Below the pieces are notes generated by a model that had not been told where the DNA came from, ran no database searches, and worked only from the letters and a program-made list of their open reading frames with translations. Shown here in pieces: positions 1-64,000 of a stretch of 64,000 bases of DNA. The stretch comes from the human T2T-CHM13v2.0 reference genome, Homo sapiens: the NCBI RefSeq assembly GCF_009914755.1, contig NC_060930.1. One strand, written 5' to 3'. Position numbers and translations under genes: made by a program. The first letter of the stretch is position 1. Each line of letters begins with the position of its first letter.

Positions 1-869
1 ATATTTCTCTTCCCCTGTGTATCAGTTTATTCTTTCTTTGATGTGCTTATGAGATCACTACATTGATTTAAGTAATAATAATAAATTTTTGGCAGAGCCC
101 TTCATTAGTCATAAGAAAAAAAGAGTGATGATAATATAAAAGAAAGAGAAGACACAGCTCCTATCCTTGAGAAATCTAACATCTAATGAATCTGAAAAGT
201 AATATCACTTAGAACAATATAATGAAAACTAAAAATGATTAATTATAAACTGAGGTCTACAGATATTGAAATGGAAAGATTTAAGCAAATTATGATCAAA
301 CAGGGAAGACTAAACAGTGGAGATAAATTTGGTTAACATACTTTTAGGGATTAGTGTTTATATAGATTCTTGGCAGAGACAACTTTATGTATGGAGCCCA
401 CTGAAATAATTAAAAACATCTAACTAAAGTCATTATTTGTACTATTATGATCAATGTTCTTTCTTACTGTGAATAAAGAAATGGTAAATTTCCTGAGCCC
501 TATGTTAATTCATGAACAACCAATAAAATCAATTTTATGATTTACTAGAAATATCTCCAAAGTTTTAATTTCAACTATCGCTGTTACTTTAGGGTAAGTG
601 TCAAAGACAAGTCATGTTAACACACAGATTAGTTGTAGGATGAGACTCACTGAAATAGCTCTTAGGAAACTGGGTCTTAGACAATTTAGTTTTCAACAAA
701 TTGGCCTATTCCCCTTCAAAGTCCCATACAATGGAGAGTTATGCTGCCAATATGGCCATGAAAGCTCCTTAGAGGAATAAAATGCAAAATAAATAAAACA
801 AAAACTAAACATCCTAGAGAATGATTAAAAGCAAGCATATTTGTGAGTGGAATCAAAGATAGAAAAAAG

Positions 870-2662
870 GGATAGAGAACTAGGTGGGGTTTTTTTTCCT
901 GATATCTGTATCTTTGGTACAGTTCTTATTCATAACCTAAATTGTTTTCCTGATTTCTTTGTATAATTTTTAAATACTGTCTGGTATCTCACTGAGCTGT
1001 TTTAGTAACAAAATTTTGAATACTCTGCCTGGGATTGTTGACATTTCTTTTTTATTGGGATCTGTTGCTGGAGAATTATTGTGTCCTTATGTTGATATCT
1101 GCATATCTAGTATAACAGTTACTTTTTTAAATTTTTTGAATTTGCTCTCATGGGGAGGACTTTTTCCAGAAGATGTATCTAAGGTGTAGTTTGGGTAGGG
1201 TTCTCTGGTTTTGATTCTGGGTGTGTACAATAGTGCAGTCTCTGTATGATTTCTTCATCTGTAAACAGTGTCAGTGGTGTCTGTGATTTCTTTGGTGGCT
1301 TAGGATATGGTTGTTAGTGGAGGCTGTGCTGAAGTCTTGCTAAGAACTGAGATGCCAGTTGGGCCAGTCTTCGGCTTCCATTGGTAGAATCAGTGGGATG
1401 AGCATGTGTGTCCTTGGGCCCCAGGGCAGCATACACTGGCACCAATGTTAGCGGGTTTAGGCAAGACAGTTCTTGTGCTTCCAAGTGGCTTGCTTGGCTT
1501 CTGGGAATGGCATCAGTAGTTCAGGTATGAAGTTGAATTCTTGAGCCCTTTGGCAGTGGATGTGGTGTGGGTGATGGCAGTAGCAGTGGTGGGACAGCCC
1601 TCTGGGACCCGTGTAGTCCATGCTGATATTGGCAATGGCTGTGACAGGTTGGGCAGGTCAGTTCCCAGATCCACAGGAGGCACATGAGTGTGGATGTCAG
1701 CTGTGGTGCCAGGGGAAGGTTGAGTGGGGCTGACCTCAGATCCCAGGAGGGGTGCTGAGGAGCTACCAGTGATGGACTGGGCTAAGTGACCCTCGGGCCC
1801 CTGTACGGTGTGCTCAGATTCTGTGGGTGGGTGAAGCCAGGCTGAGTAGACCTTCCCATGGGCTCCTTGGTGGTGTATGAGGCACTGGCTATGGTAGGCA
1901 GGGGCAGGGGGATCCCCAGGCCACAGATGGAATGCTCAGATAGGGGTGGTAGTGGCTGTTTTGTGGTCATGGACTGGGGAGGACTGGGTTGCTTTTCCTG
2001 GGAACAACCATAGGCAAGAAACTGGGGAGGCATGGGCTTTGCTCATGCCTCTGCCCCACAGTAGTTCATCATGGCAGCAGTTGCAGGCAGTGAAATTTGT
2101 CCTCAGGGCAAGTAAAAATGTGTAGTTGTCCCTCTGGTCGGGGTAACGGGAGGTGGGATTACTCCCTAGGGCTCTTGCCTCGGTCTCAGAAGCAGAGTAA
2201 GATGCAGTGCGTTGGGATCTGTGCTGTCAAAATGGTGCCGTGCTGCAGTTAGTTAGGACTTAGGGTTCGTGGGACCCAGTGTGAGGTTCTTTCTTGGGTA
2301 GCGCCTTCACGTGGTCTCCAGGCAGCTCCCTATGTTAGTCTCAGGGGCTACGATGGTTGAGGGGATCTCCTGTGGCTAGAATTGTAGGTATCTGTGGTGA
2401 AATGTGGGCTGCTGGGAGTCTGCCCCTTTCCCTTTTCCCACATTGGAGAGCCGCTCGAGACTCATATCCGATCTTGGTTGAACAGGCGGTCTCATTTCCT
2501 TCTCCTTTGCTTTTGGTGCTTCCTGGTCACTTCTCTGCTGACTTTCGGTGTTCTCTCTTAGATGATCTATTCAACGTGTGATTATTGACTGGTTATTTTG
2601 GTTACTTTACATGGAAGGGCCAAGTACCAGATGTATCAAGTCAGCCATGTTGGAGCCTCTCC
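870..2662 (-). mobile_element. Old L1 (L1PB/L1M-type) 5' UTR and start of ORF1, antisense
   Basis: Reverse complement near 2660 reads GGAGAGGCTCCAACATGGCTGAC, an L1 5'-end type sequence; a GC-richer UTR grades into degraded ORF1-like sequence toward 900. Confidence 0.6.
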
Positions 2663-2775
2663 AGCTCCATTCAAGGGGCCTGTTTTGAGTTGGCCCTAGG
2701 CCTTTCCCCGTAAGCAAACTTTCTATAACATTGAAATTACTTGGGAAAAAAAGCTGTCAAAAGACTTTGAGGGTG

Positions 2776-3121
<346 letters not shown>

Positions 3122-3499
3122 TAACTTATGAGATATTAAGACCTACAATAACATCATATTACTTAAATTACAGCTTATTCAATGGAAAAAATAGTCAGTG
3201 GAGAAACAAACCATGTATTGAGGGGAACTTGGAATAGTATAAAGATGGCCTCACAAATCGATGAAGAAGGAATGGTTAGTCTGTCTACATAGAGACAACC
3301 AGAACCAAGACTAGCTGATTATCTCACAGGATATGTAAATATAACCTCTAGAAGACTAGAGTCCTAAATGACAAATATAAAACTCTAAATCTAATTAACA
3401 GAACCAGTTACATAATCTTTAAGTTTCAATGCAAGATAAAAAATGATAAAATTGAAGTGGGGGACATTTTGAAAAAATGGAAATTACATTGCAGTGATC

Positions 3500-3720
3500 C
3501 CTAAAACTAAAGAGCCTTATTTTGAATCCTAGTTTCACAATCCATTGCAAGGAAAAGGAAACTTTACTTAAATCCTTTGAGCCTTGGTTTTCTTGTAGTA
3601 AAGGAATAATTTTAATACTTTTACATTGGGTTTTTGTGAGAATTAAATGAGCTAATATATGTGAAGAACTCAGAACAATAACTTATACACAATGAGCATG
3701 CAATAAATGTTATTTATTTA
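3500..3720 (+). mobile_element. MIR SINE (paralogous copy at ~19510-19740)
   Basis: MIR core TTTGAGCCTTGGTTTTCTT...TTGTGAGAATTAAATGAGCTAATATATGTGAAG. Confidence 0.75.
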
Positions 3721-3759
3721 TAATATATTAGCAGTATATAAAATAAGGAATTATTTGTA

Positions 3760-3950
3760 TGTGGAATGGCTCATACCTATAATCCCAACATTTTGGGGGG
3801 ATGATATTGGTGGATTGCTTGAGACCAGGAATTAGAGGCTGCAGTGAGTTATGATTGCATCACTGCACTCCAGCCTGGATGACAGAGCAAGACTCTGACT
3901 CAAAACAAGAAAAAAAATTAAAGATTTAAAAAAAAAAACAAAATTAAAAA
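3760..3950 (+). mobile_element. Alu monomer (FLAM/FRAM-type)
   Basis: Single arm GGCTCATACCTATAATCCCAAC...GAGGCTGCAGTGAG...CACTGCACTCCAGCCTGG followed by an A-rich tail. Confidence 0.85.
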
Positions 3951-4439
3951 ATTAAAATAAGATATTATTGTGATAAATATATATAATAAACTTTTGCCAA
4001 GCAACAAAAATGGAAACTCAATAGAAAGATGGAAAAAATACATCATAGTTACAACTGTTAGTAGAATCCTTGGATTGATGGAAGGTCACGCATAGATACC
4101 CTGGTGTAATTCAGACAGAATTTTCTTATCTAAAAATTAGCAAAAAGTAATGCTACACATTGGTAAGACCAAAATCCTTATCCCAAACAGAGAAAAATGT
4201 GAGCTTTTGGACCCCAAAATTAATTATTTAAAATAATTTAGTATTATTAGCAACAGTGAAGAGTAAGATGTAGAAGGTACAAAAGCAATACTATTTCTCT
4301 TTATGTCTCTTTCTTTGGTTTTCATAGAACCACAGTAGAATATTAAAGATAATCATCTTTCTGTACTGATCAATGGAATGTGAGTGACCATATTTATTAA
4401 TTTTTATTGCCAATTTTCTTTCACTTTATATACCAAAAT

Positions 4440-5017
4440 ATTTTCCAAGGGAGCCCTCAAGAAGAGAAAGTGAATCTGAACCTCTACCATAGGAAATGAA
4501 AGGAAATTTGACTAGGAAAAAGTATTTTAAATAAACAAATAAATATTTTAAAAAACAGTATTGTGAAAGGTCAAATAAAATATTGGGTTACTATTTTAAA
4601 GAAAAAATCCAGCAAATATATTAAGCTATTGAAAACTGTCTTGTCCATGGTTATGAAACCAAGGAACAAACATATTAAGAAAAAAAGATAAGAAGAACGA
4701 CAACAACAGAAAAGTGGAATTCTACAGAGAAATTCCATATGGCTATCTCCTTATGCTGCAGGTGCAGAGAGACCTCCTGTTTATTCTCACGACAATCCTT
4801 CTCAGCACCCAGGGGACAGTTTCTCTCAGGTTTTTATGTCTAGAGATCTGCAGCTCATTGGAAGGCAGGCAGATTTTCAGAGAGGAAAAGATTTTTGAAG
4901 ATAATTTATGCTGCAATCCCAACATCAACCATCACTTCAAATATTTTTCTATTTATAATCACTGGGAGTATAAATCTGAAAAGCTCTTTTACCTGTGATT
5001 CTGAACTCTCAATCCGG
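4440..5017 (+). promoter_or_regulatory. Candidate OR12D2 promoter and non-coding exon 1
   Basis: O/E(EBF)-like sites TTCCAAGGGA (4443-4452) and ACCCAGGGGA (4807-4816); donor CGG|GTGAGA at 5018, conserved in the OR12D1 copy; acceptor TTTTGTCTTTTGTCTGAAG ends 2 nt before the ATG. Confidence 0.5.
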
Positions 5018-7346
5018 GTGAGAGAATAGAATAGGAGACAGGTTGGGAAGCTGCTCGTATTTTTTATCTGTTAATGAGTGACCTGACTGCTTGCGAGTAT
5101 TAAAGTTAGATGCCCAGGATTTAGAGCTGGTTTCCTATTTTTATGATGGAGTCTTCATTGTAGTTGTAGATTATGAAAGCATTTTGTTTTCCGCACTTTT
5201 ATTGCCATATCTCCTTCTCTATTCAACATGCCTGGCTCTCTAGATATTCGCTAAAGCAAATCTGAAATCCCTAAATATTGAAATTGCAGTGAAAGAAATA
5301 TTTTCATACAGAGAAGTTGGCTAAACAACATTCTTTAAACGTTAGGAAAATGTTGTTTTATTATTTATTATTTTTTAAATTTTCTTTTTACCAAATAGAT
5401 TTTTGATACAATTTTATTTTATGGGTCAGAGAACCAAAAATAATATTTTATCTATCATTTGTACTTTTAAAAGACATGGTAAAAGTTTTGAAAAATATGC
5501 AACATACATGGCTATCAAAGAAAGCTACTTTAAATTGTTTGGAGGCAGTCCTTCATGGAGGTGTGGTAAAGGTTAGATAATCTCTCAAAATTTCCTCTAG
5601 CTGTAAAGCCAAATATCCTATGGGCTCCCTAGAGATGTTTCCTAGTTCATTATTTTTTTTAACTTTAGTCACACCAAATCCTTTTCTTCTCTCATCAGCA
5701 ATTTTTCAGCCTCGAATTATTCCCCATTTATAGGAAACACTCTAATGTCTGCATCTTTCTTCTGATTTTCTATTGGTTCTTATTCTTTTCTAAGTGCCTG
5801 CCATTTCTATGGATTTCCCACACATTCTTGCTTCTTTTCTCCTAATATGCAAAAGTTAATCCACTACATTTGTACAAGAAAGGAACAAACAGGAAGCTAT
5901 TTCACAAAATTATGTTTGCTTTTGTCAGTGCACCTATAGAAGATAATCCCAAGTACTTTGCAAATAATGTTAGAAAAAACCTTCAAAATATATTTCTGCC
6001 TTTCAGTAAACAGTATAAATTTAGTCAAATATTAAACCTCATTATAATTATCTTACTTATAATCCCTCATGTGTTTTAACAGTTACTGAAAAAATTCTAT
6101 TATTTCAATTCTGCAAAAGAAAGAAAAATGAATACATTTCTTTCATAGAAAATGGAAATTTTATCTGATGGAAAGAAGGGGCAAATAGAGAAAACACATT
6201 TTACAAATGAAAAAGGCTAGAAATGTGTGGCAACTTTGGAGAGAACTGGTATGAAGCCAACAGACCTCTGGGTTGATGGAGGAGAACCTGACTGTCAGTG
6301 TCACATTGATGAAACTAGAAGAAAAGAGAAAATTCACTTGGATACAATGTTTCTTCACATCTAAAAAGTGAGCTTATTTCAGGCAAAATAAAAATAAGAC
6401 TTAAGAAAATGCATCACAAGAGAAGACAGAACTTTCAGTGGTCTAAATTCTTAGATACTTTAGAAGAAGACACTATTGGGTAAAATGAAGGAAGAATTGT
6501 TGAGTCTATTGGAAGAGTTTTTCTTATTCAGAGATTCAGGGGTGTGAAAAAGGAAAAAGTCTCAGTGCAACTGGAAACTAAAGGAACAATAACATTTGTC
6601 ATCAAGTAAGTAATTTGGGATTTACTTTGAAAAAATTTAAAGGCTTAGGTAGAAGAAACTAAGCACATTATCTGATATAGCAGTGATAAAACTTCAAATA
6701 TACCTCAGGTTAATATTTGATTGATGTATTATTTTTTCCTTTCCCAGTAGAGCTCCATGACATTGCCAGAGATGTGGGTTAGAAAGAGATCAGTAAGAGA
6801 ACATCTCCAGCCTCATCTACATTCTAAGATGAGAACAAAATAATTACTACTATTTTAAAGAGGTTTTTATATCTCTTTAAAGACTTTGTGATTATAATGA
6901 GTTCATTTTTATCTTCCTCTCTTAAGTCAAAAAATTTCAGGAGCCATTTTCCTGGGTCAAGAGATATCCAAGTGGTGGTGCACTTAAAAATTGCCCCCTA
7001 TTAACGCTGACTTGGGGTAGGAAAGGAAAGTTGTAACAGAATACGGATGTATTCTTCTCAACCAGAGAAGATGTAAGTTAGCAACATGTTCTAAATCCCC
7101 AGAAGAAAGAAATACGTTAATGATAAACTTAATTTTAAAAAGTGGTTAAGTCATAGTCCATAATATGCATGAATCCTTAATATTGAAGAGACCAGCAGCT
7201 AAGCTTCTATACAACTTCTGAGGTTTGGAAGAAGTACAACAGTACTCTCCTTCCAAGTATCTTTGGCTTGGTGAGAAAATTCTGAGCCGGAAGGATTCTG
7301 ATTGCGATTAGTGTTCCATAGATTATTTTGTCTTTTGTCTGAAGTG

Positions 7347-8270
7347 ATGCTGAATACAACCTCAGTCACCGAATTTCTCCTCTTGGGAGTGACAGACATT
7401 CAAGAACTGCAGCCTTTTCTCTTCGTGGTTTTCCTCACCATCTACTTCATCAGTGTGACTGGGAATGGAGCCGTTCTGATGATTTTCATCTCCGATCCTA
7501 GACTCCATTCCCCTATGTATTTCTTCCTGGGAAACCTGTCCTACCTGGATATCTGTTACTCTACGGTGACACTGCCAAAAATGCTGCAGAACTTTCTCTC
7601 TACACACAAAGCAATTTCTTTCTTGGGATGCATAAGCCAGCTTCATTTCTTCCACTTCCTGGGCAGCACGGAGTCCATGTTGTTGGCCGTGATGGCATTT
7701 GACCGCTCTGTGGCTATCTGCAAGCCACTTCGCTACACTGTCATCATGAACCCTCAGCTCTGTACCCAGATGGCCATCACAATCTGGGTCATTGGTTTTT
7801 TCCATGCCCTGCTGCACTCCATAATGACTTCTCGCTTGAACTTCTGTGGTTCCAACCGTATCCATCATTTTCTCTGTGATATTAAGCCATTGCTAAAGCT
7901 GGCCTGTGGGAACACTGAGCTTAATCAGTGGCTACTCAGTACTGTCACGGGGACAATTGCCATGGGCCCCTTCTTTCTGACACTTCTCTCCTATTTCTAC
8001 ATTATCACTTATCTCTTCTTCAAGACCCGTTCTTGTAGCATGCTCTGTAAAGCACTGTCCACTTGTGCCTCCCACTTCATGGTAGTTATTCTTTTCTATG
8101 CACCTGTTCTCTTCACCTATATCCATCCTGCGTTAGAGAGCTTCATGGACCAGGACCGGATTGTTGCCATCATGTACACTGTGGTCACTCCTGTACTAAA
8201 CCCACTGATCTATACTTTGAGGAACAAGGAAGTGAAGGGGGCCTTGGGTAGAGTGATCAGAAGGCTTTGA
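7347..8270 (+). CDS. OR12D2: Olfactory receptor 12D2, 307 aa, intact
   Basis: Single-exon 7TM ORF MLNTTSVTEFLLLG... with OR motifs LHSPMYFFLGNLS, MAFDRSVAICKPLRY, KALSTCASH, PVLNPLIYTLRN. The true start is ATG 7347; the track ORF starts at an upstream non-ATG codon. Confidence 0.95.
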   Translation: MLNTTSVTEFLLLGVTDIQELQPFLFVVFLTIYFISVTGNGAVLMIFISDPRLHSPMYFFLGNLSYLDICYSTVTLPKMLQNFLSTHKAISFLGCISQLHFFHFLGSTESMLLAVMAFDRSVAICKPLRYTVIMNPQLCTQMAITIWVIGFFHALLHSIMTSRLNFCGSNRIHHFLCDIKPLLKLACGNTELNQWLLSTVTGTIAMGPFFLTLLSYFYIITYLFFKTRSCSMLCKALSTCASHFMVVILFYAPVLFTYIHPALESFMDQDRIVAIMYTVVTPVLNPLIYTLRNKEVKGALGRVIRRL

Positions 8271-8789
8271 TTTGAATAAACCAGAGAACTCTTCTGAGGC
8301 ATAAATAACCAGCAATGAAAAAGTAGAGATGTGTAATTTTACTGCTTCTCAGATGGTTTATAAGTGTAAAATAGAGGCAACTGGATAAAAGAAAAAAAAG
8401 TCCAATCTAGTTGTAGTAAACAATACATTTCTAAGTAATATGAGGAATACTTGAAAATGCAAGACACTAGCCATGGAACCCTAATGCTGAAAATTTTTTG
8501 GAATATCAGTTGATATAATTGACTTATTATGTATTCTAACATGTACTTGTATGCAATTGCATGTAGAATTTTGCCTATATTGCCCATGTATTGTATAGAT
8601 AGATGATATTTAGGACTGTTTGTCTGTGAGATCCTTTTAGTTTAACACATTTTAGTCTGATCAATAAAATTATTATGCTTTTTTATTTTAAGGATTGTCA
8701 TGTAGGGCTATGTTTATTCAATTGGAAAAGTAAATGCTAACTTGCATATTATTTAAATAAATTTTAAAGAGGTATGTCATGATTTCTTT

Positions 8790-9430
8790 TCAGTTCGGTT
8801 GGTTTTTGTTCTTTTAATGGTGATTCAAAATGCAAAAGACATAAAAAGATGTCAAATGTTTCTCCCCATCTCTGCCCTCCGTCACTGACTTACTCTTCAT
8901 ATACAATCAATGTAATCAGTTGTTATCTGTCCTCACAGAGATCCTTTATGCTACACAGTCAAATACAAATATTTTCTTTAAAAAAGAATGGCAATGAACA
9001 ATACATGTTATATGAGCAAACCAATGTTGAGGGCAATGTGTATCTTGGAGATCTTTCCCTATTAGAACATAGAGCTTCTTTATTTTTTTAACATGCATGG
9101 TATATGCCACTTTGTTCATGTATTATATTTGATATATCAGTCTCCTATCATTGGACATCTATGTTATTTCCAATCATATGTTGCAGTGTATAATCTTGTG
9201 TACACGTCATTCTATATATGTGCAAGTCTATTTGTAGGACAAACTTTCAGACATGGAAATGTTAGGTCAAGAGATATCGTTATTGTAATTCAGATAGATA
9301 CTGCCAAATTGCCCTCCCCAGAGGTTATAAAAAATTTCATCACCACTTGCAATGTAAAAGTGTTTAGATTTTACACTACATTGAATATGAATAATGCCAA
9401 TGACTTATTTTGTAGATGCTTCCCTGAAAA
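8790..9430 (-). mobile_element. Ancient L1 (L1ME-like) 3' remnant
   Basis: Typical antisense L1M 3' segments (TTGGACATCTATGTTATTTCCAATC; GATACTGCCAAATTGCCCTCC). Confidence 0.55.
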
Positions 9431-10869
9431 TATTCTACTTTTACAGCCTGGTTATGTAAAAAATGACATCCTAAAGACACTTTCCATAACATGGAAGTCT
9501 GCATAATTCTGCCATTGTTATAGAAAGTTTTCAGACTATTTGAAGCCCAAGCAAGATGGCAACTGGGAGAAAGGAAAAGCTAAGATTACAGCAATTCTTG
9601 TCATTGTTAGCTGGCACACAGGCAACATGAAGTGTTTTCCCCTACTTCAGCATAAAATACTTAAAACTTTCCTCTTACTACACCAACAGTTATTCATGTG
9701 AAAAATTAATCAATTGTGTTGTTTATTATTTTAATCAAAAAAAGCTCTACAGGTGTTAGATTTATGAAAGTCCTGCACAAAATAAAGGAAAGGTGCCCTA
9801 AAAGACCCACCGTTTAACTAAAGAAAATGAATCTCACACAGAGGACATGCTGCAGAGAGAATGAGCTACTGAAACACACTAGAATGTTTCATTTCTTTTA
9901 TGACACAAAAAGAATAGGAAAGAGTGGAAAAAGGGAACAAACTTTTACTAAAAGTTGACAATTTTATTTTTACATTTTATAATACAAATGAAAAATGCTT
10001 TTTACTTGGTCCAGAGAGGCTAATAAGTAATTAAATTGAATGACATTGCAACCACTAATTAAGAGAGAAAACAACCAATTGTTCAGCTAAGAGTTCTGGT
10101 ACCTATATCTTCAGAGATGTTTTAGAAGTCAACTGGCCAGACTTCAAGGATTACTATGAAATACCATTAAAAGTGGAGCTAGGTAAAACAAACAAACAAA
10201 CAAAAAACACCTCAAGAATCACTTTGTATCTCATTAGAGTGTTATAACCACTCGTATCTCTCCACCCTGGGTCATGAAAGATGATGACTTTAAACACTCT
10301 ATTATTTTGGTTTCGTTTTCCTTTATCTGTCCTTATTTTGACAGACTGTAATGCATGTAATATGATGTAATACAGGTGAAATACAAAAAATTCATGAAAA
10401 TGTATTTTTCTTTTCCTTTGGTACCAAACTCATACTAAGTGAAAACAATGAAATCATAATTGTGGAAGTATTTCTGGAGCTAATAGACAAGAATAGGTAT
10501 GATGTTTCTTAGTTTCTAAGTACTTAGAAATGGATTCTGGCTCTGAAAAGATGTGGTATGCCAACATTTGTAACTATTTAGAGATACAAATAGACAAGAC
10601 TATGGAAGCTATGTTGAGCGGGTGGGCTGACTATTCAAAACCTCTGCCTTCACTTTTGCAAACCCAAACGATCTGACCTCTCTCTGGTACTTCTTCTATC
10701 TTCCAAGTCAACCTTCTTTGGTCCTTCAGTTCCAGTTTTGTTGATGAGACAATGCCTGTGTGGAGAAGACACTATCCACCTGAACTATCTCAGACTATCA
10801 CTTCTGTTGCTCAGAGTTTATTGCATAATCCCATCTACATGGAAGCTGTGAACTGTAGGAAAACACATG

Positions 10870-11016
10870 GGTTCTAGTTATCTACTGCTGTATAACAAAT
10901 AGTAGCCTAAATCTAAATGGCTTAATTTATTTAATCAAATCCCAGGATTCTGTGGGTCAGAAATTGGGGAGGGCACAGCAGGAAAGGGTTGACTATGCTC
11001 AGTAATATCTGGATCT

Positions 11017-11066
<50 letters not shown>

Positions 11067-11660
11067 CAGTTTCTCAGTTGACTGTCATGTGCTTCTTTAA
11101 CAGGGAAGCCTCGGGACAGACTTTTTCATGGGGGACAGCAAACCAAGACAAAAACTGTTAGTTGTCTCAAAGACAAAAACCAAGAACCAGCATTAACATA
11201 ACTTCTATCATACTCTATTGGCCAAAGAAATCGCAGGCCAACTGAGCTTCTGTAACCTTCAATGGAAAGAGTGTCAAAAATTGTGTGGACATCCTTAATC
11301 TACCACAGTCCCATATCTAACCACTAATAATTCATGTTGTTCCCATATGCAAGGTACACTTACTCCTCTTCCTAATAATCTTAAAATCTCATCCCTTTAT
11401 AGCATCAGCTCAAAGTCTAGGTTTTTAAAATCCAAATCATGGCAAAGTGCAAATGGGGCATATTTAGTATGATTCCTCAAGAATGGTTCCTTTTGACCTG
11501 AAGACCTTTGAACTTGAAGAAGTCAGGTTATCTTCCCGTCACACACTCAGCACATAATGATAAAGTAGATATAAGATGACAGTAATAGAAAATGTTACTC
11601 CAAAAGAGAAAAAATGGGAGGCACATAACAGTTACATAGCAATTGTGAAACCCATTTGGG
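10870..11660 (-). mobile_element. MLT1 (MaLR) LTR/internal remnant; paralogous copy at ~30170-30490
   Basis: TAGTTATCTACTGCTGTATAACAAAT...TTCTGTGGGTCAGAAATT is a typical MLT1 terminus. Confidence 0.55.
11022..11067. repeat. (CT)n microsatellite
   Basis: About 23 CT units with one interruption. Confidence 0.95.
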
Positions 11661-11731
11661 GACATTTTTCTCACTCCGTCCTCTAGAGTCTAAGATGATG
11701 CAATTGAAACTGATGATACCAATAAAATTCT

Positions 11732-12060
11732 CTCTCTTCTTCTTCTTCTTCTTTTTTTTTTTTTTTTTTTTTAACACGGATCTCACTCTGTCACCCAGAC
11801 TGGAGTACAGTGGGACGGTGCAATCTCGGCTCACTGCAACCTCCACCTCCCAGGTTCAAGTGATTCTCTCAACTGAGCCTCCCAAGTAGTTGGGATTACA
11901 AGCATGTGCCACCATGCCCGGCTAAATTTTGTACTTTTAATAGAGACAGGGTTTCCACCGTGTTGCGCAGGCTGGTCTCAAACCCCTGATTTCATGTGAT
12001 CCACCCACATGAGCCTCCCAAAGTGCTGGGATTACAGATCTGAGTCACTGTGCCTGGCCC
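11732..12060 (-). mobile_element. AluS with 14-bp TSD ACCAATAAAATTCT
   Basis: Full dimer with T/CTT tail; TSD at 11718-11731 and 12061-12074. Confidence 0.95.
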
Positions 12061-12214
12061 ACCAATAAAATTCTTTTTAAAATATTTTAGGTTCTTAGGA
12101 TTCTTATTTGGGTTTAGTCAATTAGATAAGTACCAAACTCATACATCTCCTTAGGACAGGCCTTTCTCTGACTTGGGCTGACAATTACTGTACTGTGAGA
12201 CAACACCCTTGAGA

Positions 12215-14230
12215 TTTCTGTCTGTCTGTCTTCATGCCAGTAGAATACTGTTTTATTTACTGTACCTTTGCAACATCTTGGGAAGTCAAGAAGAGTGATA
12301 CCATCTGCTTTGCTATTCTTTCTGAAGATCACTTGGGCTATTTGAGGTCTTTCTTGAATAGTTTTTTCCATTTCTGTAAAAAATGCCTTTGGGATTTTGA
12401 TAGTGATTGCATTGAATTCATAGACAAGTTATGGTAGTGTGGACATTTTACAATTTTAATTCTTCTAAGCCCTGAACATAGGTTATGTTTCTATTTATTT
12501 GAGTCTTCTTCAATTCCTTTCATCAATGTTTTTACAGTTTCCAGTGTACAAGTCATTCACTTCCTTGGTTAAGTTTATTGCTAAGCATTTTATTCTTTTT
12601 TATGCTATTTTAAATGAAATTGTTTTGGTTCTTCCTTTTCTGATAGCTCAGAAAAGCTAGATTGTTAATGTATAGGAATGCAATTGATTTTGTATGTTAA
12701 TTTTATATTCAATTTGAATGCCTTCCATTTAATTAAAATAGTATAGTACTGAGATAAAGACAGACATACAAGCCAATAGAACAGAATGGAGAGTCCAGAA
12801 ATAAATGCACATATAGATAGTAAACTGATCTTGGACAAGATTGCTGAGAACACACAATGGAGAAAGAATAGTCCCTTCAATAGATGGTGTAGAATAAACT
12901 ACATAGAGAAGAATGAAATTGGACCCTATCTCATACTATATACAAAATCAACTCAAAATGGATTAAAGATTTAAATGTAAAACTCCTAGAAGAAAAAAAA
13001 TAAGGAGATAACTTCTTGATGTTGGTCTTGACAATGATTTTCTAGATTTGAAACAACAAAATAAAAAATAGACAAGCAGGACTATGTAAAGCTAAAAAGC
13101 TTCTTCACAACAAAGGAAATGATCAACAGAGTGAAAAGTCATCCTATGAAGCGGGAGAAAATATTTCAAACCATCTATCTGATAGGGGTTAATATCTAAA
13201 ATACATAATAATCTTCTCAACTCAATAATATATACACACACACACACAACTTAAAATTGACAAAATAATTGAATAGGTATTTCTTTAAAGAAGACATATA
13301 AATGGCCAACAAGTATATAAAAACGTACTCAATACCACTAACCATCAGAAAAAGGCAACCATAGTCAGATATCACTTAACATATTTTAGGATGGTTATTA
13401 TAAAAAAAAAAGTGTTGGTGTGAATGTGGAGAAACTGGATCCCTTATACACTGAATATAGAAATTGCAGCCACTATGCAAAATGGTATGAAAATTCCTTT
13501 AAAAATTAAAAATAAATCTACAATCTGATCCAGCAATTTCTCTTCTGGGTGTATAGCCAAGAGAATTGAAATCAGGGCCTTGAAGAAATATGTGCAACAC
13601 TCTGTTTATTTTGAAATTTTTTACAGTAGACAAAATACAAAAACAACCCAAGTATTCATTGGCAGATGAATGGATAAAGAAAATGAATATATACATGAAT
13701 ATTATTTAACCTTTAAAAGAAGGTGATCCTGCCAATTATTACAATATGGACAAACCTAGAGGATATCATGATAAGTAAAATAAGACAGTCTCAAAAGGAC
13801 AAATGTTGCATGGCCATGCTTAAACGGTATCTAAAATGGTCAACCTCATAGAAATACAAAATAGAATGGTGATTATAAAGGAATGTGTAGAGGGGGAGAT
13901 GGGGAATTGTTTATCAGTGGGTATGGTATAAAGTTCCTGTTATGCAAGATAAATAAGATCTAGAGATCTGCAGTACAACATATTACCTATAACTAGAAAA
14001 TAGTATTTTGCACTTTAAAATATGTTAACAAGACTATAGATCTCATGATAAGTGCTTTTACAGAAACAAAAACAACACAAAAGAGCATGAGGACATTTTT
14101 GGAGGTGGTGGATATGCTTACTACCCTGGTTGTGGTGATGATAGTATGTGTACATATGCCCAAACTCATCACGATGTATACATTAAAGACATATAATTTT
14201 TTTATGTCAATTGTACCTCAATAAAGCTAA
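12215..14230 (+). mobile_element. Old L1M 3' portion with inverted 5' segment (12215-12715 on minus)
   Basis: ORF2-like translations on minus (12114-12371) and plus (12786-12974); L1M 3' UTR runs to ~14230. Confidence 0.75.
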
Positions 14231-14686
14231 AATAAGATTTCTGGAAACATTTTTGCCTCTAGCTGGAAATGTTGACAAGGCATGTCCATAAGACTCATAG
14301 TGACCTCTGTGTCTAACATAGAGGGCTTAAGAGGCCTGTCTTAAGATTTTTAGAAACTATTCTAGGCTTCCCCATTATCTTTCTGAGCTTTCAACAATGG
14401 GTATTATAGTCACATCCTTGGGATCTTTACCTAAAAACCATACTTCACTAACAGCACCTTGGAATATGATCTTTGCCCTGAAGCCATTTCTTACTTTGAG
14501 AAACTTCTACCATCTAGACTATTTAGCACTAATATACAGTTTAATTTTTTGATCCTAGGAAGTCCTGGAATCTAGTTTTCCTCTAAATACTGATTGAAAA
14601 TTGAATGCCTTGTTTTTTAGTTCATCTTACATCTGCCCTATTTTGTAATAGTCAGCTAAAAGAATCTGTTGGAACTTTCACTATTT

Positions 14687-14895
14687 TGATGGTTTTTATG
14701 TCAGCTTGACTGAGGATGTCCACACTTTATTTAATTGAGCAGTTTTCTGGATGTGTCAGTGAGGATGTTTTTAGATGAGACTAACATTTGAATTGATAGA
14801 TTGAGTAAAGCAGATTATCCTCCCTAATGTAGGTGGCCATCATCCAATCAATATTCTGTTGACTCTGTTTCTCAGAAGAACCCTGACTACTACAA
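14687..14895 (+). mobile_element. MLT2 (ERVL) LTR, internally deleted
   Basis: TGATGGTTTTTATGTCAGCTTGACTG...GAGTAAAGCAGATTATCCTCCCTAATGTAGGTGG...AGAACCCTGACTACTACA. Confidence 0.7.
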
Positions 14896-15049
14896 TCATT
14901 CTTCCTAGTAAGCACCTTAGCAACATCTGGGTTCAATAGATATCCTTTCTATCTTCTTTGTTACTGTGGATAGTACATGTCTACTGTACTACATATTACT
15001 ATAGATAGTGGATGTCTCTCTTGACCGCCAGGCCAACAATTAGAGTTAA

Positions 15050-16610
15050 ATCCCCATAAATTAATTAGGGTTGTGCTAGAGATGTTAAAATAGAAAAGAG
15101 ATTAAACTGACAGGAGTGCAAATAGTAGTTACAATGTGCCAGCAGGAGTACCATGGGATTGAATTTTGAGTGTGCATGATCAAGGGACTAGAACACTAAA
15201 CTGGATAAATGAGAATATATTAACTAGGGGACATTGAGTTCTTAGACACGGAATCTGGGGCTTAAGTAAATGTGCTGCTAGTGTGGCTCTTACAAGCACA
15301 GGGAAGGCATTGGCCCATGATGATCAAAGTTAAAATTACTGAGTTGCCCTGACAGATGGTATGGAAAGGAATAAAGAGACTCAGGAAAGTGGGGGTATTG
15401 GAAGAATATACTATATGTAGGTCAGAAAAGCCACCAGAATATTATGTTCCACAAGAGTACTCAGAGGAGACACACCATTCACAATTCAGAATGCTCTGGC
15501 AGAGGCGTTCTGGAATTACTAAGAAATTCAGTGGTGACTCTTTGTAGACCAGGGATAATGGTTACAGAAGTAATCACAGAGTTTGAATTGCTGGAGAAAA
15601 GGGGCCTACAGCAATAAAAATATATGGTAGCATTGAACCACTGGAAGCTAGTAGTTGGCAATTGCTGTAATCATCAGTGAGTCAAAAAGGTAGCCAAGTA
15701 GTCTTGACCTACAGGAAGCTGTGGTGATGGTTAATATAACATGTGTCCCTAAAGACGAAATTACAGGACAGCTGATGAGGTTGCTGCTTAAAAACTACAA
15801 TCAAAAGAAGGCAAGAGTAGAGGAACAGGACACTGAGGGTGGTCTCTCTAATAAAATGGCCTAATTTCCTGCTCAGTTCACAGACGCAAGCTAATATTTA
15901 GGTGCATAACTTATTACCTGAACATTTAGTCATGTCCTCCAGAAAGAAGTGAACTTCAACATTGTGGTAAGCATTTACTGGAAAGACACCTATAGTTTTT
16001 CCCGAGAGGGAGCTAACATTATTTATGCAAATTACTGCACACTGGGAAAGGGGGAATACCCAAATATTTCAAGTACAGTTGTCTGAGTTGACACTGATAC
16101 TCCAAGAGCCAAAGCATCACCATGGCCCAACTGTTACAATGAGCATACAGAAGCCAGATTACGAATGGAGTCATGTTAAAGTTTAGCTTACAGTACGTCA
16201 CCCAGTACTGTAGGCACATCCAATAGTCGTTCCCACAGTCACTGGCTATACGATTAGGACTGATATACTTGGCAGTAAGAGAAGCCTCTACATCAGTCCT
16301 TGGCCAGTGGGAAATGCGCTATCGTACTGGATAATGCCAACTGGAAGCTTTGAAACTGCCCCATCTGGCAAGGATATTAAACTAACAACAATATCACATC
16401 CTGGGAAGGATAGCCAAGATTAGTGCCCCCTTAAATATCTAAAGACTGAAAGATCACTTGCAAAAAACAGATAAATCCTGAATAGCTGCAGACTAGTAGT
16501 CTTGATCACAGCTGTCATGTCAGACATGGTATCATTGCTAGAACAAGTTAACAGGGCTTCAGGTAAATGGTTTTTGTCCATTGATATGGCAAATGCATTC
16601 TTGTTTCTTG
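15050..16610 (+). mobile_element. ERVL-class internal gag/pro/pol remnant
   Basis: ORF 16502 encodes AVMSDMVSLLEQVNRASGKWFLSIDMANAF, resembling the ERVL RT motif (…AIDLANAFF); gag-like GIKRLRKVGVLE at 15356. Confidence 0.7.
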
Positions 16611-16864
16611 GGAGCATCCCAAGAGTGACTGTTTCAGGAGATCTATTAAGAAGTTGTAAGGTTTCTTTTAACGTACCTTCGAAGTTCCAGAACATCATTT
16701 TTGTTGCATTCTATTGGTGAAGTCACTGTGCCAGCCCAGGTTCAAGAAAAATGAACCACACAGGGCATCAATGCTGAGAGGCATGGTTCACTTGGCATCC
16801 ATGTGTCTAGACTAGCTACCACATTGACTTGAGACTCATTTTGATAGTCCCGTCTGAAGATTAA

Positions 16865-17090
16865 TGTATTTGTTTTTACCTAGCAAAAACATACATGGTG
16901 CATTGTATGTGTCAGACCCTATTCTAAGTACTTTATACATATTAGCTCATTTAATCATCGTAACAACCTTTATTCTTATTTTACAGATGAAGAAATACAG
17001 GAACAGAAATGTTAAGTCATTTGCCCAAAGTTTTTCCGACAGTGATTAGCAATGATAGATGTAAGCCCAAGCAGAATGGCTACAGTCATT
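16865..17090 (-). mobile_element. MIR SINE
   Basis: TTATTTTACAGATGAAGAAATACAGG...GTTAAGTCATTTGCCCAAAG. Confidence 0.7.
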
Positions 17091-17213
17091 TTCTTGAAAA
17101 TTACACTGTGCTTTCTCAGCTGTTACATCTTTAAATACAGACCATTCTCTTTGTGCTCTTTTTCTGGACCTCCTTTCTAACAGATGTGCTGGGAAGTTCA
17201 CAACGTATTTCCT

Positions 17214-19225
17214 GCAATCAGGCAAGAGAAAGAAATAAAGAGTATTCAATTAGGAAAAGAGGAAGTCAAATTGTCTCTGTTTGCAGATGACATGATCGTA
17301 TATTTAGAAAATCCCATCATCTCAGCCCAAAATCTCCTTAAGCTGATAAGCAACTTCAGCAAAGTCTCAGGATACAAAATCAATTTGCAAAAATCGCAAG
17401 CATTCCTATACACCAACAACAGACAAACAGAGAGCCACATCATGAGTGAACGCTCATTCACAATTGCTACAAAGAGAATAAAATACCTAGGAATACAACT
17501 TACAAGTGATATGAAGGACTTCTTCAAGGAGAACTGCAAACCAATGCTCAAGGAAATAAGAGAGGACACAAACAAACAGAAAAACATTCCATGCTCATGC
17601 ATAGGAATAATCAATATCGTGAAAATGGCCACACTGCCCAAAGTAATTTATAGATTCAATGCTATCCCCATCAAGCTACCATTGACTTTCTTCACAGAAT
17701 CAGAAAAAACAACTTTAAATTTCAAATGGAACCAAAAAAGAGCCTGCATAGCCAAGACAATCCTAAGCAGAAAGAACAAAGCTGGAAGCATCACACTACC
17801 TGACTTCAAACTATACTACAAGGCTACAGTAACCAAAACAGCATGATACTGGTACCAAAACAGATATATAGACCAACGGAACAGAACAGAGGCCTCAGAA
17901 ATAACACCACACATCTACAACCAACTGATCTTTGACAAACCTGACAAAAACAGGCAATGGGGAAATGATTCCCTATTTAATAAATGGTGTTGGGAAAACT
18001 GGCTAGCCAGATGTAGAAAGCTGAAACACGATCCCTTCCTTACACCTTATACAAAAATTAACTCAAGATGGATTAAAGACTTAAACATAAGACCTAAAAC
18101 CATAGAAACCCTAGAAGAAAACCTAGGCAATACCATTCAGGTCATAGGCTTGGGCAAAGACTTCATGACTAAAACACCAAAAGCAATGGCAACAAAAGCC
18201 AAAATAGACAAATGGGATCTAATTAAACTAAAGAACTTCTGCACAGCAAAAAAAACTATCAGCAGAGTGAACAGGCAACCTACAGAATGAGAGAAAATTT
18301 TTGCAATCTATCCATCTGACAAAAGGCTAATATCTAGAATCTACAAAGAACTTAAACAAATTTACAAGAAAAAAGCAACCCCATCAAAAAGTGAGCAAAG
18401 GATATGAACAGAAACTTCTCAAAAGAAGACATTTATGCAGCCAACAAACATATGAAAAAAAGCTCATTATCACTGGTCATTAGAGAAATGAAAATCAAAA
18501 CCAAAATGAGATACCATCTCACGCCAGTTAGAATGGTGATCATTAAAAAGTCAGGAAACAACAGATGCTGGAAAGGACATGGAGAAATAGGAACACTTTT
18601 ACACTGTTGGTGGGAGCGTAAATTAGTTCAACCATTGTGGAAAACAGTGTGGCGATTCCTCAAGGATCTAGAACTAGAAATATCATTTGACCCAGCAGTC
18701 CCATTACTGGGTATATACCCAAAGGATTATGTATCATTCTACTATAAAGACACACACATGTATGTCTATAGCAGCACTGTTCACAATAGCATTGACTTGG
18801 AACCTACCCAAATGCCCATCAATGATAAACTGGATAAAGAAAATATGGCACGTATACACCATGGAATACTATGCAGCCATAAAAAGGGATGAGTTCATGT
18901 CCTTTGCAGGGACATGGATGACACTGGAAAGCATCATTCTCAGCAAACTATCACAAGAACAGAAAACCAAAACAGAGAACCGCTTGTTCTCACTCATAGG
19001 TGGGAGTTGAACAGTGAGAACACATGCACACAGGGAGGGGAACATCACACCCCAGGGCCTGTCAGGGGGTGGGAGGGTAGGGAAGGGGTAGCATTAGGAG
19101 AAATACCTAATGTAGATGACGGGTTGATGGGTGCAGCAAACCACCATGGTACATGTATACCTATGTAACAAACCTGCACGTTCTGCACAGGTACCCCAGA
19201 ACTTAAAGTATAATAATAAAAAAAA
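17214..19225 (+). mobile_element. 5'-truncated L1PA (ORF2 RT/C-terminal part, 3' UTR, poly-A)
   Basis: ORF 17184-17846 has [13 protein letters not shown]; the Cys-rich C-terminus is at 18404-19010; ends CCCAGAACTTAAAGTATAATAATAAAAAAAA. Confidence 0.95.
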
Positions 19226-19239
19226 GGAAGTTAAAAAAA

Positions 19240-19350
19240 ATTACTAAGAGTTTCAAGACAGTGACCACAAAGCATTAAATCAAACATAGGGCCCTTCTGA
19301 GTGCAGGGTCCTTTGTGACTGCATGGGTCGCAGGCCCATGAAGCTTCCTT
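19240..19350. mobile_element. MER91-like DNA-transposon remnant
   Basis: GGGCCCTTCTGAGTGCAGGGTCCTTTGTGACTGCATGGGTCGCAGGCCCATGAAGC resembles a MER91-family end. Confidence 0.4.
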
Positions 19351-19778
19351 TGTAATAAAAGAAAATTTAAAACAAATAATATGTACAATCACAAAGAGAC
19401 AATACATAAAGAAGAAAATTGCTGATCATGACTTCATTAAAATAGCGAATGGCTAGTCAACTAAGAAAATTGTAGATAAAATTAAGATGAATAATATTTG
19501 AAAGAGCACAATACAGTGATCACTAGAACTAAGGAGCCTCAGTTTGAGTCCTGGTTTCACAATATATCACAAGAAGAAAAATTTACTTAAATCCTTTGAG
19601 CCTCAGTTTTCTTGTGATATAAGATAAATGACTGTATTACTTACTTCATTGGGTTTTTGTGAGAATTAAGAGAGCTAATAGATGTAAAGAACTTAGAACA
19701 ATACCTTACACATAATAAGCATGCAATAAATAGTATTCATTTGTATTATATTCACAGTGTATAAAATAACAAGAAGTT

Positions 19779-22700
19779 GAGGGCTGGCCAAGATGGCCAA
19801 CGAGAAGCACCTATTGTGCACCGCTGTCACAGAGCAAAATAGAAGAGGCAAGTAAATACAGTATCTTCAACTGAACTGGGTACGTGCATTGGGATTCATC
19901 AAGAAAACAACCCAACCCACAGAGAACAGAGAAAAGCAAGGCAGGACAACCACCCACTTGGGAATGACATGTAGCCAGGGTAGCCTCCCCTGCCCAGAGA
20001 AGTGGTGAGTGAGTGAGCGACCTTGGGAACCCATACTTTTCCCACAGAACTTTGCAACCCTCAGGTCAGGAGATCCCTCATGAACTCACTCCACCAGGGC
20101 CTTCAGTCTGACATGCAAAGCTATGTGGAGTCTCGTCAGAGCATCCACTCAGGCACACTGGAAGCCACAGGAGCTTTAGATACCCAGGCTTCCCAGCAAA
20201 AGTAACTGCAACTCTGGCAAACTGGGAGGTTAGACACCCCCCCCCATATATACCCCTAGAAAACGGTCTAAATCCACGGGGCTGAGCAATGACTATCTGC
20301 AAGCCCCATTTCCATGGAACATCACAGGATAAGACCCAATAGCTTTGAACTCTAGGCTGCCATGGGTAGCAACATTATACCTCCCTGAGATGGAGATCTC
20401 AGAGGGAGGCTTGGGCTGCCTTCTTTGCTGTTTCATAGCCTTAACCATTGGTGCCTTCAGGCTCTGGGGAATCTGAGGTGACTAGGGACTGGAGTGGTAC
20501 CCCAGCACAACATAGCAGCTCTACAAAGAGATGGCCAGACCACTTTTTCATGTGGGTCTCAGATCCCATTTCTGTTTACTGGGAGGAATCCCCTGACCGA
20601 GGTCTACAACCACTTCTGCTGGTGTTTTCCGGCCAGTAGCAATCCCAAACCTCCCTAGCAGAGCTCCCAGAGGAGGGGTAGGCCTCCATCTTTACTGTTT
20701 TGCAGGCTTAGCCATTGTCACTTTTGGGCTTTGGAGAGCTGGAAGCAACTGGGGGCTGGAGTAGACCCCAAAGACAGCATAGCTGCTCTATGAAAAAGTG
20801 GCCAGACTGCTTTTTAATGCACCTCCTGATCCTGTTTTTCCTCACTGAGTGGGAACTTCTGGGATCCCCAGCCAACCCTGCCAGTGTGTTTGGGCTGGTA
20901 ACAGGTCCATTCCTTCCTGGAGCAGAGCTCCCAGAGGGAGGCGCAGGCCGCCATCTTTGCTGTTTGACAAACTTCACTGTTGATACCATCAGGTACTGGA
21001 AAATCTGAAGTGACTAGGGACTGGAGCAGATCCCCAGAATATGGTAGCAGCTCTATGGAAAAGTGGTCAGACTGTATGTTATGTGGGTCCCCAATCCTGT
21101 ATCTTCTCCTGGGGCAGATCCTCCCAGCCTAGTCTCCAGTCACCCTTACACTGGGACTATTGAGCCAGTAGCAGTTCTGCAATGCCCTGGGACAAAGCTC
21201 CCAATGGAAGGGGTGGGTTGTCATCTTTGCTTTCTCACAGTCTTCATCCTTGTGTCCCCAGGCCCTGGAGAGTCTGTGGGACCAAGGGCTGGTTGGGACC
21301 CATAACACAGAGCATCCACGTCATAGAAAAGTGGCTGAACTGTTCTCCATGCAGATCCTGATCCTCACTTCTCCTCACTGGGCAAGGCCACATGACCTGG
21401 GACTCCAGCACAATCACCCAGCTGCCACCTGACCACTTCAATCAGAGGCAGTTCTGCAGTTAAAGGAACACTCACACACAGAGATGAGAAAAAAAAAAAA
21501 AGAACTCTGGCAACTCAAATGGTCAGAGTGTCTTATGTCCTCCAAATGATCACTCTAGTTCTTCAACAAGAATTCTTAAGCAGACTGAGATGGCTGAAAT
21601 AACAAATAGAATTCAGAATATGGATAGGAATGAAGATAATTGAGATTCAGGAGAATGGCAAAACCCAATCCCAGGAAGCTAAGAATCACAATAAAACGAT
21701 ACAAGAGGTGACAGACAAAACAGCCAGTATAAAAACAACCTAACTGACCTGATAGAGCTGAAAAACTCACTAAAATAATTTTTCAATGCAATCACAAATA
21801 TTAATAGCAGAGTAGACAAAGCTGAGGAAAGAATCTGAGAATTTGAAGACAGGCTCTCTGAAATAAGAGAGTCAGACAAAAATAAAGAATAAAAGGAAAA
21901 GGAATGAACAAAACCTCTGTGAAATATGAGATTATGTAAAGAGGCCAAATCTACAAATCACTGGTATCCCTGCAAGAGAGGGGGAGAAAGCAAACAACTT
22001 GGAAAACATATTTCAGGATATCAACCATGAAAACTTCCCCAATCTTGCTAGAGAGGCCAATAGTCAAATGCAGGAAATACAGAAAACCTCTGCAAGATTC
22101 TAGACAAGAAGATCATCCCCAACACACAAAATCATCTTATTTTCCAAGGACAAAATGAAAGAAAGAATGTAAAAGGCAGCTTGAGAGAAAGGGCAGGTCA
22201 CCTACAAAGGGAACCGTATGAGGCTAACAGTGGACCTCTCAGCAGAAATGTTGAAAGCCAGAAGAGATTGCAGGTCTATATTCGATATTCTTAAAGAAAA
22301 ATTTCTTTAACCAAGAATTTTATATCCAGCCAAACTAAGCTTTCTCTGTGAAGGAGAAATAAGATCTTTTCAGACAAGTAAACATTGAGGGATTGTATTA
22401 CTAGACCCACCTTACAAGAGATCTTGAAAGGAGTACTAAATATGAAAAGAAAACACCATTACCAGCCAATACAAAAACACATTTAAGTACACAGACCCGT
22501 GACACTATAAAGCAACCAGACAAACAAGCAGGCATAATAACCAGCTAACAACAAAAAGACAGGATTAAATCTACATATATCAATACAAACATTGAAAGTA
22601 AACAGGCTAAATGTCCCAATTAGAAGGCACAGAGTGGCAAGCTGGGTAAAGAAGCAAAATCCAATTGTATGCTGTCTTCAGGAAACCCATCTCACATGCA

Positions 22701-25162
22701 ATGACACCCATAGGCTCAAAATAAAGGGATGGAAAAAATCTGCCAAGTAAATGAAAATCAGAAATAAGAAGAGGTTGCAATTCTAATTTCAGAGAAAAAC
22801 AGACTTTAAACTAACAAAAACGAAAAAAGACAAGGAAGGGCATTATCTAATGATAAAGGATTCAATTCAACAGGAAGATCTAGATATCCTAAATATATAT
22901 GCACCCACAGCAGGAGAATCCAGATTCATAAAGCAAGTTCTTAGAGACCTACAAAGAGACTTAGATGCCCACACAATGGGAGTCTCCAGTAGGGTATTTC
23001 AACACTCCCCTGACAGTACTAGACAGATCATCAAGGCAGAAAATTAACAAAGATTTAAACAAAGATTGAACTCAACATTGGATCAAATAGATCTGATAGA
23101 CCTCAGAACTCTCCACCCCAAAACAACAGAATGTGCATTCTTCTCATCAACACAGGCACGTACTCTAAAAATAGACCCCACAATTGGACATAAAACAATC
23201 CTCAGCAAATGCAAAAGAACTGAAATCATACCAAACACATTGGTGGACAACAGCTCAATAAAAATAGAAATCAAGACTAAAAAAATCACTCAATCCATGC
23301 AATTACATGGAAATTAAACAACTTACTCTTTAATGAATTTGAGGTAAGTACTGAAATTAGTGCAGAAATCAAAATGTTCTTTGAAACTATTGAGAATGAA
23401 GATACAACATACCAGAATCTCTGGGGCACAGCTAAGGCAGCATTAAGGGGGAAATTTGTAGCACTAAATGCCCACATCAAAAAGATACGAAGATCTCAAA
23501 TTAACAACCTAACATCATAAGTAAAAGAACTAGAGACAGAAGACAAAACCAACCCAAAAGCTAGCAGAAGACAAGAAATAACCAAAATTAGAGCTGATCT
23601 GAAAGAAATTGAGATGAGAAAAACCATACAAAAGATAAACGAATCCAGGAGTTTGTTTTTTGGGAGAATTAATAAGATGAATAGACTCCTAGCTAGATCA
23701 ATAAAGAAGGAAAGAGAGATGATCCAAATAAACACAATCAGAAATGACAAATGGGATGCTACCATTGACCCCACAACAATACAAATAATCATCAGAGACA
23801 TGATGAATCATGAACACATATGCACATGAACTAGAAAACCTCGATGAGATGGATAAATTTCTATACACATACATCCTCCCACGTCTGAACCAAGAAGAAA
23901 CTGATTCTGTGAAGAAACCAATAACGAGCTCTGAAATTGAATCAGTAATAAATAGCCTACCAAACAAAGGGGGAGTGACTCCTCCCCAACTCATTCTATG
24001 AGGCCAGCATCATCCTGATACAAAAACCTGAAAGAAACACATACATGAAAGGAAAACTTCAGGCCAATATTCTTAATGAACATAGATGCAAAAATTCTCA
24101 ACAAAATGCTAGCAAACTGAATTCAGCAGCACATCAAAAAGCTAATACAAAATGATTAAGTAGGCTTTATCCCTGGGATACAAGGTTGGTTCAACATTTG
24201 CAAATTAATAAATGTGATTCATCACATAAACAGAACTAAAAACAAAACTCACATGATTATCTCAATAGATAACAGAAGAGGCTTCCAATTAAGTTCAACA
24301 TTGCTTCATATTAAAAATTCTCAATAAACTAGGTATTAAGGAAAATACCTCAAAATAGTAGGAGCCATTTATGACAAATCCAAAGCCAACATCATACTGA
24401 ATAGACAAAAGCTGGAAGCATTCCTCTGGAAAACCAGCACAAGACAAGGATGTCCTCTCTCAGCACTCCTATTCAACATAGCATTGGAAGTCCTGGCTAG
24501 AGCAATTAGGCAAGAGAAAGAAATAATGGGCATTATAGGAAGAGAGTAAGTAAAACTATTCCTGTTTGCAGATGACATGATTCTATATCTAGAAAACCCC
24601 ATAGTCTTGGTCAAAAAGCTCCTTCAGCTGATACACTATTTCAGCAAAGTTTCTGGATACAAAATCAATGTACAAAAGTCACTAGCATTCCTATACAGCA
24701 ACAACAGTCAAGCTGAGAGACAAATCAGGAACACAATCCCATTCACAATTGCCAAAGAAAGAATATAATACCAAGAAATGCAGCTAACAAGGCAGGTGAA
24801 AGGTCTCTACAATAAGAACTACAAAACACTACTCAGAGAAATCAGAGATAATACAAACAAATGGAAACAGATTTCTTGTTCATGGGTAGTAAGAATCATA
24901 TTGTTTAAATGGCCATACTGCCCAAAGCAATTTACAGATTCAATGCTATTTCTATCAAACTACCAAAGACATTCTTGGTAGTTTCTAAACTAAAGTTTAG
25001 AATACTAGAATAAACTAGTTTATTCTAGAAAAACACTTTAAAATTCATGTGAAACCAAAAAAGAACCTGAATAGCCAAGCAATTCTAAGCAAAAAGAACA
25101 AATTTGGAGGCATCATGTTACCCTACTTCAAGCTATACTACAGAGCAACAGTAGCCAAAACA
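19779..25162 (+). mobile_element. Old primate L1 (L1PA13-16/L1PREC2-like): 5' UTR with tandem monomers, degraded ORF1 and ORF2, 3' end missing
   Basis: Starts GAGGGCTGGCCAAGATGGCC; ORF1 remnant ~21480-22550; endonuclease remnant ILNIYAP (22850); RT remnants 24300-24770; stops abruptly at ...GTAGCCAAAACAG. Confidence 0.9.
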
Positions 25163-25669
25163 GGTTTCCTGAAAAATACCAGGGTATTCTTTCAGGAAAG
25201 TCCCAAAAATGGGAAAGTAAATCCATATCTCTGTCCTAGGAAATAAAAAGAAATTTGACTAAGAAAACATATTAAGCCATTGAGACCTGTGTTGGCCATA
25301 GTTCTAAAACTAAGGAACAAACTTAGTAAGGAAAAAAAAAAAACAAGAATGAAAAAAACAAATGAAACTTCACACAGGAATTCCCCAAGGCCACTGATTC
25401 ATATTACAGGTGTGGAAAGGCATCCTGCTAATTCCTAAAATCTTTCTCAACACCAGGGGACACTCTCCCTTTGGATTTCTATGTCTAGAGACCTGTGGCT
25501 CATTAAAAGGCAGACTGATTTTTCAGAAAGAGAGAAAGAGGTTTTTAAAGATGAGTTTATGCTGCAATCCCAACATGAACTATTACTTCAAATATGTTTT
25601 AACTTTTATAATCACTGGGAATATAAACATGAATAGCTTCCTTAACTGTGAATCAGAACACTCAATCAG
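25163..25669 (+). promoter_or_regulatory. Candidate OR12D1 promoter and non-coding exon 1
   Basis: Paralogous to 4430-5017; O/E-like TTCCCCAAGG (25381) and ACCAGGGGA (25452); donor CAG|GTAAGA at 25670. Confidence 0.5.
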
Positions 25670-27341
25670 GTAAGAGAATGAACTAGGAGACAGGCTGTGA
25701 AGTTACACATAATCTCAATATGTTAATGAATGATCTATCTACTTGCTAGTATTAAACACCCAGTATCTAGATCTCATTTTCTATCTAATGGTGGACTCCT
25801 CATTGTGTTTGTGAGATATGAAGGCCCTTGACTTACCATGTTTTTATTGCCATACCTTGTTCTCAATTCAACATATCTAGTTCTCTAGACATTATCCAAA
25901 GCAAACATGTGATTTCTAAATGGTGAAATTTCAGTGAAGGAAACGATTTACTACAGACCACTCTGACTGCTAATTTTCTCAGAAGCTAGGAATATATGTT
26001 TTACCATATGGATTTTTGGGACAATTTTGTTTTCTGGGTCCAAGAACCAAAAATTATATTTGAAATATAATTTGTATTTTAAACAGGAGTGGTAATTTTT
26101 AAATATACAAAATATACATGGTCATTCAAGAAAGTTATTGTGAATTATTTGAAGGCAGTCCTTCATGGAGGTATAGTAAAAGTTAGATTGTTTTTCAAAA
26201 CTTCTTCCCAGCTATGAAGCCAAAAAACCCATGGGCTCTCTAGAAGTGTTCCCTTGTTCATTATTTTTTTTTACCCTAGTCACATCAAATTATATTCTTT
26301 TCTCCTCAGTGGTTTCTAAAACCTTGAATGATACTCCTTTTATAGGAAGCACTCCAATGTCAGCATCTCTTTTCAATTTCTTTACAGTTCTACTAGCTCT
26401 CTCAGTGCCTCTCACTTCTGTAAGTTCCCCACACATCCTGACTTCTTCCCTCCCAATATACAAGAGCTAATCCATTACAGCCTAATGAAAAGAACAAAGA
26501 AGAAGCTACTTCACAATATTATGTCTGCTTTTATTAGTAAACCTAATGAAGATAATACCAGTACTTTGCAAATTATGGAGAAAAAATTTTTCTAGAAAAT
26601 GTAATGGATCTAGAAGAGAAGAAGGTGAATTTCACTTGAGGTAGAATATTCCTTAATATCTGATGAGTGAGTTTATTTCAGGCAAAATAAAAACAGAACT
26701 TAAGAAAATAGATCACAAGAGAAGACAATTTCAAGAAGGCTGAATATATATTTTGAGGAGAGGTTAGTATTGGTGAAAAAAGAAGAGAAACTACTGAATC
26801 TATCAGAGGAAATACTATTCTTATCCAGGGATTCACAGATTTCCTAGGAAAGAAAGAGTCTAAGATCAACTGGTGAATAAAAGCACAATAACATTTGCAA
26901 TGAAAAAAATAATTTGGGATTCTATTTCAAAAAATGTATAAAGGGTCAGATTATAGGAAGAAACTGAGCTCATCATCAGATATAATAGTGATGAAATTTT
27001 AAATATTCAGGTTAATATGTGATTAATGTGGTCATGTTTCTTACCCCAGTAGGTCACTGCGACATTTCAGGGATGTGGGTCAGGAAGAGATCAGTAAGAG
27101 AATATCTCTAATTCATTTACATTCTAAAATGAGGAAATGCAATTACTACTACTCTTTCAAGATTTAAAAAAAAAATCGTGGTTTTGATGCATTGAAACCT
27201 GTCTTTTTATTTAAGTTAACATCCTACTGGTGGTTTCTTACTAGGCCAAGAGATAGCTATGTGGTATGCTTAAAAATTGCCCCCTGTGAGAGCTGCTTGG
27301 GAAGATGAAAGGAAAGCTGTGACCGAATGAAGATATTCACA

Positions 27342-27628
27342 GGCCCAGAGATGTGGCTAATGCCTGTAATCGCAGCACTTTGGGAGGCCGAGGCAGGCAG
27401 ATAACTTGAGGTCAGGAATTCAAGACCAGCCTGGCATACACGGTGAAACCCCATCTCTATTAAAAATACAAAAATTAGCCAGGTGTGGTGGTGGACTCCT
27501 GTAATCCCAGTTACTTGGGAAGCTGAGGCGAGAGACTCTCTTGAACCCAGGAGGCGGAGGTTGCAGTGAGCCAAGATCACACCACTGCACTTCAGCCTGG
27601 GAGAAAGAGTGAGAATCTCAAAAAAAAA
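27342..27628 (+). mobile_element. AluS in the OR12D1 intron, 17-bp TSD
   Basis: TSD GAATGAAGATATTCACA (27325-27341) / GAATGAAAATATTCACA (27629-27645); absent from the OR12D2 copy. Confidence 0.95.
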
Positions 27629-27937
27629 GAATGAAAATATTCACAGCCAGAGAAGACTGTAGGCTAGCAACGTTTTCTGATTCCTGGGAGAAAGAAATAT
27701 ATTAATGAAAAACATAATAAAAAAATAGTTGTGTCAGAGATCATAACAGATATATATATATATATCTTTAATATTTAGCCATCTAAAAGCCAAAAATGTA
27801 AAACTTGTGAGGTTGAATCATGCAAAACAACAATACTCTCCCTCCAGATATTCTTGGCTTGGTAAGAAAATTCTGAGCTGGAAGGATTCTGATTGTGATT
27901 AGTGTTCCATACATTATTTTGTCTTTTGTCTGAAGCA

Positions 27938-28884
27938 ATGCTGAATACAACCTCAGTCACTGAATTTCTCCTTTTGGGAGTGACAGACATTCAAGAACTG
28001 CAGCCTTTTCTCTTCGTTGTTTTCCTTACCATCTACTTCATCAGTGTGGCTGGGAATGGAGCCATTCTGATGATTGTCATCTCTGATCCTAGACTCCATT
28101 CCCCTATGTATTTCTTCCTGGGAAACCTGTCCTGCCTGGACATCTGCTACTCCAGCGTAACACTGCCAAAAATGCTGCAGAACTTCCTCTCTGCACACAA
28201 AGCAATTTCTTTCTTGGGATGCATAAGCCAACTCCATTTCTTCCACTTCCTGGGCAGCACAGAGGCCATGTTGTTGGCCGTGATGGCATTTGACCGCTTT
28301 GTGGCTATTTGCAAGCCACTTCGCTACACTGTCATTATGAACCCTCAGCTCTGTACCCAGATGGCCATCACAATCTGGATGATTGGTTTTTTCCATGCCC
28401 TGCTGCACTCCCTAATGACCTCTCGCTTGAACTTCTGTGGTTCTAACCGTATCTATCACTTCTTCTGTGATGTGAAGCCATTGCTAAAGCTGAGCTTAAT
28501 CAGTGGCTGCTCAGTACTGTCACAGGGACAATCGCCATGGGCCCCTTCTTTCTCACATTACTCTCCTATTTCTACATTATCACCCATCTCTTCTTCAAGA
28601 CTCATTCTTTTAGCATGCTCCGCAAAGCACTGTCCACTTGTGCCTCCCACTTCATGGTAGTTATTCTTTTGTATGCACCTGTTCTCTTCACCTATATTCA
28701 TCATGCCTCAGGGACCTCCATGGACCAGGACCGGATCACTGCCATCATGTATACTGTGGTCACTCCAGTACTAAACCCACTGATCTACACTTTGAGGAAC
28801 AAGGAAGTGAAAGGGGCCTTTAATAGAGCAATGAAAAGGTGGCTTTGGCCTAAAGAAATCTTGAAGAACTCTTCTGAAGCATAA
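27938..28884 (+). pseudogene. OR12D1: Olfactory receptor 12D1, frameshifted allele (16-bp deletion after 28492)
   Basis: Close paralogue of OR12D2 split into two frames (27902-28660 and 28537-28884). AAGCTG^AGCTTAAT lacks the GCCTGTGGGAACACTG present in OR12D2; restoring it gives 320 aa. Confidence 0.93.
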
Positions 28885-30509
28885 ATAAACAATTAAAAAG
28901 ATGAGTTTGTAATTACATTGTTTCTTAAATTATTTAGAAATGTACAACAGAGGGAACTGGATAAAACAAAAATATATGGAAAAATATGCTGTAGTTGTAT
29001 TTAACAATGCTTTCCTGGATTATATAAGGGACATTTGAATGAATGGGATACTAGCCATGGAACTCTACTGCTGACTATGTTTTGAAGATATCAGTTGATA
29101 AAATTGATGTTAGGTTTTTTATATGTTCTTATGATGAAATTGGGTATAGAAATATGCCTGTTTTTCCCATATATCAAATATATGGATAATACTTGGGTCT
29201 ATTTATCTATCTGGTCCCTCTAGGTTAATGCATTATAATATTATAAATAAAATTATTATGCTTTGATATTTTGAGGATTTTACTTTAGGGCCATAGTTAC
29301 TCAACTGGAAAAGAATATGCTAACTGACGTATGAGTTAAGGAGAATTTTTAAGGGGTGGGTCTTGATTTCTTATTCTTCAAACAAGGAGACAAGTAATTA
29401 AAGCAAATGACATTGTAATCACTAAATAACAACAACAACAAAAACCCTGACAGTTCATCTAAATAGTTTTGGCACCTCTGTCTCCAGATATCTCTTATTA
29501 GTCAACTGTCCACACCCTCAATGATTACTTAAAATATTAAAAATCGGAGATAATTTAACAAAGCTCTTAAGACTCTTTCAATCTCGTTAGGATGTTATTG
29601 TTCCCTCAGCCTTTAATTGCGGAAGATGACGACTTTATCAAAATTTTATTTTCTTTTTCTTACTTGGCACCAAACTCATACTAAGCAAAGGCATAGAAGT
29701 CATAATTATTGAAGTATTTCTAGACATGAACTGCTATGTTCCTCACTTTTTAAGTTCCTATAAATGGCTTCTGTCCCTGAAAAAATGGTGGATTCTATAA
29801 TTTATAAATATTTAAAGAATAGACAGAAAATACTATGAAAAGGCATTTTAAGCTGGTGGACTGACCCTTCAAGGTCCCTGCATGCACTTTTGTAAATCTA
29901 AACAATTTTATTCTGACTTCTCTCCATGCTTCTTTTGTCTTCTAACTTCACCTTCTTTGGTCCCTCAATTCCAGTTTAGTTTATAATAAAACAAAACAAC
30001 AATGTGTGTGTGGAGATGGCAACTCCTAATCTCAACTGTCCCACACTATCAGTAATATATTTGATGCATATTTTTATACAATATGTTTTTTCTGTCATTT
30101 CTGGTGGTGAGAATCTGCCACATAATTCAAACTTCAGAGAGTTTGTGAACTGTAGAAGAGCACATGGGGTTCTGGTTAACTATTAGTGCATAACACATTA
30201 GGACCCCAAAATTCAATCGCTTAAAACACTTAAGTTACATGCTTTGTTGGGTAAGAAATTTGGAAAAACACAGCAGAGAATGGTTGACTCTGATCCATAA
30301 TGTCTCTGACCTTTGCTGGAATGACTTCAGTCTGGTCACGGAATAGCTGAGAGCTGAGTAAGTCTCTCTCTCTATTTCTTTTTCTCCTCCCTTAATTGCT
30401 CCTTGTGACTATCATATGCTTCTTCAACAGGGAAGCCTCAGACAGACTTTTTCATGTTCCAGTAGACCACGGCAAAAGCTGCCAGCCTGGGGCTGAGATT
30501 GACCAGTAA

Positions 30510-33285
30510 TAAAATGTCTCCTATTCAAAAAAGCCCAGGATCTGATGGCTTTATTGATGTATACTACCAAACATTTATAGGATAATTAATGCCAATCTTC
30601 TTAAACTCACTCAAAAATATGAAAAGGAAGAAATACTTTCAAACTCACTTTATGAGGTCAGCATTACCCTAATACCAAAGCCAGACAACGCAACTATAAG
30701 GAAATGCAGTTACAGGCCAATATCCCTGATGAACATAGATGCAAAAATCCTCAATGAAAACTAGCAAAATGAATTCAACAGCACATTAAAATGATCATAC
30801 ACCATGACTAAGTGGGATTCATCCTTAGGATGCAAGAATGGGTTAACATACACAAATTAATAAATATGATATGCCACATTAACATACTGAGGGATAAAAA
30901 CCATATGATAATAGGTGCAGAAGAAGCATTTGATAAAATTCAATATTCTTTCATAACTAAAAGAAACTTTCAACAAATTAGGTATAGAAGAAACATAGCT
31001 TAATGTAATAAAGATAATGTATATCAAGTCCACTGCTATTCTCATTATCAGTGTTGGAAAGCTAAAAGCTTTTCTTCCGATATCAGGAGCAAGTCAAGGA
31101 GGCCCACTTTCACAATTTCTCTTCAATATAATTCTGACATTCCTAGCTATAGCAATTACACAAAAGAAATAAATAAAAGGCATCCAGACTAAAAAGGAAG
31201 AAGTAAAATTTTCTGTTTGCAGATGACTGGATCTTACATCTAGAAAACCCTAATGACTACACCAAAAACTGTGAGAACTAATAAATTTAGTTAAGTTCAC
31301 AGGATACAAAATTAACTTACAAAAGCCAGTTGCATTTTTACAACAATGATCTATTTGAATAGGAAATCAAGAAAACAATTCTATTTACAATAATATCAAA
31401 GGTAAATAAAATACTTAGGGATAAATCTAACCAAGAAGGTGAAAGATCTGTACCTTGAAAACTATAAGGCATGGATGACAGAAATTGAAAAAGATACAAA
31501 TAAATGGAAAGATATTCTTTATTCATGGATTGGAAGAATTCATATTGTCAAAATGCTCATACTTTCCTAAGCAAACTGTAGATTCTTTACAATCCCTATC
31601 AATATTCTAATGGAATTTTTTACAGAAATAGCAAAAGTACTAAAATTCTTATGGAACCACAAAAGACTCCAAATAGCCAAGGCTATCTTGAGCAAAAAGA
31701 ACAAAGCTGGAGGCACAACTACCTGAACTCAAAATATACCACAAAGCTATAGTAATCAAAACAGTATGATACTGGCATAAAAACAGATACATAGAACAAT
31801 GGAACAGAATAGAGAGCCCAGAAATAAATCTATGTACTTATGGTCAGTTGGTCTTTGGCAAAGGTGCCAAGAACATACAATGGGAAAAGAATAGTTTCTC
31901 CAATAAATTGTGTTGGAAAAACTTAATATTCCACCTAAAGAAGAATGAAATTAAACCATTGTCTCAAACAATACGCAAAAATCAATTTAATTGGATTAAA
32001 AACTGAAAGGCAAGACCTGAAACTAAAACTACTGGAAGAAAACAGGGAAAAACTTCTCAATGGTGGTCTGGGAAATGATATTTTTAAAATATCATACGTA
32101 AAGCACAGGAAACAAAATCAAAAATAAATACGATTCTACCAAACTAAATAGTTCCTATTTAACAAAAGAAAACATCAACAGAATGAAGAGATAACCTATG
32201 AAATGGGAAAACAATATTTCATAAAGAGTTAATATCCAAAATATACATTTTTTAAAAACTCAATAGCAAGAAAACAAATAGCCTAGTTTAAAAATGAGGA
32301 AAGAATCTAAATAGACATTTTTTCAATGAAATAGATATTTCCACACAAATGGCCAAGTGTATTTTTTAATGTTCAACATCATTAAATCAAAGGAAATACA
32401 AACTACAACCACGAGATATCACTTCACATCTGTTAGAATGGCTTTTATCAAAAAGACAAAAAATAACAAGTATTAATGAGGATATAAAAAGAGAACCTTT
32501 GTACATTGTTTTTGGGAATTTACATTTGTACAGCCATTATGGGGAACATATAGAGATTCCTCAAAAAACATAAAGGTAGAAATACCATATGATTCAGTAA
32601 TCCCACTTCTGGGTATATGTCTAAAGGAAATAAAATCAGTATTTCAAAACCAAACATTGTATGTTCTCACTGATATGTGGGAGCTAAGCTATAAGGATGC
32701 AAATACATAAGAATGATACAGTGGACTTAGGGGACTTGGGGTGTAGAGTGGGAGGGGGGGTGAAGGATAAAAGACTACAAATACGGTGCAGTGTATACTG
32801 CTTGGGTGATGAGTGCACCAAAATCTCACAAATCACCACTAAAGAACTTACTCATGTAACCAAATACTACTTGTACCCCAATAACCTATGGAAAAATAAA
32901 AAAAAAATTAGTATTTCAAAGACATATCTGCACTCTTGTGTTCATTGCAGCATGATTCTCAATAGCCAAGATACAGAATTAGCCCAAAGGTCCATCAAAA
33001 CAGAGAAGTGGATTTAAAAATGTGACCTATATAATGTGCATATAGCGTGGTGATTATAGTTAACAATACTGTATTATATACTTGAAATTTTCTAAACTAG
33101 AAGATCATAAATGTTCTCACCACACACATACAAAAGGTTGTAACTATGTGAGGTGATGGATGTGTTAATTGGCTTAATTGTGGTAATCGTTTCACAATGT
33201 ATACATATCTCAAAACATCACAGTAAACATCATAAATATATACAACTTCATGTGTCAGTCATACCTTAATAAAGTTAAGAGGAAG
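30510..33285 (+). mobile_element. L1MA-type ORF2/3' remnant
   Basis: Degraded ORF2 (CTGTTTGCAGATGAC at ~31213) through a 3' UTR ending ATACCTTAATAAAG. Confidence 0.85.
32649..32908 (+). mobile_element. Nested L1 (L1PB/L1MA1-type) 3' end with TSD
   Basis: Ends TACCCCAATAACCTATGGAAAAATAAAAAAAA; flanked by AAAAT(C/T)AGTATTTCAAA on both sides, interrupting the host L1. Confidence 0.85.
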
Positions 33286-33289
33286 AAAA

Positions 33290-34010
33290 CGACCACCAAA
33301 CCCTCTAGGCAGGGGAATATATCAATAGGAACTTTAAAAACTGAAAAGCGAAGAAAACAAAGACTTATTAAAGCAGAGAAGAATATTCAAGGATTCTGGA
33401 AAAACTCCAAAATATGTAATACATACAATGGGAATATCAGAAGGAGTAGAAAAGTAGATAGGAACAGAAGAAATATTTGAAGCAATAACTGAAAATTTCC
33501 CCAAATTAATATGAGACATCAAACTTCAAATCTAGGAGGCTCAAGGAATACCAAGAAGCATAAATGCCAGAAAAACTATGGCTAGGAATATCATTTTTAA
33601 ACTATGGAAAATTAAACAAAAATCAGAAAGTCAAAGATTTTTTTTAAATCATGAAGAAGCCAGAGGATAAAAAATACCATACCTTTAGGGAAGAAAAGAT
33701 GACATCTGAGTTCGCAGAAGCTACAAAAGTTAGAAGAAAATAGAGTGAAATATTTAAAATTTTTGATAGAAGAAAAACCAATCTAGAATTCTGCACTACA
33801 TGAAATTATCCTTCAAAAGTGAATGAGAAATAAACCTTCTCAGAGGAACAAAAATTGAGGGAATTTATTGCCAATAGACTTGCCTGGTAAAAAGTGATAA
33901 AATAAATTTTTTAGAGAGTAATAAAATTATACAAGTGAGACATTTCAATCCACCTTTAAGAACAGAAGAGCATTGAAGAAGAAATAAGTGAAAGTAAAAT
34001 AAAAGAAAAA
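33290..34010 (+). mobile_element. Old L1M ORF1 remnant
   Basis: GAAAATTTCCCCAAATT and GAAATTATCCTTCAAAAGTGAATGAGAAATAAA are ORF1-region segments. Confidence 0.6.
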
Positions 34011-34074
34011 ATATCTAATTACGTATGCTTATGTAAGTGTGTGTGTGTGTGTATGCTTTCATATGCTTAGGATG

Positions 34075-34795
34075 GTTTCATAACTTTGCTCTTGTGAAAA
34101 GTGCTGCAATTAACATACACATGCAGGTGTCTTGTTTGTACCATGATTTATTTTCCTTTGGGTAGATATCTAGTATTGGGATTGCTGAATCAAAGGGTAG
34201 TTCTAATTTTAGCCCTTTAAGAAATCTTCATACTGTTTTCCATAGAGGTTGTACTAATTTATATTCTCATCAACAGTATATAAGCATTCCCTTTTCTCTG
34301 CATTCTCACCAACATCTCTTGTTTTTGACTTTTTAATAATAGTTACTATTACTGGTATGAGATGATATCTCAGTGTGGTTTTAATTTGCACTTCTCTGAT
34401 GACTAGCAATGTTGAGCTTTTTTTATATGTTTGTAGGTTTTGTAGGCTGATTGTATGTCTTCTTTTAAATGTAAGACCTGAAACTATAAAAATTTTAGAA
34501 GAAAACCTAGGAAAAACTCTTCTGAACATTGGCCTAGGCAAAGAATTTGTGACTAAGACCTCAAAAGCAAATGCAACAAAAATAAAAATAGACAAACAGA
34601 ACTTAATTAAACTAAAAGGCTTCTGCACAGTGAAGGGAATAATCAACAGAGTAAACAAACAACCTACAGAATGGGAAAACATATTTGCAAATTATGCACC
34701 TAATACGGGACTGGTATCCAGAACTTACAAGGAACTTAAACAACTCAACAAGAAAAACAAATAAATAACCCCATTAAAAAGTGGACAAAGGAAAT
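34075..34795 (-). mobile_element. L1 fragment with 5' inversion (34075-34466 minus, 34468-34795 plus)
   Basis: Chimeric ORFs 34254-34682 (-) and 34375-34764 (+) each switch L1 orientation at ~34467. Confidence 0.8.
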
Positions 34796-35370
34796 TTTTG
34801 TATTTAGTATATGCTTGAAATGTTTGTATTTTAAAATGTCAAAAGAAAAAAAAATTAGTACCTAACATTATCCTTTCGCACTGTGCCAAGAGTAGACATT
34901 CATTATAGTGCTTTTACATCTGTGAACACCCCCACTACATTGTGATCATTTCCTAGATTCCTTAACAGCTGGTAACAACCATGGAAATTAGGTCCTACCA
35001 ATCAGCAAGACTATGCATGTGGAATTCAGTCTTCTCTGCATGAAACAGAGGAATCTGGTCCTTCTGGAGCATCAGTGATGGATCTAGAAGTACTCTAGGG
35101 TTGAGTAATGATGGCAGTGATATTTACGCCAACAAGAGACCCTCTGTGTTTCTGCATCTCATTCCTGGCAGAATAATTCAGAGTCTGACTCTCTTTACCT
35201 ACAGGATAGTGTGTGAGCTATCAAATATTATATAAGAAAAAACAGCAGCTTAAATTAGCCAGGGTAGCTTATGTTGTTTGCAACTGAAACCACACCAAGA
35301 AAATTCACTTCTCTCAATTACTCACTCCTGATTTTAGTTACATATGCACACAGACACACAGAATAGAGCC

Positions 35371-35497
35371 TGATATGGTTTCGTTTTATGTCCCCACACA
35401 AATCTCATCTCAATTGTAATCTCCCATGTCAAGGGAGGGACCTGGAGGGAAGTGATTTCATCATGGGGGAACTTTCCCCCACGCTGTTCTCCTGACA
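35371..35497 (+). mobile_element. Truncated MST/THE1 MaLR LTR
   Basis: TGATATGGTTTCGTTTTATGTCCCCACACAAATCTCATC... Confidence 0.75.
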
Positions 35498-35699
35498 TAT
35501 ACACTAAGTAAACAGAGCTCTGGTCTATATAACCCTGGGAACCAACCACATCCTCTCTGTACTACTTACCTCCAGACTTCTTTTACTTGAGAGAAAAATT
35601 AACTTTTACTTACATGACAATTTTTACTTTTAAAACTTTGTATTGACAGTTTCTAATAGCTAAGTGTGATTCCTGGCTGACTGATATATAATGTACTAG

Positions 35700-36440
35700 A
35701 GAGCCATTTATTAAAATGGTGAATTTTGGAATTGAAAAAGGAACATAAAAACATTTGGAATAAAAGTTAATCATCACCTTTCCACAATGGATGATTAAAG
35801 TATTAGGGAAAACGTTAATTAGAAACTGAGTAATTGATAGATCTGACTGATACCACCTCAACTCACTGGACAATAATATAAATAGCATCTCTAAGAGTGG
35901 GACAACTAAATATCATGTGTCTCAGGATATGATGCAATAAAAATAACATAGCAACTTAAGTCAATGGCATGACAAAAAAGTGGGGTCTGCTATGTTATAA
36001 AGGGACTGGAAAGACAATAACAAAATACATTGTGTGAACCTTGTTTAGATCCTAATTTTAAGAAATTACTTAAAGATCAATGGAGAAATTTGAACATGGC
36101 TTGTGTATTAGATGATATAAAGGAAATACTGATAATTGTGCTAAGTATCATAATGGTATTGTGGGCATGGTTTTTTAAAATGTCTTTATTAGTCACAGAT
36201 TATACTAAATACATATGTGGAATATGTACATACATAACTTACACAACATAATAGTTATACAACATCTGGAATTTGCCCTAAAATTTTCCATGAAAACTAA
36301 CAAACAAGGAGCTGTAGCTAATTAAAATAAGATTAGCAAAATGTTGATGTTGAAGCTGGATGGTGGCTACATGGAGTACATGGGGGTTCACTGTGCTCTT
36401 CTCTTTTATGTATGTTTGAAATGTTCTACAAGAAAAGAAG
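35700..36440 (+). mobile_element. Ancient L1ME/L1MC 3' remnant
   Basis: GGAGAAATTTGAACATGG...TTAGATGATATAAAGGAAAT...TATGTTTGAAATGTTCTAC. Confidence 0.5.
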
Positions 36441-36885
36441 TTTAAAAGAAAAGGAATTCAGCTTTAGATTTTTAAAAACACATATCCTTAGATCTTGCAA
36501 TTTAGGTGCTAAAAGTTTATTACAGGAAAATCCAGATGTAAACAATGTACAGTAAAAGAATAGAATACAACTAAAAATTCCCAAAATAGAATAACAAATC
36601 ATGTTTAGCCATACGATGAAGCCCAGAAGAATAAAGAAATAGATGCTTGTTAATAGAAAAAGTTGTTCGTGACACAGTGTTCAGTGGAAAACCAGATTAC
36701 AAACTCCATGATCCAACTTGTATGTATAAATATAAATACACATAGAAAGAAATTTTTAAATGTCATACAACAATAATATAAAAAACAATATTTCTAGGTT
36801 TATTTTGGTATTGCTGTATTATTTTTAAATATTTATGACATATTTAATAAAGAACTAATCAAAGTTTAAATAATTTTGATTATTT

Positions 36886-37198
36886 GACATGGATGGAATT
36901 GGAGGCTACTATCCTTCGCAAACTAACACAGGAACAGAAAATCAAATACCGTATGTCTTCACTCATAAGTGGGAGCTAAATTATGAAAACATATGGATAC
37001 ATAGAGGGGAACAACACACTGAATCCTACTTGAGGGTGGAGGTTGGGAGGAGGGAGAAGATCAGGAAAAATGATTAATGAGTACTAGGCTTAATACCTGG
37101 GTGATGAAATAATCTGTACAGTAAACCCCCATGACACAAGTTTACCTATGTAACAAACCTGCACATGTACCCTTGAACTTAAAATAAAAGTTAAAAAA
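36886..37198 (+). mobile_element. L1PA (old) 3' end
   Basis: ATGTAACAAACCTGCACATGTACCCTTGAACTTAAAATAAAAG; lies just beyond the OR11A1 stop. Confidence 0.85.
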
Positions 37199-37349
37199 TT
37201 GTTGCCCTATCATTTTCATTTTTAGTATAACTGCAGAAGAGTTCAAAGAGAATGGTCGAATAAGACAAAGTTACTCCTCTCCAACCCATCCTGGAAGAGT
37301 CCCCAGTGGAGGTGTCCGAAGTCCAAAATAACATCTTCATTACTCTCCT

Positions 37350-38297
37350 TCAATCAAGTGTTTCAGTTTGTTTGATACAGAGAATCTTCCGAAGTGCCTG
37401 ATGCACCTCCTTGTTCCTCATGGTATAGATCACAGGATTGAAGAGAGGGGTGACCACAGTGTAGAGCAGGGAGAAGACCTTGGAGAGGAGCTGGGAATGG
37501 ACAGCAGAGGGTGCAACATAAAAGATCATGAGCGTTCCATAGAATGTGGTCACTACAGCTAGGTGGGAGGAGCATGTGGAGAAAGCCCTTCTCCTGCTTG
37601 CCCCAGCAGGAACTCTCAGCACTGCCACCACAATTCTGGCATAAGATGTCAGAATCAGTCCAAAAGGAATAGTGAGGCAGAACACAGACAGAATGAGAGT
37701 TGTCACCTGAGCCACTCTGGGATCCGAGCAAGCCAGGCCCACGAAAAGCATAAAGTCACAGTAAAACTGGTCAATGTGGTTGGGGCCACAGAACCTCAGC
37801 TGGGTCACCAGGGCCACAACCAGTCCATCTACCACAAATCCAGAGAGCCAGGTTGTGACCACCAGCCCCATGTACCGTCTGGGCCCCATCAGGAGTGGGT
37901 AGTGGAGTGGGTAGCAAATTGCCAGGTAGCGGTCATATGCCATGACAGCCAGCAGTAAGCATTCAGCTGTGGCTAGAGAGCCGAAGATAAAGAACTGGAG
38001 CAAGCAACCAGCCACAGAGATAGTTGCTTCTTGCAGGAAGCCCTCCAGCATTTTTGGCATCACTGCGGAGGTGTAGAGAATATCCAGGAAGGACAGATTC
38101 GCCAAGAAAATATACATGGGTTTGTGGAGCCTCTGGGAGCTAACCACTGCTACAATAATCAGCATATTCCCTATGATGATGAAGACATAGACAGCAGTGA
38201 ATACAATAAAAAACAAGAAATGCAGTTCAGGGATGTCATAGAAGCCAAGGAGGACAAATTCAGTAATAGTTTCGTTTCCTGTGGAGACAATTTCCAT
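37350..38297 (-). CDS. OR11A1: Olfactory receptor 11A1, 315 aa, intact
   Basis: MEIVSTGNETITEFVLLGF...; motifs LHKPMYIFLANLS, MAYDRYLAICYPLHY, RAFSTCSSH, PLFNPVIYTMRN. Confidence 0.95.
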   Translation of the reverse strand: MEIVSTGNETITEFVLLGFYDIPELHFLFFIVFTAVYVFIIIGNMLIIVAVVSSQRLHKPMYIFLANLSFLDILYTSAVMPKMLEGFLQEATISVAGCLLQFFIFGSLATAECLLLAVMAYDRYLAICYPLHYPLLMGPRRYMGLVVTTWLSGFVVDGLVVALVTQLRFCGPNHIDQFYCDFMLFVGLACSDPRVAQVTTLILSVFCLTIPFGLILTSYARIVVAVLRVPAGASRRRAFSTCSSHLAVVTTFYGTLMIFYVAPSAVHSQLLSKVFSLLYTVVTPLFNPVIYTMRNKEVHQALRKILCIKQTETLD

Positions 38298-38420
38298 GTC
38301 GATCGTCCAAGTTTCTGCTTGGCAATAATTGGGGGAGAAATTTTAGCATGTCTCTGCATCTTCTATACCAAGCCTAACGTTATTAGAGCTAAAACAAAAC
38401 AAAACAAAAAAGACAAAAAT
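38298..38420 (-). promoter_or_regulatory. OR11A1: OR11A1 coding-exon 5' UTR (91 nt) and splice acceptor
   Basis: Minus strand TTTTTGTCTTTTTTGTTTTGTTTTGTTTTAG|CTC; the exon starts at 38388. Confidence 0.75.
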
Positions 38421-39129
38421 GAGTCTCTAAAACAAGACTCGCTCACGCAAGTCTTCAACTATCCCCCTTCTTAGTTGTCATTCCTTCCTCAACTCTCATC
38501 CTTCCCTGCCTTCCTTAATTGTGCATATTCTTTAACGCTCAGAAGAGTTTATCCAAACTCATAATTTTAGTCTTTCAAAGACCTTTACCCCATTAATTCA
38601 ATCTACTACCTCTTTCGCATAATCACCTCTATCATTCTTATCTGTATAGTCAGCCATAGCCTCCTTCTTGTGCACCAGTATAATATTCTCCAAATGTGTG
38701 CTATATAGACATGGCCCACAACTGCAAACTCTTCTATCTTTCTCAATCACAACCAATTCCTCTATGAGTGGTTTGAGAATTCTGTCTAATCCCCATGGTC
38801 ACTATCTCATTCTTCTCATTATCTCAACCGCCCCTTTCATTCCCCATCTCCTAATCAGTGATACCTTACCAACTGTTCCTCGGATAATTCTTATATATTC
38901 TTCACTTATTGCCTTCCTTAAATAGTAGTTTCATCAAGTCATTCAGGAGTTGGTAGTGAAAATGTGGTAAATGGTAATAGGGAAGGAAGTAGGTGCCATG
39001 GGAGCAGAGAAGGACCAAACCCAGCCTGGGGTTGTGGGGCAGAAGGTGTGGGATCAAGGTCGGGGAAGGCTTTCTGAAGATAGAAGCAAGTAGGCTAAGT
39101 TTTGAGGGCCAATTAAGAGTTGGCCAGGA

Positions 39130-39412
39130 GGCCGGGCTTGGTGGCTCACGCCTGTAATCCCAGCACTTTGGGAGGCTGAGGCGGGTGGATCACGAGGTCA
39201 GGAGATCGAGACCATCCTGACTAACACAGTGAAACTCCGTCTCTACTAAAAATACAAAAAAAATTAGCCGGGCGTGGTGGCGGGCGCCTGTAGTCCCAGC
39301 TACTCGGGATGCCGAGGCAGAAGAATGGCGTGAACTCAGGAGGCGGAGCTTGCAGTAAGCCGATATCGCGCCACTGCACCCCAGCCTGGGCAATAGAACG
39401 AAACTCCATCTC

Positions 39413-39441
<29 letters not shown>
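39130..39441 (+). mobile_element. AluY with 14-bp TSD AAGAGTTGGCCAGG, inserted in an L2 remnant
   Basis: Y-type diagnostics GATCGAGACCATCCTG, GGCGTGAAC, GGCGGAGCTTGCAG; high CpG retention; long pure A tail. Confidence 0.95.
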
Positions 39442-39444
<3 letters not shown>

Positions 39445-39568
39445 TTGGCCAGGCAAAAGACAGGAAACCAGACCAGGCAGGGCATCCCTGGCAGGAAAGC
39501 ATATGCAAAAGCAAAGAGTTGTAATTGAGCATGACACTTCTAAATATCTGAAAATGGCTCTGTCATAC

Positions 39569-39616
39569 CTGCTGGAAGGTTTTCATATGCTATTCAAAGC
39601 AATATGTGTTTATTAA
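39569..39616 (-). other. OR11A1: Predicted non-coding 5' exon of OR11A1 (48 nt)
   Basis: Branch point CTAAT, then CCCTGTATTCTCTCTCATTGTCTTCAG| acceptor; donor CAG|GTATGA. Confidence 0.6.
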
Positions 39617-40049
39617 CTGAAGACAATGAGAGAGAATACAGGGAATGATTAGAAACAGTTGAGAAAGGTAGAGAAAAAAAGCAGATATCATATAAATAAA
39701 TATAAATACATAATACTAACAGTGTTACTTTCTAGAATATGGGATTAATAAATATACATTATATTTATTATCACAAAAAATGTAAGTTATCTTTAATACA
39801 AATAGTCTAGAACATCAGTTTCCTAAGAGGTGAAAAACTGGATGCCTCAGGGACCACAGTGCTGGGAGCCTTCACGGCACACTGTTTTGTAGTTTTGCCT
39901 AAGACCAAATCTGCCTTTTGAATGGAATCCCATTTTCCATACCTCTGCTCATTGCTAACGTTAAATCCTCGAAGACCCAGCTTAAGAACTTATCTCTACC
40001 AAGAATCCCCCTTGACTAATAGAGCCCTTTATTTCTCTCCCAATCATGT

Positions 40050-40620
40050 ACTAAGGATCTAGTGTATAGAAGATATTACATCTGTTTCTGAGGATAGTGG
40101 GCCAAACAAAACTGGTCCATACTCTTAAGGAGTTTACACTCTTGTGTGACAGATGGACATATCAACAGAAAATTGCAATACGCCAAAAGACAGTTAATGA
40201 ATTCAACCTGAAAGAAATAGTACTAGGAGGAAGTGATGCTGAACTGATGAGTGATTGCAGTGGAAAATGGAAAGAATGGAGGTGAGGGCATTTTAGGTAA
40301 AAGGAAAACCATGAGTACACACTGAGGCAAGAAACAACATTGGATGTGAGGAGGAGAAAGAGGTAGCAGGGGGTAAGTAGCCAAGGGTAGCTCAAACAAT
40401 CCCCTCGATTCTGAAGGAGAATTAGGATTGAGGTGAAGAATGGGGGAAGACAGGGAGAGAAAGGGGCCAGGATCAGAGTCTGGGGACCCTTGCTTGTCAC
40501 AAGAAGGAACTAGAGCTTCATTCTATAGGCAGCAAGGCACAGCTGAAGGCTTTTAAACAGTACAGTGGCATGTTTCAACCTAAATTTAAATAGTATTATG
40601 GAAGCTACATCCAAGGTAAC
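40050..40620 (-). mobile_element. L2 remnant
   Basis: Typical degraded L2 segments (CATACTCTTAAGGAGTTTACACTCTTG; AAGGCTTTTAAACAG). Confidence 0.45.
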
Positions 40621-40956
40621 AAGAGTGAAAGAAGGGATGGCCCCACTCATCTGATACCTGATGTGCAAATACATGCTGCCTTGAGTTCATCATTAATTAT
40701 CTTATGGTATGCACTTTCTCTTTTCCAAAAGACTAAAAGTTCATTTAGCACAGGATTTAAATTTTTATAAGTGCTACTGTACCGAAGTCTTACAAAAAGA
40801 TATATTCTCAATGAATACTTAATGTTTAACACCATGTCTTCCTTAACCTAAACCCATATGAATTGATCAGAGAAGAATGCTGTTCTTCATAGACTACAAA
40901 ATTCCACAGGTTCTGTTATTGCCCTCCAACTCCCGTCTCTAAAGCTATTCTCTTAC

Positions 40957-41081
40957 CCTTTGATCCCATCTGCATTTCCTTGTGAGTGAATCTGGCACTC
41001 CCTATGTGGGCCATCTTTAACTCTAGATTATTTTATCTGGTCCAAACTCATTCTGAGGCTTGGAGTCTTTCTATAGGATTC
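40957..41081 (-). other. OR11A1: Predicted non-coding 5' exon of OR11A1 (125 nt)
   Basis: Acceptor GCTCACCTCTCTCCTGGCAG|G; donor AGG|GTAAGA. Confidence 0.55.
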
Positions 41082-41174
41082 CTGCCAGGAGAGAGGTGAG
41101 CATGTAAATCAGGCAAGAATACCTCTAATAATAAATAGCTCATGACCACTACCTCCCCTGGAAATCAAGAGTAT

Positions 41175-41480
41175 CATTGGAGCTGGAGGCTATTATTTTA
41201 AGTGAAATATCTCAGAAACAGAAAGTCAAATATTGCATATTCTCATTTATAAGTGGGAGCTAAATAATGTGTGCACATGAACACAGAATTCAGAATAATA
41301 GACATTGGAGACTTGGAAAGGTGAGGTGGGAAGGGGTGAGGGATGAGAAATTACCTAATGGGTATAATGCACACTATCTGTGTGATGGTTACACTAAAAG
41401 CCCAGACTCAATCGCTACACAATATATTCATGTAACAAAACTGCACTTGTACCCCTAAATCTGTAAAAGTAGATATGAAA
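41175..41480 (+). mobile_element. L1PB/L1MA 3' end
   Basis: CATGTAACAAAACTGCACTTGTACCCCTAAATCTG. Confidence 0.8.
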
Positions 41481-42519
41481 AGAAAAGAAATGGGAAAAAC
41501 ACAGAAACAGTAGGATATATGAGAGGCTGTTATTCCCTTAAAGACAGAGGGGAATCAGGGAATAGAGGAAGTTGATGAATTTAGAGTTGAAAACTCCAAG
41601 GAATAGAGCTGAATTTGGAATTGGAAAACTCAAAAAACTGCAGGAAGAGTTTGAAATCAACAGGAATTTCACCATACTGACTGGTAGAGAAGTAAGAATA
41701 GTGCAAAATGCCTGTTTGTTGTCTAACGAACAATCAGCCACACACTCAATTCTAAGTAAAAACCATAACCCTCATTCAACCCAGACTCTGAGATAGCATA
41801 GAGTCCTTAATTAAAACGAGCAATTCAAAGAATATTCCAGGAAAAAATATTTTAAAAAATATATACAAAACTGTACATTTTAATTCATCTTTAGGTATTA
41901 GAAAAAAATTTATTCTCATATTTTGAAATGTCTGCTAAACAAACATGTTATGTTTGTAAGCAGAAAACCAAAAAGTTAATTCAGTTTGATTTTTTTAATC
42001 TGTTAATTCTCCTCAAGTCTCTTCAGTAATTACTCCATAATAAAACATTAAAATATACTTAAAAGGTTTTAAAAGAAAACAGTATAATTTTAAGTATATC
42101 CCAGTTTTGTCAAGCCATGGGATAGCAGGAGGAAAACTTTCCACCATGAAAACATTAGTATGAGGGTGTCTCGCTTCTTCCTACTCTGTAACATATCAAC
42201 TGAAGCTTGGGGAGCATGAATATCTACTGTTCCCCATCTCCAAAAGAGAAGAGAGAATTAAAAAAATAAGTCAGTATGCACCCAGAAGGATTAGAAATCA
42301 ACTTTTAAAAACATCCAATGGAGAAAAGAGCAGCACTGGTATTCTAGAGAAATACTGCGGGACTTCTTGAAATGATTTTTAATAAAAGACTTTTTGACTC
42401 TCTGGGTTAATTGAAAGTTGCTAGTGATTACAGGATAAACAGCTATAAAAACCAGCCATTTAACTTTTTTAAAGAATCTGTGAACTAAGCTGTAAAGAAT
42501 TTTACAAAAATAAACGTAC

Positions 42520-42643
42520 CCGAAATATCGACCCTGTTCTCTAAAGACAGGACTGTGAGGAGGAGATGATCTGCTAAGATTTGCTGAAGACTTCAGAATG
42601 TTGGAATTTCCTACCTTCAGCTCCCTCCCTGCTTGAGCTCAAC
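42520..42643 (-). other. OR11A1: Predicted non-coding 5' exon of OR11A1 (124 nt)
   Basis: Acceptor TGTTCTACGTTACTTCAG|G; donor CGG|GTACGT. Confidence 0.55.
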
Positions 42644-43699
42644 CTGAAGTAACGTAGAACATTGATTACAAATGTCACCCTTGTTACCCTCCACTCCTGA
42701 GCCATTTTCTCTTCCACCCTCCATCCCCTTTTCTAGCTCTCAGGCTATTCTGTCCTTTCATCGCAGTCCTTTCCCTCTATCACATGGGAGGGCAGGAAAT
42801 TGCCACAAAGGGAGAGGCCCCTGAGAACCAATTACAGATTTACTGGAGAGCAGCCTGAAATGAGCAAGACATAGCAGGCCCCTAAGGAAATTGTATTTTT
42901 TCAAAGGCGGTTTCCTGAACTGTTGGCTTGACCATAAACGGAGCAGAAACCAAAAGAGCCAAATGGAGCCCACCTTTCCATCCCCTTGGGGACAAATGCT
43001 CTCCATTTCACCAAACATCTAAAGCCCCAATTCCTAGTCTCCATAACTCACCAGAAAATTCTGATTTCTCTGCAACATCCCTAAATTCCCCATTACCAAC
43101 AGTGGTCCTCCCAGCAGCCTGCCCTCAACTTTCATTCTCCAATCTACAGCCTCCAAATCGCCCTCTTACCATCCCAGGCAATTGTTTCAATAGGTACCAC
43201 CCTTAGTAGGGGTGTTTTATATAGATCATCAAAATCTTGCCAATGCTGAGCCTGATTTAAGGAGAAGGAAGGTGGCGTGATGTTACAAAATGACGTTGAA
43301 ATGGTTATGTAGCGTTTCAATATCCTTCCTGACCAAATTACTGCCCAACAACTTTGTCTGCCACTACTCCCTTTTTTGAAGCTTCCACAGAAATCAGGCT
43401 GATATATTTATTTCTCATCCCTAGGAGTGTGTTGAAGGCACTTCTGTGTCATTTATCAAACTCAGACCCTAACTTCAGCTCCACTTTCTCCCTGACCAAC
43501 CGAGAACACTTTTTCTCTGAACTACGTTGTCTACTATCTGTAGTTCACAGTAAATGCCACCCTATTTTTTCTTGGCAGCAGGAGGGGTTCTCTTAATCGT
43601 TTATTTTTTTCATCAAACAGCAGCATATGCTAAAAGGTAAGTATATGTGTCTTGAAAAGAAAACTTTTGGAAAAATGTAGCATTTTTTAGTTAGCCTAC

Positions 43700-45250
43700 A
43701 TTATTATGATTTTTAATTGACAAATTAAAATTGTATATATTTATGATGTATAACATGATGTTTTGACATATGTATACATCATGGAATGACAAAATCAAGC
43801 TAATTTACATGAACCATTACCTCACATACTTATCATGTTTTTGTGATGAGAACACTCAGATCTACTCTTTTAGCAATTTTCACATATACAATTCATTAAT
43901 TATAGTCACCCTTTCATATAATAGATCTCTTGAATTATCTCTCTTGTCTAACTGTAATTTTTGTAACCTTTGACCAATATCTTCTCAATTTTCTCCCTTT
44001 CTTCCAGCCCCTGGTAACCACCATTCTATTCTCTGTTTCTGTGAGTTTGACTTTGTAGATTTCATGTAGAAGGGAGACCATGAGGTATTTGTCCTTCTGT
44101 GCCTGACTTATTTCAGTTAATATAAGGTCCTCCAGATTCATCCATGTTGTTGCAAACAACAGAATTTCCTTCTTCTTTAAGGCTGAATAGTATTCCACTA
44201 TGCATATATACCACATTTTCTCTATCCATTCATCTGCTGAGGGATGCTTAGGTTTATTCCACATCTTGGCTATTGTGAATAATACTACAATGAACATGAA
44301 AGTGTAGATCTCTCTTCTTATTTCCTTTGAATATATACACAGACAAGGGATTGCTGGGTCATACAACGGTTCTATTTTTAATTTTTTCAGAATTTTTCAG
44401 AAACCTCCACAGTGTATTTAATGACTGTACTAATTTACGCTTCCACCAAAAGTGTATGAGTTCTCCTTTTCCACATTTTCATCAACATTTATCTCTTATC
44501 TTTTCTGTAGTAGGCATTCTAACAAGTGTGAGGTGATATCTTATTGTGAATTTAATTTGTATTTCCCTGATGACTAGTGATGTTGAGCATTTTTTCTTGT
44601 ACCTGTTTGTCATTTGTACGTCTTCTTTTGAGAAATGTCTATTCAGGTGCTTAGCTCATTTTAAAATTGAGTTATTTGTTTCCTTGTTATTGATTTGTTT
44701 AAGTTCCTTATATAGCTTGAATTTTAGCCACTTACATGTATCATTTACAAATATTTTCTCTCAACCTGTGGGTTGTCTTTTCACTCTATTGTTTCCTTTG
44801 CTGCGGAGAAATGTTTTAATTTGATGCAATCCCATTTGTTTACTTTTGGTTTTGCTGTCTGTGATTTGAGGATCATATACAAGAAATCTTGCCCATACCA
44901 ACGTCATGGAACTTTTCTCCTATATTTTCTTCTAATAGTTTTACAGTTTGCAGTCATATGTTTAAGTCATTAATCCATTTTGAGTTAATTCTCATATATT
45001 GAGTGTCATAAGGATCCAATTTCATTCTTCTGCATGTGGATATTCAGTTTTCCAACATCATTTATTAAAAAGACTTTTCTTTCACCGTTTCATGTTCTGT
45101 TTATATGATCATATGGTTTTATCTTTAATTCTGTTAATGTTATGTATCACATTTATTGATTTGTGTGTTGAACCATCCTTGCATCTCAGAGCTAAATCTC
45201 ACTTGATCATGGTGAAAGATCCTTTTAGTATACTGTTAAATTTGGTTTGA
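43700..45250 (-). mobile_element. L1MA 3' portion, antisense
   Basis: Minus ORF 43935-44366 YDPAIPCLCIYSKE...WYICIVEYYSALKK is the L1 ORF2 C-terminus; the 3' terminus is near 43700. Confidence 0.9.
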
Positions 45251-46676
45251 TAGAGAAACACAACTTCAGAGATAATTCAAGTTTAAGATGGGAAAGTCTG
45301 ACTAATCTTAATTCTTACAGATATTTTAGCAAACTTTTTGTCAAAATACATTTTATGGACTTTTTAAGGTCATCAGTTCAGACCACAGTCCCATGGATAA
45401 AGACAAGGATCTGTGGGGAGTAGATGTTTGTATTGTTAATCACCCTGGTGAGAGGTTAATCCTGGGGTATAAATGAAGTCTCCAAAAGTAGGTGATATAT
45501 TAGCATGAAAAATACATTTCTACCTTCCCTTGTGTCCTGGGGTCAATTTGGCCTAAACTGCAAGACGTGAAAAGATTATAAGTAGTTCCAAATGAAATGA
45601 AATATACCCTTGGCCACATAAATTACCTAGTGGAATTCAAGTGTGTGTGGATCAGTATAACAGCATATAATTCTCTGCACTACATTTACTTTCCACTAAG
45701 TTAGAACTACAGTAAATTATTCTATAAGCTACAACTTGATATATGTTGTACTAGGAGAATTCTAAGAGGGCCTGTGGCCTTGCTTAGAAAAAGCAGGTAC
45801 AGGGGACAGTGGTTGCTGTTCCCACAGCCAGGGTGGAGAAAGCAATGTCAACCACTGCAAAGGATGACAAAATAAAAAGAGTCAGTCAGCTCTCACAGAG
45901 CAGCAGCTTGAAGGCACAGAAAAGACACAAGAGAGGAAGGACCAGAGGAGACATTCCTGAACACATCTTGCAAACTCTCAGAAGTGACTATGGGATGCTT
46001 CACGGGGGCTAACTTCAAGCTCAAGTTTGACAACCATTTATGTTGTTTGGCTTTGGTCACATATATATCCTATTTTGTATCAGTAATTCCAGTTGGAAAA
46101 GAAACCACACATTTCCATGAGTCTCCCATGTTACTAAAATATTTCATAAGCTCGAGCTCAGTGATGTTTTCTGATTATTTGTTCCTTAGACTCCAGCCTA
46201 GGCATCCAAGGCAATCTGAATCCATAGAAACTTTAATAACAGTACATCATGGACCTAACCCAAAATATTGTTCAATCTCTTATCTTTGAAAACTTCTTGA
46301 GGATTAACAATATATTTTAATACAAAAGAGATAGTATTCAACCCAGCAGGATTTTACAAAAACAAATTATAGCTCTTTGTGGTTTCTGTTAGAGATTTAC
46401 ATAGTCTTACCATTTAGATTTCTTCTTCACTAGACTACGAATTAGAAGTAAATATTATCCAGGGCAGATGGTGTATCCTATTCATCTTTGTATCCCAAGA
46501 ATATTTTAGCTGTGTCATAAATGATTAGTGAATAAGTAGCAATGCATGAATGCATGAATGAAAAAATAAAAATGGTCACTTGATTCATAATCCCTGGCCT
46601 TCTAAAAATATATTAACACAATGTCCGGTTGAAAAGAAAGTTCCAAACATTCCACCAGTAGACATGACTAGCAATA

Positions 46677-47341
46677 GAGTTGACCTTCATTATTTGTGGA
46701 TTCAGTATTTGCAAAGTCACCTGCTCCCTAACATCTATTTTTAACCCCTAGCTCAATACTCACAGCACCTTCGCAGTCGTTCATGGACAAGTGCATGAAC
46801 ACAGTGACAAAAAGTTTGAGACACACTGTATGCATCCCCACCTGATGCTGAGCAAGGAAACGCTCTGTCCTCTTGTTTCAGCTATTATACTGTAAACAAG
46901 TGTCCTTTTCATGATTTCCTGATTTGCTGAATGCCATATTTTTCACATTTTTTGTTTGTTTTTTGGTGATTTCATAATTCAAAATAGCCCCAAATGTAGC
47001 GCTGAAGTGCTGTCCCATGCTCCTGAGCACAAAAAGGTTGCAATGGATCTTACGGAGAAAATGCATTTGCTAGATAAGCTCTGTTCAGGCATGTGTTATA
47101 GGGCTGTTGGCTGTGGGTTCAACGTTAATGATCAACGATATATATTATATAAGATGTGTTTAAACAGAAACACACTTACAATAAGGTTATTTATTGATCA
47201 GGTGACAAAAATGTGACCAAAAACTCATAGGAATCTAACCCTGCATCTCCCCTAAAGCAAGGAATTATTTAATATTTGCTCCTACAGGGTTCAAGGCAAC
47301 TTTATAGAATGCAACTGCAGTGAATAATAAGAATCAGCTGT
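46677..47341 (+). mobile_element. MER82-like (TcMar-Tigger) DNA transposon
   Basis: Degenerate TIRs GAGTTGACCTTCATTATTTGTGG / GTGAATAATAAGAATCAGCTG; internal KHKKVAMDLTEKMHLLDKL Tigger HTH-like remnant (ORF 46956). Confidence 0.75.
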
Positions 47342-47504
47342 GTCTGCATTTTAAAGATGAGAAATATGAGTCTCATTAAAATGAAGTGAATTGTACAAAG
47401 TTATAGAATAGGTTAGTCATAGAGCCAGCATTAAAACCCTGGCCTAGTTCAGTGCTCTGTCAGCTGTATCTTCAGTTCTGAAAATGCAATAAGAAAAGAT
47501 AAAA

Positions 47505-47637
47505 TACGGAATTCAGTCGGCCAGTGGCCCGCAATCCTCTTCTCTCGGTTCCTCTTTCCTCGCTCAAGATGGCGCTGCTCGCGAAGCGTTCTTGGCGTTG
47601 GGCGGCCGCAGCGGCTGCTTTCGAAAAGCGCCAGCAC
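47505..47637 (+). pseudogene. ABCB7: Captured 5' fragment of an ABCB7-like transcript/exon 1 (5' UTR plus ~23 codons)
   Basis: ATG 47569 encodes [23 protein letters not shown], nearly identical to the human ABCB7 N-terminus as I recall it ([23 protein letters not shown]); 15 CpGs in ~135 bp in an AT-rich background. Confidence 0.85.
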
Positions 47638-48015
47638 AATGAGATACCATCTCACACCAGCTAGAATGCCGATCATTAAAAAGTCAGGAAACGACAGGTG
47701 CTGGAGAGGATGTGGAGAAATAGGAACACTTTTACGCTGTTGGTGGGACTGTAAACTAGTTCAACCATTGTGGAAGTCAGTGTGGCGATTCCTCAGGGAT
47801 CTAGAACTAGAAATACCATTTGACCCAGCAATCCCATTACTGGGTATATACCCAAAGGATTATAAATCATGCTGCTATAAAGACACATGCACATGTATGT
47901 TTATTGTGGCACTATTCACAATAGCAAAGACTTGGAACCAACACAAATGTCCAACAATGATAGACTGGATTAAGAAAATGTGGCACATACACACCATGGA
48001 ATACTATGCAGCCAT
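47635..48015 (+). mobile_element. Internal fragment of a young L1PA ORF2 C-terminus, no 3' UTR or poly(A)
   Basis: ORF 47639 [36 protein letters not shown]...HTMEYYAA is uninterrupted; L1 similarity stops at GCAGCCAT. Confidence 0.92.
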
Positions 48016-48395
48016 TCTGCATCTTTCTAATGACAAGAATATTCTCCAGCATAACCACAATACTATTATTACACCCAAGGGAATTAACATTGAACCAATA
48101 ATATAAAACCCATATTCAACTTTCCCACTTGTTCCAAATCTTTTTTATAGTTGTTTTTATTTTGTTTTGTTGATGACGTAGGATCCAGTCAAAAATCATG
48201 AATGACATTTTATTGCCATGGCTTTTGGTCTTCTTCAATCTGGAACGATGTCATCTCCCATCTTTGCTTTGTCTTTAAAGACATGGATATTTTTTAAGAG
48301 TTTGTGTCAGTTGTCTATAGAATATGCCACAATATGGATTTGTCTGACTGTTTTCTTATACTCCAATTAAACATTTTTAGCAATAATACTACATA
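48016..48395 (-). mobile_element. Ancient L1MC-like 3' remnant
   Basis: CAAGAATATTCTCCAGCATAACCACAATACTATTATTACACC...GGATTTGTCTGACTGTTTTCTT. Confidence 0.55.
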
Positions 48396-50671
48396 GGTTA
48401 CACTAAGAGTGGACAAATAGCAATCCAAATTATTCTACTCCATTCTGTTCCCTGTAACATTAATGGCATCATCTTCAGCCATAACAGGGCTACACTCTGG
48501 GAGTAGATGACTGATGAGCTGAGAGAAAACAGATTCCTGAGGAATTCTGGATCAGAGCAGCCATATTTCCCTGAACTACAAATCTTTAGACATTTAAGTG
48601 AGAGATAAATTTTCATTCTCTTTGAGCCATTGGCATTTCCATTACTTTCAGCCAAATCTAATAAATAAATGAAATGATAAAATATAAAGGAGTCAGAAGA
48701 AAACTAAGTACGAAATCCAGTTTATGTAAACCCTGAACTTCTAGTTATATAAATTAATAAGTAAATGTATTACTTAAACCCGTTGGAGTTGGGGCTTGTT
48801 ATAATGGTTGGTATGTCTTGAAAACATTCTATTTGACACACAGCTTTTATCACATCTATGAAAATGTATAAAAACACAGAAGAAACAAATCAAATAATAG
48901 ATACCAATGATAAAAATGCAAAGAAAGATTTGTATAATAAATGAAAAAGAAATCAAAGCAAGAAAAATTAGTGACAATTGTATAAGAAAATGACATTTAG
49001 CACCTCAATTAGGTCAAAACATGTTTATTTCTCTTTTATATTATTAGTTACCTGTAGAATCAATAAAACCTGCAAGGGACCCTATAAATAGTTATCAAAT
49101 AAATTGATTACTGGATTATATCAATATACATAAGAAGGGTAAAATTGCATTATTACTTTTTGTAGATGTACTAGAACATCTACAGTGATGGGAAAAAATC
49201 ATGAGAAAAAAGAAGAAAATTAAAATGGTTGAACCAGAGATATGGGAGAACTAAGAGAAACCAATAGCTCTGGATATATTCTTTGAAATGTTCTTAACAG
49301 GTCATTCTGTATTTCTTGCAATCTAAGAAACAGATTCAAAATAACAGATTAATTGGTTTTGTGAAGCATTCTCCCCATTGGAAAGCCAAGAATGCTTGGA
49401 GACTCAGATCCTCAGAGAGCGTAAAGAGAGACAACAAACCTAAGAGAGGCTTCCTCAAGAGGGATCCACTATGTAGATAAAAAAGAAGATAAGCAAGTCA
49501 CAAATGCCATCTGCCTTCACTGGTTATTTCTCCAAATAGAAAATAGAAAGACACCTTTGAGATAATATCTTCTGGAAAACACTGAAAGAGCCCCCAGAGG
49601 AGAATGAACCAAGGGCTCTTCAACTGCAAAAGGATATCAGTGTGTGGACTTGTATTTCTAATACACAACCTTGAATATGGCTGGAATATTGAATTTGTGT
49701 ATATATTCAAGTGTATCTTTGGGTGTTTATAGTTTTATGTTCAGTGTATTTAGACTTTTACTGTTATCTGTAATAATGCCAATAGAATACATGATTTGCA
49801 ACTTTAGATAAATCTGGCATCTGGGAATATTAGGCTATTCTTCTGTGCCTGTATTTTGAAATATAATTTGACAGTGTGTGAATTTGTGGAGTTTATGTGT
49901 GTAGTTTGGGGATTTTCATGTTTACAATGTAAGAGGACTAAGTTTGAAAGTCTGTAAGATGCAGAAATAAGCAATTAAGGAAGTTCTTGTCATCTTTTGC
50001 CTGAGCATGTTTTAAAACTAGAGAAATGCTCACCCCTCTAAATAGTTGAACTGTTTAATGCTATAGGAGCTTAAAAAGAGAGGATCTTTCTCATTTTTTT
50101 TCTCCTCCTTGAACACTGTGAAATTTATGGTAAAATGACAGAAAAAGAAGAAAGACTAAGTGAATCTGGTAACTAAAGAAAGAGCTGGAAAAAAGAAAAC
50201 TAGAGGGCAAGAGGTGATAAGAGAGGTCACCTCTTATCAGACAGGAGACAAGTTGATGGAGAAAAAGATCTGCTATGAGGGAAAATTCTGTCTCCAGCCC
50301 TGCAGGAAGAATTGGAAAATCAGAAAAGAGTGAAAAGGGAGCTAGACTGACTTAATCTTCAGCCCAGGTAAAACTGGAAAGACAGTTTAACATGTTCTTT
50401 AGAATGATAGGCACTATCAGGAAGAGATGAAGTCAGGGATTCAGGCTCAGAGAGACAAATACTCATCCAGGATCCCAAGAGTGAGCAAGGGTGGAATATG
50501 GACTCCAGGCAAGGCTGCCTAATTTCAAAGTCCATGATATTCTAATAGAAAGGGAGATCTAGTGCTGCGATCAGATGCAGAGAGAGGTCATCTTTGCCCA
50601 TTTCACGATTCCATAGTTGTGATTTTTCCTTGCCATTTCTTTTGTCTTCCAGTCAAAGGTATGCAGGCAGG

Positions 50672-51610
50672 ATGAGTGCAAACACCTCCATGGTGACTGA
50701 GTTTCTTCTTCTCGGCTTCTCCCACCTGGCCGACCTCCAGGGCTTGCTCTTCTCTGTCTTTCTCACTATCTACCTGCTGACCGTGGCAGGCAATTTCCTC
50801 ATTGTGGTGCTGGTCTCCACTGATGCTGCCCTCCAGTCCCCTATGTACCTCTTCCTGCGCACCCTCTCGGCCTTGGAGATTGGCTATACGTCTGTCACGG
50901 TCCCCCTGCTACTTCACCACCTCCTTACTGGCCGGCGCCACATCTCTCGCTCTGGATGTGCTCTCCAGATGTTCTTCTTCCTCTTCTTTGGCGCCACGGA
51001 GTGCTGCCTCCTGGCAGCCATGGCCTATGACCGCTATGCAGCCATCTGTGAACCCCTCCGCTACCCACTGCTGCTGAGCCACCGGGTGTGTCTACAGCTA
51101 GCTGGGTCGGCGTGGGCCTGTGGGGTGCTGGTGGGGCTGGGCCACACCCCTTTCATCTTCTCTTTGCCCTTCTGCGGCCCCAATACCATCCAGCAGTTCT
51201 TCTGTGAGATCCAGCCTGTCCTGCAGCTGGTATGTGGAGACACCTCGCTTAATGAACTGCAGATTATCCTGGCAACAGCCCTCCTCATCCTCTGCCCCTT
51301 TGGCCTCATCCTGGGCTCCTACGGGCGTATCCTCGTTACCATCTTCCGGATCCCATCTGTTGCGGGCCGCCGCAAGGCCTTCTCCACCTGCTCCTCCCAC
51401 CTGATCGTGGTCTCCCTCTTCTATGGCACCGCACTCTTTATCTATATTCGCCCTAAGGCCAGCTACGATCCGGCCACTGACCCTCTGGTGTCCCTCTTCT
51501 ATGCTGTGGTCACCCCCATCCTCAACCCCATCATCTACAGCCTGCGGAACACAGAGGTCAAAGCTGCCCTAAAGAGAACCATCCAGAAAACGGTGCCTAT
51601 GGAGATTTGA
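50672..51610 (+). CDS. OR10C1: Olfactory receptor 10C1, 312 aa, intact (codon 55 = CAG)
   Basis: MSANTSMVTEFLLLGFS...; motifs LQSPMYLFL, MAYDRYAAICEPLRY, KAFSTCSSH, PILNPIIYSLRN; pyrimidine tract and acceptor AG at 50651-50652. Confidence 0.95.
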   Translation: MSANTSMVTEFLLLGFSHLADLQGLLFSVFLTIYLLTVAGNFLIVVLVSTDAALQSPMYLFLRTLSALEIGYTSVTVPLLLHHLLTGRRHISRSGCALQMFFFLFFGATECCLLAAMAYDRYAAICEPLRYPLLLSHRVCLQLAGSAWACGVLVGLGHTPFIFSLPFCGPNTIQQFFCEIQPVLQLVCGDTSLNELQIILATALLILCPFGLILGSYGRILVTIFRIPSVAGRRKAFSTCSSHLIVVSLFYGTALFIYIRPKASYDPATDPLVSLFYAVVTPILNPIIYSLRNTEVKAALKRTIQKTVPMEI

Positions 51611-52250
51611 AAAGGGGGCGATAGTGACTTCTGTGCAGTGCTCTGAGTCAGTCCCAAATACCTAAGGATCAAAGAGTCTCCCTTAAGGTCTTTCTTCACA
51701 TTAGGGGAGGGCCAGCCTGTCAGAAAGACAAACTTATCTTTGAAAAGCTACCGTAGTCAAATGCGCTCCTCAGACCCTCACAACACATACATATTCTATT
51801 CCGCTTTCTGTTGCAAGAAACAAGAAACCCAGGATGGAGGATCAATTTCAGAAGCAGAGCAAGTTGACAACCAGGGATAAAGTTACAAAATATTATCCTT
51901 ATCAGACTAGCAAGGTAATAAAATTTTCAGCCACAACAATGATCCTTAAAGTCATTTGACATTTGTACGTCCTAGGTAAGGCATTTGTTTCTTGGGTGGT
52001 ACTACTGGTTAGTACCTTAGCAAACATAATTATACCTAATTAAATCTACTACCAGCTAAAGACAGATTCCTCAAGAAGTAAGGAGTGGCCACAAAAGTTT
52101 CAATGAAGGTAAGTTCTTATGGAAATTCATATGCCGCAGAGGTTAAGAGAACAGATTCTGATGTCAGACAGACTTAAAGTCAAGTCTTATTTTTTCCAGC
52201 TAGTTAGCTAAGTGATCACAGGTGAATGATATAATCTCTCTGAGCCTTAA

Positions 52251-52606
52251 TTTTTTTAAATTTTATTTTAGATTCAAGGGTACATGTGCAGGTTTGTTAT
52301 ATAGGTAAATTTCACCTCACAGTGATTATTTAGTCACCCAGGTAATAAGCATAGTACCTGATAAGCAGTTTATTGATCCTCACCCTTCTTCTATCCTCCA
52401 CCCTCAATTATGTCCTGGTATCTGTTGTTCCTTTCTTTGTGTTCATGTGTACTCAGTGTTAGGTCCCACTTTTAAGTGAGAATATATGGTATTTGGTTTT
52501 CTGTTCCTGTGTTAGTTTGCTTAGAATAATGACCTCCAGTTCCATCCATGTTGCTGCAAAGGACATAATCTGTTTGTTTTTTGTTTTGTTCTGTTTTGTT
52601 TTTATG
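52251..52606 (-). mobile_element. L1PA 3' end inserted into a MIR, TSD TGAGCCTTAATTTT
   Basis: GGGTACATGTGCAGGTTTGTTATATAGGTAAA; TSD at 52241 and 52607; the MIR continues on both sides. Confidence 0.85.
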
Positions 52607-53764
52607 TGAGCCTTAATTTTCTTATCTATAAAGTTGCGGTAACAACAGAGTCTAATTCATTGGGTTTTTGTGAGGATTTGTAGACTTGCAAACAATCAAG
52701 CTTAATATCTGGCACAAAATAGTATCTTGATAGATGTTTTTGTTAGCAAGTCAGACAGGTCAGCGCAAAGGCTAATGTTTGGCTCACATGGGGTGACTTT
52801 GCTGGGAAGAGAAGGGTATTCTTGAAATATCAGTGGCATTGGAACCCACAAGAGACCCAGAGGAAGGTGGAAGAAGAGGCTCTATACATCACTGTTAACA
52901 GAAACTGCTACCCAGCACAGATATGAGCCAAAAACTACCAAGACACGGAAGAGCAAATATAAGGGCTATGATATGCAGGAGAGTCAGTGAACTGCAGAAC
53001 AAATAAGTGGAATAAGCTGAGAGGGTGAATCAAAAACAGCCATCTCCAAGAGGCAAGTATTTATTAATAATTAAAAGTGCAATCTACATACTTTATATCA
53101 TTCCAACACTTTATTCAAATGCAACAGTATTTATTGCAAACTTTCTATGTGCCTATTGCTCTTTGGCACTGTGGAGAATATCAAGTACATACAGGGTGGT
53201 GATTCTGTCCAGAGAGCACTTGCTGTCCTGTTAAGAAAGCACTGATTCTCATGAAACTATCAGAGAACAGTTTGCAAAGTAAGAAAACACTCAAAATGTA
53301 AAGCGAAAAGACAAAGGTGTTACTCCCTGTCCCCACCCCCCAAAAGGGGTTGTGTGGCCTTCCTCAAACTCATTTTATCAATGTGGAAAACCTCACAACT
53401 ACTGCTCTTCAATTGAACAAAACTGCAATAGCGAGGAACAGCATTTAAGAAGGGTTGCCTAAAGGATTGTCAAAACAGCTTTTCCTCTGATAATTTAAAA
53501 TCTAAATCTTATCCCCAAGCTAAAGCAGATGAGCACAGAGCTACACATTTAAAATGCTGAAATATTTCCACTTCCTACATATCTCCATCAACTCATCTTT
53601 CCTAGAACTGGTCTTGCTAAAGAGTGTTTTGGCATTAAGCCATTGGTTTACATTGAGAAAGATTACAAGAAGCAACATTATGAAACTCTCAGAGGGATCA
53701 TTTTTCTCATATCTCAGTGATAGGAATCACTGTATTTTTCCTGTCATATAAGCAATAACATTTC

Positions 53765-54385
53765 CTCACAGTTTTATGGAAGTACAATTGGCATATGACA
53801 AATTGTACATGTTTAAGTGTGCAATTTGATAAGTTTTGACCCATGTATGCACCATGACATTATAGGCGCAATCACGAAATGAACATATCCAGCCCCCGTG
53901 CTCCCTCACACTCCATTGTAATCTCTCTCTTTCACCCCTCCCTGCACTCCTCATTCCCAAGCAACCTCTGATCTGCTTCCCAGCACTATATTTTTCTTTT
54001 TTCAGAGTTTTATATAAATGAAATTATAAAATATGTACTCTTTTTAGTCTGACTTATATTTGGAGATTTGGCCATGTTGTGGTGTGTACAGCAGCCATTC
54101 CTTTTCATTTCTGAGTGATACTCCATTGTATAGATATGACATAATTTGTTCATCCATTCACCTGCTGAAGGAAATTTGGGTTGTTTTCACAATTTTTTAT
54201 TCATTCACCTGCTAAAGGAAGTTCAGGTTGTTTCCAGTTTTTGGTTCATAGAATGAAGGTTCTATGAACATTTGTGTACAAAGTCTTTGTATGCTTTCAT
54301 TTCTCTGGGGTAAATACATAGATGTGAAATGGCTGCATCACATGGGAAGTGTATGTTTAATTTTTTAAGAAATTAAGTAATCACT
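53765..54385 (-). mobile_element. L1MD/L1MC 3' remnant
   Basis: ACAAATTGTACATGTTTAAGTGTGCAATTTGATAAGTTTTGAC...CATTTGTGTACAAAGTCTTTGT. Confidence 0.7.
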
Positions 54386-54676
54386 TTTCCTCTTAACATG
54401 ACAGCTAGCAAGTTTCCACCTGAATTTGTAACTCATCTCCAGGAAATGTGCAATTCCTCACGATATATTTTTGAGATATCTAGTTTCTGGTCTCACTTGC
54501 TGTTGTTGTTGTTGTTCTATTCTACCTTTTTCTTTGTCCAGTCTCTCTCATCCTTATTTTCTGTACATTTATGTAACCCAGCACATTAGTCTTTCTGGAG
54601 CAAGACTTAGAGCCACCAATCAGTAATTAAAAAAAAAAAAATAGACAGGGGAAAGTATTGAATGGAAAATCCCTGG

Positions 54677-55042
54677 TTATATGGTTTGGCTCTATGTCCC
54701 CACCCAAATCTCATCTTGTAGCTCCCATAATTCCCATGTGTTGTGGGAGGGACCTGGTGAGAGATGATTGAATTATGGGGGTGGATGTTTCCTGTGCTGT
54801 TCTTGTGATAGTGAATGGGTCTCACATGATCTGATGGTTTTAGAAATGGGAGCTGCCCTACACAAGCTCTCATTTTTCCTGCTACTATCCATGTAAGATG
54901 TGATTTGCTCCTCCTTGCCTTCCACCATGATTGTGAGGCCTCCCCAGTCATGTGGAACTGTAAGTCCAATAAACCTCTTTGTTTTGTAAATTGCCCAGCC
55001 TTGGGTAAGTCTTTATCAGCAGTGTGAAAACAGACTAATACA
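54677..55042 (+). mobile_element. THE1 (MaLR) solo LTR, full length
   Basis: T(T)ATATGGTTTGGCTCTATGTCCCCACCCAAATCTCATCTTG...AATAAACCTC...CAGACTAATACA; flanks CCCTGG/CCTTGG. Confidence 0.92.
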
Positions 55043-55667
55043 CCTTGGTAAAGATTGAAGACATGGGTTGTGATCTCTACTCCGTTACTAAAACTTTACA
55101 GGACCTAGAGCAAACTCTTTGCATCATCTTTTTGGTTTTCAATTTCATCATCAATAAACATAAAGGCTAAATCAAATGAGCTCTGGATTGAGTTCCAGAT
55201 CCACTATTCTGTGCTTATTTGTCCCAAGGACTATATGCTTCTTATAGCTGATACTCTCACAAAGAACCAGAAGGAAGATTGCAGCAAATGCTCTTTCTCC
55301 ACCATAGATAGCTACCAAGGGACCTTGAACTACATTAATCCTGGGCAATATAAGCACAGTCATTGGTTTTCAAGACAAACACCACTCAAAAGCTAGGGAG
55401 AGTCCATCAGTGATCCCCATATTGAGTCTTCCCCCACTGTATTCTACCTTCCTGAACCTCACATCTCCCTTACTCACACCTGCCATTGCCCCTGAGCAAA
55501 ACTTGACCTGCTTCTTGAAATCCCACTGCTCTGTCCCTAATATTTCCTCCTACCAACCTTTCTCCCTGACACTCCCTTCCTCAACTTCCCTAATCCCATG
55601 GGACCCACTCACTATAGTGCACCCCAGCTCCTGATGGTATCTGCTACCAGAAGTATCCTCATTCTTT

Positions 55668-55960
<293 letters not shown>

Positions 55961-58604
55961 AGTATCCTCATTCTTTAGCTTTGCAGAACTGAAGTAAGAA
56001 GTGACTGTGGCATCAGGGAGGGAGGGTAGAAGTCAGATGGAAGGGAAGGGAGAAGGAGAGAAAGAAGAAACAGAGGCAGGCTGAAGAACTGAGCAGAGAA
56101 AAGAGAAAGAACAAAAAAGACCTCAGAGGAAGACTCACCGGCTCACAAGGAAAGCCATCTCTGTGCATCCCAGGCCAATCTCTTCACAGGGCTTGGAGAA
56201 ACCTCCCAACCAGAGCTCACTCCCACAGTCTATGCTCACTGCTTCCCTGCATCAGCTCCTCCTGTGGCAGCATGGTCCCCCTGCGTTTCTGCTCCCCACT
56301 GAGCTCTCTGGGATTCACAAATCAGTGCCCTAGGGAGGGCTTGGAGAGCCTAGCACGTGGGGATCTTACACAGGGGCCAGGAAAGGGATGTAGGACTCAG
56401 GAAGAGACACTGAACAAAGGCTGTGGCTCAGTCCTGGAAATGGGAGCGTGTGCTTGTCCATTGCCAGCCTCTCTGCCTCTCTAGGTTGTGTGCCCTCACT
56501 GGCCTTAACTCTTTCCAGTCAGGGAAGACTAGGAAAGAGTTGGAAGAGGAAATATTGTAGAAGAAAGAAGAGAACTCAGGTACATCAGGGCCACCAAGAA
56601 ACAGGGGCTCTGGGTCTCCCAGGGACATAAGGAGAAGGATTAGGAGCTGACCAGGCTTGCTACACAAAAGATTCCAGGGTTGATCCTCTGAGAGTTGAGA
56701 AAAACAGAAAGTGGGATCTCAGTGCAAACTTCAAGCTTCAAAGATGCCACCCATCATCTATTCAACTTTTTTTTTCTTTTGGCTAACCCTTTACACTTCT
56801 TTCAAGTCTGCGAATAATTATCAAGTTCCCACAGTGTGCCTTATTCTACATAGTGCTGGCAATCTGGTCAACTTCCTTTGTATTTCTCCTCTGCTCAGCT
56901 TTTCAGTGGATCCTCTTCATTCTCCTTCATTCTCACTGCAGCCCAGACCCACTTCCTCCCTTCCCTGAGCTTCCCTTGCCTATCTCCCTCCTCATCACCC
57001 AATCCCATTTCCTGCAAGAAGAGGCAATATTATTAATCTGTCTCATCTACCATAACCACCACCTGGTTTGTGCAATAGCATTTTCTGGATGTTTCCTCTC
57101 CTGGCAGCCAGGACTGACAATGTCACCTGCCAGGGGCCTGGAAAGCCAAGCCACAACCTTCTTAACCAATTAGAGGCACTGCAGAGAAGCAGCAGGAGTC
57201 AGGGCACTTGCACCCAAGAATGATAGATATATTTATTCACCACATATGTATGGATATAGTTAGAGAAACAAGCCTCAAGGCACAACGATTGACTGAGGTT
57301 AGACATTCGGCCACTTGAGAGAATGAGGAGGTGGAAGCACAGAAGTTAAAAGTCATCTCTCTCCCATTTGCTTCAACCTCAGCATGCCTGAAAAAAACAT
57401 GGTTGATAATATACCAGTCAGTGACCAAGCCCTAATGAAATGACTGACTTACCAATACTGACTTCTCAGGAGGCTGATTTAGAGCCAAAGTAACTGCTGA
57501 GTTCTGAATAAGCAGCACACCTGGTCTGCATAATAAGATCCATTTTGCAATCACCCTCTTCAGAAAGCCAAATAATAGGTCAAAAGGTGGTTTAGAACCC
57601 AAGCAGCGGAAATAACACAGTTGAGGACTCTGTCGACCATAGGCACCCTGATGGACCTAAATAAATTACTCAACTTTTCACGAGAATATTTTACCTAATA
57701 ACTGGAACTTATCATCCAGAACAATGTTTTCTGCCTCTTTGTTTTTCAGTTCATGATATTCCTGTGGACTGGCTTTACTCCTAATTTCCGACCCCAATAA
57801 GATCCTGGTCTAGTTCTTGGTATCTAGACCTAATTCCCCATTTGCATAAAAGAATACAAATGATAAACATAGAAACCCTGACCATCCTTGACTCCAAGGG
57901 TAAAAATACTGCCCTAGGCAATCATGATGCCTCTTATTTACTGCCTTTCAAATAGAAACTTTCTAAAGCAGCCATTGGGAAATAGTTCATTTTTGCAATG
58001 GACCACAGATACCTATACACATTGGGCTTATCATTTTGATCTTTATTCAGCTCCTAAAAATAGTCAATTTGAAAAATGGGGTTTGCATTGACAGTTTTAT
58101 ATTATTGATGCCAATTTGGAATTTTATACTTGATAATATTTATTTGTTGAATGAATTTGAACGAGTGGTAGAAGACTCTTCTGGCTGGAGCACTTTTAAG
58201 TCTTGCACTAGCATGGGTCTGGAAATGAACTGAAGGAGGACTAGAGATAAGTACAGGGGTGCGTCCCAATTGTGAATGAGAATGCAGGCCATATACTCTT
58301 TGGAGAATCACCATTATGGGCCCTCTGGCAGTATAAATGAGGCCATTGTAGAGTTATTCTTCTGTATTATCCAAAGAGAGGACCTAAAACAAATTAGTGA
58401 AATAAATACTGTAGGATTTCTGCTAGATGATGAGGCTTTTAATTCTTCCTGTTTCTGGGATGGCCTGGCTGGGCCTCCTTAGGAACTCAGCTCATTCCCC
58501 ATTCCTCCTTGACACTGGATATGCATTCTTTGCATTCCTTGGCTTTCTCTCTGGTGTTCTATAGAAAGTAAATGAGTCACAGTTCCTTCAGTTCTTTCTT
58601 TTAG

Positions 58605-58971
<367 letters not shown>

Positions 58972-59649
58972 ACACGACCCTTTCTAAGGAAGTGAAGATG
59001 GCACATGGAGACCAAGTACAGAAAGGACTACTGGGGGTCTTGGATGGCCCTCCAATGCTGTTGTCTCTCCAGTTCCTCTTGGATAATTCTGGTGTCCATG
59101 AATTATTATGTTGCCACATTTGGATGCCCCATAAGGGTCACTTGAGAAAATCATGAAATCTGGGAAAGGAAGGGCAAGTCATAGAATCCTGCCACTATAG
59201 AATAATGTCTGACAACCAAGTGATACATTCTGTTTAAGTAGGCACCAAACTGTCGGCAAAAGCCCCATTTTCGAGTTGGCCAGTTCTGGCAATTTTCTGT
59301 GTCCATTCTGCATGCCACTCAACTCCTCTAATGAATTCTTATTCCTTTTCAAGCCTTCTGTATTCCTTCTTATCATACTGGACACTTTGACCTCTGGTGT
59401 CCTAGAACTCCTGCTTCCCATGACTTCCATCTCCAATTCCAATAAACACCTTCTTTTTAAAAATTTCCTGATATTACCCAGTAGCTCTCATCCCTATTTC
59501 CCTTTGAAGTACTCATGTTTTTTATGATCCCTTCTCCCAACACTTTTCTTGCCTTCAATGTATTTTTAATGACTGGTGACCTCTTACCTCTCCTTCTTTT
59601 ACTTTAACCTCTAACTTCTCCTAATCAATATGCCTTAAAACTCTTTCAG

Positions 59650-60010
59650 TGAAGGCAAAATGATGAAGAAAGTAGAAATATCAGTGGTTTCCAGAGGTTA
59701 CAGCAGGAGTATGGGGTCAGAGAAGGAATGATGAATAGAAAGCACAGAGAACCTTGGGGCAGTCACACTATTCTGTATGTACTAGGATTCACTTGTCCAA
59801 ACACATAGAATATATAGTACCAAGAGTGAGTCCTGAAGTAAACAATGGACGTTGGGTGATAATGATATGTCAGTGTAAGTTTATCAGTTATAACAAATTA
59901 CCACTCTAATATGGGATGTTGTTAGTAGGAGAGTCCACCTAGGGAGGAAGGGCAGGAGGTATACAGAAAACCTCTCTACTCTCTGTTCAGTTTTACTATT
60001 TAAAGAAAAG
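59650..60010 (+). mobile_element. L1MD/L1MC 3' remnant
   Basis: TCAGTGGTTTCCAGAGG...GTCAGTGTAAGTTTATCAGTTATAACAAATTACCACTCT. Confidence 0.7.
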
Positions 60011-60278
60011 GAAAGAAGAAGAAAACTTCAAATACCTCCCTATAATCCTATACTAAATGATACTCTAGCTATCTTGCCCCCTCTTAATTACCAGAAGTTT
60101 CTAATCTCTACATATGTTAAGTACTCAAAAAATATTTCAAAAAATCAAATATCAAAAATAAATTACTCAAGCTACGTCTCACAAAAAAGTATCTTTCTTT
60201 CCCAGTTATGATTTTTCTTCCTTCTTCTGATATCCTCACAACTGAACATTTCCTTCGAATACACCCACCCACCCATAA

Positions 60279-60597
<319 letters not shown>

Positions 60598-61199
60598 TGA
60601 CCATCTTTCTTACCACTCATCCACAAAGCTCACAAAACGAGAAGCTGCTCAAAACACTGAGATGCCCCTCTAGGCTGGTAACAGCGTGACTTAGAATAAG
60701 TCCTCCAACTTTTCTAGCTTTCTCACCGAAAAATGGGCCTGTGGCAGCACAGTTTTATGAGTAACTAAGATATGGGATGTAGAAAGACCCTAGAAGAGGA
60801 AAAAAAACACAACAATGGTCATTGTTAAAACAGGGGACTACATTTGTCCTTGGTTCCACCACTGTCCCACAGCCCCAGCTGGTAGTTTGGCTTCTCCCAT
60901 GCAGCCTCCCTCTTAGGCCCAACCATAGTATCAAAACTCTCAACAGCTATCCCAGACCTGCTGGGTCATCCCTCACAACAGAAACTCAGTGTTTGGGTAG
61001 AGTGGAGAGGCTTGTAGTGATCTTAACTTTCCTGAGAATGCTCAGCCTAATTATGTCCCGGGTATAGAATCCAACCTCATCCTTGAAAAACTGAAAGCTG
61101 TCCACAGCTATAATCCTAAAATATTTTATTGGAATCTTAAAAGCAGACATATGTTCATTACAACATCCACTGCTCTGTTAAGTACTCCATCTGGCATGG

Positions 61200-63005
61200 C
61201 ACAGAATATGGCAACAATGTCCAAGCTGAGAGACAAATCAACAGTGCAATTACATTCACAATAGCCACACACACACACACAATACCTAGGAAAGCAGCTA
61301 GACAGAGAGATGAAAGACCTCTACAACAAGCAAGCATTACAAAACACTGCTGAAGGAAATCAGAGACAACACACACAAAAAATGGAAAAAACATTCCATG
61401 TTCATGAATAGGAAGAATCCGTATTATCCAAATGGTTATATGACCCAAAGTAACTTACAGATTCAATGCTATTCCTATTAAACTACCCATGACATTTTTC
61501 ACAGAACTAGAAACAACTATTCTAAAATTCATATGTAACCAAAAAAGAGCACAAATAGCCAAAGCAATCCTAAGCAAAAAGAACAAAGCTGAGGACATCA
61601 CATTATCCAACTTCAAGCTATACTACAAGGTTACAGTAACCAAAATAGCATGGTACTGTTACAAACACAGATACATAGACCAATGGAACAGACCAGAGAA
61701 CCCAGAAATAATGCCGCACACCTACAACCATCTTATCTTCAACAAAGTCAACAAAAATAAGCACTCACTATTCAATAAATGGTGCTGGGCTAACTGGCTA
61801 GCCGTATTAGGAAGATTGAAACTGGACCCTTTCCTTTCACCATATGCAAAAGTCAACTCGAAGTAAATTAAAGATTTAAAAGTAAAACCTAAAACTATAA
61901 AAACCTTGGGAGAAAATCCAGCAAATACCATTCTGTACATACAAATGGGTGAAGATTTCATGATAAAGTTGTCAAAAGTAATGGAAACAAAAACAGAAAT
62001 AGACAAGTGGAACTTAATTAAACTAAAGAGCTTCTGCACAGCCAAAGAAACCATCAAGACAGTAAATAAACAGCCTACAGTATGGGAGAAAATGTTTGCA
62101 AACTATGCATCTGACAAAAGTCTAATATCCAGAGCTTATAAGGAACTTAAAGAGAAAAAAAATTTTTTTTAAATGGGCAAAGGACATGAACAGACACGTC
62201 TCAAAAGAAGACATACATGTAGCCAAGAAGCACATGAAAAAAATGCCCAATATCACTATTCATTAGAGAAATGCAAGTGAAAACCACAGTGAGATACCAT
62301 CTCATATCAGTCAGAATGACTCAAAAAATAACAGATGCTGGAAGCATCGTGGAGAAAAAAGGAATGCTTACACACTGCTGCTGAGAATGTATGTTAGCTC
62401 ATACATGCTGCTGAGAATGTATGTTGAAAGTGGTTTGGAGATTTCTCAAAGAACTTAAAACTGAACTGCCATTTGACCCAGCAATCTCATTACTGGAAAT
62501 ATACACGAAGGAATATAAATTATTCTACCATAAAGAGTCATGTATGTGTATGTGTTCACAATAGCAAAGACATGGAATCAACCTAAATACCTATCAACAG
62601 TGGACTGGAGAAGAAAAATGCATGGTACTTATATACCATGGAATACTATACACCCATGAAAAATGAAATCATGGCCTTTGCAGCAACATGGATCCTGATG
62701 GAGACCATTATCCTAAACAAATTAAAGCAGGATTGGAAAACCAAATGCTGCATGTTCTCACTTGTAAGTGGGAGCAAAACATTGAATACACATGACCACA
62801 AAGAAAGTAACAATAGACACCAGGGCCTACTTGAGTTGGAAGAATGGCAGGATGGTGAGGGTCAAAAAACTACCTATTGGTTACTGTGCTCACTACCTAG
62901 GTGACAAAATCATTTGTACACCAAACCCCAATGACACGCAATTTACCCGTGTAACAAACCTGCACCTGTGCCCCTTGAAACTAAAATAAAAATTAGGGGA
63001 AAAAA
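61200..63005 (+). mobile_element. 5'-truncated old L1PA/L1PB (ORF2 C-terminal half, 3' UTR)
   Basis: ORFs 61489-61866 and 61906-62172 are L1 ORF2; ends CCCCTTGAAACTAAAATAAAAAT. Confidence 0.9.
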
Positions 63006-63029
63006 AGGAGAAGAGAGATAAAAGGGCAA

Positions 63030-64000
63030 ACAAAAAAATTGTTCAAAAAATGTTGGCAAAATTTTTTCAAATTCGATAAAAATAGCAATCCACATTATCA
63101 ATACCACATCTACATACATCATAAACTGAGAAAAACAAAGATTTAAAAAGAAAAATCTGAAAACCCGCTGAAGTGGTAGAGACATATTGCATAATAAGGA
63201 ATAACAATAAAAATGACTGCCAACATCTCAACAGAAACAAAGGGAGTCAGAAGGCTATGAATTATCTTTCAAATGTGAAGAGAAAAAAAATCTGCCAACT
63301 TAGAATTACCCAGTGGGGGAAAATAATCTTTCTTAAATGAAGGCAAAATAAAGCCATCTGAAATTAAAAAGAAGCTGAGAAAATTTGTTGCCAGAAGATA
63401 CTCACTAAAAGAATAAAAAAGGATAAAGGAAGTTTTTCAGGCTATAGAGAAATTATAATATTTGGAGTTTCAAATCTATGAGAAGGAACGAAAAACTTTC
63501 AAGATTGGAAACATAAAAGTGTATATAAAAGTTATCTTCTTCCTTTTCTTAAATTCATTAAAAGTCTAAAAATAATGATAATATATTACAAGGGTTGTAA
63601 CATATGTAAAGTAAAACACGGCAATAGCTGCACAAAGAATGGGAGGAATTATAACTAATTTTATTATTATCAGATTTTTATATTCTATGTTAAAGGTATT
63701 GTATTAAGTCAGAGTAGACTCTTATAAGTTCAGGATCCATATGGTATCCCCAAGAAAAAAACTTGCACTTTAAATATAAAGACAGCTTAATCATAAATAC
63801 ACTTATAGATTAAAAATAAAATTATAATATAAATTATGAAATAAATAATAAATATAAATTAATATATATACATTAAAAATAAAATTCACCAGATATGGTG
63901 AATTAAAGAGGACAGCAAATCCTTCCTTCCTCCACCTCACAAATAAATTATAAAACCAGAAAAATTGTCAAAAACAATCATTTCAGGTGTCTGGAAATAA
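63030..64000 (+). mobile_element. Ancient L1M ORF1/inter-ORF remnant
   Basis: GCCAACTTAGAATT...AATGAAGGCAAAATAAAG...GAGAAAATTTGTTGCCAGAAGA. Confidence 0.5.

What the first reader, a model, noticed from the sequence alone, without database searches (positions are those of the whole stretch)
47481..48019. ABCB7-5'end/L1 chimeric insertion with no poly(A): a repair-type capture of a housekeeping gene's first exon
Seen: an abrupt CpG-rich patch (15 CpGs in 47505-47637, including a NotI site at 47602) carries CTCAAG-ATG-G and encodes [23 protein letters not shown]. At CAC (47635-47637) it switches into L1 ORF2 sequence. The L1 stops at GCAGCCAT (48015), just before the A-run seen in the in-window L1 copy (18871-18885), with no 3' UTR, poly(A) or long TSD. 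Only TTCTG (47476-47480 and 48015-48019) brackets the unit, and removing the insert appears to rejoin an old L1MC-like sequence. Known from recall: the peptide matches the N-terminus of X-linked mitochondrial ABCB7. Ordinary processed pseudogenes keep 3' ends, whereas endonuclease-independent L1 insertions and templated insertions at double-strand breaks lack tails and can carry captured cellular RNA. Inference: reverse transcription switched template from L1 RNA to the 5' end of an ABCB7 RNA (or its DNA) via CAC while patching a break. The young L1 and retained CpGs suggest a recent, ape-era event.
Basis: partly seen in the sequence, partly recalled or inferred. Interest (0 to 1): 0.85.

Follow-up and report, generated by a model that had tools for sequence, protein, structure and literature searches.

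The report
ABCB7 first-exon / L1 fusion without tail
A 129-base copy of the start of the X-linked ABCB7 gene's messenger RNA sits fused to a tailless internal piece of an L1 jumping gene in the chromosome 6 olfactory-receptor cluster; it is a dead relic of a known, rare kind of L1-linked insertion, and comparing other primates would settle which route made it.

Summary
Window 47509-47637 is a 93% copy (9 differences in 129) of chrX sequence: 60 bases upstream of an ATG plus the first 69 coding bases of an exon. An exon best matching ABCB7 lies 94 kb downstream on the same strand. At a 3-base CAC overlap it passes into 381 bases of L1 ORF2 (47635-48015, residues 1109-1235 of the 1275-residue ORF2 protein). 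These are 97-98% identical to the closest genomic L1 copies and stop about 330 bases short of the L1 3' end, with no poly(A).

Two claims fail. The first 28 bases (47481-47508) are not ABCB7 and have no other source in the genome. Removing the insert does not demonstrably rejoin an old repeat: that repeat lies only on the right flank and lacks its upstream half.

Best reading (about 0.5): one L1 reverse-transcription event at a chromosome break, with a template switch onto ABCB7 mRNA and probable loss of target DNA. Main rival (about 0.25): a classical tailed chimera later trimmed by deletion. The locus is absent from the two catalogues I checked. It is a new member of a known kind, of modest interest. 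Primate orthologues would decide.

The parts
47476..47480 (+). Left copy of the 5-base direct repeat TTCTG
   Evidence: Read. It could be a short duplication, a microhomology or chance. No repeat of 7 bases or more brackets the unit.
47481..47508 (+). 28 A-rich bases of unknown origin. They may be extra nucleotides, or native target DNA / the left target-site duplication of a classical event. They begin with AAAA after TG and end with a G that the chrX source lacks.
   Evidence: No other copy in the genome at up to 3 mismatches. Likeness to the chrX upstream sequence is not significant. 47346-47508 has no other genome match.
47509..47637 (+). Copy of the 5' end of the chrX ABCB7 exon 1: 60 bases upstream of the ATG plus the first 69 coding bases
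   Evidence: 93% identity, 9 differences in 129, E 4e-47. There are 14 CpGs in the copy and 14 in the source, 11 shared. The source exon continues 99 bases further to a GT donor.
47569..47664 (+). Residual reading frame: 31 codons (23 from ABCB7, 8 out-of-frame L1 codons) and a stop
   Evidence: Translation. The L1 ORF2 frame is shifted by one base relative to the ABCB7 ATG.
47635..47637 (+). CAC overlap shared by both parents at the ABCB7/L1 joint
   Evidence: chrX reads ...GGCAC|TCC. The L1 copies read ...ACCAC|AATGAG.
47635..48015 (+). Internal L1 piece: ORF2 codons 1109-1235 with an open frame, lacking the last 40 codons, the 3' UTR and the poly(A)
   Evidence: A related copy carries RVT_1 in the same frame upstream.
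48015..48019 (+). Right copy of TTCTG. Its first T overlaps the last L1 base.
   Evidence: Read. L1 homology ends at 48015.
48019..48252 (+). Old interspersed repeat on the right flank. It starts at the insert boundary and is missing the upstream 257 positions that 10 paralogous copies share.
   Evidence: nhmmer: model positions 258-493 only, E about 1e-37. No upstream part anywhere in 40001-56000.
46901..47345 (.). Left-flank context: end of a different old repeat family, whose terminus is shared by 11 of 11 fetched copies. It is followed by 47346-47475, which looks MIR-like by eye only.
   Evidence: The MIR label is recalled and was not tested.

Best explanation
This is one non-classical L1 event at a chromosome break.

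Proposed steps:
1. L1 reverse transcriptase started on an L1 RNA at an internal point (after ORF2 codon 1235). It was primed by the broken DNA end that is now the right junction (48015|48016), not by a poly(A) tail at an endonuclease nick.
2. It copied 381 bases towards the L1 5' end.
3. It switched template at a 3-base CAC overlap onto an ABCB7 mRNA at coding base 69 and ran to that mRNA's 5' end.
4. The cDNA was joined to the other DNA end by end-joining.

The 28 A-rich bases are either filler or native flank. Target DNA, including the upstream part of the right-flank old repeat, was probably lost in the same event. The product is a dead, non-coding relic.

Shown: the parentage, boundaries, orientation and overlap of the pieces, and the absence of a tail. 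Inferred: RNA origin, a single event, break repair, and target loss.
For: - Unique chrX parent for 47509-47637. The joint lies inside exon 1, 99 bases before its GT donor, and the L1 side has CAC rather than AG, so splicing did not make it.
- Both pieces are in sense orientation on one strand, as one continuous cDNA predicts.
- The joint has a 3-base overlap. By my hand calculation, about 5% of random blunt joins have 3 or more.
- The L1 piece stops about 330 bases before the L1 end with no A-tail, and its ORF2 frame is still open.
- ABCB7 homology ends 60 bases upstream of the ATG at a C|G step. The copy has a G there where chrX has C. This fits a capped 5' end with a cap-derived G (recalled rule, inference).
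- The old repeat on the right begins exactly at the insert and lacks 257 upstream model positions, as target loss would give.
- Sen et al. 2007 (PMC1920257; Results parts 1-2 of 3 and the screening-methods section read) describe 21 such loci. All are 3'-truncated and tailless. 18 of 21 have target deletions, 15 of 21 have extra nucleotides of 4-312 bases, and two have co-opted cellular RNA (U6; 18 bases of GPD2 mRNA).
- The ages of the two pieces do not conflict: 7 of 381 and 9 of 129 differences.
Against: - No outgroup genome was available, so the empty site, any target deletion and the single-event claim are untested.
- TG/AAAA at 47480|47481 is close to the L1 endonuclease motif. The A-rich 27-28 bases directly before a full-length 5' end look like the left target-site duplication of a classical event.
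- The 5-base TTCTG repeat breaks the 'no duplication of any length' criterion of Sen et al.
- The ABCB7 transcription start was not located by any search (searches gave nothing), so RNA origin rests on weak cues.
- My prior odds against a later deletion are rough estimates, not computed here.
Confidence: 0.5

Rival explanations
1. A classical target-primed chimeric retrocopy, later trimmed. L1 endonuclease nicked at TTTT/C on the bottom strand of 47481-47484|47480. Reverse transcription began on the L1 poly(A), switched to ABCB7 mRNA at CAC and ran to the cap. The insert was flanked by a 27-28-base duplication (47481-47508 being the left copy). A later deletion removed the last ~330 L1 bases, the tail, the right duplication and adjoining flank, including the upstream part of the old repeat.
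For: - TG/AAAA at the left edge resembles the motifs printed for verified events (TC/AAAA, GT/AWAA) in a supplementary table of Law & Burns 2026.
- The 28-mer is A-rich and unique.
- A full-length 5' end with an extra G directly follows it.
- The truncated old repeat at the right junction is explained.
- mRNA first-exon/L1 chimeras in sense orientation are documented: 17 loci (PMC13174262, section 13 read).
Against: - It needs a second, rare event with one breakpoint inside about 1 kb of young L1. I estimate well under 1% per locus, from recalled deletion rates, not computed.
- TTCTG at both edges would be chance, roughly 0.4% by my hand estimate.
- 27-28 bases is long for an L1 duplication (recalled typical range 7-20).
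- No trace of a second 28-mer copy lies right of 48015.
Confidence: 0.25
2. A DNA-templated patch. A break was repaired by synthesis that copied, through microhomology jumps, a stretch of some genomic L1 copy and then the ABCB7 promoter-proximal DNA on chrX, with no RNA or reverse transcriptase involved.
For: - There is microhomology at the joint, no tail and no long duplication.
- The ABCB7 piece lies wholly inside one exon, so it carries no mark of splicing.
- Sen et al. report DNA-templated extra nucleotides at some loci.
Against: - The ABCB7 piece stops 60 bases upstream of the ATG and includes no recognisable promoter sequence.
- The sense-to-sense orientation and the extra G would both be coincidences.
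- The open ORF2 frame and 97-98% identity to many young copies fit an RNA from an active element. They do not exclude a DNA copy.
Confidence: 0.1
3. Two independent insertions of different ages that happen to abut.
For: Per-site divergence looks different: 7.0% between the ABCB7 piece and its source, against 1.8% between the L1 piece and the majority of its closest copies.
Against: - The 7% is the sum of two lineages in CpG-rich sequence. The counts are small (9 and 7) and statistically compatible.
- Neither piece has a tail or duplication of its own, so each would need its own non-classical event at the same base.
- The joint has a 3-base overlap and no filler.
Confidence: 0.05

Closest known systems
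Non-classical (endonuclease-independent) L1 insertions, NCLI (Sen et al. 2007, PMC1920257; Results parts 1-2 of 3 and the screening-methods section read; cell-culture work of Morrish et al. 2002 recalled)
   Same: [quoted passage not shown]
- Non-L1 DNA attached at the 5' side.
- Capture of a cellular RNA by template switching.
- Probable loss of target DNA.
- Microhomology at junctions.
   Different: - The locus is not among their 21 loci. Their screen dropped elements more than 2% diverged or with any duplication.
- Here a 5-base repeat brackets the unit and an endonuclease-like TG/AAAA lies at the left edge.
- The captured mRNA piece is 129 bases and reaches the presumed 5' end, against 18 bases of GPD2 in their case.
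- The pre-insertion site is unverified.
mRNA/LINE-1 chimeric insertions (Law & Burns 2026, PMC13174262; outline, section 13, passages and supplement search seen) and the chimeric retrogenes of Buzdin et al. 2002-2003 (recalled, not read)
   Same: [quoted passage not shown] The 5' piece starts at or near the transcript start.
   Different: [quoted passage not shown]
- Six of their joints end exactly at splice donors.
- Here the joint is mid-exon with a 3-base overlap and no splice signals. The L1 is a 381-base internal piece, and tail and long duplication are absent.
- ABCB7 has 0 occurrences in their main text and in the 4 supplementary files held.
Templated sequence insertions at double-strand breaks (Onozawa et al. 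2014; recalled, not read here)
   Same: A short copy of a distant transcribed sequence inserted without tail or duplication.
   Different: Here the patch is fused to L1 sequence, which points to L1 reverse transcriptase. Membership could not be tested.
Processed pseudogene of ABCB7
   Same: A copy of ABCB7 transcript sequence on another chromosome.
   Different: Only the first 129 bases of the transcript are present. There is no 3' end, no tail and no exon-exon joint.

Membership tests
Non-classical / endonuclease-independent L1 insertion (criteria of Sen et al. 2007) | 3' truncation of the L1 beyond 25 bases | tested here: met
   The piece ends at ORF2 residue 1235 of 1275. The L1 3' end lies 335-385 bases further on in 18 of 19 copies.
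Non-classical / endonuclease-independent L1 insertion (criteria of Sen et al. 2007) | No poly(A) tail | tested here: met
   GCAGCCAT is followed by TCTGCATC.
Non-classical / endonuclease-independent L1 insertion (criteria of Sen et al. 2007) | No target-site duplication of any length | tested here: inconclusive
   No repeat of 7 bases or more brackets the unit, but TTCTG occurs at both edges. Without an empty site, duplication and chance cannot be told apart.
Non-classical / endonuclease-independent L1 insertion (criteria of Sen et al. 2007) | Insertion site departs from the L1 endonuclease consensus TTTT/A | tested here: inconclusive
   It depends on where the true left edge is. CAG|TTCTG departs from the consensus. 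CTG|AAAA (47480|47481) is one base from it.
Non-classical / endonuclease-independent L1 insertion (criteria of Sen et al. 2007) | Pre-insertion state verified in another primate | not testable with these tools
   No primate genome is held. The paralogue-based surrogate failed: 37 of 400 random-left controls score at least as high as the rejoined construct.
Classical L1-mediated chimeric retrocopy (mRNA 5' part + L1 3' part) | Poly(A) tail and L1 3' end present | tested here: not met
Classical L1-mediated chimeric retrocopy (mRNA 5' part + L1 3' part) | Flanking target-site duplication of about 7-20 bases | tested here: not met
   only a 5-base repeat. The 28-mer has no second copy.
Classical L1-mediated chimeric retrocopy (mRNA 5' part + L1 3' part) | Both parts in sense orientation, with the 5' part starting at the transcript start | tested here: inconclusive
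   Sense-to-sense orientation is shown. The start 60 bases upstream of the ATG is compatible with a transcript start, but no call located it.
Splice-mediated exon/L1 fusion (Law & Burns 2026) | Joint at a splice donor of the gene and/or an acceptor in L1 | tested here: not met
   The joint is 99 bases before the exon-1 GT donor. L1 has CAC, not AG, before the joint.
Processed pseudogene | Spliced exons, 3' end and poly(A) of the parent mRNA | tested here: not met
   Only part of exon 1 is present.

The most novel reading that the evidence does not exclude
This is a fixed germline break-repair patch in which L1 reverse transcriptase, primed internally on L1 RNA at a broken end, jumped onto the capped 5' end of a housekeeping mRNA. 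By comparison with the 21 loci tabulated by Sen et al., it would be the longest mRNA capture at a tailless L1 insertion in the human genome. It delivered the densest CpG patch of this 64-kb stretch about 2.3 kb upstream of the OR10C1 start, inside an OR11A1 intron. There it could have seeded a regulatory element.
Probability: 0.4. Interest if true: 0.45.

Novelty: new member of a known kind. Interest (0 to 1): 0.35.

Why it matters
The locus is a clean natural example of template switching by L1 reverse transcriptase onto the 5' end of a cellular mRNA. The joint is mid-exon with a 3-base overlap, which separates it from the splice-mediated exon/L1 fusions catalogued in 2026.

If primate orthologues show a single tailless event with target loss, it extends the short list of germline endonuclease-independent L1 insertions. 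It would also show that such events can carry a CpG-rich gene start into a new place. If they show a trimmed classical chimera, the locus is an ordinary decayed retrocopy. Either way it has no coding potential: 31 codons and then a stop.

Tried and rejected
- Protein Data Bank search with the chrX exon-1 peptide gave no ABCB7 hit, only a chance match at E 0.58. Presumably the solved constructs lack the presequence. I replaced it with an exon found 94 kb downstream.
- A full-text search for the 23-residue N-terminal string found 0 papers.
- Pfam on the 127-residue L1 piece and on the 31-residue fusion peptide found 0 families. The Protein Data Bank search and RVT_1 in a related copy gave the label instead.
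- Empty-site reconstruction from paralogues:
  - Of 24 right-family loci, 10 had alignments reaching 1-15 bases into the left flank and none reached further. None of 11 left-family loci matched the right flank.
  - The profile test was at chance level.
  - I therefore rejected the 'rejoins an old repeat' claim.
- A tblastn search with an L1 ORF2 piece against the right-flank family loci found no consistent ORF2 upstream of the repeat (3 scattered hits in other elements). The 'L1MC' name is unverified.
- The 28-mer as ABCB7 upstream sequence was rejected. As a copy from elsewhere it has no match at up to 3 mismatches. As part of a repeat family, 47346-47508 matches only itself.
- Paper searches found nothing relevant:
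  - ABCB7 + chimeric + retrogene: 0 papers.
  - ABCB7 + pseudogene + LINE-1: 1 paper, unrelated judging by its listing.
  - 'ABCB7 promoter' + 'transcription start': 0 papers.
  - The claim 'not in print' rests on these searches and only.
- L1 subfamily naming was not attempted, because no repeat library is held. Pairwise identity among the closest copies (94.3% over 1200 upstream bases; 55 pairs from 11 of 19 copies with enough overlap) only says they are young primate L1s.

Full report
WHAT IS THERE

There is a CpG-dense patch with CTCAAG-ATG-G (ATG at 47569) and a GCGGCCGC at 47602. There are 15 CpGs in 47505-47637, and this is the only one of 6387 overlapping 133-base windows in the 64-kb window that reaches 15. 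The frame from the ATG gives [31 protein letters not shown] and then a stop.

THE ABCB7 PARENT

A search of the window's own assembly (3.1 Gb, 24 contigs) with 47481-47640 found two places. One is the query itself. The other is contig 23 (chrX) 73589864-73589992, minus strand, at 93% identity and E 4e-47, covering window 47509-47637.

The pairwise alignment and a base-by-base count give 9 differences in 129. There are 14 CpGs in each sequence, 11 of them shared.

The chrX sequence is an exon that reads [56 protein letters not shown] and ends at a GT donor. The copy therefore holds 60 bases upstream of the ATG and only the first 69 of 168 coding bases of that exon. The break is inside the exon.

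The name ABCB7 for this N-terminus is recalled. The tool support is indirect:
- The N-terminal peptide has no match in the Protein Data Bank or in the paper library.
- An exon 94 kb downstream on the same strand carries the ABC signature and Walker B motifs.
- That exon's best single-stretch match is to 'Iron-sulfur clusters transporter ABCB7, mitochondrial' at 62 bits. The two-domain transporters listed above it score about 39 bits per stretch.

THE L1 PIECE

Homology to L1 runs 47635-48015. All 19 fetched copies match at 97.1-97.6% without gaps, and one match starts at 47632. An older L1 copy in the window matches at 89%.

In its own frame the piece is open for all 127 codons. It matches residues 1109-1235 of the 1275-residue LINE-1 ORF2 protein at E 9e-82. 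A related genomic copy carries RVT_1 in the same frame upstream.

In the L1 copies the bases before the piece are ...AACCAC and those after it are AAAAAA(T/G)GATGAG. From this:
- CAC (47635-47637) is shared by both parents.
- The piece stops just before an internal A-run.
- The canonical L1 end and its A-rich tail lie 335-385 bases further on in 18 of 19 copies.

None of that 3' sequence is in the window, where GCAGCCAT is followed by TCTGCATC. The L1 frame is one base out of step with the ABCB7 ATG, so there is no fusion protein.

First, 47481-47508 is not ABCB7. These 28 A-rich bases have no other copy in the genome at up to 3 mismatches. Their likeness to the chrX upstream sequence is at chance level: local score 10, reached by 12.8% of 5000 shuffles. 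47346-47508 matches only itself.

Second, the flanks do not demonstrably rejoin.
- The left flank holds the terminus of one old repeat family at about 47345. The end is shared by 11 of 11 copies.
- Next comes a stretch that looks MIR-like to me (recall, untested).
- The right flank belongs to a different old family.
- A profile built from 10 paralogous copies matches the window only with model positions 258-493, at 48019-48252. The first 257 positions are found nowhere in 40001-56000.
- A construct that removes 47481-48019 scores 117.7 bits. Four hundred constructs with random left halves score 116.6 ± 1.0, and 37 of the 400 do as well or better.
- In blastn, 10 of 24 right-family loci gave alignments that cross the join by only 1-15 bases.
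- I could not show that the right-flank family is L1-derived.

MECHANISM

The joint between the two pieces is mid-exon. It has no GT on the ABCB7 side and no AG on the L1 side, and it has a 3-base overlap. By hand calculation, about 5% of random blunt joins have an overlap that long. Both pieces are in sense orientation. That is what one continuous cDNA made by a template switch from L1 RNA to ABCB7 mRNA predicts. Splice-mediated fusion does not predict it.

ABCB7 homology ends 60 bases upstream of the ATG at a C|G step. The copy has G where chrX has C. This fits a capped 5' end, but the cap-G and initiator rules are recalled, and the real start site was not found by any search.

The missing L1 3' end and tail, and the old repeat cut off exactly at the right junction, fit the non-classical L1 insertions of Sen et al. 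2007 (PMC1920257; Results parts 1-2 of 3 and the screening-methods section read). That paper reports 21 loci:
- All are 3'-truncated and tailless.
- 18 have target deletions.
- 15 have extra nucleotides of 4-312 bases.
- Two have co-opted cellular RNA.

I therefore favour one break-repair event with target loss, at about 0.5.

THE MAIN RIVAL

The left edge reads CTG|AAAA, one base from the L1 endonuclease motif. The 27-28 A-rich bases sit directly before what looks like a full-length 5' end. That is the look of the left target-site duplication of a classical chimeric retrocopy. A later deletion could have removed the L1 3' end, the tail, the right duplication and part of the flank.

Three things weigh against this. 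It needs a second rare event. The TTCTG repeat at both edges would be chance. And 27-28 bases is long for a duplication. These weights are my estimates, not computed. I give this rival about 0.25, a DNA-templated patch about 0.1 and two separate insertions about 0.05.

AGE

The L1 piece differs from the majority base of its 19 closest copies at 7 of 381 sites. This is a lower bound, because the copies were chosen for likeness. The ABCB7 piece differs from its source at 9 of 129 sites, summed over two lineages in CpG-rich sequence.

With a recalled neutral rate of about 0.17% per million years, this suggests very roughly 5-25 million years. 'Ape-era' is plausible but not shown.

WHAT IS KNOWN

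- The locus is not among the 21 loci of Sen et al.. Their screen dropped elements more than 2% diverged or with any duplication.
- Law & Burns 2026 (PMC13174262) catalogue 17 mRNA/L1 chimeras. They are described with duplications, endonuclease motifs and tails, mostly near-full-length L1, and six of the joints end exactly at splice donors.
- ABCB7 does not occur in their main text or in the 4 supplementary files held.
- Three further paper searches found nothing on this locus.

VERDICT

This is a real, unambiguous ABCB7-exon-1/L1 chimera of a known kind. It is probably undescribed and has no coding potential. Interest is modest. The open question is whether it arose as a tailless break-repair event or as a trimmed classical chimera. 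That question needs primate orthologues, which these tools do not hold.

Noticed in passing
window 46901-47345: An old interspersed repeat whose terminus (…GAATAATAAGAATCAGCTG) is shared by 11 of 11 fetched genomic copies. After it the copies diverge. It looks like a DNA-transposon end (label recalled, untested).
   Followed up: partly
window 47346-47475: This stretch resembles a MIR element in reverse orientation by eye. The genome search found no other match at its sensitivity.
   Followed up: partly
window 48019-48252 (and on to about 48400): An old repeat copy that begins exactly at the insert and lacks the 257 upstream profile positions present in 10 paralogues. This is either an ancient truncation or DNA lost with or after the insertion.
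   Followed up: yes
window 17000-19400: An older L1 copy, 89% identical to the young fragment over the same 381 bases. It has the same GCAGCCAT-AAAAA context at 18873-18885.
   Followed up: partly
L002 (chrX 73588364-73591492), about 100-110 bases upstream of the ATG: The source promoter has a TTCCGG (ETS-like) motif about 45 bases upstream of the point where the copy's homology begins. This suits a transcription start near that boundary (recall-based reading).
   Followed up: no
window 47530-47532 and 47587-47588 versus chrX: At three CpG positions the chr6 copy has CpG where the chrX gene does not, and the reverse holds at three others. Both lineages have therefore changed since the copy was made. 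An outgroup is needed to polarise the changes.
   Followed up: partly
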